Shown: piece after piece, positions 1 through 64,000 of the stretch
How the letters are laid out: the number at the start of each line of letters is the position of its first letter
How positions within the stretch are numbered: position 1 is the first letter of the stretch
Origin: Iphione sp. A-MEVVRFRX5
Lineage: Eukaryota
Length of the DNA: 64,000 nucleotides
Direction: 5' to 3'
NCBI GenBank assembly: GCA_976226885.1
Contig: OZ320316.1
Span: 46,376,001 to 46,440,000 of the forward strand
The notes under the pieces: generated by a model
What the model was told of the DNA's origin: nothing
The model's database searches: none
What the model saw: the letters and a program-made list of their open reading frames with translations, nothing else
Position numbers and translations under genes: made by a program

Positions 1-922
1 AAGTTCTTAATTAATTTGGAGTTACATACCACCGCAACAAATAACATCTTAGAGAAAAAATAGGAACAAGAGAAAAGAAAGCAACAAGGAATAACAACCC
101 AGCTAGCATATAATGTTCACATTTTTTTTATCAAACATTGTGATTTTGTTACTTTAGACAAAAGACCTCCATGCAACATTTTATGAAGATTAAATAATAA
201 TTTTCACGTAATGCTCAAATGAAACATTACCGGACCATCGTGATTTGGTTAAGTTAGAGAAAACATTCACATAAGACTGTACAAACATTAAATTTACTAA
301 TGTTCAAAAACATTCATAGAACATTATGCTATGGCTAGGCTATAGTTAAACACCTCTACACACTGCTGTATAAATATTAAATATTAACCTCAGAACGAAA
401 TATTGTACTAGAACACTGTAGTTAGAAGTGGCAACCAAACTTACAGTTAGGTTACATTGGACAATGAATATGAGGAAGATTTTAACATGGTTTGATAAGA
501 AGTCAAGATAGAACATACGGACACGCAACAAAACTATATGAATGTGGATGGCAGGGTTGAAGTGGTACGGCCAATGCTCGTATCATAGTAGATAATATTA
601 TAGCTAGAAGGCAGTGGTTAATATATCAGCTTGTATAGTCCAAAGTCGCAGCATTTAAAGGGTTCTTGTGCCATTTATGCGGCGAAGTCTTAGCCCACAG
701 CGTAATCTTTCCAAGACCTATGAAGAGACGTATCTAAGACGTGCGAGACCACACATGCCTAGACTTTCTAAGATTATAGAATTTTTTTATTTGCTGGCCA
801 AACCATCCACATCTTATGTTATCAGACGGGAAAATATCCCATTTTAGGAAAACATTAAGTGCAAAAATGAAAACTCCGGCTGAAGTTTCCGCCAACCAAA
901 CACTTGGTTTAATCGTACATAA

Positions 923-1258
923 GGCCTAACAAAAAATATCTGTGTTTCCGGTAACCCGACCCACCCTGCTTTTGTCCTACTAGAACATTTTATTTCATTA
1001 TGTTTTTGTTAATATCTTTGACATGAATAATGATAGAAGCATATGCTATATACCAATTTGCTGCTCAGATCATTAGCTTTCATTTGATATATGTTTCATT
1101 AAGATCTGAACAGTAGAACCTATATTACTATATACATATGTCACTTTAAGTGAAAATTAACATTGAAAAAAAAATGAAAAAATAAAAAAAAACCCACCGA
1201 CCTACCAACTCTGTATTTTTAAGCATGTTACCGGAAACACAGAACTTTTTTTTGGGCC
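923..1258 (+). mobile_element. MITE family A (PIF/Harbinger-like), full copy
   Basis: Imperfect TIRs GGCCTAAC..TCTGTGTTTCCGGTAAC / GTTACCGGAAACACAGA..GGGCC, TAA on both flanks (920-922, 1259-1261), AT-rich non-coding interior. Confidence 0.8.
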
Positions 1259-1532
1259 TAAGTGCTAGACAGGTTTATACGTGTGCGGATATCCGCACTG
1301 TCACACGAGTGTTTAATATCTATTTTTCTTTCCTTCATATGATTAATGAGCCTTCTCTTTATTCCAAGGTACAGCTGTTATATCCTATCTAGAGCCCACA
1401 ACCTTTCCAGGATGTTTTTTTTATGAATGATTGCTCGAACAAGAATAGCGAACTGATATTATTAGTGGTGATGCCAGTAAGCCCATTAGTATAGGGATTT
1501 ACATCGGAATGTGTAGATGTGTTATGGCTTAC

Positions 1533-1566
1533 CAGTCTATGCTCATCACTGTATCCTTTCCTTTCT
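1533..1566 (-). CDS. Candidate 34-nt coding micro-exon (ERKGYSDEHRL or KGKDTVMSIDW)
   Basis: Acceptor tttttgtttctcgtag and donor G|gtaagc; two frames open. No homology recognised. Confidence 0.25.
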
Positions 1567-4452
1567 CTACGAGAAACAAAAATGATGACATTGACCTGAA
1601 TGCATTTGAGCACTAATAACTGTCACTATATGACATAATACATGTTCTTTACAAAGGTGGTAAATGAAATCTAAAAAAAACATATTTTTGTTCATTTTGG
1701 GAATGCGGCATACTACGTAAAGTACTAGCTTTGGGCATGCATACATTTTGGGATTCATCGCATGCATATGCAATATTGTTTGCCTATTGATGAGCAGCTT
1801 GGTTTGGTATGGTATGATATTTATTCTCAACGAAAGATCTTCATCTTACACTAGCAATATGTTTATCACTCTCAGTGAATACATATGTTGAATGTTATGT
1901 CTAATACAAACTTATGAAGATCTGACCATGGGAATGTAATTAATGTACCCTGCATAAACAAAATCTGGACATGGAAATGAAATAATAAGCCACTTTCACC
2001 CACTTAACGTGACCGATCGAAGCGAACAGATACACATGAGCTTGGTGACACACAGAGCCTGTTCACTGTGCTCCACAGAAGAACATGCTACACAGGCACA
2101 CGGAAATTGGGGCTTATACGGAGCTGCAGAGTCCAGTGGACCTAATGATTGTGGTACAGCAGGAAAAGGTGATAGCTACCGTATCAACCTCTTGACACAT
2201 TCACCTGATTCTTGCCTTCAAAACAGCTGTCGGATTAGTGACTGAGCCCTGTACGTGATCGAGGTTTTGTGTGTTTCAGGTGTTAGAATGTTCAAAGAAA
2301 GGTAGGTATGAAGGGTTATGAGCAACTGTAGTTGAATCTAATTCTCAATAACTATAAATCTGGCAATCGTACTTCTACTTCATATGTTCATCCCTTCTCT
2401 TATGCCGTCCTCTCAAGCCTCTACCTCTCTCACTCTGTTTCTTTTTGTTCAACTCACGTACACATTTAACCACTTTCCTCAGGGAATCGGCTCCCTCTTC
2501 CCTGTCAAAGTCCCCCATTTTCCAACTCATTCAAACGTATCCTTGTTCACCTTTCCCTTCTTCCCCTTTAACCCTTTTACGTTATGCCAATGTAATATGT
2601 TTCCAGCATCTCCTCAACTTATATTTTGCTCCTTTTCTGCAACCCTGTTATAAAGTGTTGCTCAATATCGTTATGGTACGTTCCTAGGATTAAAACGCAT
2701 TGTGATACCCTTTTTTCAGAACTTGTTTATAGGAAATTGTCACCTTGCATACTTAACTGACAGAGGGGTGCGAATATGCTCAAAGAGTTGGTAATAAAAT
2801 AAAAACGGCATAGTGGTATCTTTTCTTTGATAAAAATGCATTGTTTATACACGTACACACAAAAGACAGATATGTAGAAAGTGTGGCTGGAATCAGCCCA
2901 GTGTACTGTCATATAATGAAGATCAAGATTCCAGATTAACCCTGAAACTGTCTGTAATGCATTTGCAGAGGTGTAATAAAAGAATAGAAAAAGATAGGCA
3001 ATGAAAGGGACAGAGAGAAACGATAGACGGGGGCAAAGAAGAACAAAAATAAAACCCTAAGAAATCGGTCCCTGTTGGCTATGCTTACATTATCCTTTCT
3101 GTACTAGCTACATATTGTTCTCTGTAGAGCCTATTCAGAATGATATTATTGCTTTTGTATTAACGTAGGAGAAGTAAAAAATTCTTTGTATACTTTTGGA
3201 GCCTAATACTTATGTTGATGTTTTGATTAATGGGCCCCCGTGCCAGTAGTGGGATCTGTTGGAAGAATGCGTCTTCCTCTTTTCTATGCTACTCTACAGC
3301 TAATTTAAAATCCAGGCATGTGGCAAGTGTGCAACATGCTATTCTGAAATTACAGACAATTATAATCATGCTGAAGATAATAACTGAATGGAACGTTATT
3401 TTGGAGTGTGTAACGTTTTTACTACTGAAACATGTTGCCTATAGGCTACATAACTGATAATTAGCAACATCAATACCCTACTCAATAACAGCCTTGGATT
3501 CAATGATGTACAGTGACAAGAAGCAGGCTGAACCCTTTAATTAATGTTTTAGGCGAAATATTCCAAGTCCTGTCCCGGAAATGTCCATGTAACAACCAGC
3601 TGTGACATACTACCAACATATACCTAAGTTCATCACTGTCTAGTCCTTTGCTAAGTTCTACTGTAGTTATGGTGTGATCATTAGGAAACTTAATCGACCT
3701 TCTTTGCTTAGGCCCTTCCTGACTGGCAATGGGCATTGGACACCTAACCATGGCAGTATTGTATAAAAAATTTAAAAAGGGTTAAAAATCATCTAAACAC
3801 ATTTTCCTAACCTCAAACAACATTTTGGTATAATTATAATTTGTTCTTGTACAATAAAGAAGTCACTAAAATCAAAACTGTTCTCATACATACATAATCA
3901 TTCCATAAAAATGATGATTTAGCATGGTCGGGATAGAATTAATGAAGCACATTTAATCTTGGTTCATTAGCAATTCCCTTGTACTAGCTCTATGCATGTA
4001 TACATATAGATAGACATGCAAAAGTGACAGAAGGAAGTGGGGTGACATCGGGGCCATCAAATAAACTAGTTTTGTGTGAAGATGAAAAAGTTACTGGTCC
4101 GAGGAAGGGGGATTGATAAGAGAAGAGTAGTAGGTCAGAATGAAGACTATCTATGGGACAAGATAATTTTGTCCTTAAATGGGAGCTGTCCTGTTTACTG
4201 AGTTAGCTATATTGTAGAAAAGAAGCATGGGGACAGCCAAAGCTTGCTTTGAATGCTGAGCTGCCTCACTTGTCGAATTGCCCATAAGGTGAGTAACTAC
4301 CGTATACACAAATGGTAAATTCAAGTAGATGTTTAAAACAAAATACAAACGCGTTTTCGTTACTATGGGGAAGACCATTGGAACACTATGATAAATATTA
4401 AAATAAAGAAGCAATGCCAAAATGACACTTGTAAAGAGGAAATAAACATTAC

Positions 4453-4504
4453 CCTTGCTCTGTTGTGGCTTCCGTATGAGAGACTTCAGTTTCGTCAGTG
4501 TCTT
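4453..4504 (-). CDS. Candidate 52-nt coding exon (DTDETEVSHTEATTEQ or KTLTKLKSLIRKPQQSK)
   Basis: Acceptor ccttgtttgtcag and donor AGG|gtaatg; two frames open. Confidence 0.25.
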
Positions 4505-5271
4505 CTGACAAACAAGGATGGCAGTACTGTTTGCTAACTTACTTACACGTCCCTCCTTACACCGGCCTACCTCCTGGTTTCAAGCATCCCGAAGCTGATT
4601 GGACAATGGAGTGGTTCAATCGATACGTTATCACATGAGCAGGGGGAGGGCGATCGACTATATTTGTTGGGCATTGATCGATATTTTAAAATCCTCTAGA
4701 TTGTCGTCAAATTCTCTCATACATGGACACTTTACCACAGACCTCTCTGATGATGTTTGTAATCCATATAAATTTATCTCGGTGAAATAATTATGGTGGT
4801 TACTAGAGACCTTTAAACTCAGTTGAACTGTTTTCACAGAGGGATTGACTCTGCCCGCCCACCCTCATCCCCTCATCAGTACTATCGGACCTTTCCCCCT
4901 AACACTGACTGTATGTCAATGTCCTCTTATCAAAGGTTGGTATAAGAGGAGAGATTGAGCCATGTGGGGTTTGACGTCAGTACGTCTGACGTCAAGATTA
5001 CCGCGAATAGCCCTGCCTTATCCGAAAAAAGAACTAAATAAGGATGATCTCACATAATAATATATATATATCATGCACTATGTATATATCTTTTGTTATC
5101 GGGGTGGTCGCAGCATGAAGATTTGTGAACATGCGTATCTCAATACATATACATGTTCATATACATAGGTACAGTCAAATATTATTCAGTCAGCTTCACT
5201 CCTCATCTAGGACAATGTATATTATTCAGTCACGCTCTTTCATCATCTAGGATAATATATAATCAGCATGA

Positions 5272-5472
5272 AGCCTGAATAAATATCTGTGTTTCCGAGA
5301 CAATAAAAATACAAATTTTTCTTTGTCTTCGTTGTTAATGATGATTTGTATAAGTCTTTATCTTCCTTTTTACTGAAGATATTTACAGAACAATAACAAA
5401 TTAAAAAGCTCCTTTAGCACAAAATTTAGGGTGGGTTGGGTCACCATAAACACGGAATTGTTTATTTAGGCC
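5272..5472 (-). mobile_element. MITE family A, degraded short copy
   Basis: Ends ..atctgtgtttccgag.. and gggtgggttgggtcacc..aaacacgga..ttaggcc|taa resemble family A termini in reverse orientation. Confidence 0.55.
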
Positions 5473-7397
5473 TAACAGATAAAAAATCATGCACAGAGAA
5501 AACAGTAAAGTGGGCTCTGGTGGTATTTCGAGATGGCCTAACATCACACGAACACGCATGGCGGAACCGACACTGCTCTTTCCTACATTATAATTTCCAT
5601 GTATGGTATGTCACTTGCAACTATATCAACATCCGGATGAATGGACAATGGGTGCCGAATCTACACTATAAAATGACGGGATAACCATGATGCGATGGAC
5701 AGCGTATCTTAATGCATCCGTTTTATACACAAGTTGGAGAGAGGGGATAGGAGGTTTAATAGAAAATGAGAGAAGAACTAACGTAGATAGGGTGCCTCTC
5801 CTTCAGAACTCCAATCAGAACTCGACCTTCTAGGAAAAAAACAAAAATCAGTTCCAGATAAGCATGATAAACAATGACAGCGCTATCGCGTTGCGGTGTT
5901 ATAAAATAAATCATTTTATCGAGTTAGTGTTTCTCCAGTTGGCATTCTTTTTCGAAGGCGTTTTTCACGTCGTCAGCACTTTAGCACTCCACTTGCACTG
6001 TTCCTCTTTCAGCATTTTGTTCTAGAAGGAGGGGAACAGAAAGAGAGCGAGAGGAATTGGACAAATGGTTATATATCTAGCGGGATTCAGTGCATCGGAC
6101 GGACGTGCCCGGTTAAAGGGGAAGGGAAAACGGAGGGACAGTGAAAAGTGGCGGGGGGATAGGGCCGTGGGAAATGACGGAGATGAAGACAGATAAGTGG
6201 GGCTACGAAATTCTGGTGTAATAAGGTAAGTGGTAGACTGTATTAGTCAGTTTACTGGAGCTTCTTTATTACAGGAAAGATCACAAAAATGCTAAGAGTG
6301 AACCACTTATTCAGCATATTTCTAGGCATACTCCAGCAAACAGTTACTAGGCTAAGTCTTATACACATATCAACGAGTATGCATATATGAGATCCACAAG
6401 CCACTAGTTAACCTCTACAAGTCATATTCTGATTTTCAAATGTCACCCAGCGGGTAATCTGTATACAACCATGCTCTGATACATAAAACTAATTTTCTAG
6501 CATGTTTTCACCCCGAAAGGTGTGATATACCATACCTGTCCAGTGTCATTGTACATTGTTCATACATAATATGGTATAATCTTTGATGTGCAATGTCGGA
6601 GAAGAAAAATCCTTCTGTGTGAACCTTCCCCTTGACCCACTATACTTAACTTAAATACTTTTAACGGTACACTTAACAGTATGTCACAATAGTTCATTGT
6701 TCCTAAAGTCCACAAAGTCCATTTTTGTCTCTCCATTTCCCTTTCTCTATCTTTTCTTTCTCGCTCTCTATGTGTATAATCTATTCAACAATGCTTTCTA
6801 ACACTAGGATTTTAGTCTTCGTATCTTGACATAAGGTATATTCAGTTATTCAAAATTTATTCTAACAAATGTGGAAATAATGGTTGCAAAATGATCTATC
6901 GTTGTCCGTCTTCCTTTTATCATATTGTTCTAAACTACTAATGCTGTCTGTTTATTGTCTGTGTTTCAATTGCTCTGTCACTCTCTATTTATGTGTCAAT
7001 GCTTGCCAGGCTTTCGTTCACTCCGTCTGTCTGTCAGATAGTCTCCGTCTATAGGTCTATCTCTGTTCCTCTGTTGCTGTCTTTCTTTTTTTTCTCTCTG
7101 TACCGTAATATAGATATCCCTAAAATAAGACTAAAGCATGGCAAATGTACTGCTATACGGGCCAAAGAACTGGACATGAAAACTACAACCTGTACGCCAG
7201 TATTATGCGCTATGCATGTAAGTGTGGTTTACGTATGAAAGTAACTAATTTAGGGATTTTACAGGCGAGGGTAGTTATGGCTCCAGAGCCGTAGCCATAT
7301 GTTTCATACGGGGGCATGTGAACCCGACCTAACTGGTGGATTAAACTGCACATATATATGTCATTGCATGAAATGAACTAGTAATCTTTGAAAATAA

Positions 7398-7690
7398 GAC
7401 CTAATAAAAAAAGGTTCTGTGTTCCCAGTAACCCGACCGACCCTGCATACATTAAAGCCAATTGTGATATATTTTGTTCTTGTTTTGTGAATATCTCCAG
7501 ATTGAATGAGGTTAGACATTTGTTCTCTATACAATTTTCTTCCTTGTAACATTAGCTTTCATATGATATCACTTCCATTAAGATTTAAGTAGTATAGGTG
7601 GTGTTACCATGTGCATTTGTGACTTTTAGTATCAGGTGACATTGCCAAAAAAAAAGACCCTATCTTTTTTGGGCTTCTTACCGGAATCTC
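7398..7690 (+). mobile_element. MITE family A, right end degraded
   Basis: taa|gacctaataaaaaaaggttctgtgttcccagtaacccgaccgaccctg matches the left TIR; interior matches copy 923-1258. Confidence 0.65.
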
Positions 7691-9588
7691 GTTTAATATA
7701 CAGCACAGTGCAAAAGTGATACATCGGAGCAAGTAAGCAAACCACCCTTAGGGCAAAATCAGTGCGTTCTGAGAAATTCCACATGCACATCCAGGAGAGT
7801 GTCTTTTGTGTAGCGTGAATCGATTGCATGAATCTACTGCTTGAAGTGTTCCTGTAACTGTGTTCCTGTAAGACTTCTCGCTAGACGTGCAGAGAACATT
7901 GCCTGAACTTACAAAACCTACACACGGTAGGAAGACCTGAAAGTACATCACCATGACGACCACTACCAGAACACTTACATGTATCTATAGAGGGCCGAAA
8001 ATGCTGGCTCGTCAAAACTCGATAGCATATCACAGGAACATAGCTCACCATTTTAAAATTACTAACAAAATGCTTTTAAATTGCCATGAATGGAAGCATC
8101 CATCCACAGGTGCATGTACATAAAAAGATACGCATTCCTATTAGTGTAAAAAAGGTGGTCCTAGATTATCATATCAGCAAATACTGATATACTATCACTG
8201 TTTGATAAGCATTTGTTGGCATACACCTTAATATCTTATCAATGGTTCTTCAATATTTTACCACCTTATCTCTGGTCCCTGAAGAAGTACGGGAAGAGAC
8301 GGGAAGGGAATATTTATAGGTGAACCTTCCCAGTACTGTCGGGGATGTGTAATACTTCTAATAGATCGATGCGAAGCTTGTGTGTTTCGAGATTCGTAGA
8401 TAAGAGGAAAAAGACGTCATGTTAATGAGATGAGAATGTGAAACCTCACTTCACCCTTTCTAAGTTCAAGGGTGATCCTTTATCATGGAACACAATTCCA
8501 ACAGTGCTGACGTCACATCATGAAAATTTGAACATGGCTGAGTGGATGAAATAAAGTATAACCCCGTGCACACCATACACAGTGACACTATACACCAAAA
8601 AGATCCTGTTTTGCTGAAAAATTAGTGTTGTTCTGCATTTCGGGATAGTTTTGAGGCGCACTTCTCAAACCGTGCCACGTTAGAATAGATGTTTCGATAT
8701 TAAGAGGCGCCCTTTCAGTAACTCGCGTCGTCTCCTTTGTCTTATGTTTTCCGAACTTCCTGTATCAAGTTTTGTCGTCTACGTTTCTATTTCTATCTGG
8801 TTTTCCACAAATCTAGGAAACATATGCTCTCCCCTCTAACCTGTCTATATTCGATAGGCTAGCCCTATAGCCGGCATGGACACTGGACTTCGTTTTCTAT
8901 GAGCCCTGGAAGTAATCATTGTGTAGCAGGCCTACGATACGGTTATCCATTTCACACCACCTGTATACAGTTATATACATATATTTTTATATAAACACAG
9001 AGGCACGCAAGAGGAACCTGTTGTGTGGTAAAACGAAATGTTACCTACATTTTGTCCAGGGAATACGAAAAAAATATTGTCCCTAGTCAACAATCATTGT
9101 GTTATGCATCCCAATATACTATAGAATTTTGCTGGCTGCTAATCTTTTGTCAGCTGTTACTGTTTAGGAATCCATAATTTGGCTTTTTTTATCTGTCGGT
9201 CTGTTTCTCGCCCAGATACACACATACACATATAGGCAGCAGTCTATTTGTTTCACTGGTCCGTAGAATTGCTTGTTACCAATACAAAAGCTCCGTTCCC
9301 CGCACATCGCCATTCCCTCTCACCTCATCTGTTTCAATCGGAGAGTCCCTTGAACATGTATGTATGAAACGTGTTTTATTAATTGTATGTTTTTTCATTC
9401 CATTACCATGTGCAGCATATTTTATACATGTTGTATATATGTACATAAATCAGTTATAAATTAAGAACTGTATATAAGTGTAAATAGGTTTAAGAAAATG
9501 GACTTATGTAGTAGCATACGCTGGCATATGTGATTTGCCAGGATCAATAAACTTTGAAAAAAAATCAGCTCGTCCAGCCTGCACCTAC

Positions 9589-9620
9589 CTTCAATTCCAC
9601 AAGCCTCCTCCAGAAAACGT
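9589..9620 (-). CDS. Candidate 32-nt coding micro-exon (RFLEEACGIE)
   Basis: Acceptor ttttccgttgttag and donor AAG|gtaggt. Confidence 0.25.
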
Positions 9621-9914
9621 CTAACAACGGAAAATGAACAGCGCGCCCCTATTACGTCTAACCTAAACTCTGTCTGCCCCTCCCGCAAGTCGCCCAACTG
9701 AACGTATACATGATAATGAGAATGGCGAGTAGTGCTAACGACCGACAGGTGGTCAAATTCAGCGAACCCTGGAAGTTGAACATGGAGCTATATTTGGCAG
9801 ATTATATTACTTTACGATGGGTGGGAGAGAGTCTGAGAGAAACTGTTTGGTCATTAACAACAGGGGACACTGAAGAGAACAAGAGGTATCCTAGAGCGGC
9901 GAAATGTTTCCTTA

Positions 9915-10230
9915 GGCCTAAAAAGATGTCTGTGTTTCAGTACCATGTTATAAATATAGAGGACCGGTTGGTAGTTTGTTTTGTTTTTCTACTTATTTGC
10001 AGTGTCAATTACCACCAAAAGTAACAAATGCATATGGAAAGCTAGGTTCTTCTGCTTTGATTTTAATGAAATACATAACACATGATAGCTTATGAAATAA
10101 GCTACAAGATGTGTTAAAATATATGTCTTTGTTGTTAGGCATTCCAGTGATATTCACAAAAGAAGAAAAAATAAGTTGCAATTGGTCGTAATTAAGGTAG
10201 GGTCGGTCGGGTTACTGGAAACACAGAACT
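9915..10230 (-). mobile_element. MITE family A, reverse-orientation copy
   Basis: tta|ggcctaaaaagatgtctgtgtttcag at the left; gtagggtcggtcgggttactggaaacacagaact at the right; interior 10040-10180 resembles the reverse complement of the family A core. Confidence 0.65.
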
Positions 10231-10568
10231 GAGCAAACAAGCCTCCATTTGATTAACCCTGATTGATTTGGCCAATTAAATTCCAATATCAAACCGCTGG
10301 GCTTTGTAACACAGTTTCGATAGAACGTCTTGTGTGAGTGGATAAGAAAAAGGGAGTTACATTGTATATTGTGGAATGTATATTGTGAAATAAAATACAA
10401 TGTTGTACAGTGTATAGATAAATGAATTACAAGTAAAGCCTTATGCGAAGTATGTTAATGTTTACTGAGAAAATTTTCATTTGCACTACACGGGATGTGG
10501 TCTATCTTTTGTCTACTTCGCAATTCTTTGCTTATCAGTAACCAGAGCTCTGTCGTTAAAGTAACAGT

Positions 10569-10872
10569 TGTTCACATGGTGCTCAGACGCGGCTACAAGA
10601 TAGCGTGTACGGGGATGCTTTGCCGCTACCCTGGATACGAGGTGCTATTGACGTCATAGAGTAAAACCTTAATGATGCTTTGTTTGAGCAAGATGTATTT
10701 GACACTTGATGGACGACCGTATCCGGCTCGTCCAGTATATAAGGTTGGTGGTCCAAGGAGTTAGTCGGACTCGCCCGGGTTGCTGCTGATGACGATTGTA
10801 ACTGCGTACTCCGAAGCTGAAGAATAAAAGGCTGACATCGAACCTGACTCGTGGTGTTGCTTTTGTGCTACA
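10569..10872 (+). mobile_element. Putative solo LTR
   Basis: TGT...ACA ends, TATATAA at 10736, AATAAA at 10823, GC-richer than flanks. No TSD found. Confidence 0.4.
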
Positions 10873-11151
10873 GCTTTCTTTGCTTCATATTATATCATGT
10901 TAGAAATTCCTTATGCATAGGCCAATATAACCAAACTGCACTATTTTAGACAAATTACTAACCAAATTACAACTTTCTAGGAACATTTTATACTTGTGCT
11001 ATGTGAGTGTTATGATTTTGCATTTATACAAATTGTTTGAAGGACTTCCTCTAAGCTAGCTATCATGAAGCCTAGAACGTCCCAAATTTGACATTTAGGA
11101 TCATTGCCAAAATTTAATGTAAATTGGGACTTGCTATCAAATGGTCATTCA

Positions 11152-11489
11152 GGCCTAAACAAAACATACCTGTGTTTCCGGTAACCTGACTTGCCCCTAA
11201 TTTTAGTACCAATGGAAAATTTTATTTTTTTCTTGTTTTGTGAATATCTTTGGCATGAAAGATGATAGAAACATATACTATACATCATTTTGTTGCTCCT
11301 TATTACCTCTCATTTGATGTATGTTTCATTAAAATCTAAGCAGTAGAACTGATCTTACCATATACATTTGTTACTTTGAGAGGCAATTAACATTGGGAAA
11401 GAAAAGAGAAAAATAAAAAAAATACCACTTACCGACCAACCCTGTATATTTTTAGCTTGTTACTGGAAACACAGAACTCTTTTTAGGCC
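11152..11489 (+). mobile_element. MITE family A, full copy
   Basis: GGCCTAAAC..CTGTGTTTCCGGTAAC and GTTACTGGAAACACAGAAC..AGGCC|TAA; colinear with 923-1258. Confidence 0.8.
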
Positions 11490-11653
11490 TAATGGAAGAG
11501 TGTTAGGTGAGCCAGATTCAACTTCATGGATTCAACTTCAGGGGTCTGAAATGGCTTTTTCTTAAGTCTAGTATATACCTCTTTGTTGTAGGTGTGGCAA
11601 GATTTGGGAATCTTGGGTAAGCTGGATCTGATACTGTTTCCAAAATTGATTTA

Positions 11654-12179
11654 CAGAGGAGACTCCAAAACCGAACACTCCAAAACCGAATTTCCTCAAA
11701 TCCGAACAATATTTCCTGGAACCAAACGTTTTTCTCTAATTAGACACTCATATATTTTAGACACTCATATATAAAATTGCAATTTTCGAATCCGAATGAT
11801 ATTATTTGGGTAAATTAGTTAAAATTACACTCAAAAACCAAATGCTCTCCCACAAGTTCGCTGCCTTTGAAGGGTTCGCACCTGGGCCGACACCTGTTGG
11901 CTTGAGTCTGGCCTGGTCGCTCTCCCCCCAAGTTCGTTATAATCAAAGCGAATTGCTCCCGTTTGATGAGCTCACACCTTGGCGAGCTAAATGAGAGCCC
12001 CCCAGTCCCTCTCCCCGTATTGTATTTTTGTAGGTATGAAAACCGTTAAGGTAGGGCCTGGGCCCCCCTAACTGTGTGAAATTGACAGTGGCCTTAGGCC
12101 ACTATTCTAAATCCGAATTATCCCAAAACTGAACGATTTTGGCAGGAACGGCGATTGTTCGGTTTTGGAGTATCCTCTG
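11654..12179 (+). mobile_element. MITE family B (Tc1/mariner-like, TA TSD)
   Basis: 23-bp TIRs CAGAGGAGACTCCAAAACCGAAC / GTTCGGTTTTGGAGTATCCTCTG (1 mismatch), TA on both flanks. Confidence 0.85.
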
Positions 12180-12214
12180 TATTTATTTTAGATTTTCACA
12201 GGGACAATAGTTGG

Positions 12215-12540
12215 AGTAATCCAAGTAGAGTTTAACCTTATTACAATTATTACCTTATTATCACCTTTTAAGATTTTTATCAAGGGGGACTCATCAGTAA
12301 CAACAGCTGTATTCAAGAAGGCTGATTGCAGCTCTTAGGTTAGATTTTAATCTACTTTTGAACAACGTTTTGGGTAAGAGAGTCATCTCAGAAGGCAGTT
12401 TATTGCAAGGTGTGACCCCCTTGTATATGAAGCTATTTCTAAATGGCATTAGCCTAGGTCTGGAAGAATCGATGTCCTGCTCCTTTCTTATTCCAACTAC
12501 AAAGAGACAACATTGATATATCATAGATCAGCAACATCAG
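12215..12540 (-). mobile_element. 5'-truncated CR1/L2-like LINE 3' end
   Basis: Translation RPRLMPFRNSFIYKGVTPCNKLP..FKSRLK is the typical ORF2 C-terminus (SF-Y-G---WN-LP), followed by a taataagg-like simple tail. Confidence 0.6.
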
Positions 12541-13396
12541 ACCATAATCCATCTTATTGTACAAAATTATTATATTTTGACTTGTAGCCAATTGTCATCG
12601 ACCTACCTTGACATGCCTGGGTTAACTATAGCATTACATAGGACATGATACCAACATCTCTCCAATTTATGCTTATCCTCTACGTTTGACCCGTAATAAG
12701 GGAATGACATAATCGATATGTGGAATTTGGATGCTAGAATTAATTTTTCTCATAAGATTTCTATCAAAGAAATATCTGACCCTAAGGAGAAAAAACAAAC
12801 GGAGTTAATCTTCTTTATCTTTTGATCAAGCAGCCTTTTATATGACAGCCGGTAATCAAATTAGAAACCTAAAAAACTAAATTGAGAAACCTTCGAAAGA
12901 TCCGCCCCTTCGAGTTTAAATCCGGTCGGAACTGCGTCGCTCTCCCAAAATCATACATTTAGATATTGTCGTGTATAGCATCAATCTGTTGTGCCCACAC
13001 CATGCTTCTATGAGCTTTAATGAGTGCATTTTATTCACTTCTTGGGTGAACAGTTTCATAAGGTCTTCCAGCAAAGTCTGGCAAGGTACATACAACTCAT
13101 TGGATATGATTTCTAGATTACATATACTAAATGATACATGCTTGACTTAAATAACCTTTGTAGTCTGTCTCCTGATCTTTGTTGGAATATTTACAGGTTT
13201 CTGCTAGCTACCAATAAATGTCTTGTAATGGTATACTATTTACTGATGCTGGGTTATGTAAAATACAGTTTGTATTTGTCTGAAATAGTCAGCGACATCA
13301 TTTCATGGTACCTTCTCATAGTAACTTCAAATTTTCAATAGTTCGTAGTTTACATCTGACTTTCAATGCAGAAATAGAGAAATACCGGTATCATTG

Positions 13397-16026
13397 CTAT
13401 TGATTGGAGAACACTAGTTTCAATAATCGTCTCCTGAAGATTGCTGGGTGTATGCATAGCTTCAGGGCCATTGGCAACTTGTTCCACTGCTTGACTCCTG
13501 CATAGACAAATGAGGTCTTGTAGGTTGCTGTTCGTGGTCTATGCAATGTCAGCCTAACTCCTATGCTCTTTCTAGTACCAATGCCTCCATATAACATTTT
13601 TCTTTGAAAATACCTAGAGGACAAAGGCAATGTAGTAGACAAAGCAGGGATATTCTCCCCCTGAGCTCAAGTGATTGCACTTTCATTCTCCTTCTGATAG
13701 ACAGATTCGTTTGATGTGAAAGTCTCCTACCGTGTACTAAGCCTCGCATCACCCCATTACAGCCTATTTGTAGATAGTCTAGGGTACTTTTACTATGGTT
13801 TACAATGAGCGGTAGGCTATAATCATACTGCGAGAGAAGGAAGCTCTTAAAAAGTTTTACCTTATCAGGGAATGGTATATGTCTCACTATTTTACTAATG
13901 TAGTACCCTTTGCTTCTTGTTGTACTTATGATGTTTTTATCTGACTCTGCCACTTCATATCTGCATGCAGGTAGTATCCTAAGAATTTGCAATCATTAAC
14001 TTTGGATATAGATGTACTATCTATATTAAGTCTAAGTCAAATCTGTGACTTTTCCAAAAAAGCATGTAGAACTTTTTTTCAATGTATAAGACTACAACAT
14101 TTTTTGCTGCTCGTCCTGCTGTATCCATAATGCCTTGTTGTAGTTTTCGTCTCAGAGCAGTAATATTCGAGGCGGTTGCATAGACAGTGATGTCATCAGC
14201 ATGCATTATCGTCTTCATAACTATATGTGAGTCTGGTAAGTCATTTATAAGGACACTGAAAAGGAAAGGGCCCAGTATACTGCCCTGAGGGACTCCGGTA
14301 GCCACTCCAAGCGATTTGGACGAAAATGCTGCCCCTACATGCTTGTTTTCATCTATTCCCTCATACACTTCTTTGGTAATACCTCTGATGCTGTGGCTGT
14401 ACTTTTCATCTTACGGAAACCATGTTGTGTCTCGGAAAAAAGTATGTTCAAATAAGATAGTTAGAGATTTGGTCATATACTAGTCTTTCTAGTAGTTTTA
14501 ATACGACTGGAAGTAAAGCTATGGGTCTATAAATTTTCTTTTCTAAGACAGATCTCTTCTTAAACAATGGAGTGATCCTGGCCAGTTTCCAGCTGTCAGG
14601 GAAGTGTGATGACATGATCAACTAATTGAATATATCACGTAATACATTGGCTGCATGTAGTAGGCTGTCTTTTAATACTCTCATCAGTATAATATCAATT
14701 CCCCTGGGCTTACTTATATTTAGGTTATTTTTATCTTGATTACTGCCAACGTCTGTACAGGGGTGAATTCCCAACCGCGTTCCTGGCACTCTATTGGCAG
14801 GACTGGAATATTCAATTTCCCTAGAAGAATAACCGCTTGATTAATAAAGTATTCATTCAACACATCAGGTACATTTTCTTTGCATACCCATTCTCCGTTT
14901 TCTTTAAAGCTAATGTCCTGTGAAGACTTATCCCTCTTCAGGACCATATAGTTAATAATATCCCAATATTCTTTCACACTTTAACAGGCATGGATTTTGT
15001 TTTTGTTGCATTGTTTTTTAGCTTTTCACTGTGCCTCTTTGCCTTTGACTTGTAGAACTTATATATGCGAAATGAGTCAATGTTATTGTTATGTCTGAAC
15101 TCTGCAAGGAAGTAATTCCTGTTACAAATGTAGTCCGACAGCTCCTTATCCACCCATTACTTTACCCTTTTTGTTAACCCGTTTCTTTATGGGACACATT
15201 GAGTTCACTACTGTTTCGAGTGCCCCTTGAAGGGTTGACCACTTCGTTGTCGCATCATCTGCTACATCAGCCTCTAGAGTTGTTATCATTTCAGACAGGC
15301 GCTCATTTAGTAATGTTTTGTTATAATTTGACCAGTCTTGGATTTCTCTTACCTTCTTTTTGATATGCTCTCTTACCTTTTTGTCTGTGATGAAGCTGGT
15401 TAGATGATCACTGATGGCGTCTGGGAATGTACCACTGTTGGAAATGGTGCTGATGGTATTGAATACCAAATCAATACACGACTTTGCCGTTTCATGAATT
15501 TATGTCATTTCCTTTATGTACTGGTTTATGCCTACTGCAATTACATACACTAAACAAATCATTTTTTGCTCGCGAGTCATTCATGATGCTGACTTTGAAG
15601 TCACCACCAAGAACTATTTCTGAGAATCCTTGCTTCTTGATTTCAGCTAATGTATCTCTTATGTAGTTTATACAAGCAGAGATGTGTCCTTTTGGAGGTC
15701 GGTATATTGATTCCTATGTGGGGTGGTAAGGTAAGTTTTACCCATATCCATTCGACATCTGCTGAATTTACAGAGTACTTGCACAAGTGCTCCGGTTGCG
15801 ATTTAGTACTGACATAAACGGCATCCCTCACCCCGCTTACAGTTTCTGTCTTGCTAATAATAGCATAATCTTCTATCCCGATAGCATGCATGGGTATCTT
15901 CTTAGTCAACCATGATTCAACAATTCCCATAGCAAACACAGACTCCCTTTTTATCTAGTCCTTAGTACAGTCCATCTTATATAGTAGGCTATGAACATTC
16001 AATAAGGAGAAAACACGACCTTTCAT
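13397..16026 (-). pseudogene. LINE ORF2 (APE endonuclease + RT), CR1/L2-like, disrupted
   Basis: MKGRVFSLLNVHSLLYK..GIVESWL (EN start), AISDH (EN end), FPDSWKLARITPLFKK..YRPIALLP, GVPQGSILGPFLF..INDLP..HADD (RT), TSFVYAGVKQWNKLP (C-term); multiple stops and frameshifts. Confidence 0.9.
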
Positions 16027-16520
16027 CTTTTATTATCTTGCTTTTTACAAATAACAATGAGTTGTAGTACAAAGAATGAAATAATAGGGCACTGAATTCG
16101 ACATGATATATTGCTCTAACCTTCACTTACAGTTGCTGCTATGACAAGCGGTGGAAAGTTGATCTCTTGTCTCAGTGATTCAAGTAACTTCCCATTATAT
16201 TTGTCCCGGTCCATTCCTTACTGGCGATTTTCGGATTCAGCAACGAGCAACCTGCACCGAAATAGGAGTCATATGTCCCTTCCACAATTGTTCTCTGCCA
16301 GTCGATATGAGTTCTTCCCTGAAACTGTCACTCTGACACATGCGCACCTTCAAAATGTTGCGCATGATGGATTCCTTGATGTCTTCCCATTGGTCGTTTA
16401 CCTGAATGCTACTCCCACTTCGTTTAGCCATGAGGGGAGAGGTCTCATTCCTGATCTCCTCCGCCAGCTGTTCCATTCCATTGTTGAGTGATTTTCGCTC
16501 TGGCACACATGTTCTACGTA

Positions 16521-16620
16521 TTAGATAAAGTATGAGGACTGAGGATTACATGTTATAAAGACTGAGGCTTTGCCGAGATATTTATAAACATGTAATCCGA
16601 AGTCTGAGGGATTTATCTGA
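16521..16620. repeat. 100-bp imperfect palindrome (mini foldback element)
   Basis: ttagataaa..ggattacatgttataaa / tttataaacatgtaatcc..tttatctga inverted arms. Confidence 0.6.
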
Positions 16621-16960
16621 TTTAAACCACCCCCAATCACAACTGAACGATTTGCCTACTTAGTCAAGAAGCATTAGTCCACCAAGTCGACAGATGACAT
16701 GGATTCCATGCCCCCCTATACAATGTAATGCCCTCATGACCCAGTCAAGAGGGTTGGGTTCACCGAGGTTCACCTGAACAGTTGGCGAGCTGACAGAGCT
16801 GAGACGACCTTGTAAGTGATTGACACCCCACATCCCCCACTGACCCAGTCAAGAAGGATTGTTTTTTTAGAGAGAGAGGGAAAAGGGACCCAGTAGACTA
16901 TGGCCCTGTCAAGAATCAAGAGGCAACAGCCAAGGTGGCCATCAACACACACACTCATCT

Positions 16961-17083
16961 CAGTTTAGAAGGTTTTTGTGCAATTTGGGATCAGTTTAGA
17001 AGGTTTGTGTGTGATTTGGGAGCAGATTAGAAGGGTCTTGTGCAATTTGGAATCAGTTTAAGTTTTTGTGTGATTCGGGATCA
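16961..17083. repeat. ~31-bp minisatellite, about 4 copies
   Basis: Unit cagtttagaaggtttttgtgcaatttgggat repeated with variants. Confidence 0.8.
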
Positions 17084-17114
17084 TGTAAAATATCATTTAA
17101 TGGTCTAAGCTTTG

Positions 17115-17190
17115 TGTGGCCTCTGTGGCGCAGTCGATAAGAGTGCTAGACAGCCTGCAGAAGAGGCCTGTGTGGGTTCGAATCCCCATC
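17115..17190 (+). mobile_element. tRNA-derived SINE head / tRNA pseudogene
   Basis: A box TGGCGCAGTCG and B box GGTTCGAATCC at tRNA spacing; anticodon arm does not pair; AAGCTTTG on both flanks. Confidence 0.6.
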
Positions 17191-17211
17191 AAGCTTTGAC
17201 AGATTCCGTCA

Positions 17212-17487
17212 GGCCAATAACAACACAAAACAACCAAGGGTGACTTTTAATTTTTTTCTTGCTTTTTGAATAACTTTGAAATGCATAATGATAGAGACAT
17301 GTTCTATACACCAAATTGTTCCTTTTATTCAAATCCAACCAATATAAGTGATATTACCATACACATCTGTTGCTTTCATGATCCTTTTACATTGAAAAAA
17401 AAAGAAAAATAAAATAAATGTGACCTATGGACCAACCCTGTATTTTTTCAGCTTGTTACCGGAAACACAGAACTTTTATGTTAGGCC
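17212..17487 (+). mobile_element. MITE family A, left end degraded
   Basis: Interior and right TIR GTTACCGGAAACACAGAAC..TTAGGCC|TAA match family A. Confidence 0.7.
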
Positions 17488-17619
17488 TAATGGACTCGGG
17501 GGGATGGTAGGAACATAGAGAGAGAGTGGTGGCAGGGGTGGTTTAAACTGGTATAATCCTTGCCATTGTATGTGAATGGGTCACAATATAGGGAGGACAA
17601 CGGGTGGTGCTCGCTCTTG

Positions 17620-18040
17620 AATGCCGGTACCTCGTCGGTTTCGTTGGAAAAGCACCTCTTAAATGTAAATCCTTTGAAGAGATTGTCAATGTCTGGGGTG
17701 TAGTTCTTGTCATTCACGCATAGATTCAAATCCCTTACAGTGGCCCGCATACCCTGACGTCTTGCCTCTGCAGCTATTGTGTGTAGTAGGTTGTGTTTGG
17801 GTCTTACATCATAAGGGATATCTTCTCTCAACATGATATATTCTTACACATTTACCTTTCTGAATGAGGATCTGTTTTTGTACATGATATCTCTCGATTT
17901 TATTGAGGATATCACAACAATTATTGGCCTGTTCTTGTCTGAATCTTCATTGTATGTTCCCACCCGTATGACTGAGTCGATATCTCTGTGTCTGATAGGT
18001 GGATGGCCTTTTGAAATACATCAATGCAATCATCTATTAT
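17620..18040 (-). pseudogene. LINE ORF1 RRM/CTD region (L1/transposase-22-like)
   Basis: DIDSVIRVG..KNRPIIVV..IMLREDIPYDVRPKHNLLH..ARRQG..DLNLCVNDKNY matches the HR-G..RPIIV..EDLP..L-I-G-Y ORF1 pattern; runs in frame into the NADAR N-terminus. Confidence 0.7.
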
Positions 18041-18099
18041 AAGTTGAACTATAACATGTGACCAATCCCAGAGAGATGATTGGTCAAAAGAGAAGTTGT

Positions 18100-18650
18100 A
18101 CTAGTATATAAGGAGACTACAAGTGTCTAATAAATAGTTTGGGAAATCAAAGTCTAGCCTTCACGTCATTCAAGTGCTTTACAATATGAACTGGCTGGTT
18201 CATTTTCATCTGGAGATAAGGGGTATAGGTCATACGACTGTAAGTTTTCAAATCCACACTGGAGACTGGCATAAATCCTAATCGTAAATTATAATCAAGC
18301 TTCCTTACCATTCTCCTTACTTTAGACATGGAAGACCTTTAGAAGCCACAATTCCCAGAGGTCAATATCCACATGTGCATAGAATATTGATTCGGTAAAT
18401 ATCCATCGATGGGTCAAATTATTAATCCCCATAAAGATATATACCAAATCATACGTTGAACAACCGTTAGACCTTATCTAATCTAATGAGAAACTTATTT
18501 TACCACCAGATCTGAAAAGCACACTTGTCTCTGAAATTTCTGTAACTCATTTATGGAGAAGACAATAAAATCCTGAATCTTGAATCTTGAATGTCACGTC
18601 GCACAGAATGCTTTGTGAAAACAAGGTAAATGGGAGTGTTTGTAATCAAA
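18100..18650 (-). pseudogene. SGNH/GDSL esterase-like remnant
   Basis: YLVFT..QDSRFR (block I-like), VLFRSGGKI (block II-like), YDLVYIFMGINNLT (block III G-x-N), then FMPVSSVDLKTYS; block V not seen; several stops. Confidence 0.4.
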
Positions 18651-18774
18651 CGTCAACCTGAAAGGTGCCTTATCTGAGTTATGTGGAACTAAGAAGTGTC
18701 TACTTTAGCCTTTACCAAAATATCAATCGAAATCTGTATATTCTGTCAAGAAAATGTGTACGTGTATATCATTC

Positions 18775-18960
18775 AACCATTAAACTATCTGGCAAAATTG
18801 TGCCTCTATTTCTGCAGAGAATAAACCTGATATCATAGTAATTATGATAGGAAACCGGCTAAATTGTAAATGATAAACCGTGAGACGGTGCCATGACTAT
18901 TCAGACTTATACCACCTGATACTATGTCGAAAACAACTCTGTCTGTTACATTCTAGTGGG
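18775..18960 (+). mobile_element. Fragment of another LINE APE endonuclease N-terminus
   Basis: TIWQNCASIS..KPDIIVI..(ET-WL)-like translation, frameshifted. Confidence 0.3.
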
Positions 18961-18979
18961 TAGCAACATATTTCGAATT

Positions 18980-21391
18980 TAATCCAATAGTGGGGACCCT
19001 GGTCGGGCTGCTAAGCGTACCTGGGTGTATTGTTACTTGCGCTCAGTCAGTCGAGGTCAGTCCACCAAACAGAATGGACCATGCCAGTGGGTTACTGTTA
19101 CTCCAACCAATTTTCCTGCATTCCAACATTACTCCCAGCAATATGGAGGAGAAAATTAACGAAATGATGGCAGCATTTAAAGAAGTGACCACAGAACTCA
19201 AGCATGTCAGAGCCAGAATGGAAAGAATTTAGTCACAAGTCAAGTCCAAGACACCCGCTACAGCCCTTGCTGTCCTCATCTGCTCTTAGGCTCTCTATGG
19301 CCTCTCGCTCACACCAGCCGGTGGCCTCTCAGCAGGTGCAGACGCACCTACTGAACCTCAGCCAGGTGTAGATGGACAAGATGGCGACTCATGCAAAGAC
19401 AGTTCTGATGACCTTCTCCCCTCTCCTGAAGAACATAAGGGGCTTGCTGCAGCTTCAATGAAGGACCTCCTCAACACTGTATACCCCGACAGCCTAGCTG
19501 CCAAAGGTAGGAAGACAAGATAGTCCCCAGCAATATTATTTATATGTAAAAGGGACAGACTAGTCTAAACTTTCTACCCTTAGCAATCATCAGTACATCA
19601 ATGGTCCATTGTTGATGTTGCTGGATGAAAAGGCTCCTTCCAATCTTGGTAAGGAGCATCTTGTTCGTCATTTGATCCAGTTAACCTCTGAGTTCCATCA
19701 TTTTCCTTGGTCTCCTCTGAGAGACTGGGTGGCGGAGATCTGGGAGGCCTACAATTTTGAATGCCACATCCTCTCCAATGATAGGACCATACAACAGTGC
19801 AAGGCCAGGGCTCTGAATGTGTACACTACTGCCTCACTTAGAAAGCCAAAAGATTCTAGTGCCATATGTACAGTGGTTAGCAGGCTAGTGGAAACAGCAA
19901 CCACCCCATGAGATAACAAATCCAATAGTAACACATGCATGTCCTTTATGCTTTCATGTACACTCAAAGACACACAACCACAAATTAGACACCTGTCGTA
20001 CCAACAAGAACCTTGCCAAGCAGGACTCTCCTCCATGGTTGAAGGCCCAGGAGCCCCAGCGATAGTGGAAGGAGTGAGACCAGGAGTGGTAGAACAGCCG
20101 GACCATGTCTCCACCATTGACTACAGCAACACACCCATAGACTTTACCTCTGTATTAATAAAGGGGAATTTCTTTCAGAAATCCGCCCAGAAATTGATTG
20201 TTGTACCCCTGGGGAAATAGTAGCCTGGTCCAAGAGTACTCATCAATGAGATTCCGCCATTGTGCCTCTGTAGCCATGCCATGTAAATTGGCCAAATTGA
20301 TGTTGTTTAAAGGATCCACCAAAACTTGAACATGGCCCATGGCTGGTTGTTGGCAGACACATCTGCATCTAATGCTACATTATTCCCATTTCTATCAATT
20401 AGCATCTGCTGCTAGAGCAGAGACCCACATCCTCTCACCATGAAGCCAGACATTTAAACTGACCCAAGCAAATGTACAGGGGAGGCTCTTGACCAATCAG
20501 CGTACTACATTCGCTATACGTGATCCCCATGACAACAATTACCAACATAACAACTCTCTTCAAAATGCCTGGTCATTGGTCAAAAAGAATGCACTTTCAA
20601 AATCTGAAGGTATCATTGGCTAGGGGACTACCAGGTACCTAGGAAGTGGGCCTAGGATGATGGGAGGGCTGTAAGATGAGCTACTGAAGTTTGGAAAAAT
20701 AGCTCCAAGCAAGGCTTCTTTTGTCTTTGTGCATTCGAGCATCTACCAACTTCAGAGCCATATTGGAGGCACTTATAGTCATCCTAGGAGTCTAATATTT
20801 ACATAGAAAAAACTTCAGGTACAATAAATATGAAAACAATAAAAACCCCATTTTCAATAATTTGACCAACTTGACACAGCTCGATTTTAGCCCCTGTGAC
20901 TTCTGACTCATTAGAATAGGTCACATTTATTGAGTACCCAACCACACAAGCCCCAAGTGAGTATCACAGCATATAACAGCACTGAGACAGTTTGCTCAGG
21001 CAGCAAGTTTAGATGCCTCAATATTATATTTGCACCACATCATTACATCACTGGAGGTGGTGGACAAGAGATCAGAGCACCTGATAGATAGGAAATACTC
21101 AATCACACCTGAACATCTCACACTTATTATCAAATTCCTCTCTCGTTTTGGTCCTTTGGGGGTATACTTAAAGCATCATTTCTCTTTTTATTTTTCTTAA
21201 TGGTCAGGCAGTCAAACATAATACCCAAGACCCCCACATTATTGATCCAAGCAAACAACTAGTCTGATGAGACATAACTTGTTATCAGCATTATATCACA
21301 TCCCTTCATTTGTCAAAAACTATTACGAAGAATCGGCCTCACATAATAACCATCCCAGCTATTCCCAAATCACCCTTGTGCCCATTAATAG
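18980..21391 (+). mobile_element. Decayed DIRS/Ngaro-type tyrosine-recombinase retrotransposon, 5' part
   Basis: Gag-like LVRHLIQLTSEFHHFPWSPLRDW; degenerate RT/RNaseH region ~20120-20700; YR N-half KYSITPEHL..ASFLFLFFLMVRQSNIIP..DPSKQL..LSKTI..IPAIPKSPLCP (21090-21391). Confidence 0.75.
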
Positions 21392-21713
21392 TGTAACTTG
21401 CGTATTTAAATCTCCTTTGAGTTACTCCTTGGAATAAAGTAATACCCCCAAGTGTCGTATGTGTGTTGTTATTCCCACTTGGTAAATCCTCCTATGGTAG
21501 TTAATTCCCTGGCTTAGTAATCCTCATGTGTTAATCCAATACACTACTCCAATAGGCTAACCCTAAGGTAAATCCAAGTGGGTATGTGTTCCTAGCATTC
21601 CCTGAAGAGACAACAGCCACAGCGTAATCCAAGTGCAGACTGGTTTATTGGCCACACAGGGCCCCTTATATATAGGCAGCAGTCAGTCACATGATCATCT
21701 CCAACATGCAACA
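21392..21713 (-). mobile_element. Putative 3' LTR of the Gypsy-like element
   Basis: TGT...ACA ends; on the minus strand TATATAA (~21670) followed ~20 bp later by AATAAA (21644-21649). No matching 5' LTR or TSD found. Confidence 0.45.
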
Positions 21714-21756
21714 CAGTAATTTTTTTTTGGAACCCTTTTGCTACATGTGACCTACA

Positions 21757-22250
21757 TACAGGCTATAAATAGCACACCCAGAGTTCATCAAGTACAGCAC
21801 AGTGCATAAACCTTGGCGACACCGCCAACCCTGTGGCCCAGGAGGCACACTCCTATACTAAAAGGTTGGCGTCACCGCCAGCGATCCCTGCCTACTAGCT
21901 ATAAATAGCACTCATGCCCTACTTACAGGCTATAAATAGCACACCCAGAGTTCATCAAGTACAGCACAGTGCATAAACCTTGGCGACACCGACAGCCCTG
22001 TGGCCCAGGAGGCACACTCCTATACTAAAAGGTTGGCGTCACCGCCAGCGATCCCTGCCTACTAGATATAAATAGCACTCATGCCCTACTTACAGGCTAT
22101 AAATAGCACACCCAGAGTTCATCAAGTACAGCACAGTGCATAAACCTTGGCGGCACCACCAATCCTATGGCCCAAGAGTCGCACTCCCACACTAAAAGGT
22201 TGGTGGCACCGCCAACGATCTCGACTCTGTATGGGAGGCTTAGCAGCACC
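21757..22250. repeat. 167-bp tandem repeat x3 in the Gypsy 3' region
   Basis: GGCTATAAATAGCACACCCAGAG starts at 21761, 21928 and 22095; copies 1 and 2 nearly identical, copy 3 diverged. Confidence 0.95.
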
Positions 22251-23014
22251 GCCTCCCATACCCTACACTCTCCCCTCTTTAAATCCAAATGTCCAGGGGA
22301 ACTTTGGAAGCGAGTAATATTTGAGTAAGGTAGCTACTTACCACTTCTAGCTGGCAGTCAGGCTTGCTCTCTGGGGTAAATATCTTCCTTCAGGAAACAA
22401 CAGTACAACAGTCCCTAAACAAAAAAAACACTCCTCTACTTCTCTTTTTGGAGGGAGGGTCTCCCCCTTGAGTAACGTCCCCAGCTTGCCCCAATATGGG
22501 GTACATACGGCAACCATCAAACAAAACTTTTTCTTTTTGTGGGGGTAAGATCCCCCTTACTTATCTCTTCTTCCTGGAACATCCATGAACAATCTTAAGT
22601 AACTCTTTTTGTGGGGTAGGGCCCCCTTTGTGTTTTCCAGCAAACATCCCCTCTCTCTGGAGGCCAACACAACTGCTCAATACTTTTTTTGTGGGGTATG
22701 AGTCCCCTCCCATTTTCTTAATGCTGAGTTCAAACACCTCCAGCTTGTGCATCAGGTTTCCTTAGTCTCCAACAACGGCTGAGTATACACATCATCTGTT
22801 ACTCCCCAATATGGGGCAAATCAACGGCTTGACTAGTACAGTAACATTTTTTTTTAGGGATACAGTTCCCTTTCCATTTGAGCCAACCGCAACCTTAACT
22901 CAGGGTAACACTCTTAGGTAAATCACGAGTACAATATCATCAATAAGCAGCTGAAACTGGGGGTAATAGACTGGTCGTCACAGGTGCATGAGCAGGGCGA
23001 TGCAGTGCCACTGC

Positions 23015-24421
23015 CTAGTCTCGACTACTCGGCCCCTCATCCATGTATTCCTCCTCCCCGTCCCCCCAGATGTCTCCGAGGTGGAGGAGGCGCTGAGTTG
23101 GTGGAGCATAACCACAAATGTCGGCTAGGGTGGGGTGGAGTTTCTGATACTGTTCCCGTCTCTCCTGGGTAGCTTGGGCCCAGCTCTGGCCCACCGGATC
23201 GGGGTGCGTGCGTTGTCCCTGGATGAAGTCTTCGGCGGCCTCCACCGCTTTATTGTTCAGCTTGAGGAGCTGGTCCAGATTTCCCCACTCTTCCTCCCGG
23301 GGCACCTGCAGACCGGGGAGTATGAAGGCAGGGCGGCGACGTAAAGGCCTCATCAAGGGTCCCAGTAGATCGTCCTCTTGATTGCTCTCCGCCATGTGGA
23401 CAACCCAAGCCAGTGCTAGGGATGCTACAAAACGCTGCGCTGGGGACATACGATTCCAGGCATGCGGTGGCCAGGTGAGATGATCTGGCAGCTTCACCTG
23501 AGTGGACACGAGTGTATCTTGTAGAACGGCCACCTGGGGGTCGACAACGCCATCCAGGATCTCTCGTACATAATTGGCGCTGGGGGCGATGTGTGGCTCC
23601 GGTAGGAGATGACGGGAAAGACGAGACAAGTGCCCCTCTAGTAACAGCAGCGGGCGGGGAGCACTGCTCAGTGCAAGGCTGTCCACCCCAGTCCCATCGG
23701 GGTCGGGCCCTGACCGCCAGGGGGATAAGAGACTGGTGACTGGTGCTTCGAGTCCCAGCACCGGCTCAGCCGGTCCTGGAAGTGCGGATGGTCTCTCGGG
23801 CGACAGGACCGCAGCCGCCTGGCTTAGGAGTGGGTCCCTTGATCTGTGCGCCGGGCCGGCCTGTCGCTGAGCCCCCAAGCGGGCATCGTGTTCTACTGCT
23901 GGTCCACTCTCATGCTGAGGAGGGTCCGCTGGCTGATCCGGCATTGTCAGGCAGCGTCGCATGGGTGGCGGGGGCGGGGCTCGACAGGTGCTTTCTGCCA
24001 ACATCTTTTCTGCCTCCCCACGGCTCAAGGCCCACCCCATGTTGCGCAGTTCTCGAGCCCTCAGTATAATTTCAGTCAACTCATCATCCGGGGCCATTAC
24101 GTCTCCTCTTGGGGTTGCATCATATTGTCGATGGTAGGCCTTTTCCATGAGGCCAAAGTCAGCCACCCAGTGGTGGTAATGCCGGATGTGCTCAACCCAG
24201 GATTGTTTGTGGGAAAGTATACTGGGACAATAGAGGCACCTCATGTGCCTTCTCCTCTTACCTAGGTGATAATCGTCCACATGTCTCTTGAGAGAGTCCC
24301 CGGGGAAGAACGGCCGCGGCAGAGTGCACCTCTTGCATAAAACTATTCCCTCCGGCTTCTCCATCCCAGGTTTGACCACCCGGGGCAGCCGGCCAGGCTC
24401 GTCCACTGGTCGTCGGGGCAT
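23015..24421 (-). CDS. Intact 468-aa accessory ORF of the Gypsy-like element: two N-terminal C2H2 zinc fingers, Pro-rich linker, C-terminal domain of unknown family
   Basis: CKRC-x14-H-x4-H and CLYC-x12-H-x4-H; C-terminal WPPHAWNRMSPAQR..FILPG. ATG at 24421 lies 17 nt after a splice acceptor; the ORF-track start at 24553 is a TTG inside the predicted intron. Confidence 0.75.
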   Translation of the reverse strand: MPRRPVDEPGRLPRVVKPGMEKPEGIVLCKRCTLPRPFFPGDSLKRHVDDYHLGKRRRHMRCLYCPSILSHKQSWVEHIRHYHHWVADFGLMEKAYHRQYDATPRGDVMAPDDELTEIILRARELRNMGWALSRGEAEKMLAESTCRAPPPPPMRRCLTMPDQPADPPQHESGPAVEHDARLGAQRQAGPAHRSRDPLLSQAAAVLSPERPSALPGPAEPVLGLEAPVTSLLSPWRSGPDPDGTGVDSLALSSAPRPLLLLEGHLSRLSRHLLPEPHIAPSANYVREILDGVVDPQVAVLQDTLVSTQVKLPDHLTWPPHAWNRMSPAQRFVASLALAWVVHMAESNQEDDLLGPLMRPLRRRPAFILPGLQVPREEEWGNLDQLLKLNNKAVEAAEDFIQGQRTHPDPVGQSWAQATQERREQYQKLHPTLADICGYAPPTQRLLHLGDIWGDGEEEYMDEGPSSRD

Positions 24422-24438
24422 CGTTGCAGGCGGTGACA

Positions 24439-24576
24439 CTAACAGAAATATGAGGCGGGGCTGCTGCGATTTCCCCGCGTAGGCTAAGTCCTGGCGGTAC
24501 CGCCGACTTTTTGCAAGGTGCTTGTTGGCGGGATCGCCACGAGTAGCTCCCAAATGTTCAGATTATCACGGCTTAC
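24439..24576 (-). other. Predicted 138-nt 5'UTR intron of the ZnF ORF
   Basis: Donor GCAG|GTAAGC at 24576; acceptor cctcatatttctgttag|TGTCACC at 24439. Confidence 0.5.
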
Positions 24577-25310
24577 CTGCTAGCAGCTCCCCTTCGACTT
24601 CGGTGGCGGGGCCGCCACCGATTCAGCTGAGTGCTTGCGCCAATGATTCTACGAAGAACTACGGCTATATTTCCTCGTGCTGGGTCTCTCCTCTCCGCCT
24701 TGCTTTCCCAGGTACTTGCCTGATGTCCAGTTCCAGGGGAATTCCTCTCTTATGCCCCTGTTTAGCTCACTTACAACCGACTTTTGTAATCTGCCTTCCC
24801 GATCGTAATCCACGCTGGTTCGAAAATGAGGCATACCGGATGTTTTGGTTGTCCACTTCCGGTTGGTTTCGTGGTGACCCCGCCAGCGTCTTTTAGTTGA
24901 TTATTCCGCCCCTGTCCTGTTTTCACCGTGGTAATATCGGTGGCGTATCCGCCAGTCTTCTGTCCCAGGATCCCATCTCACAAGGTGGAATATGTTCCCG
25001 TTGGCGGTGTCGCCTGCCGAGTTACGTCTCTTTTCGGTGGCGGTGCCGCCACTCTTCTTACACTAGCGCTCGCATCTCTCCCAGTGGGACCGCCAACCTT
25101 TTCTCGACGGGAGGCGGTTTTTGCGTCATAGAATTTCCTCGGTGGTGGGGTCGGCAACGTCTTCTGCATCATCCTTTTTACTCATCGGCGGGGTCGCCAA
25201 CGTTTTTCTCGTTGGTGGTGGATATTGCGTCGTACTTTTTATCCGTCGGCGGGGTCGCCACTCATTTTCTCCTCCATCGTGACGCTATATAAGTCGGCGG
25301 GGGGCGTGGC
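24492..25310. promoter_or_regulatory. Array of TGGCG-N4-CGCCA palindromes plus TATA and GC box upstream of the ZnF ORF
   Basis: About 10 copies between 24492 and 25260; CTATATAAG at ~25285-25293; GGGGGCGTGGC at ~25300-25310. Confidence 0.55.
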
Positions 25311-26559
25311 CCGCCGTCAGTCGTTGACTCGCCGCCGGTAAGAGCAGGTTGAGCCTACCACGGCTCTTCCTCCCTGCCTCATTTCACTGTCCCCCTATCC
25401 GATGTCATATTTGCTTGTCCAGTGTTTCCCTCTTAGGGGCTTTCCTCTTCCAGAGATAATTGGGGGGTAATTTTTGGATGCTAGGGGGGGTCACTCTTCT
25501 TCTCTGGGGGGTAACTAATCATATTTCCCCCGGTTTAAATGACATAATTACATTCTACCTTATCCTAGTGGCCGAGCAGCTGGTGTCTCCCAGAGGAAAT
25601 GGACAGCATCTTGGTCTTCGCCTTCTCCTAGAGGAAATGGACAGCATCTCGGATGGCCTTCCTCAGGGCAATTGCAAACAGTTCTTGTTCAGCCAGTCGG
25701 TGACTACCCCCCCCCCTTTCCACTGGGGGTGACATCCATACACAGTGCTATTCTTCATCACTATGTCCACCAAGGGCCTGGCGCATTCCAGAGGCCATGG
25801 GTTGCATCCTGGCCCAAGCGTTCCCCCAGCAGGGATGACCAGCAGTTCGAATAGCGCTCCGTGTGGCAGCGGTGCAAAGTCTCGTTTCATTCTCACCCCT
25901 CGGCAGCGAGGGGAAACTAACTCTTCGTTAAACAGCCTGTTCGCGTCCTAGTCACCCTCTCGGTTGCTCCTCTCAGGGGCCTACCTATCGACCCCTCTGG
26001 AGATCGTTTCGAGCTTTCCATGTCTAACTCCGGGCCCTCTCCAATAGCCCTGTACATTCCATAAGCTCTTTTGTGCTCTCTGGGATGTTCATCCTCCCAC
26101 TCCAGACCTTTTTAAGCGTCCCAGGATGTCCGTCCTCCTCCTAGACCTTTTCAGGGCCCACATGGCCCCCAGGATGTCTACTCTCTCCTTCCGAGGAGCA
26201 TTCTAAGCTTCTGGCAGCTCCAGGCTCTCCTCGCTTTTGCCTCCCAGAACTTTTTGGACGCTTACAGGGAGTCTACCCCTACACGGACTCGTTTTGGATG
26301 CTGGTGATCCTCAGGACGTCCGTCATGTCCTACTGGAACTTTTGAACGCTACACGCTCCAGGTGTTCCACCACCTTCCATGAACTTTTTGAGTGCCACCT
26401 GGGTGCTTATACCCCCAATTCTTCCCGACTCCGGCTAACTCCTGGGGGGGGACCGTCCCCCCATGCCTGAAGTCTTCGCCTCGGCCTCTCCATTCGCCTG
26501 CGACGCCACCATCTTCTTCCTTAGCGTCAGAATTCACTGAGGGAGATTGTCTCCTTGGT

Positions 26560-27300
26560 TACGTCATAGCCGGTTCCGATGAACCACCTTAAACTTCGCC
26601 TTTCGTGTCCGTTGTGTCACCAAACGCTCGTCGTTGAGCCGCCTGACTACCTCCTACTCTCCTGGGTCGCCTCCAAGACCCTTATTTCCCCCACTAGCCC
26701 CTGTTACTCCCACCCCGGGGCAGTTAGGGCCCCCTATGGGTGCTGCTTAATGGGATGGGGACCCAGAGAATAAATCTCGGATTGTACCACGTCAGGCTGC
26801 CCCACTGTCTGAGCTAGCAGCCCAAAGATCCCTCGCTCCATCCACTTCTCATCCAACCCCTCTATCAGAGACCTCAGGATTGGTCAGTGAGACAGTGGCC
26901 CCCCCCAACTCCCATGGAAAGGGACACGTCACGGGCTCCACGTAGAGTGGTTACTTTCCCAGGACGCTGCTGCGCCCCTGACTCACCATCAAAACGAACC
27001 CTCCCTTGGGCCAGGTCTATGACTGCCTGATGATGGTTTAAGAAATCATTCCCCAAGATACCCTCTTCTCCAGTCTGAGCTATCAGGAAAGGGTGAAAAA
27101 AAAACTGTCTACCCGCTACTTCCTATCCCTAGGACCTCTGTTTCTAGCATGGGGATTACATGTCCAGCCGCCCCGGTAATCCAGGTCTCCCCTCTTTTAC
27201 CTTCAAGGCCAAAGACTACCCCAGGGTAAACAATGCAAACTCCTACCCCCGTATCCACCAGGAGTATATAGTTGCCACCCCTTATGCTTACCTGTAAGTG
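26560..27300 (-). pseudogene. Gypsy-like pol remnant: aspartic protease, first RT motif, integrase C-terminus; RT/RNaseH/IN core deleted
   Basis: ILLVDTGVGVCIV..GILGNDFLNHHQAVIDL (protease); PHPIKQHP* (pre-RT PIKQxPYR motif); EVVRRLNDERLVTQRTRKAKFKVVHRNRL (GPY/F-like IN tail). Confidence 0.8.
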
Positions 27301-27787
27301 TGGCCCCCGGCCTTGCTCCCTTATGCACCCCAGGGGGACTGGATCAGCCATGCCCCCCGGGCCTTTTTTTTTGTGAAGAAAACTCTGGTGGAAAGAACTT
27401 TATGTGTTTTTTTCCGAGTTTTTTTCACCTGTTTCTTCAATTTTTCCCACCTAGGTTTTGCCTTATCCATAGAGTTTTTATAAGCCAAGCTGTAAGTCAG
27501 GTCTGTCCATCAAAGTTCAGTCTGTCTATATGTATAGGCATCATATTGTTTGGAACGTGGTATTTCAGTGTAAAACCCCGGTGCGACCGCGCAAACTCTG
27601 TCATGGGGTGTTCCTGCCCATGAAATGTATAGGCATTATAAATAGGATATTTATCGAGATGTATATTATACAAGGGTCAACAAGCCTGTATCTACGTGGG
27701 TAACTATATGAGTCTATGGATGTTATGACATCACATTCTATTCATTCAGCGTCATTTTAAAACGATCTTTTAACGGTGTAAGACGTT

Positions 27788-28330
27788 ATGACTCCTGGTG
27801 GTGTCTTGCTGTATAATAAGGGGAAATATTGCAAGAGATGTGGTGTCACCCACCCTCTACCAGTGGGGAGGAACGGTAAGGAGTTCTGTGACACAGAGAA
27901 AAAGAAGAATGATGAAATCAAGCCTACTAATGGTGATGATCTGCATAGTTCCTTGTCTTGCCTGAAGAATCTGATTGAGTTGTTGGCAGCAGCCGGTTCG
28001 TCGAAGGTGGATGAGGAGAGGGGGCTCCGTGCTAATGCTGACATTGATTCCCCAGGTGATTCTTGTGAATCATGATAGATTAAAGGCTGCTTGTAAGAAA
28101 TCGGGGCTTACCGGCATCACCTGTCACTCATTTAGACGTGGAGGAGCATCATTTTTTGCCTTGAAGGGTGTTCCCCTGCCCGATATCAAATGTAGAAGTG
28201 ACTGCATCAAGTTCCAACTGTCTTTTCAAGTATGTTGATCCTAAATTGATGATCTTTTTATTTCTGATGAGGCTCTCTTCTGTTGATTGGGTTTGGGGAG
28301 CTCAGCTTATATATTGTCTAACCTTCGTGT
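27788..28330 (+). mobile_element. DIRS/Ngaro-type remnant: gag-like N-terminus joined to YR C-terminus
   Basis: YCKRCGVTHPLPVGRNGKEFC (CxxC..H.P.G gag-like motif); RLKAACKKSGLTGITCHSFRRGGAS..GV..IKCRSD/SSNCLFKY (HxxR and catalytic Tyr region). Confidence 0.7.
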
Positions 28331-28347
28331 CCCTTGTTATTAATATA

Positions 28348-28840
28348 CAGAGGTTATTCCAAAACCGAACACTCAAAAACTGAATTTCCCCAACTCCGAA
28401 CAATATTTTGGGGAACCAAATGTTTTTCTCTATTTAGACACTCATATAACCGAACATTTTTATCCCAAATCTGAACAATTTTGGTTTGGTCTGAGTTTTG
28501 TCGATTTTCGAATGAATTTGGCTCATTTTCGCCGATTTTTGGACGAATTTGGCTCATTTTTGGACAAATTTGGCTCATTTACACCGATTTTTGGACGAAT
28601 TTGGCTGATTTTTGGACGAATTTGGCTGATTTTTGGACGAATTTGACATATTTTAGGATGAATTCGGCCGATTTTCACCAATTTTTGGACGATTAAAGGT
28701 TTGGTCGAGGTAGGGCCTGGGGCCCCCCCTAACAGATTGAAATTGGCAGTAGCCTGAGGCCACTATTCAAAATCCGAATTGTCCCAAAACCGAACGATTT
28801 TGGCGGAAACGGCGATCGTTCGGTTTTGGAATTCTCTCTG
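28348..28840 (+). mobile_element. MITE family B, second copy, with an internal ~20-bp tandem array (~28505-28690)
   Basis: TA|CAGAGGTTATTCCAAAACCGAAC ... GTTCGGTTTTGGAATTCTCTCTG|TA; subterminal ~120 bp match 11654-12179; internal unit gatttttggacgaatttggct. Confidence 0.85.
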
Positions 28841-29366
28841 TATATGCCTATAGAATATTTAGGGAGATATATATACCTATATGTAAGGTCAAATGCCCGT
28901 TTGCAACCACCCCTGCATACCAAGCTGAAGTAGTCACATTTGTGGTATTGGCTGCATACCATTGCTCTTTTTAGGCCAAAAGTGGTGGATCTGATCAGTA
29001 AAAGTCCTAATAGCAGTGAATTTGATTAGTAAAAGTCATAAAAGTGGCAAATGTGACAAGTAAACGGCCTAAATGCAATGAATTTAGTATGTGCAAGTGA
29101 CTTTCTATGAGCACATATACCCATCAGAGGTTGCAGTGACACCTCTGGAGGCACTTTAGACAATGAATAACCCTTCAGCTCCCTGAGCTTGGACATCTGA
29201 GTGGTTGTGGTGACACCTTTGGTTAAAAAGTGATATTCATATCCAATAGACCCAACCCAAAAGTTGTAGGGTCGCATGCTGGTTTGGCAGACAAGAGGTC
29301 TGGTCGCATAGTTGTATTTTGATACTTAGGTTAATAACAGTAAATATTTCTGCCCCGAGCTCATTT

Positions 29367-29831
29367 GGCCTTATTGATGTGTCAGTGTTTCTGGTAACCT
29401 GACCGACCCAGATCTTTCTTCCCAAAGGAAAAGTTGTTTGCCCATATCTTGCCTATGAATATAGCGAGAAAATCATAATATATCAATAATATCAATCATA
29501 ATATATTCTTACCTAGACCCTTGACCTTGATTTAATATCAGTTTCCTGCATATCCAAGCAGTATAAAAGGTGGTGTCAATCTTGGAAGAAACAGTACCAC
29601 TGGGTGACATGTTAGGGGTGAATATTGAGTGAGACACCACCACCCAGGAGCCATGGAGTAACACCACATGTGCAGTGCAGTAAAGGAGTAGAAAACCAAG
29701 TTAAATCTTGTCTTATTATTACCCAGCAAGGGAATATTACAACTATGTTTTAGGATCTGTTAACAATTTTTAAAAACACCTACCCGCTGACCATATTTTT
29801 TCAACTTGTTACTGGAAACATTGTTTTAGGC
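29367..29831 (+). mobile_element. MITE family A, degraded, with an internal insertion
   Basis: ggcc..gtgtttctggtaacctgaccgaccc at the left; aacttgttactggaaaca..ttagg at the right. Confidence 0.5.
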
Positions 29832-32113
29832 AACACAGATATATATATATATATGAACTTATATTTATGAACTCAGCCGAACCGATTTTGGATGGCCAGC
29901 ATTTGTTAATAAAAAGCGTAATAACTACTTTCTACTTTAGGTCATCCGTGCAACCCAAGTTTCACGGCAGATATCGCATAGAAAGCACTTAACAAGATTT
30001 ATTCTCAGAAGTGACTGATCGCTGGAAGGCCTTGATGATGTCCATCCTCACTTGCCTTTGCTGGAGCCACTGATTCCGCTGAATAGTTGTCAGCTACTGA
30101 CAACTGTCCTTGTTCAGCAAGGATCTGTGGCTATAACTGATTGGATGGGACACTGGAATGGGTTGGTGAATGACGGGAGAGAACTGCCTCCCCTTTATTA
30201 CTGAAACAGACATCTTGTCAACATGAGAAGAAAAATCACAGCAATGACACTGGGGCACTGTCTCCCCACAGACCTGAGTCTGACCTGCTACATTGACTCT
30301 TTAACTGCTAGTGACTGGACTGGCCCTGAGGCCTCCCACTGGTACTGGTCTACCACTCTAGGTGGCACCACATACACTTGCCCTTAGGAGGTGCTGCCTC
30401 CTTTGGGCTCTCTGCTTAGTTATACTCAGCGAAGGGGACCCCCTTAGCTCGACAACAATTAAAGATTCTATGGGTCGAGTCTCCTTGGGCCTTTAGTTGG
30501 TTCATTTCCTAGTCGTGGTTGGACTTGGAGCAAACTGAATACTCAAGGGCTTAAAGTAAGTATGTACGTTACATAATTCTCAATATCCACTAAACTCCCC
30601 TTGCCTATACAGATCCGATCTAAATACAATCTGCGCTTTATCTTCTCGATACATTCTACTAATTGAGTCTTTCAGTTGATATTTCAGTCAGGAAAAGTGC
30701 AGCCAAAACAAAATACAACTCTTGTACTCAATTTCCTCTTTAATCGCTTAGTTTCTTTCTCTTTTCTTCCTTTTATCCATTTAACCCATACATCTTCGCT
30801 TCCTCCAAATCTCTTTCCTTCTCTAGCTCCTTTTTCTATCAGTGTATAAAACTGGACTTAGGTTTAATCTCCAGGAGCCATCCAAAGCCAACGTTTCACC
30901 CGACTATATTTTAATTCACTTCACTTGTCATCAAGTTTAAGAGTGTGCTTTTTTCCATTTTGTACGATACACAAGACTTGGCAAATATACTAAAGTAGTT
31001 CCCGTATTAATCGTCAGGGGAAGTTAGATCGAACAACGAGAGGGCGCCACGACATTGCTGAATTTGTTATGTTAAAGGTTCGGGGATTACACTGACAGTT
31101 GAATTCTGACTGCCCACACAAGGGGGCGACTCACGATGTGGTCGCGGTGGTCACATTTTACTGGGGAGAGGAGAAGGGTGGACTACAGTTAGCGTTTTGG
31201 GACGATAATGATGAAAGGAGATTAGTGGTAGTAGCATGCTTGTGTTTCTATCGACTTGCACTTAGATAACTCACAATGTAATTCACCTGTATGGTACTGA
31301 ATGTGTGAAGTTACCCTTTTGACCGATTTAAAATCGCATGCACGCACTTAAGGGCAGTCACGAAGAAGTCAATATTGACCACCTGACCATCTTTGGTCGG
31401 TTTAATTCGAATACAATTTCAGTGTAATTGTTACAAGCGTCTGCAACATGGTTCCATTCAGATTTCATTCCCTCTTATTATTATGGTGGTGCATCAGATA
31501 GATACCTTTTACCTGTATCTATAATTATATTAACTTTGCCCTCTGTTATTTGAGGGCAATGGTGTACAGTTCGACCACATCATCCGGAGATTCATTATGC
31601 AGATTTCACTGTTATCCGGACGATTTTTCACGCAAAACATAATCATTTTTGTAAACACTCATGTTTAAGTTATCTGGATTGTTCAATATCCAGATGATTT
31701 TACTGGGAACAAAGGAGGTCTGGTTAACGAGTCATGATCGCATATAGTTTCCTGTAGCATTAGGCCTAAATTCCCTGTATGCCGGTTTTCATGACTACTA
31801 CTATGTTGTCTATGATTCACGGTGATATAGGGTAAGGCCTGGTTCCCCTGTGTATAGGTTTTCCCCCATATTCCGGACTGGATGGGATGGGAAAAATGGA
31901 AAACTGAAAGGTCTATTTCATGTGTGCAGGATCCGTAGTCCATGGTCCGTTATCCAGAGGTGTCCATGGACCCTTAACGATCAATGCTCGTTTTTTTCTA
32001 CACCACAGATGCTCACAGACCAGTAGTGTAGGAAGATGGGAATAATTTATTCAGATGGATAGATACTGTCTATCACATGATAGATGATGTTAAATATTAT
32101 CTAATTTGCATTA

Positions 32114-32330
32114 AAAAAACCATTTATACAGATTTGGATAGAATTTCTTCCGATCAGCATAAAAAACCTCACCATTTACACAGATTCAGGCAGAATTCTT
32201 TCTGATCTGCGCAAAAAACTCACCATTTACACAGCTTTAGTCAGAATTTCTTCTGTTCAGCACACACACACACACTCTGTCTCTCTCTCTGTCTCTGACT
32301 CTCTCTCTGTCTCTGTCTCTCTCTCTTGAC
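32114..32330. repeat. ~51-52-bp tandem repeat x3 followed by a (CA)n/(CT)n microsatellite
   Basis: cattta(c/t)acaga..gaatttcttc..gatc units at 32121, 32173 and 32224. Confidence 0.75.
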
Positions 32331-35300
32331 TCTGACTGTCCCTGATCTGAACACATGGAAACAGAGTGTCTGTGGTTGTCTGTGGTCATCCAGAAATTTG
32401 GCCCGTTTTCAGGATGACCATAGCATCTGGAGAAAAAGTCTCAACGAATTTAAGTGATAAGTAATAAAACTGTTCCCAAACTGGGCATTAGTGTTCCGCA
32501 TCATCCCGTGTGTATTCCACTGCATTTCTTTTCTTATACATACATATATATATATATGCATGATGTCTTCAACATCTCAGTAAGACAGAGATGCAAATGT
32601 TCGCTTCATTAGGATGGCAAAAGAGTCCATGATATTTTCTTAATTTCAAGCGACACACATTTTGTTTATATGTGGTTATGACATCATCGTGTCCTTTTGT
32701 ATTTCTATTTTGCACTCCATTTTCCATCTCGTTGTCTAAAGTATCCTAATTGCTCCTAAATTATAAGTTATTTTTATGACAGATGGAGACTAGAGACACC
32801 CGACGGAATAATCACTTATTTTATTACCAATACATGATTTTGTACAAAATTCATTACATTGTCTCTGAATAAACCGACTAAAACGGCATTGCCGCCAAAT
32901 AAAATGTTCAATGAAAAAGCGCAACTCAAACTTGCCATCGACCAAGATACAAAATGGGTTGACTACAGTTAAGAGGGCGGTGTGGGGATGCGGGCAGGGA
33001 GGGGATTAGATGTGGTCACGTGGTGACTGCTGCTGCCCTCTGTCGTACAAAAATGGAACCCAAGGTTAAAGCCCATCTTTCCTTGATACAGAAGACCTCA
33101 GCATATGTAATCAGTGCAATCCAAGAGGACTGAAAATGAACTAAATAACTGACTAAATTGGTGACAAAAAATAGTGACAAAATGACCGCCAATAATGGAC
33201 GCCAGGCCCCCTATGGCAGCGTTCTGAGACTCACGGTGTCAAAGTTCAAGTAATTGCTCGTGGGGGAGGGGTGTTTTGATTTGCATATTCTCATTCTTCT
33301 GTTTTTCTCAATGATTGTTGCCTTAAATTTTGTTGTGTATTCATTGAGTAAAACCCAAGTCTGAACCTTTGTGGGAAACACGGCTGACATAATAAATTGT
33401 ACCTTGTTCAGGCATGTAGAGAAGGTAACGCTGCATATTATCAGATTCGACCTGTACCACGTGGATTTCAAAACCACGTTAACTGCGGGACCGCCCACGT
33501 GAATTGATCACGTGGCCGAGACTTCGGATGAGGAGTAGAAGAGGAGGGGGATGTTAAGGATGCTGCCACTTCTGGTATATATTGCTGCCATGATGCAATG
33601 ACTGAAATGACGCCACAGTTACTTACATGACGTCATAATGACAAATCTGTGCGGTAATTTTGTTCGGCGTTTTATAGATTCTTTTTCATGTTCAGGGCGT
33701 GGTTTTGTGTATGAGGTAATTAAAGAATCAAATAAGACGTCCAATGAGGTGGCATAGAGTCCTGGCGTGTCCCACTAACCCGTATTTTTCACAAATGGGG
33801 ATGGAGTGGGTGGGAGGATTCCGGGTGCAGGACGATGTGAGTAAGGGGCGAAAGGTACGGGATAAAGATCCTAGTAGGTGGCTGTGGGCGCTTGTAACGC
33901 GCATCTTTTATATTACTGTCACATTGAAATATCTTCTAGGATACTTGTATGGGCAAGAGAGAGCAAATCTGACTGAGGTGATTGAAACACAAAGAGGTCA
34001 AGGTTTTATTACAGACATATATCTACGGCTCGACCAAGGGATGGACTGCTGGTCTGGCATTGATGTCTAATAGCTGGCCATCAAAGTCGAGAGCAAAGGG
34101 AGGAGATGAGGGATAAGGGAGGGTACCCATGGACCAGAGAGAGTAAGATGTGAATATAGGGATTCGGCTAGAGGTAGGAGGGGGGAAAACAAGAGTTCCG
34201 GAATTCAAAGAGAGTCTGGGAGGATGATAGGACCCTGTGAGCTTGTGCGCATGTACAGCTCCAAATTGATATGCCTGGACTGACCTGATTGTCCCAGATA
34301 TACACATATATACAGATAATATATATATTTATATCTAGATGAATAGATATATTCAAACGTATCTCTGCCATATATGTACAAGTGTATCATCCAGATATAC
34401 ATGCACACATAATAAGATACTGCCACAACATAAAGTTTGAAAAAGTCCCAATAAAGGAGTGAATAGAAAATGAGGCAATAGTATGAACTGTCCCTATAGA
34501 TTATGGTAAGTGTGTCATCACGTTGACCATGTTGCCATGTGTATATCATTTGCCGATATCATATATTGTTTAAGACACCTTCCGTGTGGTTTCCTGTTGT
34601 TCCTAAGGAGTTGTCATGAACACATCGTGCATGTAGTATCCTATCCTTGAGATTTCGGGGAGTGAAAAATAGGCATCGACAGAAGATGGTGAACGCACGC
34701 AATCTTATTTGCACATTCGCTATTAGTCTGGAGTGGACAAGTCCAAATTTGCTGCAACACCCACCACTTACCGATCAACGCTAATGGGTGTAATCTAAAC
34801 TTCCATTGCTTGTCTGCTATCTACTTTGAAACTATTGATATCTGCAAAAACACTAGAATACAACGTTCCATTGACCACCTCTCACGGCTCCTCATCCCTA
34901 GCCTCTGGGCTGCGGCGAAAGAGAGGAAAGAATTGATTGCCGATTGCCGTCAAACAGTATACCAATTTCAATCCTATATCAAAACGTAAACTATTCAATA
35001 CAGTCAACTGTGCTGTCTCGGAATCTGCACTATAGGGATTGTTGTGATAATTGGCTTCAATAATAACAAGTATGTATAAAAATTGACCTTCACACTGGAC
35101 ATTGCTTCGTCAAGAGCAAATACTCAAGAGGTGACAAAGAAGACCCTGGGGGGAGAACATAGTTAAGCGAGATATACAAGTACAGAGTGACATATAAAAT
35201 CGCAGATACAACATAAAAGAGCTGAGTAGACGAAAACAAAAACAATCGTGAATGGCAAAGAACTAAACGATTGATCGGGAAGGAAAGATAGTCTGAGGGG

Positions 35301-35390
35301 AAAAAAGAGACAGGATTGTCGGGACAGTGGTTGATGGAAACAGAATGCTAGAAGGGAAAGGTAGTAAAATTTCAACGTGATGTAACTTTT

Positions 35391-35559
35391 CATGCCCATA
35401 GCCAAGGGGGTATCGGGGGTATCGTCCGATACCCCCAAAGCCATTACTGTCTATTAATTGGCCTTTATAGACTTGCAGGAATGGAAAAAATAGTTCCACC
35501 CCTGTTGTATTGGGGCTATCGTCCGATACCCCCCAGAGAACCTCCTGGCTACGGGCCTG
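35391..35559. mobile_element. 169-bp MITE (family C)
   Basis: 16-bp imperfect TIRs CATGCCCATAGCCAAG / CCTGGCTACGGGCCTG, CTTTT on both flanks, internal duplicated tatcgtccgataccccc; a related left end CAGAGCCGTAGCC lies near 7285. Confidence 0.55.
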
Positions 35560-37299
35560 CTTTTGTTACAGGGAGGGGAAAAAAGAAACACAGTGCCTGA
35601 TAGAGGTGCAACTGCCAGAGAAAGACGGAACTCAACCCGCGAAATATACTAAAGGGACCTGCGGTGTGTATATGCCAGAGTAATACTGGTAGGGTCTCAG
35701 ATACAGAGAAAGCTATAGGGACACACCATCTGTAAACGGCCTACCTAAAGAGAACATCAGTGAATTTCATTCGGGGGAATAGGGATCAGGGATAGGTGAG
35801 AGCAAAACTGTGCATGAACACATTTCAGTGAGAATATATAATCCAAAAATGAGACAATTTCGGTATTTCCTTTTGTGTACAAACATTTTACAAATGGACC
35901 TTTTTACACTCGGACTCAACAAGGTGGGCCTCCCCTCAGCGTCTCACCCGCCAGTACGGCATGTTACCCCCGTGACCTAGCTCTACAAATCTGAGAAAAT
36001 GGTCAAAAAATTAGAGACGAGGTCAGCAGGTCTCAGCGGTACTGGTGGAGACACCTACGGACGACGACCCTAACTATCAAGGTGACCTTGGCCGGCAGGA
36101 GACAGAAAATTGCAAATGGCGGAGTCACGTGACGTACAAACTGTCAAAAAATACTCAAATTGGCACCCTAGCTCCGAGAAACGAAGTTCGGGGCGGACGC
36201 TCAAAAAGTACACCCAAATACCAGGGGAACACATTTGGTACGAAAGGGTACGTTAAAACGAGTAATTAACTGTATAGTGATGGGTTTGAAAAGGTAGCGG
36301 GATGTAACCGGTTAAATTACTGTGATCCATCATACGAAAAGCACAATTTACTTTTTTACACCTCGCCGGCCAATGACAACATACGTCCAAGTAGATTTAT
36401 ACATTATGTAATAAACAGGCAGGCAAGGCGCCTATGCCTTTTATAACGAGTGTATGGGATTCACCCATATATGGAGAGAAATACTGTTTTAGGTATGAAG
36501 AATGGGAGGGTTGGTAGGTATTGGGTGGTTTTCTGTATCGTGTCTCAACTTGTAACACAATACAGATCTAACAATGGTTGTAGTACGTGGGTTGGTGATT
36601 AGGGTAGCATGACTTGAAGGGGTGGGGTTTCTTGGCTAGGGGTTCCTGCTGCGCAAGGACGTCCCCGTTTTAGTGGTTGTGTCAGGGAGAAAGAAAGGAG
36701 GGGAGGAGGTTGCCATAGCTAATCAGAAGCTTATACACACAAATTTAGAGCCACTATCTCTGTATCGAGAGATATGTTCTCTCATGTAACACACAGAACG
36801 GAACGAAACCGATATAGGGACACGATAAGAAGCGAACTGAGAACATTCATAAGCGGAAACTACACAGTGCGAGACAACGGGCGAATGGTCACTTGAGTGG
36901 GAGGGGTTTATGGGTTAAGGTAAAGATCAAGGTCAACGTAGTTTCCAATTAATGCTGCCTTTAAAAGTGTCCTTCGAAGAAAGAGAGGTGGACGCGGGAG
37001 GGGTGGCCAGTCTATCTGTGACCGTATATGGTGTTATGACCATAAATGGTACTAAATGACTAGAGATGGGAATAGATCTCTCCCCCACTGAAAAGAGAGA
37101 AGGACCTGATTTTCCAACGTAACCAACGTAATAATGTAACGCCTAGCCCGGTGTGTAGGTGTGTATACGGCAGTGTCGGTAACAACCTTGAGAAACCTCC
37201 TGACTGACTCGTTACATGTCACTAAACGACGACATGATGAATGTCACGTGATTGCCACGGGGGGGGGGTGAGGGCAACTGATGGATATGCGACTATGAC

Positions 37300-37745
37300 G
37301 TCTTGGTCATGTGACAGATAACCGCATGATAATAATTGTACAGTCATATGATGGTCATGTCAAAATGACTGGGATTCGTTCAAGGCCTGTAATATTGTCA
37401 CATAATCTCCACCATACGGTCACGCAGTGATAACATGATAGTTGCTTAATGGCCATGTGATGGTTGTGTCATAGTCACATGATGTTCACACGATGTCCAT
37501 ATGATTATCACACAATGTTCATCAGATGTAATGAGCATGGGATGGTCATCTTATGGTCATGTGATATTCATATGATGTCCTTATGATTGTCATGTGTTGT
37601 TCAATTGATAGTCATGCGATCACATGGTGGTCACCTGGTGGTTATATGGTTGTCACTCCATGGTCAGGTAATGGTCACATAAGTCACTTGGTCGTCATGC
37701 AATGGTTACACGATGGTCACATGTTGGTCACATGGTGCCTGTGCA
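37300..37745. repeat. Degenerate ~11-bp minisatellite (GGTCACATGAT-like)
   Basis: Many gtcacatg, gtcatgtg, gtcacacg and gtcacctg variants at roughly 11-12 bp period. Confidence 0.7.
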
Positions 37746-38139
37746 GTTGCCCAGTGATGGTCATGTTTGTGACATGCGTTCCATTGGGGTGGCACCCGGT
37801 GGCAGTGTTGCCCAGCCTTCTCTAAGGAATGAGAGAAGGAAGAGAAGACAGTTAATACAGGGGTCATTTTCCGTTTGTCCCCGAGAGTGTCACCTTCTTG
37901 TGCGTGTGTCAGCGAGGTGCATGTCGCGTAAAAGGGCCATGGAATGGTTGCTGCATTGATGTCACGTGACTGGTGACCGAGGTAGGTGGCGCCACCATGC
38001 AACGAGCAGGCGGGCGCCGGCTGTTTCTGCTGTTGCCCGCCAGGTGGACCTAGTAGCACCATGCTGGGGGGTTGGTCACCCGGGTAGTCGCTTGTTACAG
38101 TAGCACCTTGGAGAGAGTGGGGTTGGTTAGTTTGACGTT

Positions 38140-38890
38140 GGTGGTTGCCATGGTAATGGCCTGAGTGTTCTCCCTGCGCGCTGGTGGACCAAGTGCTGCT
38201 CCTTATAGTAAATTAGTGGCAGCACCCGAATTCAACATGTGACGTCATCGGTGACGTCAGAATCTCGAGGCAGATCTCGTGTTCCCGGCGAGACTTGGTG
38301 TGGGACTGTCAGCAGCCATCACAGCCCCTTGGTGATGTAGCAAAAATATATCTGATTCTATTAACCTCAGGGTTCTTGACGTAACGTCATTGCAATTGAT
38401 GTCATAGTCTCTCGCTAGATGTCAAAAACCGTGCACCGCGCCACCTCACGAATGACACTGTCCGAAATGACATCAGATCAAACATCGCGTCGCCGATTCA
38501 TGCGACTTCACGATCTGTGATATAACACCAATGGTGGCATCATTGCGGTGAGTGGAGAGGTTGAAAGTCAAACAAACACGCACAGAGACGCCCTCTCTTG
38601 GAAAAGTCTCTAGTTACTCACGTCGACCGGTCATTCTCATATCTTTATATATAAAGTGATTCTAGAGCTACTTGCAGACTTAGCAAAATATGTATTTGTC
38701 GTGGGCTGTTATATATTCTTATATATAATATAACTCATGTTATATTCATCCCTCATCATGTAACCAGAATATAACGACGGGCATGCAGGTTCTACGTACA
38801 GCAACACATGTATGCTCTCTACCATACCTGTCAACATAAAAAAATCTCTGTACACACAGACGCCTCGGCGCCGCCATATTGGATTTCATT
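38140..38890. promoter_or_regulatory. CpG-rich promoter-like region
   Basis: X-box-like GTTGCCATGGTAAT (38144), tandem CRE TGACGTCA (38240, 38252), YY1-like CCGCCATATT (38871-38880) overlapping a minus-strand ATG. Confidence 0.45.
38828..38877 (-). CDS. Candidate first coding exon MAAPRRLCVQRFFYVD(R)
   Basis: AATATGGCGGCG start context typical of housekeeping first exons; donor AG|gtatgg; ~0.8 kb beyond an AATAAA of the upstream minus-strand gene. Confidence 0.3.
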
Positions 38891-40790
38891 ACAGATTCTG
38901 TGGTAAAATAACAAATAAATACACATAAATGCAGCTCTATCAGCAGCGACAACACAGGAACTACAACTGAGTACTACACGTAACATAGATTGTATTGAGG
39001 ACACGAGAGCCAGTGAATGGGACTGTTGGTGCCATTATGACTCGCAACATAACACGATTGACTGCAGCTTGGCAGAGGTATCATCCTTTAAAGGGCTTTG
39101 TGTCACGAAAAATTAACCATTCAGCGCCATTTTGTTTGCAGCTTTTAGAGTTGGACTGGCCATTCGACTCTTTATATCATTTCTATCCTACTGTAGTTTT
39201 CCAAGAAGTTATTCGCCCGTTATCAAAAAGACTGGCAATGGACAATATACTGCGGGTTTTGCAGAGGTATGATCCTTAACTTATGTGTCCGTTAATAGGA
39301 ACAAGGTCTCCCTGCCCTTCGAGTTGGATTGGCTTGTGTTCTATAAAATTTCATCCCACAGGGCTTACCAGTTACCAACTATATGGGTGCAAGAAGCAGG
39401 TAACACATCCATGTTTGCGGCTTCATGCAGATATTACCAATAACAGGTGTTTGAGGAAAGGACAACAGGGATGCCGCGTCTTCTCAGGACCAATCGAGAC
39501 ACTTAGCGACACAAGACTCACTGCCTTCTTGTAAGCTATAACCTTGAGCTGGTTTTCCTACATATTTTCATAGTGCAGCTAGATGTAGATCCTAGCCCAG
39601 CAGCGGGATGATCTTTTAGGATTGAAAACTGTTGGACCCATTTCCTTGTGACCTCTTTCAATTGAGCGCTAACACTCGTTCAGTTTATTCCATGTCCTGG
39701 CACATCGATCCTGTAACCTGTAGCCCATGACTGATAGGAAAGGCCCTGTAGTACGGGCCATCGATGAGAAACCTCAGCCAAACATCTTCAACCGCTACAT
39801 AGCACTAATCCCATCATTGGCAGATAAGTTTTTTTCTCTGTAACAAAAAGTCAGCCGTGTTGGCCCTCTGAGTGTTGACTATTAGCACCAGCAAAGTCGG
39901 AAATAATCACAAAAGTGATGCAACTGGAAAAATCCTGGGTGGTATAAATTTATACCTGGGTTGATTTTAGTTGGGATTCCTTTGTTAACAACTTCTTCTT
40001 GTGGAGTGGCCTGAGTAAGTTTTGTATTGGCCTGAATCTGCCTGATATTGCCTAGGCTGGACTCTTGTACAGTGACATAGCTCAGCTGCAAAGGCCCTAT
40101 GGTGTCAAAGTCAGTTCTGTTAGATGTTGTTGATCGGTTCTGAGGACATTCCAGTCATTTGGTACATACTTAGGTGTGTCAGTTTACAGTGGATGAAATC
40201 TTTATTTTGTTAGACGGGGATAAGATGCAATGAATTTGATTGACCTCTGGTTAGCTGTGACTGATTTCAAATAATCGAAAGCTGTCTCAATTGACACAGT
40301 TGATTTGGACTGTAGTTATGTGGTCTCAAGCGGTTTCTATATATTTGACTATCAGGTCGGCTTCGCTTAACTTGAATGTTTTTTGGCTGTTTTAAACTGG
40401 GTGAGAATGCCCTGAGGCTACCCTGAGATGTCCCAGGTTGCCTTAAATCGGTCTGAGCTGCCCCGAATTAATCTTCGTTGGTGTGAAATACTCTCAAATT
40501 GGTCTGAGATGACGGAGGTGTCTAGACGACCCTCAGTCTGAAACGTCTCAGGTTGACCTTGATAGGCGCGCTTTCACCGGTCCTAATGACATACGTATGA
40601 CCTCAGATAGTTCACTGTCTGGCCTAGAATAACTTCAAATACCTCAACTGGACTGGTTCGAATAAACAGGCCTGTCCTGAGTCTCGTCCAGGGTCATGGG
40701 TCATGTATAAAATATCAATCCAACCAGAGGTTCGCATTAACAGACCATCTTCATTTCATGTTCGGCACAAGAGGGTGTAGTAGTGGAGGT

Positions 40791-43700
40791 TCACTCCATG
40801 GGCACGTCGAGCTGAATGATGTTGGCCGATTTGAAGACGAAGCCCTCGATTGGTACTATACCATAGACAGGTACCGCATCGGGGGCGTAAGGGTCCACGA
40901 CGAACTTGATGGTTGTCTGTAAGTTCTGGGTGTTGAAGTCGGTCGCAATGAGTACTGCCCCAAAGAGGTCGGTCACCTGATCGCCATGACAACTGCTGTT
41001 GAAGGCGAAAATGGTGTTCTCCATTTTACACATAGCCAGAGTGGTATTGCCAATGGTGACTAACACTCCTTTCGTAAAAGGACCGTACAGTTCTCTATTG
41101 ATATTGTCTACTACGGTGTCTATGGTGTTTCCAGTGGTGAAGGGGGAGACTAAAGGCTGCACATCACGTGGGAACAGCCGGATGGACTCTACGGGGACGC
41201 CGTTGATGGAGGAGGCGGTGGCACTGCCTTCCAAGATGCAATTCTCCACAAGGAGGCACCACTGTCGTAATACGTGCTCGTCCTCCAGGTCGGGAGAGTA
41301 GGCCCGTGTGACCAGTTTGCTGAGGAAAGAGGCAGCCGCTAACTTGTTAGCCAAAGCAATGATGAAATTCTCGTGGGACTGGGTCTGCTGGTCGGCTGAC
41401 ACCACCCACGGAAATTTCCAAAGTCTCAGTGAGCGCGCCAGGACCATTCGGGGCACCTCCAGCTCTAGGAGTCCGACGGGGCGGACATCGTAGGTCGTCA
41501 GTTCCTCCTCCGTCTCGTCCGTACATAGTGTCCGGTCGACCCGGATATGCCGGTCAAGAATGTCCGGCATGACCTTTGCCCAGATGGCACGGTGGTCTTT
41601 GCGCAGGCGCCGCGCATGCGTCCTATAGACGTCGACCAGTTTGGGCACCAGACTGGCCGCCACCGCTGCCACTGTTACGAACACACCCGACCCTGTGAAT
41701 GCCCCGAGAGCGGACAGCGCCAGAAAAGTAAACACAACGAAAATGAAGACGAAGCTGAGGCGAATGAAGATTCTCCTTATTGACCTGCTCCAGCCACACT
41801 TCAGGTCGGCGCACACGTTGTAATAGAGTTCCTTGGAGACGTACTCTGTGTTGTCTCCATCCATGAACTTGACAGCGCCCAGGTTGTGCGTCTTGAGAAT
41901 TTGTATGGTGCCGTCCCGGAATACCTCGTCCGTGTCCTCGACGGCGGATATCCTCGGCGAGTTCTCGTCGATAAGCTTGAGGATGTCACAGTGCTCACTG
42001 TTGATGATGGCCAGTGTGTCGTTGAGGTAGTAGAGGAGGACGAGGATGAAGGCCACCACGGGTAGGGCGGTAGAAGCATGTAATACAGCCCCCAAACCGG
42101 TGAAAAATAGCACGTTGAGCAGGAACTCCGTCATGACAAAGACGGCCGTACAGTATCCAGCCAGCAGCGCCACGAAGGCCAGCCAGATGAGAGTGGAGCA
42201 GCCCCATTTACACAGGGTCGTCGGAGAGATGCATTCGCACGTCATTTCCGCCTGGGTCTCATCATCGTCGCGTTCACTGTCGTCGCGGCGCAGTTTGAAG
42301 AGCTTGTTATCGACCAGCGTCAGTCCAAAGCAGATGTTGAGCACGGGCACCTGCATGCAGACGCGGCCGATAAGGTGCGCCAACCGTCGAGCGCCCCAAG
42401 GGATCCAGCGAATCCTAAAGAGGTGCCGCTTGGTGCGGAAGTCGCCGTATGCTAACTTGCGGAGAATGTGTTTGTATCCGCGCGTCATTCGATCGTAGAG
42501 AAGATGCGGGTGTTCGTAGGGGCGGCGGTTGTCCATCTGGAGTAGACAGCGCTCTAGCGGGTTGTCCGGCCACGAAAGGAGAAGCACCGTATAGACGAAT
42601 GCTACGAATGAGAAGAGCATCCAGATGGTAAGGGCCGGATTATTCCGCGGCAGCAGCGCCCAGCCAACCAGGTTGGTGTTCAGAGCTAGGGGCCCGTAGT
42701 TTTCTAGGCCGGCAGCAAACTCGACGATAGCCGCGTATAGTGGCAGTCGCGGCGCGTAAAGAGCTGCGGCTGCGTAGAAGACGACGGGGTACACGATGGC
42801 GATGGCAAAGAAGCGCCAAAAGAAGCGCCAGCAGCGGCGGCAGCCAGACCCACGTCGGCAGGGTGCGGGTTGGTGCCGCCAGTCGGCCCAGGCATGGATG
42901 CAGCACCGTCCTTCGCCGTAGCAGTGAAAGACTAGGCGGAATAGGAAACGCGGCAGCGAGAAGGGCTTAGGATCGCTAAGATTGATGAGCTGGCGCGAGC
43001 TGATGCGGATGACATAGTTTCGCTGTCCTGTGATGCCATGTTTGAGAGAGGCCCGGAAGAACTTTGTTACATTGTCATACTTAAGCGTCATCTTAATCTT
43101 CATGACGACTATAGGGCTGAAGAGCGTGAAGATAACCGCGATGACGTCAATTACGGTGAGAACGCCGCTAACCTCTCGCCGGTACGATGTGTATATGCGG
43201 CAGAAGTGGTCGCCGCCTCGGAACTCGGCCGTATCGCAGCAGCGGTGGACGAAATGCGATACACTTCCAGTTTCTCCCTGCTGCTTCTCCTCCGCTCTCT
43301 CTTCATCCCGCCCGCCGCCATTCAGTTGATTGCTGTTGCTGCTGCTACCTCCATATTTGGTTGCTGGACGCCTCGCGGGCAACGTCTTGTTGACAACGCG
43401 GTGACATAGGAAGTCCCGGGCGTGACGTCGGCGTTCGACATGCGTCACGTTGAAGATAAGCAACTTTCGGACGGCATAGAGCCGACAGCCGGGCGACTGC
43501 CGCAGCAGACAGTCTGAAGGAACGGCGGCCAGTGACACATCAATATGGCGCCGTTGACCGTCCAGAATGTACAGTGACAGCACGTCGGCGTCCAGCGGAA
43601 GTCCCAATAACTTCCTACCCAGCCGTTCGGAAGCCCACACCCACTCCGAAGCCTTGAAGTTGTTGCCCATGTATGGGAAGTCGTCGAGGATCGATTCGTT

Positions 43701-44090
43701 CTCGCCAACGAAGCGTAGTCTGAAGGAGACGAGCGCCGTGTCGAGCTCCTCGATGTAATCCTGGAAGGTGGTCCGCACTTCGTGTAAGTTGAGCACACGC
43801 AAGACGCACGGCGTGGGGCAATCCGGTACGTACCGCTTCGGCCGGAAGTCGCCGTCTGCGGCAGCGGAAGTGGCGGTGTGGTCACGGTGATGCGTGGCCG
43901 CCCCGCCACGCCCGCCGCGCACCACCACACTACTGCCAGCGGCGTGCCCGTGCCTGTGGCGGCGAGGCGAGTCCTCCATCCAAGGCGCATGTTCAAAGGC
44001 GGAGAGACTTGAAACCACGCTGACCAAGACTAGAAGCAGCAATGGCGGCAGCGGCGACGGCGGCGCGGCAAGCAGCGTCGGCAGACGCAT
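40791..44090 (-). CDS. Intronless ~1099-aa multi-pass membrane protein: signal peptide, RPKR furin site, Cys-rich ectodomain, ~8 TM segments, C-terminal peptidase-C76-like domain
   Basis: 3.3-kb uninterrupted GC-rich ORF in AT-rich surroundings; hydrophobic leader MRLPTLL..LLLLVLVSVVSSLSA; several hydrophobic 19-23-mers; splice acceptor at 44261 upstream; AATAAA at ~40201 and ~39683 on the minus strand. Confidence 0.9.
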   Translation of the reverse strand: MRLPTLLAAPPSPLPPLLLLVLVSVVSSLSAFEHAPWMEDSPRRHRHGHAAGSSVVVRGGRGGAATHHRDHTATSAAADGDFRPKRYVPDCPTPCVLRVLNLHEVRTTFQDYIEELDTALVSFRLRFVGENESILDDFPYMGNNFKASEWVWASERLGRKLLGLPLDADVLSLYILDGQRRHIDVSLAAVPSDCLLRQSPGCRLYAVRKLLIFNVTHVERRRHARDFLCHRVVNKTLPARRPATKYGGSSSNSNQLNGGGRDEERAEEKQQGETGSVSHFVHRCCDTAEFRGGDHFCRIYTSYRREVSGVLTVIDVIAVIFTLFSPIVVMKIKMTLKYDNVTKFFRASLKHGITGQRNYVIRISSRQLINLSDPKPFSLPRFLFRLVFHCYGEGRCCIHAWADWRHQPAPCRRGSGCRRCWRFFWRFFAIAIVYPVVFYAAAALYAPRLPLYAAIVEFAAGLENYGPLALNTNLVGWALLPRNNPALTIWMLFSFVAFVYTVLLLSWPDNPLERCLLQMDNRRPYEHPHLLYDRMTRGYKHILRKLAYGDFRTKRHLFRIRWIPWGARRLAHLIGRVCMQVPVLNICFGLTLVDNKLFKLRRDDSERDDDETQAEMTCECISPTTLCKWGCSTLIWLAFVALLAGYCTAVFVMTEFLLNVLFFTGLGAVLHASTALPVVAFILVLLYYLNDTLAIINSEHCDILKLIDENSPRISAVEDTDEVFRDGTIQILKTHNLGAVKFMDGDNTEYVSKELYYNVCADLKCGWSRSIRRIFIRLSFVFIFVVFTFLALSALGAFTGSGVFVTVAAVAASLVPKLVDVYRTHARRLRKDHRAIWAKVMPDILDRHIRVDRTLCTDETEEELTTYDVRPVGLLELEVPRMVLARSLRLWKFPWVVSADQQTQSHENFIIALANKLAAASFLSKLVTRAYSPDLEDEHVLRQWCLLVENCILEGSATASSINGVPVESIRLFPRDVQPLVSPFTTGNTIDTVVDNINRELYGPFTKGVLVTIGNTTLAMCKMENTIFAFNSSCHGDQVTDLFGAVLIATDFNTQNLQTTIKFVVDPYAPDAVPVYGIVPIEGFVFKSANIIQLDVPME

Positions 44091-44136
44091 GCTCCCCACT
44101 CCCGGTAAGAAAGCGGCGGCGTCGATACCTGCCGCT

Positions 44137-44260
44137 TTAAGTCATGCCCCTCAGGGAAGCCCTCCAGATGGTGATGTCATGGCGTCTAGGTAGTGGTCGC
44201 TGACGTCAAGATGGGGCACTCCGGGCGGTAGAGAGTTGGCGGGCGGCACAGTGGCTCCAT
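44137..44260 (-). promoter_or_regulatory. 5' leader with three upstream ORFs
   Basis: uATGs at 44260 (24 aa, stop 44186), 44180 (9 aa, stop 44151) and 44145 (MT*), all terminating before the main ATG at 44090. Confidence 0.55.
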
Positions 44261-44831
44261 CTGCAACAGAGGATAGAAGCACCAAGGTTATGCAGAATGT
44301 CAAATAATGCAGAACCTGTGCAAAAAAGTCTTACATCTAATCTTTATTAAGGCGACGACACAAAGGAAGATGTACCTGATTAAATTTATTGAAACTTTCC
44401 CAACTGCCATTACTTCTCTACAATGTTGACTGACCCTCAGTGCTAACTCACACAACGAATTAACATGGTTGATGCTGTTTCGACTTCTGCACTCTATATC
44501 TTTATGACCTGGCAATAATATTGAAGGATCAATATAAGTTCGTCTGAGGTAAGGTTTTGTGCACTGTTTGGACTGGATGTTACATTTAGTAACGAAACAT
44601 TTAGAACGAAAAAAATGCTTAATCACATAATTATATTCGTGACATATCAAATAGAACACCATAGAGAAATGAAAGGATGAAACATAGGGAGAAACATGCA
44701 TTTTAGTGGCTAACGGGCGGCCAGACCGAAATGTGGATAGCGACAGGCGCGTATGTAAAACCGAAAGTGTTTGTAGTCTAGGCGGGGTGAACGCCTGTCT
44801 CTCCGTGCTGTACTGACAATAGTTCTGGCGA

Positions 44832-44835
<4 letters not shown>

Positions 44836-44890
<55 letters not shown>

Positions 44891-44902
44891 GAGAGAGAGA
44901 GA
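44836..44902. repeat. (GA)n microsatellite
   Basis: Direct reading. Confidence 0.95.
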
Positions 44903-46920
44903 AGAGTAAAAAAAAGGACATACCAATAGTAAAAAATAAAAAGGTAAGAAGGGGAGATACGGAAAGTGATAGGGGGGTAGAAATTGGCAAATTGGAGATA
45001 CAACAGAGCGTGCAGCCCAAGGGAGGGAGAGACAGATAACAGCGAGGAATTGGGCATTGTGTAGGACAGAGTGGCAGGCATAGAGAGCTCTGAGGAAGTC
45101 CCAGTCTCCCTGTTACACTGACTGTAGTGATGATGGTAGTAGCAATGGTGGCGGTGGTGCTGCCCCCTAGCCGCAGTCATCCATAGCTCCGCCCGTGCAA
45201 CGAGCAGCGCCAGTAAGTCATGAATATTCATAAGCCCCGGGGAGCCTGACAGACACCTTTTCTACGTATGTGTGGGAGGTGGGCAGCCAGAGAATAAAAA
45301 AAAACATATATATATATACATATAAGGGGGGTCGCGAAAATGTACGCGTGTTTGTATATGTGTTTTGATATGTACGCGTTTGCTCCTGAGAGAGTCAAAG
45401 ATGTCCGAGAGAGACGAAACATGGATATGTAAGTGAGGGGGCAGGTATAGGGAACCGGTAAAGATACATGTTTCAGTAGATAGGAGAAAGAATTATTTGT
45501 CCTTTAGAGTAAGCGGGAAATGAACGTCTATTGAAGAAGATAGAGGAGCATTTTAATGTACATGTATGTCTGACATGAAGAAAAACGATTTAACTATACA
45601 AATGGGTAATAGAAGTGACATCGGAGGATGCAGGTGAGTTACAGAACAAAAATCGAAGTAAAAAATATGTGTTGGAAATATGAACGAAGCGACCTGAGAT
45701 GAAATAGGTAAGAAGAGAGAGAGACGGCTGATACTGGGAGGATGAATATTATTATGATAAAGAGGATAGAGAAGATGGTATATTAGAAGATTCATAGAAA
45801 AGAGAAAGGGTATACAGCGGCAAGAGCAGTACAGCAGAGTGAAAAGTATGGCCATATTAAATGGAAGGTATAGAAATGATTTCCTTATGTACTTATATAC
45901 GTGTAATTTCTCTCTTGTTAAACATCGTTCTCGTGATTCAGTAAATCGGAAGGACCTAGCATTCAGATAATCAATGCCTATTTTTTGGTTATATACGCTT
46001 CCAGCTTATACGTTCTAGTTTTAAAAAATTAAAAATTCACTCATTTCATGTATAAATTTTTGAAAAGCATAGGATCACGCCAACCTTTACATGTATTGGG
46101 CTCCTTTAGTTATTGAGGAATCAATTACACTGTACAGAATGGACCATCTGTTAGGTTAAGGTGTCTTGTTGGATGATTTATTCTTCCATATAACAATATC
46201 TGTTTTTTTTACTCCTAATTCTCTCACTCTTCATGGAGAATATGGTGAATTAGGTTGATGTTTAAGACTGAAAAATGTACAATATTTAGAATATCAATAT
46301 AACAAGGCAAAGGCTTATAGATATCGTTCATGATTTAATCATTAGCAAGGCATATATGATAACTTACTGGACCAAGAGTGTAAGAAGAGTGTGCGGTTCC
46401 ACTAGTTGCTGATATCTAGATAACTTCAAATACATGTAATGAGATACAGCATTGTAGATTAAGCTCTACCTGCCGAGCAATCCAATTCAACAGCATAGCA
46501 CACATGTATATATAACCCAGTAAAATGTGTATGCATGTAGATGTAGACATAAAATTTTAAAGGCAGCTTCAGAATGCTGGCCAGGAACAGGAAATCATAC
46601 TTCTTTAAAACTGATAAAAGATAAATAGAATGAATCTGTGTTGCGATGACGTGATTTTGGCTGTTCTCTTGGTTGATTCTGTGCTGCTATCAGTCCCCAA
46701 TGCCTCAGTGCTGCCCTCCCTAACACCATCACCGTTACCATCAACCACCATCCACCACCACCCATACCGCTGCAGCTCTCTGGACCTACAAGTGCTGCTG
46801 ACGCTGTTGCTGCAGCGTCTATTGACCACCGAAACCAGCGCCAATGACGGCCGTCACTGGAACTATCAGGACGCAATCCCGAATGTTCAGAAGTACGCTA
46901 TGGTTGAGGCAGAGAGGAAA

Positions 46921-46922
<2 letters not shown>

Positions 46923-46973
<51 letters not shown>

Positions 46974-46992
46974 CAGACAGACAGACAGACAG
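46923..46992. repeat. (AG)n + (AGAC)n microsatellite
   Basis: Direct reading. Confidence 0.95.
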
Positions 46993-48229
46993 TCAGAGAC
47001 AGATAGGCAGGGAGAGACAGAGGGAGAGAGGGGAGAAGGCAGAGGGAGTGAGGCAGCTTTATATGTAGAGAGGATTGAGCGGATATACAGCCATGCTTCT
47101 GGGAAACATTTCTGTCTCCCTGTAGATGTCTATGAGGGCCATCGGCTATTTATTTGTCTGTCTGCCTGTCTCTTTGTTTGCCTGTCTCCAAATACCCCTC
47201 TCTTTCCTCCGTTTCAAACGTCTTCAATCATGATTTCCTTCTCCTGCTCCTTCTCTTTTATCGGATTTTATCATACACCAATGCTGGGATGATGCTGAAA
47301 TATTATAATATGGGAATTATGCGGTTCATACCGGACTTTGTTTGAAACAGTATGAAGTCATTCGAACCACTATAATGTTTGGAACCGGTCAGAAGTTCAA
47401 GTCAATGTGTTTTTTATATGAAACACGATGGTAGGCATGTGTCAGTTCAATGTCTGAATAATTAGTGTTTTTGTAGCTAGCTATGAGACAGTATTGATAA
47501 CGTATAGCATAAACATACATTTCAGGAGCACATCTATGTTATTTTAAGACTTAGATACCTAAGTGACCAACTCACAAACTGGAGGTACACGGAGCCATAT
47601 ACACTGCACGTTCCTACATTTCAGCTTGTACCCGTGCTCACATTTTAGATACACTCTTTGGCTATGTGAGGAAAAGGGTACCTGCCTGAAAAAAGGGCAC
47701 AGTGGGCCAGGACGCACGGTAATGTTGCTCTATTCAACATGATAGCAAATGAAAAGAGCAGCGCCATCCTTCACCAATCTTAAAGGTAATTTTCAAGGGT
47801 GTTTAAAATGATAAGGAACAGGATACTATAACTGGGTGCTGTTATAACTGGCTATCTCAGTCAGCTTGGGAAACAGTGCTGAGCTCGTCCTGCTGACTCG
47901 TTCAGTTTCATTGCCCAAGCTGATCTAAAATGACCAGATATATTAGCACCCTCTAACAGTTTCCTTTTAGAAGTGATCAAGGAATATTAACAATCATTCT
48001 CCTTCTCTTTCCACTTTTTAAAACTTCAAATATTGTGGTACTCTTGTACACCTAAATACCTGTGACTTTTATTTTCTTATGTCTTTTCTGAAGACTGTGT
48101 GTTGTCTTTTCTCCTTTTTCATTCTCCAATAAGGATCTATTAGGATATTAACTAGAATTATTGATAGCTATATAACAGTTCTATAATATAAACATTTGAC
48201 TTATAATGCTAAACTCATTCATTACATGT

Positions 48230-49128
48230 GATCAATTTGACATGATATCTTGTCACAAGAGAACTATGTGATAAGTGATTTTTTCCATGACAAGGACAAA
48301 GTAATTGCTACAACATGTTTTTGACAGTCTCTTAGTCATAAACTTTGAATGATGCTGCTAAATATATACATTGTATGATAATCAATATGACAATTCTACA
48401 CTAATCATATCATCTAGTCATTGACAATTCCCTTGTCACAAACTTTGAGTGACAATTCTAAACGTTTACATTGTATGACCATCAGCAGGACAAGGCAAAA
48501 CTTGTTACCAGAGACAAGGTCAGGACAAGTCTATTTTTTCAGTGATGTGATTACATTGTACTGTATTGCGATCATATGTTTTCATAAATTTAAGGTATAA
48601 AACATCATGTAAGATAAAATCCAATGTAATAGCTAAAGAGGTTCTTAGCTTCATTAAAGAGGTTCCTAGCTTCATTTTGGTATAAAACACTTCCTTTTAG
48701 GATCATTTTAAAGGTATGTAATTAATTAATATATTCACTCATCTCAAACAAGTGGCTCCTAACTGCATAACTGTCATTCAGGGTATGCTACATTTGAATT
48801 TGAATGACATATTTATCTTTCTTTTACTTGCCTCAGTAATACCTTTTTAGAGGGTTAAGTAACTCTACTAGTAAACTCTATATTTTACAGTTGTATATTT
48901 AATGATTTTCCTGAAATAATTAGGGTTTAGATTCTGTCACTTTGCCTTTAAAATATGTGCTATTGTGAGACCTAAGGGATGACTTGACAAGTGTGCAACA
49001 TGTTTATGACAAGACATCACTGTCAAGTTGATTATACTATTGTCATGTAATTTAGATTGTCAAAAACCCTATAAGTTGTCATATAAACAAGCTGCTGACA
49101 ATGCCAGGACAAGCTCATTTTTTCAGTG
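48230..49128. mobile_element. Two related TGACA/TGTCA-rich DNA-transposon ends (CACTG terminus)
   Basis: Both 48521-48544 and 49105-49128 end in caggacaag..attttttcagtg (reverse complement CACTGAAAAAAT); dense TGACA/TGTCA subterminal motifs; no opposite ends found. Confidence 0.4.
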
Positions 49129-49746
49129 AATCTTTATTTTAGCCCTACATATGATCGACAAATTGACTCCTCGCAATTTTCACTGTGCATGTGATATTTT
49201 TCTACAACTGATCCAAAATGTCTGGCATTGTTGCAAAGCCATAAGGTATTAATTTACTACCTCTCTATGATTATAAGGAAACAGATGACGGAAATACATG
49301 TTCAGGATTCTCCTTGCAGGCCGTCCCGTCAAAACGTGCACTTACAATAATCTAAGAAATAATGGTCTGCATATGACCATCTGTCTCGAGGTCAAAGATC
49401 ATGGTTCCCCTCAAGCCCGCGACCCCTTGATCTCCCTTGGGAGGATGCCATTGTCAGTATCAGAGGCATGAATCATTGAGGTCCATTATCCTAGGTGCCC
49501 ACCGTTCACCCATCCTAAAACATCGACTGGCATTTGATCTAAAGATGAACCTCTGTGTCTTTCTTTAAGTCCAAATGATTGTATCCTTTTCATGTGCAAG
49601 TGGATGTGGTCTGTATGCTTACATACATATTATGTCCATTGTTTTGAAGACAGATGTCCAGATTTTTGTTAATGCCCGTACTTTGGCATGTCAATATACT
49701 ACTGCACATATTAGTTTTTCCAGCATAAGATAATGGCGATACTTAC

Positions 49747-49874
49747 CAGTTTCTGGTAATGCTCACATTATGATCTGCCCAGAAAGTGACATTTGATTTT
49801 ATATCAAGTGTTCACACTGAAGACAACACGAGTATTGATGTATCCCACACATTTGTAATGGTGTCTCTATTTAT
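49747..49874 (-). other. Candidate non-coding (5'UTR) exon
   Basis: Acceptor gatacttacag and donor CTG|gtaagt; no clear coding content. Confidence 0.25.
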
Positions 49875-51034
49875 CTGTAAGTATCTCTGTACGTATGTGG
49901 GTTTGCATGCAAATGTATATTTTGATATTTCTATTTCAGAGCACATGCCTATGTAACACTATCGCTGAAACTTCAAAACAAGACTATTTCCTCTACTTTT
50001 GTTCTCGTTAAGTCCTTCTTCCTTCCTCTCTACTACTGACCTCTGCATCTCCTCTCGTTCTTTCTGCCCCTTCCCAAAGGTTCGTCATATATTTTACTTA
50101 TTTCTTTCTCTATTACTGTGTGTTATTGAATCATCATGTAACTACATATTACACAACATATCAGCCTCCTGTTCCTCCCCAGAACATTCAGCTACACCCC
50201 CCATGCTTTACGTTGTCCGGATGCCAGTCCACTTTTATCCGCTGACCAGTTGGCCCGTCCCACTGATTGAGAGAGACACTCGCCTACTACAGATATATCC
50301 CCCTCACCAGTTTCAGGCGGCCTGCACCGCAATAAAACTACAATAAACCTCGATAGCAGGCAAGCCAGGCAGATTGGTCGGGTAAACCTAGGGACAGATA
50401 CAGGGCTAGTCATTAGGACAAGAGCACAGAAAGGTTTATAGTAGTCAAGTGAGAAAAAGGTTCGGGGATCTGAACTGAAGGGCAAGGACAGGGACAGAGA
50501 GAGGGTGATAGTAGCCAACTGTGAGCTGGGGACTGACCAATAAACTCAACATCAAGAACAGGGAGAGTGTTGAACATTAGATGGGAGGAAGAGGAAAGGA
50601 AGGCCTGTAGGACTTGTCTAGACATATTAAGCAACATGGAGGCAGGGGAAAAATAAAGAGACAGCAGGGATGAGGCTGGCTTCGATGGGTCTTTTTGAAG
50701 GTTTATTTTGCAAAATGGACAGATGAAGTGCCAACCATAGGAGACAGGAGGCTGTGGGTTGAAGGATCGGGCACTTTGTACGTGTGTGGGGACACAGTCG
50801 TAAAACGCCCGTAAAGATATAGGCGTGGGAGGAAAGGTATGTTGAGAGGAAGGGGACCAGGAAATCATGGGGGATGACATGAAAAGAGTGAAATGATGCA
50901 GTCTACCTAATGTAAGCCCGCTTGGGCAGTAAAATGGAAATAAAGTGTAATTCGGTGATGGAAGGAGATACGGGAGGGGAGGCAGAGGCATGATGGTTAT
51001 ATTAATGGTGGTAAATGTGACGGTAATGGTGCAT

Positions 51035-51043
51035 GAGAGAGAG

Positions 51044-51096
<53 letters not shown>
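51035..51096. repeat. (GA)n microsatellite
   Basis: Direct reading. Confidence 0.95.
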
Positions 51097-51099
<3 letters not shown>

Positions 51100-52463
51100 T
51101 ATAGCAACTGTGATAAGCGGGAGGTTGAGACAGGGAGAGACAACTGAGAATGAAAACAGAATGATAGCTAAATATACAAACCTGGGAGTAAAAGAAAAGT
51201 GCTTTCATCGGATTAGTTCCGCAGATAGGTAAAGTTTTTCTCCCTTCGCTCAACAGCAAAGAAATCGTATGCGCCATGGAAATGTACAAGCACTTGAGTT
51301 AATAACAGGGATCTACAGTCATGCATATTTCGAAGTCCTTGTATTGATCCAGAAATAACAAAATTACACAGTAAAAGACTAATATCAGTCGCAATTCCTC
51401 ACATGCAAGAATAACAAGAATTTTCAGTTGTCCTTCAGGTGGATCTACATTCTGAATACCGCCTTGGTAATTCAACATCTTCAGTGTTTCCGCCGTTAGG
51501 ACGTAACTAAACCTATACACGTCATTCGACACATATTGTGCGCGTAAATAATCAATAGGACTACATATTATTTTCAATATTGTGTAATACATGGTAGTGT
51601 ACTGGGGGTAAGTAGGGTTTAATTTTAAACACTTTATCAATAGTAGTAATGAGGGTAATAAGGTGGAACTATTGGCAGCAGCAGCAGCTTACAAGCCTTA
51701 TGCACTAGCTGCAAGGCGACAGTATCCTGTTCAATTCCCTGATGCTCTCATAAATTTCAGCTATGGCACGGTAATGGCAACGATATTGCCAGAACATGTT
51801 CTATTAACGATGGATGGAAAATGAAAAAGTGACGCAACCCGAATGCCGTAATATGAGGGCAATACCTCTTTCCTTTTATAGGAGAAGGTAACAGCTCCTA
51901 CTCCTGAACATCTCCCGTCGGTTACCTCCCTTGTCTCCTTACCCTATGGATCTCTATCCATCTTGGTCTGTTTAACCCTGTCTCTTTATAGTTTCACCAT
52001 GGCTTCCTTTCTCTATTTGTAGCTTATCCTATCGTCGCCACAATATCAGTCTCTTTTATCTCACCAATTTGCCTCTCTCGCTCTCCCCCCCCCCCATTCC
52101 TGTACATGTGCATCCGTGTGAACCTACCTCTGTAAGAGATCCCAGACAGGAGCAGGGTGTGTGTGTCTCCCGAATGTAGCTCGCGAGGTAAATCCAAACT
52201 CCCCCTCTTTAGGTGTGATTCAGACTGAATTGACTGACTGACCACTAGGTGTCCTATGCGCCTACCAGTCTGGGGTACCGGATGTCAGCTATTATAAGTC
52301 TCGACGGATCGATCACCCCTCCCTCCCTTCTCTTCCCCCTGCAGGCCCCCCAATCTACCCTCATCCCCTCCAATCTTCCATCCAAACACTTCCTGTATAA
52401 CTCTCATCCCATCGCCCTCCCTTCGCAACCATTCGACCACTCAAATCATCGTCATCACTCAAA

Positions 52464-52472
52464 TCTCTCTCT

Positions 52473-52522
<50 letters not shown>
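52464..52522. repeat. (TC)n microsatellite
   Basis: Direct reading. Confidence 0.95.
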
Positions 52523-52525
<3 letters not shown>

Positions 52526-55500
52526 CATTGCAATCATTCTCATGTAAGCGTAACTTTTCCTCAGAAGTTCTTTTCCAGGCCCATATATGATATATTTGAA
52601 GTAGCATTTGAGCTTAAATATTTGGTATTCTACCGCTTTTCTGTTTCTTTCTTTCCAACTCCTTCTCACCGCCTACCTCTCTGATGATCCATTACTTTCC
52701 CCTGCCCCACCCGGCCAGACTTCGGGTGCGTATGCTTTATTCCATCTGTGTCGTCCTGCTTTTTGTCTCCTTCTTTTGCTTTTCATTCATCTCCATCAAC
52801 CTCACACATACTCTCCCACTCCTTACACCCTTGTGCCTCTCCTTCTTTTTATTCATCCCTGAAGGGCGTCCAACGTACAACCCTTTTCCCACTCACAAAC
52901 ATAAACATTATCATTCGCATGGTCATCCCTTACCTCTTCAACACTACACTCGCTCGCATCCACCTATCAATTTTCGATGATTCCCTTCTATACAGCCTGC
53001 CTATACTGTCATTACCCCTTCCATTTAACTCGATCCTCTTACTGACTTCCCCGATAGTAGGCTACATAACCAATCTGCCTGCCTCTCCATTCGACCCCCT
53101 CCCATCCTCCCGCCCATGATTGAATCTGTCATGACCCCCCTTCTGATATGTATCAATTCGCTCCGTTGGTCTCCATGATTGACAATATGTACCCAAGGCC
53201 CACACCCCTCTCCCCTTACTACCAGTATGCTGTCTCCCCTATGACTCCTGTCGAATCATATAATTTTTTTTTACATCACCACATAATCGAAAGCGCCATA
53301 GACACACAAAGAGACAGAGAGGTAGACACAAAACATCACACATAGGCTGCTTGGACCAAAGGAAAACATTCAGCACAACTGGCCACTCCCCCTCCATGAA
53401 GGTAAAACATCCCTCTTTGTAACCCCAATTGACGGGTTCATTTAGTGGCACTGTTACCACCTTTCCTCCTCCCATTTATCCTCTACCTATTTTGTCCCTC
53501 TTTCTCTCTCTCTCACCATTCTCTTTCATTTACTTACCAAACCTACCGACTTGCCCATCCTGCCCCTCCCACACTATGCCATGATTTCTGCCATTACGCC
53601 TGGGCGATAATGGAGGAGACCAAGAGCCATGTCTGCCGGGGCGATAATAAAGCGAGTTACGGCACAAGTAGCGGGTGATAATTGGAGAGTTGTAGGGTTG
53701 ATTGTCCATAGCTTCGCTAGGGGCGCCTCTCGTTGTCAATGGTAATGGCGCTTACCACGGGACATAGGGGTCAAAGGTTGTGCCTCACGCCACTTCGTCC
53801 ACCAGGGACGGCGTCGGTAGTTCAGATAGGACGGTAGGAAACGTTGATGGTGTAATTGGTGAGTGGATCTTCTCTACAGGTTCATCGGGTGCTGTCCTAG
53901 TTCGCCCTACAGGCCAAGCCCTCTAACCTTAATGTCGAAAGTACAGAGTTCAGGAAGGCAAACAGGAGGGAATAATTGTATGTTTAATTTTATGTCAACA
54001 GAAATCTTCAGCATAGTGGGACAATCTTGATTATTACCTAAGCCATCTCACTTCGAGTCAGATGGTGTTGAGGGGGAGGGGACAGCTAGCGGCAGAGAGG
54101 GAATAGAACGGAGAAAGTAAAGACAAACGGATAGATAGACCAAGATAGACCAAAAGGGAGAAAGTATTACTAAGGGGTAATGAAGTATTCACTGGAGGAA
54201 GAACAAACAGAAGAGGAATAAAATAAGAAAAACGGTATAAGAGAATCTGAGCTTGAACCTTCCTCCATACTACTCTGGTCATTCAACTACTGGTACTTGG
54301 ACCGCCCATCCCACACAGATGACGGTCCCTCTCGTACCAGCCTCCCAACAAATCAGCGCCCGCCTCATTAGCCACGTGACCATCCGTGCGGTCTCCATCG
54401 GCCATAGTTTAGGTCGCTTGGGTCACGTGATGCTAAGTGGTCATGTGACCCGGTTGCTGGTCTCCTGGTACCCTTTCTCGGGCAATCAGGTCCTGTCCGA
54501 CCATCAGAGTGTGTTAAATCTCAATTTTTGTACGTGAGGAGAATCCTAACTGCTCTCGTCCCAGACGGCCTCTTATCTACGTTTAGTGGTTTATGTTGGA
54601 CTTATACGGGGAGAGTAATTTGTGCCCTAATTTAATACGCTAGGTAACTCTCCGCTCCGTTTTTAAAGGGATACAGATAGAGAAGTTTCTAAGTGTGAAT
54701 GCTGTTCAGCCTTTCTCAGTTCATACATGTAATGCCAAAGTGCAGACGTATATAACAAAAACTTTCTTTAAGGTCACTTAATAAGACCCCTACCCCTAAC
54801 ATAAAAACACTTTGTGATTGGTTCTATATTAATGTCCACCAAGTCGTCATGGGATCTTGCTATGAGGGTATGTTTCAAACTGTCCACGTATACTCAAGAA
54901 GGAGGGAAATTGTGATCTCTTATTGGGGTGAGTGTCTCATTTCATTATTGATTTGCCAAAAGGTAACAAAATACAGGCTGAACTAGAAAACCGTTACAAA
55001 AAATTCAGATCAAGTGTTTACAAATATATCTCATATACATGCAGGCACAAATTCTACTCTAGCTATTGACCGTTGTCTGGTATAAATTAGAAATAAGAAA
55101 ACTACAGAACACACACAAGTAATGTGAAGGGAGGGTATGGCATTGATGGAATGCATGTTGTTCTCAAAGATAAATTACAAGACTGCTCAGCTTATCTAAC
55201 TGCTGAAATGTGGAAGAAAAATTGGATTATCTATTACAGAGTGTAGAAAGAGCAGGTGATGAACGAGTGGTGTCCTTTAAAAAAAGACAAGGAAACGTTA
55301 CAGAAAATTATGGAAGCAATCTTTAGAAACGATTATTTCTCATTCTTGTATCAGAATACAGTATCGATATACTGTATGCCAATTCATTCTGCTATCATGG
55401 ATTGGCAACCTGGACTAGTCTTCCAGCAACCTTGGCATCTGTAAAATCGTTAAAGAAGACATTTGTCGAAGTGCTTTAGATCTCTGCCATTGTTTCTGTT

Positions 55501-56999
55501 TGGTCCTATTCTGTTCATTGTTTGCTGTTCTAATTTTCTTCACATTATCCTTAAACGTTTTTCTAATTTTTGATATCAATGAAAGAATTCTGTTGTAGAC
55601 TGACACTGTATATATTGATACTGGGATACTAATACAAACTATGCAGTTGTTGCTAATACTGCACTAAAATAGGCCTACATTAAAACTAGATTGTCTTGCG
55701 ACCTCTACGGCAAACTTCATTACATGCATGTACATTGCAATGAAAGTATATGTGCAGTACACATTTCAGAAGATTACAATGTGTGTACCATATGTGCAGA
55801 TATCAATCTATGCTGTTGGTAATGCTACAGGTGTCCGATTTAGAGGGTTTCTCCCGTATATTTCCCGTGTCAGTTCATCCAAACAATAGTCCTCAACAGT
55901 GTGATACACAAGGTCGCATCACAGCCATGAAAGCATTATAAGAGGCAGGGGTGCTGATGAGGCATGGATAAATCCCAACCTTCATCCCTAAGAGGCTGTC
56001 CTACCAGAATACCCCGAAAGGACAGCCAGATTAAGCGAGTCACGTGACAGATCTGGATGAAGGGGCAACCCAGATGTTCAAGCATGGCAGTAGGATACCA
56101 CAGATAAGCAAGATAAGGTCAATCGGAGAGCTTCACTATAAATAACAAGAGCAAGATAAGGGCACCGTCCTGCCTTTTAACCCGAATGCCAACCAGTAGA
56201 TGGCACCACTGCCTCGCCTGTGGTCAGAGTTCTGAATGAAACGCCCGAGGGACGCAGGATCAAGCGGGTCCGAGATCAAGGACGCCTTATTCATTATGCA
56301 TGCGTGACGAGTCACGTGTTAGCCATGGCCCCCCTTGCCTGTCGATCACCAGCCACTGGTAGCCACCGTCCACGCTTTGATGTGTGACGAACGACAGGGA
56401 CCAGCTCATACGAATTCCCCCCTGGTGGCAGGAAAAAGGTATTACGACGGGTAGATCACGTGATTTTTTCATTCACGTTTCACTGGTGATCCTCGCCACA
56501 CTCCATCAATGATCTCCCCTCTCCCTCCAATAGCTCTTCGTATCTTCTCTTTCTCTATCCCTTTCTCCTTCCATCTATCTTACGATAGCTTGTATGTGTA
56601 AACGATGTTCCGTAAAGCGATATCTAAGAGCTAGAAGGCACAGAATAGTTACTTATGTTAATATATGGAATGCCCCCTATACGAAGATATAAGAGGGGAG
56701 AACATTATGCTAAATATTGTATATCAGGTTTTCATTATCTGAAAGAAAATCATTGGAATTTTACCTTTTCTCTTATTCAATCATTCTGCGGCATTTTTTA
56801 ATCCTATGTTAATTTCGCTAAGAGAAGTGAAATAAGATATTTTAATTTGAATTTGTGTCAAAAAATAGTAATAGTAAAATCCTTTTAAGCAGCAAGAAAG
56901 ATTATTATGCCATGTATAGATATAAGATTAAAAAGCAAAATGAATTGTGGGACGTCAGGTCCTAGTATAAAAGAATGTGGAACCTACAACAAACTCCAC

Positions 57000-57062
57000 T
57001 CTTATCAATCGACATTTGAATCAATGTTTAGAGATCATTGATTCAAATGTCGATTGGTAAGA
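57000..57062. other. 63-nt hairpin, 27-bp stem, 9-nt loop
   Basis: TCTTATCAATCGACATTTGAATCAATG-tttagagat-CATTGATTCAAATGTCGATTGGTAAGA; 26 Watson-Crick pairs plus one T:G. Confidence 0.85.
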
Positions 57063-57799
57063 CAGGGTGCGGGTATGTTTGTTCTCAAGTGTACACAAAA
57101 AAGTTTTATTGTAGTAACAGAATATCATTAAGATAAAGAGGTATGCTAAAAGCCCATAATCCAGGGCCCCTCATGTATATTTGACTAGACATCAGGTGTT
57201 AAATTGAAAATTTGGCCTCATGTGAGAGTTCACATCAACAATGAGCCGATCGCCAGACTGATTGGTTGATTCTCTATTATGGTGTCAGATATGGTAAAAT
57301 TCAAGTGTGGTAACGGTGTCTGGCGATACATCAATTGCAATGACATTATGAAACCCTTGAAGCTAAAATTAGTAGTTTAGTCTGTTCCTTGTTTAGCGGA
57401 TCTGATAATAGATGTATTGTCACTACCTATCCTGAGTAGTCCCTCTTGTTGAAGTTCCTTGTCTGAAAGTGCCACATATATCTAAACATACACTTAACTT
57501 ATGAATACACCTAATAATTCAGAGGGAATCTACATCCACGCCGTCCACAAAAATGCACACATATATATTTGCATATACATTATACACTCTCAGACACACT
57601 AACCTCACACACTCGACATTAAGAGACACAATCATCACGGTGTAGTTCTTGGACACGCCGCCTGTGGTTCGGCGTGTGTTTATATGGGATCACGTGACCT
57701 ATTCAGCTGCGTCCCTCTTGGTCACGTGGGATTTGCGTGACGCTTGTTGCAAGGGATGTTGTTAGGTGGCGCTCCAGGTGGTGGGACGTGTTATTAGAG

Positions 57800-59790
57800 C
57801 AAATATTAGGATTGTTCTCTATAGCAGGGAAGGATGAGACTGCACGGATGATCGGGAGAGGCGGACGATCGGGAACTCTTTCTAAGGAGTGGGAAAGACG
57901 AGATATAAAGCAGAAATTTAGCGGCAAGAGGGAGGGAGTAGAAGTGTGGAAATGGAAGACGGCAGAGGAGTAGTAAAGTACGAAGAATTGAGATACTGAC
58001 GAAAAGAATATGGGGATAATGGTGGAGGCAATAGGGAGGAGAACTCTGTAAGAAAAGTGAATTAAGTAGAAATACTACGATAGTGCAGGACAAAAGGCAA
58101 GGGAAAAGATTAACGGTTACAAACAAGATAGTAGAAAAGTAGGGGGTCACACTGAGGAAATAGAAAGGATGAGTATCCAAGGTCCTCATAGAGCATTACA
58201 AACAGAACATGGGCAAAGGAAAAACGGATGAGAGAAGAGTGGGAACAGGAATTAAACCACGAGATATGTGGAATAAGGGGGGAAAACAAAGGGAAAGAGA
58301 CATAGGGAACAACGGATTTGCCCAACTATGAACTGTACAGACTTCGTCATTCCTGTATTCGCGACTGTACCCAATTCGTTTTGCAAAAAAAAGCCAATGC
58401 GTGTAACTAGTGAATCTATTATTTCAACTTGTCAGGCATGGCCGTAAGTGCAAATTAACCAAGAAGCTCCATACACTTGCAAGAACATGAACACACTACG
58501 TGAGCGTGGAATTCATGTGCATGACTCGATAGTTATCTCTATCAATCAATACATACCCCAACCTAAACGTCCATTACACAATTTTCCCGCCCACCCCTGG
58601 GTGGATGGTGGAATCGCTGAATTTGAATGCTTTAAATACGTGTTCACGCATGCAGTTGTACTATACCAGGTCGGCAGTGTTCTCACGGTCCCCCTTCAAC
58701 AACTCATGTCAGCTCACGTCAGTTGGAAATAACGCCTTCTCCCCAAAAACAACACGTGTAAATGGGATTCTACTTCATTTCGTAAAGGCAACAACGTAAG
58801 TGATCAGGTGATGAAATATGGCGGCTCCTACGGGGCGGAAGGTCAGAGGTCATTCCCTTGTTGAGATCCCACAGCTCTGCTGTTGTATTAGTCTGTTTTT
58901 GAAAGATATGAGGAGATAGTCAGGAAAGGATAGCATGCGGGGGTAAGATGAGGGATAGTAGAGAAAAGGGATGAAGAACGAGTAAGAAAGAAGCGGCGAG
59001 GGGGAAGGATAAGTAATTAATAAATGAGAAGACATTGATGAAAGAAAGAGAAAGAGTGTGAAAAAGAATTCAATGGGGGGAGAAGGAAGAGAAAAGTAAA
59101 CAGGAGGAAAGGGGATGGGAGGGAAAATGTAAGCGAGAGGACCACTAAGTGACGCAAGGAGGGCAAAAGAGAATGAGAGAAAATAGGAGTAAGGACTCTG
59201 AAGTTGAAAACGGGATAACAATTAGGAGGATACCAGTGATACAAATAGGGACAATAAAGTGGATCGGAATGGAGGAAATAGTAGGCAACAGGTTAATAAT
59301 TGAGGGCGTGAAGACAAATGAAGAGTAGTAGGAAGGGGAATGATTGGAAAAGAAACAAGGCAGCGAGAATGTAAGAAGGGAACAAGAAAACCGTGAAGAA
59401 TTGCGACGGGCACGACACAGTGAATAAGGAAAGATGGGAGAGGAAACGTGGACAGTAGTGCGAAAGATGAGGGAGATGATGGCCGAAATACATGAATTCA
59501 TAATCATAATGGAGGAATAGTTAGGAAGATGAATAAAAGAGTAGGAAAAAAAAGGAGCAGGGTGGACAAAAGAACGGGGGGGAGAAGGAAAGGGATGAAG
59601 GAATGAGGGGAATGCGGTTAGGAGATGGGCAGAAAGGGGCAGAAAGGAGGGAACTGTAGGCATAATTAAGGTTTTAAGAAGAGTACAAGAGAGGAATTAG
59701 GGAGAGGCAGACCGAGAGAATGACGGAAGGCCGATAGGAGAAGGAGACGCGCGGTAAAAAGAAAGCACTCGAAGTGGAAGGGATATAAGC
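57800..59790. repeat. Long purine-rich low-complexity tracts (57800-58320, 58900-59790)
   Basis: A/G-dominated plus strand with no coherent coding signal. Confidence 0.75.
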
Positions 59791-61194
59791 GAGAAAATTT
59801 TAAATTGTGTAAAACTTAGCCTTTGCTATCCATCTGATCATCTTCCCGGTCATCCCATCTCAGTTCTCTAAAAGGTCCCATATGTAAATCAATTCATTCA
59901 CGAAAGTACCTCATAATAAAAAAAAACAAATACATAATCATTGACAAACACTGGTTCCTTTTCCCGTAGGGCAAGTCGATCCTCATGACTTCTAGATTGG
60001 TAACCATGGTAACATGTACCACGTGTGGCGGTCACATGACCACGGGTACCTACTGGCCACTAGGGAGGACTGCCCTCATCGACAGACGGCGATGGTTCCA
60101 TTTGGTGGTTAGTAGGGGCATCGACCCGGGGCGGGACGCCGCCTGCAAGGGGATTGAAGAGGGTGTGGGAAGTGTAGATGTGAGGACGGGGATGGGACAG
60201 TGGACCGTCTGATAGACGTAGATACCATGAATTAAAGTAGTTTAGGATAGAGGGATGTGGACATTTCAGAGCGGATAAATGGGATAATTCAAGGGGCGAG
60301 AAAGTAAAAGTAAAACTTTCGACCTCTAAAGGATTAACCCCAAATAAATGATATATTTTTATAATAACGGAATGGACTACGGATCAGTTATCCTTATGAC
60401 TCTCTAGATAGCTATTTGCAGGGGCTAATATTGTATTAATCAGAACAGGAGTAGACATTCAGTAGACACGGGGCAGCACCTTCATACCAAATACCACGTA
60501 CCAAGCATGTTCTTAAGGATGGAAAGCTCTCTGTTTATGATCCAAACAATCAGGACAAACTAGGAGGATCCTTTCAAACTTTGATGTACATGACTTTTCT
60601 TTCTATTGGACGTACATATATATTTGAATGTATGGGATCTTTCAGCGGCCTACGATAGAGGATGTTCTAGTCCAAAAATCTGCGACATCTGGACTATTCA
60701 GAAGAGTACACATTCCAGGAGACATTTTAAGAGGTTCGATTAGCCAGATTAACCGAAACAACTACACAAGCAGTGGGGCCATAATCCACTTCTCTTGTTT
60801 GTTGGTTGTTAGGGTAACCTTGGTGACATCCTTCACACTAACAGGTGGCAATTCCCAGATGCATGGTCGCTACAAAGTGCTATTAATGTGGTAATAAACT
60901 TAATTCTCAAGTATGTTACCAATCCCATACTCTGTGAAGAACGATCTTTTCAAGAGGTAGGACAAACTTTATTACAAACTTAATACGAATGCCACTCTAA
61001 TGATCCTAGGGTGAATTTAATAAAGGCCCCTTTATGGCACACCATGACGCACAAGTGACAGACAGGACTCATTACCATTACACCATACAAATTAACATCT
61101 GTTCTCAAGATAAGCACGACTCCAGCACGCACGCAGTTTTAACATCACCCACCCCAGCTTCTTGTAGATAACTAATGATCAGATGATGATTAAT

Positions 61195-62500
61195 AATGTT
61201 AAACGCTTTTGATAATTATACCGAAAAATACCCATGCAATGTACTCCTCCTCATCGACTGCAGTGTAGATGCCCCTCAAAAAGACAGAGACTGCCGTTGA
61301 TGTCCCCCTTTGCTTTCTAAAACCATGTTCCTCTTTGAAAAAAATAATCTGCCGAATCTTAGTATATGCCAAGTTGCTTATGGACCAGCTTTTCAATTAA
61401 TTTCCCAATCACAAGGATTATTGCCACAGGCCTGTAATTTGTCTTACCAGTTTTTGCCCCTTTTTAAACAGTGCGATAACTCGTGCTATCTTCTACTCAT
61501 CTAATTTTTCAGCCTCACAAAAGACGAAATTGTTTAACATTCATGTAACCTTATCCCAATCATTACCTTCTATTTTAGAATTTCTGAAGAGTTATCCCCC
61601 TTCTTCATGATGAGAGTGTTTGAACAACTCCAATAATTCCTTAACGAGTTACTTTCATGCAAACGTGGAGTACCATATTCCTTTTTTGCCTTTTTTATTA
61701 GCTTTGTACCTGAACCTTATGACATGTAGAGATACGAAGGTCATCCATGTTGCCTGTTTCCTATACTGTGACAGAAAATAATTCCTAGTTAATATCGCCT
61801 CTCGCATTTCTCCAGTCACCCATGGACTGCCAGGCTTCCTCTTCCTCCTTCTCTTAGGACATGGATCTCTTATAGCCACACACCAATAGAAATGGTTCCA
61901 CCTGATTTCTACCTGATCCTTATCATTATCGCTCAGATACTGAAGACAAGTGAGTGCTCTTGTGGTGAGGCTCTGCAATAATTACTGCATGTCCGACCCC
62001 AATAATGCTCAACCAGCTCATGCTCCCTTTCGTTTTCATTCCAACTGAAGACAGGCTGATGATCACTGACATAATGGCAGAGTGCCAGCTTCACTAACAT
62101 GTTGCATGTTGTAGACATTTAGACAATGACTGGCATATTTGTCTTATGAATCATTGTTGGATTGCAGTAGTCGTCCCTCAATACTCTGACATTTTTGGTC
62201 CCTTTAAATTTCATCGGAATGGAAATTGTCGGCTCGGGGAACTATTTCAGCTGGTTTTTCATATGTTGTTCCTTCACAATGTGTCAGATAAATTGTCGAC
62301 GGATTTGGGGGTACCACTGTATATTTGGTCAGATCATAATTTTTTGAGGTATATTTGTAAAGAAGCATGCTGCTTTCAAGGATTTCCCCAATCAACATTG
62401 AAACCCCGCCCCCTACAATAACGTCAAATTTACCATTCTTACGTATGACAGCCAGCCTATTAGTGATGTACTCCATTAGGACCACTGTTTGACCGGAGGG
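61195..62500 (-). mobile_element. Decayed CR1/L2-like LINE ORF2 fragment (EN to RT N-terminus)
   Basis: VIVGGGVSMLI, YVSDHQPVF (EN), KRKPGSPWVTGEMREAI, EHGFRKQRGTSTAV (RT QHGFR motif); many stops. Confidence 0.75.
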
Positions 62501-63224
62501 TGGACAGTAAACTTAGCCAACAACTAATGGTTTACGGTCTGGTGAATAAATTTTGACCCAGAGATCTTCAACATTACTTATACAATTTACAGTTAAGTTC
62601 AGTCATGACCTGGGTAGTAGTTGTGCTTGTAACGTATGTAAGGAGTCCTCACCCTTTTGATTTTTCCGATTCCTCACCCTTGTCTTGCCAATACAGTGCA
62701 CCGCCTTGGTTTAGGTTATTATCGGGAGTACCAGTTTTTAAGCATGTTTCACATAGACTATATAATATGGTGTGTACATCAATCAACAAGTTGTCTATAT
62801 CGTTTAATTTACAAAAGAGCGTTGTTGTTGTATAACTAAACCTGACTATCCATTTAGTTTAATGCATATACGTACTTACATACTAAACAAATATCTATCA
62901 TGATATCCGTACAATTACGGGCCATTCTTTGTATATTGGTACGGATATACAAGTATCGTGCAAGAGTAAAGACGACAGGTAAAACTGATGATCATTTTGC
63001 ATGGGAACCAACCCCATGTCTTCTCCCTTTATATGTAAGTATGTCCCTTACATATAATATATACATGTCTGTATCTTGCCTTATAAAATTACATATATGC
63101 AGAAATACAGCAATACGAAACAACAATTGTACATGTATTGATTTCCTATCCATGGGCCACAGCACGTGTACATAAGCTAGAGGCCCTTAAGATAACCCTT
63201 CCCAGTCTGCTCCCCTTCAGTTAT

Positions 63225-63338
63225 TGACATCTGGCGTGTCTACTCCTATAGCTGACAGTTCCAGGAGACGAACTTTACACTGACATCTGGCGTGTCTACT
63301 CCTATAGCTGACAGTTCCAGGAGACGAACTTTACACTG
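63225..63338. repeat. Perfect 56-bp tandem duplication
   Basis: tgacatctggcgtgtc..gaactttacac at 63225 and 63281. Confidence 0.95.
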
Positions 63339-64000
63339 CACAAAGATCCTCAAAAATAATTAGGGTTGCTCCTTCCGCCATTTCCCCTAAAGTTATGTCA
63401 ATGTCAGCCCTTTGAATTTGATATAGTCCTGTTAACCGTCCCACTGATAACAGTGAATGTTATGTCGAATGGACCAGTGTGTGATTATGTATATTTTGGA
63501 CTGTCATGCACGCTGCATATATATACATACATACATCTGTACACTCCTGCTCAGAGTTCCTGTATGTATATGTAGTTGAATGGGTTCTTGCACAGAACAC
63601 GGCTACGTACATTGGCTGTACAAGGCGGTGACGGGGGTTTGCTTAACTGTTCTTCCCTGTCCCCTCCCTTGCTCTGTACCTCCCTTCCTTCCCTGTCACC
63701 ATTACCTGCTGCGCTGAGATCGAGGGGCGTCACCAGCAGGAAAGCTAGGTCATGTGAGGACATGCCTCCGTGCGCCCTCTCCCTTCCGAAAGCCAGTGTC
63801 TCTGGTCCCCAGGTCTCTGTGTGCCTCCCTTCCCGTTTGCAACTCAGCTAGAGCAGGTGCACAGATATCATGGCAACGGTGGGGCCTGTTGTCTAGGGGA
63901 GATCGTGACGGTGCCTAGCGATGGTGGCAGTGACATTGGTGATGGTGATGTGTCGTCGTATTGTGAACCGCGCAGTTGAGGTAGTGAGTAGAAACCACGG

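What the first reader, a model, noticed from the sequence alone, without database searches (positions are those of the whole stretch)
21814..25260. About 15 copies of palindrome TGGCG-N4-CGCCA flank the zinc-finger ORF on both sides
Seen: perfect copies at 21814, 21867, 22034, 24526, 24604, 24941, 25038; one-mismatch copies at 21981, 22148, 22201, 24492, 24872, 25002, 25186, 25247. Spacers vary (ACAC, TCAC, GGAT, GGGC, TATC, GTGC, GTAC, GGGT) while arms and spacer length are fixed. I saw none inside the 1.4-kb ORF and none elsewhere in the window. Ten fixed bases give about 0.06 expected perfect hits per 64 kb at uniform composition. Three variants (TGGTG, CACCA) are CpG-type transitions falling on both strands, which favours a DNA site over an RNA tetraloop. 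Inference: operators for a dimer of the element's own two-finger protein (two C2H2 fingers read about 5-6 bp per half-site), i.e. a retrotransposon-encoded transcription factor/operator circuit for autoregulation or anti-silencing.
Basis: partly seen in the sequence, partly recalled or inferred. Interest (0 to 1): 0.85.

Follow-up and report, generated by a model that had tools for sequence, protein, structure and literature searches.

The report
Palindrome site arrays flanking orphan zinc-finger gene
An annelid genome carries a GC-rich island in which a gene with no known relatives, encoding a protein with two zinc-finger-like motifs, is bracketed by two clusters of a 14-base CpG palindrome that look like docking sites for a paired DNA-binding protein, but which protein binds them is untested.

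Summary
TGGCG-N4-CGCCA occurs 7 times perfectly and 8 times with one mismatch, all in two clusters (21814-22214 and 24492-25260). Chance predicts 0.01 perfect sites for the window and 0.04 core sites for the right cluster from its own composition.

The count is inflated. The six left sites are two sites inside a 167-bp unit repeated about three times. The last three right sites sit in 43-61-bp repeats. About ten occurrences are independent.

In the five promoter-proximal right sites the arms are 92% identical pairwise, against 28% for spacers and flanks. So the motif itself was conserved, not just copied along with longer repeats.

Variants and folding show no strand preference, which favours a double-stranded DNA site. 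The right cluster is CpG-island-like (o/e 1.08). The two clusters appear mirror-oriented.

The 468-aa ORF has a coding signature but no homologue in about 15 billion proteins. No RT, LTR, TIR or target-site duplication was found, so "retrotransposon" is unsupported. Absence of sites from the ORF is what chance predicts.

Binding by the ORF's own protein is plausible and is my leading candidate, but it is untested. Only one copy of the locus could be examined.

The parts
21748..22248 (.). Left (ORF-downstream) cluster. A 167-bp unit is repeated about three times. Each unit holds two dyad sites (A at 21814, 21981 and 22148; B at 21867, 22034 and 22201) and two CTATAAATAG boxes.
   Evidence: 167-bp period, 94-97% identity for units 1-2, unit 3 more diverged. 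(sites). (TATAWAWR boxes on the + strand; arm divergence equals that of the rest of the unit).
24492..25260 (.). Right (ORF-upstream) cluster with ten dyad sites at 24492, 24526, 24604, 24872, 24941, 25002, 25038, 25143, 25186 and 25247, plus a deletion variant near 25085. It lies inside a CpG-island-like segment, 24422-25320.
   Evidence: (8 core sites against 0.044 expected from local composition). (GGCG-N4-CGCC is the top dyad in an unbiased count). (CpG o/e 1.08; arms 0.92, spacer 0.28 and flanks 0.28 pairwise identity in the proximal five sites).
23015..24421 (-). Orphan ORF of 468 aa from the first ATG. It has two C2H2-like fingers (C-x2-C-x14-H-x4-H and C-x2-C-x12-H-x4-H) joined by a basic linker, a Pro/Ala-rich middle and a probably helical C-terminal half.
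   Evidence: 515 stop-free codons; GC1/GC2/GC3 = 0.70/0.48/0.62; best codon score of the six frames. (zf-C2H2_2 at E = 0.34 only). (no homologue anywhere).
24427..24440 (-). Decayed dyad remnant (three mismatches) 6-19 nt upstream of the ATG.
   Evidence: (I6, I7: complementary to left site B), and direct reading.
25286..25293 (+). TATATAAG box 26 nt beyond the outermost right site. It fits the consensus only on the + strand, so it points away from the ORF.
   Evidence: and sequence.
21644..21649 (-). First AATAAA on the ORF-sense strand downstream of the ORF, 165 nt beyond the outermost left site.
   Evidence: and sequence.
22430..22880 (.). Second hairpin-repeat family between the ORF and the left cluster. 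On the ORF-sense strand it reads G4-5-loop-C4-5 followed by ACAAAAAG, in units of about 70-80 bp.
   Evidence: (D6).
21700..27400 (.). GC-rich block (GC 0.45-0.67 against about 0.40 in the flanks) that contains all of the above. The + strand is pyrimidine-rich from 24500 to 27300.

Best explanation
The dyads are double-stranded-DNA binding sites for a sequence-specific protein that binds as a symmetric dimer, with each half reading GGCG.

The upstream cluster is the control region of the ORF. It runs from about 70 to 840 bp upstream of the ATG, is CpG-island-like, and lies between the ORF and an outward-facing TATA box. The downstream cluster is a tandemly amplified second module, in mirror orientation.

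The leading candidate ligand is the ORF's own two-finger protein. That would make the unit a self-contained regulator-plus-operator cassette. In logic it resembles maize Spm TnpA, which binds short subterminal repeats on both sides of its own gene.

Shown here: the motif is non-random, the arms are specifically conserved, the sites are strand-symmetric, the right cluster keeps its CpGs, and the ORF has a coding signature.

Inferred: that a protein binds the sites, that it binds as a dimer, the identity of the ligand, and the regulatory outcome.
For: - Enrichment is 100-fold or more over global and local expectation.
- The spacer length is fixed at 4 and no other spacing occurs.
- Arms are 92% identical against 28% for spacers and flanks in the five proximal sites, so selection acted on the motif and not on a longer repeat.
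- It is the top dyad in an unbiased count of the right region.
- There is no strand preference in the variants or in folding energy.
- The right cluster has CpG o/e 1.08. The ORF has 0.62 and the adjacent 25321-26870 segment has 0.56, so this segment escaped CpG decay as bound or unmethylated promoters do.
- In the CpG-poor left cluster, 10 of 15 CpGs lie inside the sites.
- The clusters mirror each other. Left sites fit the right-site matrix better when inverted. There is a 15/15 inverted match with z = 4.6, against z = 1.0 for the direct orientation.
- The only gene between the clusters encodes finger-like motifs with a basic linker.
- The block, the sites and the ORF are all absent from the syntenic 18 kb of the nearest available relative.
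Against: - No binding data exist, and only one copy of the locus could be examined.
- The fingers are below the Pfam threshold, lack a canonical linker and have H-x4-H spacing. C2H2 fingers usually bind asymmetric sites as monomers.
- After the 167-bp duplication the arms diverged as fast as the rest of the unit, so this copy shows no ongoing constraint.
- All strict TATA matches near the clusters face the + strand, antisense to the ORF.
- The mirror orientation rests on two independent left sites and on spacer composition.
Confidence: 0.4

Rival explanations
1. The dyads are sites for a host transcription factor. The clusters would then be ordinary homotypic enhancer or promoter modules of a mobile or young gene, like U3 enhancer repeats or the Su(Hw) site array of gypsy. 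The ORF protein would have nothing to do with them.
For: - It rests on the same enrichment, arm-conservation and CpG-island evidence.
- The left unit combines the dyads with five CTATAAATAG boxes that fit a MEF2-type or TATA consensus, as composite enhancers do.
- TATA boxes lie 20-26 nt beyond a dyad in both clusters.
- Half of the sites carry NFI-like TTGGC or GCCAA ends.
Against: - No known factor matches. NFI needs TTGGC-N5-GCCAA, and here the spacing is N6. A spacer longer than 5 bp lowers NFI affinity (PMC12630593).
- The positions conserved here (the inner CG) are ones NFI ignores, while the outer T/A that NFI needs are variable.
- No copy of the dyad occurs in the other 58 kb of the window or in about 30 kb of the relative's locus. 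That is weak evidence, because few are expected by chance.
Confidence: 0.3
2. The clusters are subterminal inverted repeat arrays of a foldback-like or otherwise decayed DNA transposon. A transposase or accessory protein would recognise them for end pairing, and the ORF would be that accessory protein or a passenger.
For: - The two clusters are mirror-oriented around the ORF.
- Multiple short sites lie on both sides, as in CACTA, hAT and P elements (my own knowledge of those families).
- A metagenomic MITE with about 40-bp TIRs carries two TTGGCGACGTCGCCAA dyads internally. This shows that such dyads occur in class II elements, but that hit was selected by the search pattern.
Against: - No TIR, no TSD and no DDE-like ORF were found.
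- The GC-rich block runs 2 kb beyond the right cluster.
- The left cluster owes its copy number to a recent tandem duplication.
Confidence: 0.12
3. The signal acts at the RNA level. A transcript running from about 25260 to about 21625 on the minus strand would carry one cluster in each UTR. The dyads would form 5-bp hairpins, or pair 5' with 3', to serve packaging, cyclisation or protein binding.
For: - A TATA-like box and an AATAAA bracket both clusters on the ORF-sense strand, although the TATA fits only the other strand.
- Left site A and right site 25002 are complementary over 15 nt on the same strand.
- The fold z-score is -2.7.
- H-x4-H fingers also occur in RNA-binding zinc-finger classes (my own knowledge).
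Against: - The opposite strand folds equally well.
- There are no compensatory changes. Wobble-preserving variants split three and three between the strands, and two variants break pairing on both.
- In the minimum-free-energy fold few dyads form their own hairpin.
- The loops fit no tetraloop class.
- An 840-nt leader with many upstream ATGs would be a poor 5' UTR.
Confidence: 0.08
4. The arrays are a neutral by-product. A short palindrome-containing unit was amplified by slippage or unequal exchange in a decaying repeat-rich element, and it has no function.
For: - Six left sites and three right sites sit in recognisable tandem repeats.
- The block is full of other degenerate repeats and G/C hairpins.
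- Arms show no constraint since the 167-bp duplication.
Against: - The five proximal right sites share nothing but the arms, with flanks and spacer at 28% identity, which is random. Neutral decay of an old tandem array should erase the CpG-containing arms first.
- Spacer length is invariant.
- CpGs are retained in the right cluster.
Confidence: 0.1

Closest known systems
Maize En/Spm (CACTA) TnpA and its 12-bp subterminal repeats (from my own knowledge, not tested here)
   Same: A non-catalytic element-encoded protein binds many copies of a short motif clustered on both sides of its own gene. The sites lie in and next to a CpG-rich, methylation-sensitive promoter, and binding serves both regulation and end recognition.
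   Different: In Spm the motif is not a self-palindrome; pairs of sites create the dyads. Here there are no CACTA termini, no second transposase ORF and no sequence similarity. The host is an animal and the family is unknown.
Viral origin and regulator dyads: papillomavirus E2 sites (ACCG-N4-CGGT) and EBNA1 site arrays (from my own knowledge)
   Same: These are short palindromes with fixed arms and a free 4-bp spacer. They occur in multiple copies in a control region and are bound by a dimer of a protein encoded by the same genetic element.
   Different: The protein folds are different (a beta-barrel dimer, not fingers). Nothing here indicates a virus or an episome.
Su(Hw) binding-site array in the gypsy 5' UTR, and tandem enhancer repeats in retroviral U3 (from my own knowledge)
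   Same: About a dozen copies of one short motif are packed into a few hundred bp of a mobile element's control region. A tandem enhancer module carries TATA-like boxes.
   Different: The ligand is a host protein and the sites are asymmetric. Those arrays are not mirrored around a gene.
NFI dyad TTGGC-N5-GCCAA
   Same: It is a palindromic dyad that shares TGGC and GCCA, and it is bound by a dimer (PMC12630593).
   Different: The spacing here is one bp longer (TGGC-N6-GCCA). The inner CG is conserved and the outer T/A is not, which is the opposite of what NFI requires.

Membership tests
C2H2 zinc-finger protein (the ORF product) | Significant match to a C2H2 finger profile | tested here: not met
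   Pfam gives only zf-C2H2_2 at E = 0.34 and 11.6 bits, against a cut-off of 26.9. The PDB sequence search found nothing.
C2H2 zinc-finger protein (the ORF product) | C-x2-4-C-x12-H-x3-5-H spacing with hydrophobic core positions | tested here: inconclusive
   Finger 2 (CLYC...HIRHYH) fits C-x2-C-x3-Phi-x5-Phi-x2-H-x4-H. Finger 1 has x14 instead of x12. This was read directly. No fold confirms it (AlphaFold pLDDT 38).
LTR retrotransposon or endogenous retrovirus | Two long terminal direct repeats | tested here: not met
   Self-BLAST of 21000-29000 against the window finds only the 167-bp tandem repeat. The clusters share only the motif.
LTR retrotransposon or endogenous retrovirus | Reverse transcriptase or integrase coding region in the element | tested here: not met
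   No RT-like ORF lies in 21700-27400. The only RT hit in the window is at 14024-14410, in a different, AT-richer element.
LTR retrotransposon or endogenous retrovirus | Retropepsin domain | tested here: inconclusive
   The motifs LLVDTGVG and ILGNDFL lie on the minus strand at 27399-26877, split by a frameshift. There is no support from Pfam, PDB or homologue searches.
TIR DNA transposon with subterminal repeats (CACTA, hAT, P, foldback) | Terminal inverted repeats and a target-site duplication | tested here: not met
   There are no inverted repeats beyond single dyad sites and no TSD candidate.
TIR DNA transposon with subterminal repeats (CACTA, hAT, P, foldback) | Multiple short binding motifs near both ends in opposite orientation | tested here: met
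   The two clusters are inverted relative to each other. The support is moderate because only two left sites are independent.
TIR DNA transposon with subterminal repeats (CACTA, hAT, P, foldback) | Transposase (DDE or other) ORF | tested here: not met
   The ORF matches no transposase family.
NFI binding site | TTGGC and GCCAA half-sites separated by exactly 5 bp | tested here: not met
   The separation is 6 bp in every copy. The requirement for 5 bp is taken from PMC12630593.
Structured RNA element (hairpin repeat) | Strand-specific folding and compensatory base changes | tested here: not met
   Both strands give an equal z-score. No variant is compensatory. There is no Rfam match in the window.
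Plain tandem repeat or satellite by-product | Motif copies are no better conserved than the rest of the repeat unit | tested here: inconclusive
   This holds for the left cluster and partly for the distal right sites. It does not hold for the five proximal right sites, where arms are 0.92 and flanks 0.28 identical.

The most novel reading that the evidence does not exclude
An orphan, lineage-specific gene in an annelid encodes a two-finger protein that dimerises on a CpG palindrome (GGCG-N4-CGCC). The gene carries its own mirrored operator arrays on both sides. The result would be a portable, self-regulating and possibly methylation-sensing or anti-silencing gene cassette, with no relative among known transposon or viral regulators.
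Probability: 0.25. Interest if true: 0.7.

Novelty: new variant of a known kind. Interest (0 to 1): 0.5.

Why it matters
If the ORF protein does bind these dyads, this would be an animal counterpart of the Spm TnpA logic, in which a mobile or young gene carries both a sequence-specific regulator and its operator arrays. Its DNA-binding module would have no known relatives, and the CpG-containing site could report or resist methylation. That would give a compact, testable system for studying how selfish or newly born genes secure their own expression in a methylating invertebrate genome. It would also supply a new dyad and protein pair for synthetic regulation. If a host factor binds instead, the locus is an ordinary though clean example of a homotypic site cluster in a repeat-rich promoter.

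Tried and rejected
**Searches for relatives of the ORF all came back blank.**
- Word-indexed search.
- Exhaustive phmmer against 1.84 billion representatives.
- Exact-protein look-up.
- PDB sequence search.
- Viral contigs.
- tblastn against every fetched locus and against the window.

No cross-copy or cross-species test was therefore possible.

**PR-like ORF.** Pfam, PDB and the homologue search gave nothing.

**Structure.** The single-sequence AlphaFold model has pLDDT 38, so I did not run a fold search on it.

**Element ends.** I looked for LTRs, TIRs and TSDs and found none.

**Rfam.** No hit in the window.

**Metagenome scan for dyad pairs.**
- It returned more than 120 loci.
- None aligns to the window.
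- The hits are unrelated families, including a bacterial gene, GTTGTTGGCG...CGCCAACAAC hairpin pairs, tandem arrays and a roughly 300-bp MITE.

**Viral scan for dyad pairs.** It returned 44 loci, which I did not follow up.

**Syntenic locus of the nearest relative.** I walked 18 kb and found no dyads, no ORF and no alignable empty site.

**Ideas considered and rejected.**
- NFI: wrong spacing and the wrong positions conserved.
- A primer-binding site (the TGG start): the motif is multi-copy and lacks a tRNA T-arm complement.
- YY1, CTCF, Sp1, E2F and EGR: each fails on its core bases. I judged these by eye from memory of the consensus sequences, not with matrices.
- The LINE-like RT at 14 kb as part of this element: it is 7 kb away and has a different composition.
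Full report
**Observation**

The pattern TGGCG-N4-CGCCA has 7 perfect matches in the 64-kb window, all at the coordinates given. Dinucleotide shuffles give 0.01, and none of 100 reaches 7.

With one mismatch there are 17 matches against 0.51 expected. Fifteen fall in two clusters, 21814-22214 and 24492-25260. The other two, at 5559 and 43895, are what chance gives.

A two-mismatch scan adds 25143. A deletion variant lies near 25085. A three-mismatch remnant sits just upstream of the ATG at 24427-24440.

Only a 4-bp spacer occurs. The conserved core is GGCG-N4-CGCC, with 11 perfect copies, all in the clusters, against 0.18 expected.

The surrounding block is GC-rich, so I repeated the test against first-order Markov simulations of each segment.
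- The right cluster has 8 core sites against 0.044 expected.
- The whole GC-rich block has 11 against 0.066.
- The equally GC-rich neighbouring gene has none.
- The ORF is expected to hold only 0.03-0.06 sites, so their absence there says nothing.

**How many sites are independent**

The left cluster is a 167-bp unit repeated 2.8 times at 94% identity. Each unit has two dyads 53 bp apart and two CTATAAATAG boxes. Its six sites therefore count as two.

Since that duplication the arm bases changed at 5-15%, against 3-10% for the rest of the unit. This copy shows no constraint on the arms, although the numbers are small.

In the right cluster the five distal sites (25002-25247) share flanks. Three of them lie in 43-61-bp repeats (leave-one-out scores).

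The five proximal sites (24492-24941) share nothing but the arms. Pairwise identity is 0.92 for arms, 0.28 for spacers and 0.28 for flanks. An unbiased count of all 4+4 dyads in the right region puts GGCG-N4-CGCC first.

So the 'mere by-product of longer repeats' refutation holds for part of the count but fails for the proximal sites. About ten occurrences are independent, where 0.1 is expected.

**DNA or RNA**

- Of the single-base variants, three keep a wobble pair on the + strand, three keep one on the - strand, and two break pairing on both. None is compensatory.
- Four of the ten arm mismatches are CpG transitions. Four more hit the outermost T/A.
- The 899-nt right region folds with z = -2.7 on each strand, and few dyads form their own hairpin in the minimum-energy fold.
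- Symmetry often reaches into the spacer (GGCGG..CCGCC), which a 5-bp stem with a tetraloop would not need.
- Rfam finds nothing in the window.

These points favour a double-stranded site read by a symmetric dimer.

**Anatomy of the locus**

The clusters bracket an ORF on the minus strand (23015-24421, 468 aa from the first ATG). It sits in a run of 515 stop-free codons.
- It has a coding signature: GC1/GC2/GC3 = 0.70/0.48/0.62, and the best codon score of the six frames.
- It has two C2H2-like units, C-x2-C-x14-H-x4-H and C-x2-C-x12-H-x4-H, joined by a basic linker.
- Behind them lie a Pro/Ala-rich middle and a probably helical C-terminal half.

The right cluster begins 71 bp upstream of the ATG and runs for about 770 bp to a TATATAAG box at 25286. 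That box fits the consensus only on the + strand, pointing away from the ORF.

This 900-bp segment has CpG o/e 1.08. For comparison, the ORF has 0.62, the next 1.5 kb has 0.56 and the window has 0.63. It looks like a CpG-island-type, possibly bidirectional, promoter.

The left cluster lies 800 bp beyond the stop codon. It is CpG-poor (o/e 0.48), with 10 of its 15 CpGs inside the dyads.

**Orientation of the two clusters**

The sites have a polarity given by a G-first spacer and a T-rich tail. Read this way, the left sites match the right-site matrix better when inverted. The best left-right alignment is a 15/15 inverted match with z = 4.6, against z = 1.0 for the direct orientation.

The clusters therefore appear to mirror each other around the ORF. 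I rate this as moderately supported, because only two left sites are independent.

**What the block is**

The window is from an annelid. The intronless 1102-aa gene at 40791-44099 has annelid homologues, including Paralvinella, Capitella and Lamellibrachia, and the best match is 79% identical. It is not human.

The dyads and the ORF lie in a GC-rich block, about 21700-27400. Decayed repeats flank it.

I found no LTRs, TIRs, TSDs or RT in the block. The only retroelement hint is a DTG...ILGNDFL pair on the minus strand at 27399-26877, interrupted by a frameshift. Pfam, PDB and homologue searches do not support it. A real RT fragment lies 7 kb away in an AT-richer element. 'Retrotransposon-encoded' is therefore not established.

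The ORF has no relative in any resource available. A single-sequence AlphaFold model is uninformative, with pLDDT 38.

In the nearest available relative I walked 18 kb along the syntenic contig. Conserved anchors stop at window position 32812. No dyad and no ORF is present there. This fits a lineage-specific insertion or a young gene, but the divergence is too great to find an empty site.

**Search for the motif elsewhere**

A metagenome scan for two dyads 30-46 bp apart returned more than 120 loci. None aligns to the window. They belong to unrelated families:
- a bacterial coding sequence;
- pairs of GTTGTTGGCG-N4-CGCCAACAAC hairpins;
- several tandem arrays;
- a roughly 300-bp MITE with about 40-bp TIRs and two internal TTGGCGACGTCGCCAA dyads.

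These hits were selected by the pattern, and no control scan was possible. They show only that such dyads occur in other repeats, including one class II element.

**Mechanism**

I commit to protein-binding DNA sites read by a symmetric dimer. The upstream cluster would be the ORF's control region, and the downstream cluster an amplified, mirrored second module.

The ORF's own finger protein is the leading candidate ligand. My reason is that an orphan DNA-binding-like gene and an orphan site array sit together, and the arrays bracket that gene alone. I put this at 0.4.

The rivals are:
- a host factor (0.3);
- subterminal repeats of a decayed DNA transposon recognised in trans (0.12);
- a neutral repeat by-product (0.1);
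- an RNA role (0.08).

NFI is the nearest known dyad, but it needs a 5-bp spacer and a longer one lowers affinity (PMC12630593). The positions conserved here are also the ones NFI ignores.

**Comparison and novelty**

In logic the closest systems are these, all cited from my own knowledge:
- maize Spm TnpA with its subterminal repeats;
- viral regulator dyads such as papillomavirus E2 ACCG-N4-CGGT;
- host-factor arrays such as the Su(Hw) sites of gypsy.

Membership in any of these families fails on sequence and on defining features (see the membership table). I rate the finding as a new variant of a known kind: a homotypic binding-site array attached to a mobile or young gene.

**Verdict**

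The DNA-site reading passes every test I could run. The operator-of-its-own-protein idea is attractive and untested. The retrotransposon label is unsupported. With a single copy and no homologues, I score interest at 0.5.

Noticed in passing
window 22430-22880: A second hairpin-repeat family. Five units of about 70-80 bp each read CTTTTTGT-GGGG(G)-loop-CCCC(C) on the + strand. On the ORF-sense strand this is a G/C hairpin followed by ACAAAAAG. Two CCCCAATATGGGG palindromes lie at 22489 and 22804. The family sits between the ORF stop and the left dyad cluster.
   Followed up: partly
window 21764, 21900, 21931, 22067, 22098 and 25286: Every strict TATAWAWR match near the clusters lies on the + strand, antisense to the ORF. 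The five left boxes (CTATAAATAG) also fit a MEF2-type CTA(W)4TAG site. In both clusters a box lies 20-26 nt beyond a dyad.
   Followed up: partly
window 40791-44099 (-): An intronless 1102-aa membrane protein of family DUF8415 (PF28478). It is GC-rich with CpG o/e 1.08 and is conserved across annelids at 39-79% identity. Its syntenic locus in ENA ERZ25767047 shares a non-coding anchor at window 32812-32898, 84% identical.
   Followed up: partly
window 26877-27399 (-) and 27975-28235 (+): A retropepsin-like motif pair (LLVDTGVG and ILGNDFL) is split by a frameshift. A tyrosine-recombinase-like fragment (HSFRRGGA) lies on the other strand. Both are below the Pfam threshold and have no homologues.
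   Followed up: partly
window 13564-17843 (-): A decayed non-LTR-like retroelement. It has an RVT_1 match at 14024-14410 (E = 1.9e-7) and an endonuclease-like ORF upstream. It is unrelated in composition to the dyad block.
   Followed up: partly
window 28343-28845 and 11645-12182: A MITE-like repeat with 28-nt inverted ends and an internal 21-bp tandem array (28496-28683). Two copies in the window are about 87% identical.
   Followed up: no
L003, L019, L041, L067, L106, L111 and about 15 further loci (metagenomes Ga0209562 and Ga0066192): A MITE of about 300 bp with about 40-bp terminal inverted repeats (AGCTCAAATTCCACTGGGACC...). It carries two TTGGCGACGTCGCCAA dyads around a long palindrome, and its many copies have unrelated flanks. 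The host organism is unknown and shares no sequence with the window.
   Followed up: partly
L010, L021, L025, L033, L064, L087, L095, L097, L109, L116: Pairs of 24-nt palindromes, GTTGTTGGCG-TCCC-CGCCAACAAC and its spacer-inverted twin, lie 30-45 nt apart in low-GC metagenome contigs from several samples. They often sit at contig ends. Their nature was not examined.
   Followed up: no
window 25320-26470: Further degenerate repeats lie beyond the right cluster. TCTCCCAGAGGAAATGGACAGCATC occurs twice (25586 and 25624). A unit of about 50-60 bp with CCAGGATGTCC...CTTTT recurs across 26040-26400. Long G/C palindromes are present, for example at 26444.
   Followed up: no

Follow-up and report, generated by a model that had tools for sequence, protein, structure and literature searches.

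The 64,000-nucleotide stretch of DNA from Iphione sp. that was analyzed here (the window) contains a Gypsy-type element with an intact, sense-oriented third open reading frame (ORF3) that carries two C2H2 patterns. A short palindrome, GGCG-N4-CGCC, is shared by the long terminal repeat (LTR) of this element and a CpG-rich block immediately upstream of ORF3. As the best explanation of these observations, we tentatively propose that ORF3 encodes a DNA-binding regulator of the element itself that would act, through predicted binding, in a manner analogous to Tas or VANC. The locus pairs a candidate protein with a candidate 12-bp target. If ORF3 is an autoregulator, then gene control in the style of complex retroviruses arose outside of the retroviruses, and non-autonomous copies may owe their persistence to the regulator that they supply. 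Otherwise, the accessory gene is an orphan in an element that has decayed in the ordinary way. The palindrome clusters, the promoter-like appearance of the CpG-rich block, and a likely intron in the 5'-untranslated region (5'-UTR) extend a preliminary description of the locus.

As judged by its sequence, the element is a truncated and internally deleted Gypsy-type copy on the minus strand. Its recognizable 5' edge is near 27370 and is followed by a remnant of a retropepsin-type protease (26990..27330, minus strand; PF13975, E 5.7e-4, and PF00077, E 2.4e-3, both below curated cut-offs, in a translation with X at the breaks) that keeps the DTG motif. The C-terminal remnant of an integrase (26530..26800, minus strand; tail at ~26660-26560), recognized through a six-frame reading and a weak match to PF22938 (E 0.034), comes after the protease and closes pol. 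The matches of both remnants to Pfam arose with short queries only, and long reads gave none. With just ~330 bp between the protease and integrase remnants, the element lacks reverse transcriptase (RT), RNase H, and the integrase core. The preliminary description had reported that the remnants neighboring ORF3 are broken, and this is the case: the integrase is interrupted by two stops (26656-26654 and 26566-26564) and the protease by a stop (27111-27109) and a frame change in a T-run (27104-27096). No Pfam match to gag was detected on the minus strand between 24422 and 40700, and a second LTR, which would be the 5' LTR, was not found within the 64-kb window. In terms of paired LTRs, a primer-binding site, gag, and a target-site duplication, the copy reads as a truncated derivative of Ty3/Gypsy rather than an intact member. 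Lacking the 5' LTR, this copy cannot move.

Downstream of ORF3, a 3' untranslated spacer of 734 bp with short dispersed repeats (22281..23014, minus strand) leads to a polypurine tract (PPT; 22268..22280, minus strand) followed by TG. The PPT adjoins a 3' LTR of the TG...CA type (21392..22267, minus strand; TGTA...TACA, with the far end being provisional) that holds a TATA at 21672 and an AATAAA at 21649. The U3-like part of the LTR comprises an enhancer-type tandem repeat (21748..22220, minus strand) in which a 167-bp unit with two palindromic sites is present 2.8 times. Several smaller features were also observed in the element. In the spacer (22286-23014), a T-run/G-run word is present three times and a 13-nt palindrome twice, and a strong donor-like GTAAGT is located near 22343 on the minus strand, ~60 nt ahead of the PPT. 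The LTR opens with an inverted repeat (22229-22261) that encloses a degenerate copy of the motif, and a second long purine run, with no TG after it, is present in the region between pol and ORF3 (25721-25707, minus strand). Screening of positions 20500-28000 against 4227 Rfam families yielded no matches, and a scan for tRNA genes found none.

The window holds other features as well. An open frame of 1116 amino acids (40791-44141, minus strand) with several hydrophobic stretches identified by eye, a CpG observed/expected ratio (o/e) of 1.09, and no Pfam match is likely a host exon or gene. Remnants of a decayed LINE-type RT (PF00078, E 3.5e-6) and of a NADAR domain (PF08719, E 2.1e-6), the latter ~2 kb upstream with the same orientation, occupy 14162-14317 and 16285-16476 on the minus strand and possibly represent a non-LTR element carrying NADAR. 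A CpG-depleted region on the plus strand (18990-20800; o/e 0.23), with broken frames and no meaningful Pfam match, is probably another decayed element. The window also includes four or five copies, 60-84% alike, of a dispersed repeat family (988-1249, 7467-7671, 11220-11481, and 17246-17477, with an inverted copy near 9975-10229), a perfect 56-nt tandem duplication at 63225-63336, and GA microsatellites; the latter and the LINE-type RT remnant are in keeping with an animal genome.

ORF3 spans 23015..24421 on the minus strand, with its ATG at 24421 and its stop ending at 23015, and encodes 468 amino acids. The frame is fully open, as had been described, and extends open upstream of the ATG to 24562; given the local base composition, fewer than ~0.001 ORFs of this kind would be expected in the 64-kb window. 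Two tandem C2H2 patterns are present near the N-terminus, in keeping with the preliminary description, and comprise C29-X2-C-X14-H-X4-H52 (finger 1, aa 29-52) and C62-X2-C-X12-H-X4-H83 (finger 2, aa 62-83), each with a hydrophobic residue at the core positions H-9 and H-3. Two or more loose C2H2 patterns were recovered in 1 of 100,000 shuffles of the protein. PF12756, which is the best lead in Pfam, matches weakly (E 0.043-0.3) and scores below the cut-off (14.5 versus 26.9 bits), and the C2H2 identity is predicted from the residue pattern. Finger 1 has a proline at helix position -1, which is unusual for base-reading fingers. The two patterns (aa 29-83), with a KRRR linker, are followed by a proline-rich middle (aa 146-257; 21% proline), a helical region (aa 258-452) predicted by low-confidence, single-sequence AlphaFold models (pLDDT 38 and 42), and an acidic tail (aa 453-468) in which 44% of the 16 residues are acidic. 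This predicted anatomy fits that of a transcription factor.

The 19-residue Kyte-Doolittle mean of ORF3 peaks at 0.98, with a value of 0.18 near the N-terminus, and hydropathy and sequon scans detected no signal peptide, transmembrane segment, or N-glycosylation sequon. ORF3 is therefore not env, as the preliminary description had argued, and these data support its assignment as a third ORF that is distinct from env and encoded on the sense strand of a Gypsy-type element. The GC content of ORF3 is 0.60 versus 0.45 in the 3' spacer, and its CpG ratio by codon position follows an apparent trend of 0.79, 0.61, and 0.54 that is based on small counts.

The C-terminal segment of ORF3, with its WPP motif, had previously been likened to lophotrochozoan proteins, a likeness for which our searches yielded no homologue. 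The whole protein had no homologue at E <= 0.001 among the 8000 best-sharing candidates, residues 255-460 had no match at E <= 10 among 1311 candidates, and no match to ORF3 was recovered among 1.84 billion protein representatives. Because the protease remnant, which is a weak control given that the query is short and broken, was likewise without a match among 229 candidates, the orphan status of ORF3 was not used as evidence of novelty; the databases probably lack the lineage to which it belongs. In the ESM Atlas, the whole protein led to unnamed, low-recognition clusters and the C-terminal part to nothing. No stretch matched in viral collections (0 of 3 and, in a second search, 0 of 6) or in prokaryotic genomes (0 of 79). 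One metagenomic match (1 of 110) was rejected as seed-driven and without further similarity, and a candidate from a degenerate WPP-motif scan was rejected since its motif is flanked by stops. When the unshifted protease was compared with PDB sequences, the matches were at chance level only. Among the matches listed for open-licence PMC and bioRxiv texts, we found no animal Gypsy element with a C2H2, non-env third ORF; such elements may be recorded in Repbase or GyDB. In a survey of metazoan Gypsy elements with env, the main text includes neither 'zinc finger' nor 'antisense' (PMC13524379), and 'zinc' is absent from an annelid survey (PMC8220671).

At least four lesions were identified in ~136 codons of pol versus none in the 468 codons of ORF3 (P = 0.0026, assuming an even spread of lesions; P = 0.011 when just three pol lesions are counted), with the P-values being approximate since the pol segments were picked by eye and recognizability. 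This difference suggests that ORF3 likely outlasted pol under selection. Most simply, the copy belongs to a non-autonomous lineage in which pol was lost long ago and ORF3 was retained. Units 1 and 2 of the LTR repeat are identical except at 5 of 167 positions. Provided that the unit was duplicated before insertion, divergence since that time is ~1.5% per unit or lineage, a bound that is void if the duplication took place after insertion. In simulations, a neutral ORF3 stays open in 11-37% of cases at ~1.5% divergence and in 0.2-4% of cases at 5% divergence. Neutral survival since a young insertion may, as such, also be compatible with the intactness of ORF3.

In the 64-kb window, 11 copies of the palindrome GGCG-N4-CGCC were identified versus 0.18 expected, and all 11 are inside the element: three are in the enhancer-type repeats of the LTR and eight are upstream of the ATG between 24493 and 25259. 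A tighter pattern in which one mismatch is permitted identified 15 distinct sites, all but one of which lie in the element. The union of both patterns comprises six LTR sites, two per unit (21815, 21868, 21982, 22035, 22149, and 22202), and nine upstream sites (24493, 24527, 24605, 24873, 24942, 25003, 25039, 25187, and 25248), with perfect palindromes at 3 of the 6 former and 8 of the 9 latter. When the 979-bp upstream block was subjected to 300 local dinucleotide shuffles, a procedure that allows for local GC and for the choice of the motif after inspection, the best palindrome of the form 4-N(0-10)-4 occurred at most three times versus the eight observed. The palindrome is absent from ORF3 and from a 3.1-kb part of the other GC-rich ORF, located at 41-44 kb.

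Enrichment in the LTR alone is marginal, with 2 of 300 shuffles reaching the observed level and no enrichment in a single unit; tandem copying accounts for some of the LTR sites, and three of the six are imperfect. The flanks of the nine upstream sites average 28% identity (one related pair is 65% identical), and most of these sites are therefore not tandem copies. The palindrome and a T-rich tail are all that the upstream block and the LTR have in common, and the palindromes are mostly inverted in orientation between the two clusters, which is compatible with recognition of double-stranded DNA. A weight-matrix scan was trained on the 15 sites and hence was not counted as evidence. The tie of the upstream block to the LTR through this cis-motif is statistically firm.

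The upstream block (24422..25340, unstranded), which contains the nine palindromic sites, has a CpG o/e of 1.11 (1.12 with the sites masked) versus 0.20-0.27 in the R/U5 part of the LTR, the 3' spacer, and the protease; ORF3 and the window average 0.62-0.63. In its sequence, the block looks like a divergent internal promoter. Pattern scans predict an antisense-directed core promoter at 25286..25344 on the plus strand, with a TATA at 25286, an Inr-like TCAGTC at 25317, and a donor-like GTAAGA at 25338; an acceptor-like site is present beyond it near 25568 on the same strand. The word TATATAAG occurs 10 times in the window and is followed ~30 nt on by an Inr-like word in two cases, both in the element (a post hoc pattern). 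The two TATA-Inr pairs, comprising the LTR promoter and the plus-strand pair at 25286-25322, are each downstream of a motif cluster of the same sense. Toward ORF3, a 5'-UTR intron of 138 nt is predicted on the minus strand (24439..24576; CAG/GTAAGC ... TTTCTGTTAG/) that would end 17 nt before the ATG; the donor-like word occurs 10 times in the 128 kb of strands in the window, or with a ~7% chance per 0.9 kb. On the other side of the block, a stop-poor frame on the plus strand (25628..26480; 5 stops versus 8.3 expected) is a possible decayed antisense ORF and could be a second product of the divergent promoter. Its paucity of stops is not significant (the best of six frames has four or fewer stops in 22% of shuffles), and it has no Pfam match. 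The possibility that the block is a second or solo LTR was rejected, as its similarity to the LTR is limited to the motif and no AATAAA follows its TATA.

For ORF3 to regulate the element, we infer the following course of events. A spliced ORF3 mRNA would be produced from the internal promoter or, with use of the same acceptor, from the 5' LTR that this copy has lost, and the protein would be imported into the nucleus through KRRR. The two fingers would read a half-site of ~6 bp such that a dimer would cover the palindrome, allowing ORF3 to bind in the LTR and ahead of its own start codon. Bound ORF3 would then turn on, or keep open, both promoters, either through an activating acidic tail or through protection of the DNA from methylation. 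Most likely, selection operated in a lineage of non-autonomous elements that used pol in trans. The clear TATA-Inr pair of the upstream block is directed away from ORF3, and this counts against autoregulation. We consider it possible, and more doubtful than regulation by ORF3 as such, that an animal Gypsy lineage independently turned into a complex retroelement, with its own C2H2 transactivator or anti-silencer acting on palindromes of the LTR and of a divergent internal promoter, from which ORF3 would be transcribed in one direction and an antisense RNA in the other, and with the circuit being kept even by copies without pol.

The main rival to autoregulation, to which we assign a real but lesser probability, is that ORF3 is a genuine accessory gene whose product acts elsewhere, while the palindromes serve a host factor. 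LTR enhancers and CpG-rich promoters are the usual gathering places of host-factor sites, and the shared motif therefore does not implicate ORF3; the palindromes may be sites for such a factor. To our knowledge, however, no host motif has the exact GGCG-N4-CGCC spacing. The protein could instead act on RNA of the element, in export like that by CERV or Rev, or on chromatin at integration. The weakness of PF12756 as the best Pfam lead is consistent with this explanation, as is the presence in the element of donor- and acceptor-like sites that would require export of unspliced RNA, and CERV is a precedent from a Gypsy element in the passages cited (PMC10309623). The palindromes can also be drawn as hairpins of 4-8 bp. 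However, the sites are found in either orientation and, where symmetry is broken, the resulting G-U wobble falls on different strands, which argues against one RNA loop; none of the 4227 Rfam families matched the region. The mixed orientation of the sites favors DNA over RNA hairpins and does not separate a host factor from a factor of the element.

Two further explanations follow, in order. Host domestication of ORF3 and its CpG-rich promoter is possible and, in our view, unlikely; the rest of the element would be a fossil and the LTR would give just a poly(A) signal. The 5' LTR, gag, and most of pol are missing while ORF3, the promoter block, and the splice-like sites look intact, perfect sites are more frequent upstream than in the LTR, and neutral survival of the ORF becomes rare at 5% divergence, all of which is in favor of domestication. 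Yet the PPT and the LTR edge are preserved, and the small difference between LTR units is compatible with a recent insertion, for which the simulated neutral survival is 11-37%. Of the causes of retention proposed previously, selection after the death of pol gains support and domestication does not. Recent capture of a host gene, or a nested insertion in a dead element, with ORF3 intact through youth, is more improbable still: the higher GC content of ORF3 than of the 3' spacer, the second purine run at 25721-25707, and documented capture of extra ORFs (PMC5408684, in the passages cited) are in its favor, but the LTR and upstream block carry the same palindrome and thus belong to one element, the flanks of ORF3 lack terminal repeats or a poly(A) tail, and no host C2H2 family matched among the 1.84 billion representatives.

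Many Gypsy elements have extra ORFs between pol and the 3' LTR, mostly without known function; the accessory gene of maize Grande reportedly has its own promoter. If ORF3 is a regulator, the locus may work by analogy like Tas or VANC, with homology to neither. Tas is a retroviral product, encoded after env, that is not known to be a C2H2 protein. No Pfam or protein match indicated homology of ORF3 to Tas.

As described in the passages cited, bdelloid LTR elements carry non-env ORF3s, including a non-autonomous family that retains ORF3 (PMC5408684), plant Ty3/Gypsy elements have additional ORFs (aORFs) (PMC7264820), and TRP28 of Retand is an antisense, plant-restricted product with predicted DNA binding (PMC11963269). 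These resemble the present locus in having an extra ORF in a long region between pol and the LTR, as a separate and probably spliced unit that is kept in non-autonomous copies. In contrast to the bdelloid ORF3s, which are of esterase, exonuclease, transmembrane, or coiled-coil types, and to the antisense TRP28, which is restricted to plants, ORF3 is encoded on the sense strand and has C2H2 patterns. The passages on these three systems do not mention a target motif, whereas a palindrome is present here.

Among animal elements, env of Oikopleura Tor is driven by an internal promoter (PMC4402516, in part). Tor and the present locus share a third ORF after pol in a Gypsy-type element and an internal promoter, which is predicted here; the third ORF of Tor is a transmembrane Env glycoprotein, whereas ORF3 lacks a transmembrane segment or sequon. 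CERV exports Cer1 RNA in Caenorhabditis elegans (PMC10309623, in part). It is a nuclear accessory protein that an LTR retrotransposon of an animal encodes and that is made from a spliced mRNA, properties that are predicted for ORF3. Its role is in RNA export, and no sequence link to ORF3 was found.

In the passages cited, the Tas protein (Bel1) of a foamy virus, BTas, binds both the LTR and an internal promoter (PMC4929722). No sequence match was found between Tas and ORF3, for which binding is predicted; both are accessory ORFs near a 3' LTR with common elements in the LTR and internal promoter, with self-activation being predicted for ORF3. VANC, according to the passages cited, binds dense motifs in non-coding, tandemly repeated DNA of its element, with local CG hypomethylation (PMC5735166). 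The VANDALs are plant DNA transposons with non-palindromic motifs in the same orientation and without homology to ORF3. Both they and the present locus carry a short motif at high density in element DNA that is non-coding and tandemly repeated, and both show local retention of CG.

Follow-up and report, generated by a model that had tools for sequence, protein, structure and literature searches.

The C-Terminal Tail and the Layout of the Gene

The locus described here raises the question of what kind of domain ends a large membrane protein, whether that domain could still work as an enzyme and from where it was acquired. It lies in a window of 64,000 nucleotides from Iphione sp. A-MEVVRFRX5 (contig OZ320316.1), the window being the whole stretch of DNA that was analysed. 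The ORF at 40791–44141 (−) is a single open frame of 1116 codons from stop to stop (P0001), by which all residues are numbered, and its first Met is residue 18 at 44090 (−), giving an uninterrupted coding sequence at 40791–44090 (−) for a protein of 1099 aa. From the N- to the C-terminus, it comprises a signal peptide, an ectodomain, about seven predicted membrane helices and a tail of 200 aa. The signal peptide is predicted at about residues 18–49 (43995–44090, −) from a hydropathy peak at residues 28–53, and the N-termini of the relatives are likewise hydrophobic. The ectodomain, a confidently modelled alpha/beta region containing Cys (about residues 105–320; 43182–43829, −), is common to a wider animal family and carries N-glycosylation sequons at 148, 231 and 251, while hydropathy and the model place the multi-pass membrane region, with its predicted helices and large loops, at residues 322–843 (41613–43178, −). 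The tail domain proper covers residues 905–1107 (40821–41429, −).

A first-pass annotation of the window had read 40830–41380 as a deubiquitinase (DUB) fold of the herpesviral type joined to a multi-pass membrane protein. The fusion is borne out, as the tail and the membrane region share one frame, and the interval was correctly placed at the 3′ end of that frame, in the last 200 aa or so, with the structural start slightly further upstream at about 41429 (residue 905). The motifs quoted for the domain, NKLAAASFL (41348), ENCILEG (41246), GVLVTIG (41069), FNSSCH (41003) and GAVLI (40961), do follow one another in this order in a single frame (−). Both the tail and the membrane core have a single match each in the 1.18-Gb host genome, and the Pfam scan of the frame 40791–44141 found no transposon domains.

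Upstream of the main Met, at 44091–44262 (−), a pyrimidine tract followed by AG at 44261–44262 was identified by eye as a plausible splice acceptor, which suggests a non-coding upstream exon. Three short ATG-to-stop frames of about 24, 9 and 2 codons were also seen by eye in front of the main Met, and translational control by them is possible. Among the holders listed in the sequencing-run search, no RNA runs were present. Elsewhere in the window, a GC-rich frame of 515 codons at 23015–24562 (−) has motifs resembling C2H2 zinc fingers close to its beginning (a weak match to PF12756, E 0.34) and is probably part of a mobile element.

Fold of the Tail

The AlphaFold2 model of the tail, built with 35 sequences, reached a pLDDT of 82 and a pTM of 0.77. 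The first six Foldseek matches in the PDB were all VTD or M48 chains (8ADC, 2J7Q, 8ADB and 8ADD), with E-values from 2.3e-5 to 4.6e-3. When the model was compared with 48,161 chains by VIA-align, the best match was the Helitron VTD 8ADD (Z 14.2, rmsd 3.5, 179 aligned residues), followed by cytomegalovirus M48, 2J7Q (Z 13.7, rmsd 3.5, 182 aligned), and 8ADB (Z 12.0, rmsd 4.0, 175 aligned), and a separate VIA-align comparison with 8ADC gave Z 12.9, rmsd 3.1 and 169 aligned residues. The next family in rank was that of the YopT-like protease AvrPphB, at Z 9.8. In the ESM Atlas, residues 900–1116 adjoin PF04843 clusters with a score of 0.95 and 198 shared features, on a calibration that was not made for partial proteins, and the top three clusters hold PF04843 in 73, 17 and 24% of their members. 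A search of BFVD with the tail model returned mostly herpesviral large tegument proteins at the top.

These matches point to a papain-like alpha-beta-alpha fold of the VTD/C76 type, as had been claimed, and the search for a C76 or papain-like structural match thus led to that very family in both Foldseek and VIA-align. The sequence searches gave no comparable signal: Pfam assigned no family to the tail at E ≤ 10, the best match of the PDB sequence search had an E-value of 0.69, and the PF04843 search of the host genome did not include the tail locus among its matches. As judged from the predicted model, the resemblance of the tail to VTD/C76 enzymes exceeds chance, though it is invisible to sequence tools. 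In BFVD, the tail model also matched small, uncharacterised proteins from the giant viruses Orpheovirus, Catovirus, Indivirus and Tupanvirus (231–258 aa), with E-values from 0.002 to 0.011, and these might possibly be unrecognised VTDs or YopT-like proteases.

Loss of the Catalytic Residues

The HMM matched 54 sequences; the residues of the active site were counted in the 42 whose domain is full-length, and the others are fragments. Not one of the 42 has a Cys at any column from 920 to 935, and single instances occur at 936, 938 and 941. The Asp-x-His motif is lost as well. Within FNSSCH (40986–41003, −), N1048 stands at the position of the Asp and S1050 at that of the His; position 1048 holds Asn in 39 domains, Ser in two and Thr in one, and His occupies position 1050 in 0/42, the motif there reading Asn-x-Ser/Ala. 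A conserved His lies two residues further on, H1052 (41/42), and it aligns with the catalytic His if an insertion of two residues is allowed. C1051 was found in 36/42 domains, with Gly, Ser, Tyr or Leu in the other six, the Helobdella protein among them, and S915 is invariant (42/42). The catalytic residues are substituted, as the first-pass annotation had stated.

The assignment of N1048 as the counterpart of the Asp is well supported by sequence comparison, being the best of 14 offsets and paired with Asp in 3/3 profile alignments. The position of the lost Cys is less sharply defined. The Gln pair Gln918-Gln919 (41385–41390, −) includes Q919, which is kept in 41/42 domains and lies 13 residues before N932, where the NKLAAASFL helix motif starts (41322–41348, −); the corresponding spacing in a Helentron VTD of the host genome is 14 (Q10…C24), so Q919 is likely the counterpart of the Gln that stands 13–14 residues before the catalytic Cys of VTDs. 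That Gln has an oxyanion-hole role in VTDs. The N932 register also fits the hydrophobic pattern downstream, and N932 is our preferred counterpart of the catalytic Cys among the candidates I927, N932 and L934. Asn at the nucleophile position, as earlier proposed, remains the favoured register, although I927 ties with N932 in the offset test (3.8 vs. 3.4) and L934, a choice made by eye and disfavoured by the offset test, was picked in 2/3 global profile alignments that scored no better than shuffles. In none of these three registers would a nucleophile be restored.

Because the catalytic Cys is missing, the tail is likely a disarmed enzyme, with a degenerate active site across the whole family. 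In the Helitron protein DrT1-VTD2, mutation of any one of the three triad residues abolishes activity (PMC9741609).

Relatives, Taxonomic Range and Selection

A query with the tail (residues 880–1116) retrieved 34 proteins from 1440 candidates at 50–96% identity, and a query with the membrane core retrieved 40 from 3802. Organism names are attached to only four of the 41 distinct close relatives, namely Paralvinella, Capitella, Lamellibrachia and Helobdella, which we take to be annelids, while ten further clusters that were checked contained no named member. The fusion thus appears to be an annelid gene, as all four named carriers are annelid, with that restriction on the number of names. A whole-protein, unfiltered search of 1.84 billion representatives gave 65 hits. 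Every hit to the tail belongs to this family, as a member or a fragment of one, while a set of weaker hits covers the ectodomain only. Three divergent partial relatives (P0053, P0057 and P0060), with a further decayed tail, insertions and no conserved His, are possibly lineage-specific paralogues. Of 20 metagenome loci, 17 were analysed, leaving out the partial L033, L036 and L037, and these consist of 12 full frames of 1032–1083 codons, four that run off the contig and L022, which is open for 435 codons only.

The dN/dS ratio was estimated for 16 chosen pairs, which are non-independent and include one identical pair. Nine pairs with a dS of 0.9–1.3 gave values from 0.004 to 0.04, and the other pairs were saturated. 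When the protein was divided into four regions, dN was lowest in the tail for 14 of the 15 informative pairs. These substitution rates indicate strong purifying selection on the tail, and the fused domain would be held more tightly by selection than other regions of the gene.

The Membrane Part and Its Wider Animal Family

The model of residues 90–899 has a pLDDT of 81 and a pTM of 0.83, from which, together with hydropathy, we infer about seven membrane helices. The ectodomain is predicted to lie outside and the tail in the cytosol; basic residues follow the last helix and the tail is therefore placed inside. An HMM built from 20 distant proteins matches the protein over residues 36–839 with an E-value of 3.9e-53 in a single comparison, and the named distant members include TRIADDRAFT_51889 of Trichoplax and LOC141904577 of the nemertean Tubulanus. 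Precomputed Pfam annotation on close relatives gives PF28478, an unnamed family on which the literature search found no paper and for which we know of no function. Members of this animal family have the same signal peptide, Cys-containing ectodomain and series of membrane helices; they differ in their ends, which are short or of low complexity. Among the distant sequences, 18 of 21 reach the last helix and continue for 38–193 aa, and the tail HMM found nothing better than E 0.65 in those extensions. The host genome itself holds three paralogues, at C10:89.41 Mb, C10:93.95 Mb and C15:43.60 Mb (L054–L056), all without the VTD tail. The low-complexity tails of these paralogues contain a common short hydrophobic motif that resembles VDLLITI.

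Structural searches with the membrane region and the ectodomain gave no usable match in the ESM Atlas. The 810-residue model, searched whole so that single domains may be missed, had no Foldseek match at E ≤ 0.001, whether to GPCRs or to known channels and transporters, and a best VIA-align Z of 6.7, to generic helical bundles.

A quick IQ-TREE analysis was made of the membrane part in 37 sequences, with the tails cut from the 18 that bear them. All 18 fell on one side of a branch with an SH-aLRT of 100, in a tree that carries a long-branch warning and in which this clustering is favoured, because the sequences were gathered by similarity to the query protein. The topology fits a single gain of the VTD tail, with the sampling favouring that pattern.

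Origin of the Tail

Thirteen matches to PF04843 were detected in the host genome. Almost all of them lie in frames about 2140–2170 codons long, and most of these copies keep an intact Gln…Cys and Asp-Ser-His. The one copy scanned in full is a Helentron frame of 2166 aa with VTD, Helitron_like_N, PIF1 and endonuclease domains. Helentron copies such as G000:C22:48131158-48137658 (L016 1159–7659) are 2136–2168 codons long and start with a VTD that has the full triad; some look near-identical, which suggests recent activity. VTDs are described in Helentrons, from which they have repeatedly been domesticated (PMC9741609; PMC11417382), and VTD-bearing Helentrons occur across animals (PMC9741609).

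The first-pass annotation had proposed capture from a virus or a large transposon. Of these, the Helitron-type transposon is the more likely source and the virus the poorer one, since the host genome carries Helentrons with intact VTDs, and a Helentron origin would be the most economical reading of the comparison. Direct comparison of sequences fails to demonstrate that origin: the profile alignment of the tail with four host-genome Helentron VTDs scored 31.9, no better than shuffles (26.3 ± 9.1), and hhalign gave E 0.38 for the same pairing. A search with the Helentron VTD alignment among proteins of 110–350 aa found no more VTDs. A real VTD-like fold whose source was instead viral, or a YopT-like protease that is not a DUB, is improbable in our judgement. 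Its appeal lies in the structural scores, which leave transposon and viral VTDs unseparated (Z 14.2 vs. 13.7), M48 nearly equalling the Helitron VTD, as well as in the distant BFVD matches in large DNA viruses and in the YopT-like proteases that come next in rank (Z 9.8). It is weakened by the presence of VTD-bearing Helentrons in the host genome, by the published model of repeated Helitron domestication and by the mammal and bird viruses from which herpesviral VTDs are reported (PMC9741609 for the latter two points).

Possible Function of the Tail

We consider it probable that the gene encodes an orphan, receptor-like membrane protein whose catalytically dead VTD tail serves as a cytosolic docking surface. 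A single acquisition of a VTD by an ancestral gene of the membrane family, with a Helentron as the most likely donor, would have been followed by the loss of catalysis. The surface of the tail would have been fixed by selection because a cytosolic partner would bind there; ubiquitin, a ubiquitin-like modifier (Ubl), the protein's own loops or a neighbouring subunit are candidates. The state of the ectodomain might thereby be coupled to trafficking or signalling.

Among the other readings, a tail that is a dedicated reader of ubiquitin or a Ubl, with its S1 site kept and ubiquitinated proteins or chains trapped uncut at the membrane, would be a special form of the docking surface and is somewhat unlikely. 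An acidic residue at position 993 (Asp in 28 and Glu in 11, 39/42 together) would agree with it; the distance of 21 residues from G972 to D993 is much like that of 20 between G55 and E75 of the Helentron VTD, and position 993 is, by eye, the counterpart of the D376/E377 pair of DrT1-VTD2, which holds the R-x-R tail of ubiquitin (PMC9741609). The very low dN of the tail is also compatible with a slowly evolving partner. However, counted by eye, the next helix of the model (I1007) follows D993 after no more than 14 residues, as against about 31 from E75 to I106 in the Helentron VTD; the binding-hairpin segment is, by eye, shortened by about 17 residues relative to that VTD, so the hairpin or loop seems largely missing. 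A model helix with its first residue at 925, seven positions ahead of N932, could moreover block the cleft. M48 and DrT1-VTD2 depend on the hairpin or loop for their activity, but the shortening is not decisive against a reader because Wc-VTD1 binds ubiquitin without that hairpin (PMC9741609). Complex prediction of the tail with host-genome ubiquitin returned a score of 0.00 that weighs neither way, from two runs in which the alignment was unused and the controls were not folded. A bolder form, in which a seven-pass receptor or channel family with a fold not in the PDB had, in an annelid branch, captured and killed a Helentron DUB that now acts as a ubiquitin- or Ubl-sensing gate, is unlikely; if true, it would place a membrane protein under the direct control of a domesticated pseudo-DUB.

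Least credible is a tail that still works as a hydrolase or transferase through a rewired site made of H1052, N1048 and a new nucleophile, either C1051 or S915, which we hold to be very improbable. The residues it calls for are well kept (H1052 in 41/42, N1048 in 39/42, Q919 in 41/42, S915 in 42/42 and C1051 in 36/42), but the invariance of single residues weighs little given the very high overall conservation, and the His is lost in P0053, P0057 and P0060. The rewired Cys-His site suggested by the first-pass annotation is unlikely in view of the replacement of C1051 in 6/42 full domains. Adjacent Cys and His residues are not known to form a papain-type dyad.

The tail is small and soluble, and the binding of dead VTDs is therefore directly testable. 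Its partner would be the first handle on a widespread, uncharacterised family of animal membrane proteins, and the model annelids Capitella and Helobdella have the gene.

Comparison with Known Systems

The literature searches, beyond whose reach lay most subscription journals and bioRxiv supplements, yielded no paper on this fusion of a VTD with a membrane protein, in agreement with the first-pass annotation, which knew of no description of it. The text and three supplementary files examined of PMC9741609 make no mention of annelids. Cnidarian VTD fusions are described there, and since the legend of Fig. 1b marks transmembrane regions in some of the proteins analysed, the locus is not the first in which a VTD stands next to membrane segments, as far as that legend goes (PMC9741609). 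It would show clearly how a domain that probably came from a transposon was joined to an old host membrane protein.

The first-pass annotation named herpesviral DUBs only, whereas the wider VTD family, including inactive insect members, was published in 2022. In Erven et al. 2022 (PMC9741609), the family (MEROPS C76, Pfam PF04843) takes in UL36, M48, BPLF1, the Helitron DrT1-VTD2 and Wc-VTD1 of Waddlia. The annelid tail shares with these proteins a predicted papain-like fold across the whole domain (Z 12–14) and an equal order of motifs. It differs from them in having neither the catalytic Cys nor Asp-x-His, in lying below Pfam detection with 8–16% identity to the solved chains, in its apparently shortened substrate-binding hairpin and in the multi-pass membrane protein attached to it. 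The VTD family would thereby gain a pseudo-enzyme that is strongly conserved and yet escapes profile searches.

A close parallel is found in the inactive insect VTDs (iVTDs), such as CG32436, CG4669 and CG14402 of Drosophila, which are described as host genes outside transposons that lack active-site residues and are thought to have been domesticated from Helitrons (PMC9741609). On the strength of its predicted model, the annelid tail is an iVTD as that group is defined, since it has the VTD fold, lacks the active-site residues and belongs to a host gene that is not part of a transposon. The insect iVTDs often form multi-copy arrays, stand close to Helitron VTDs and are testis-expressed (PMC9741609), whereas the annelid tail is one very divergent domain carried on a membrane protein.
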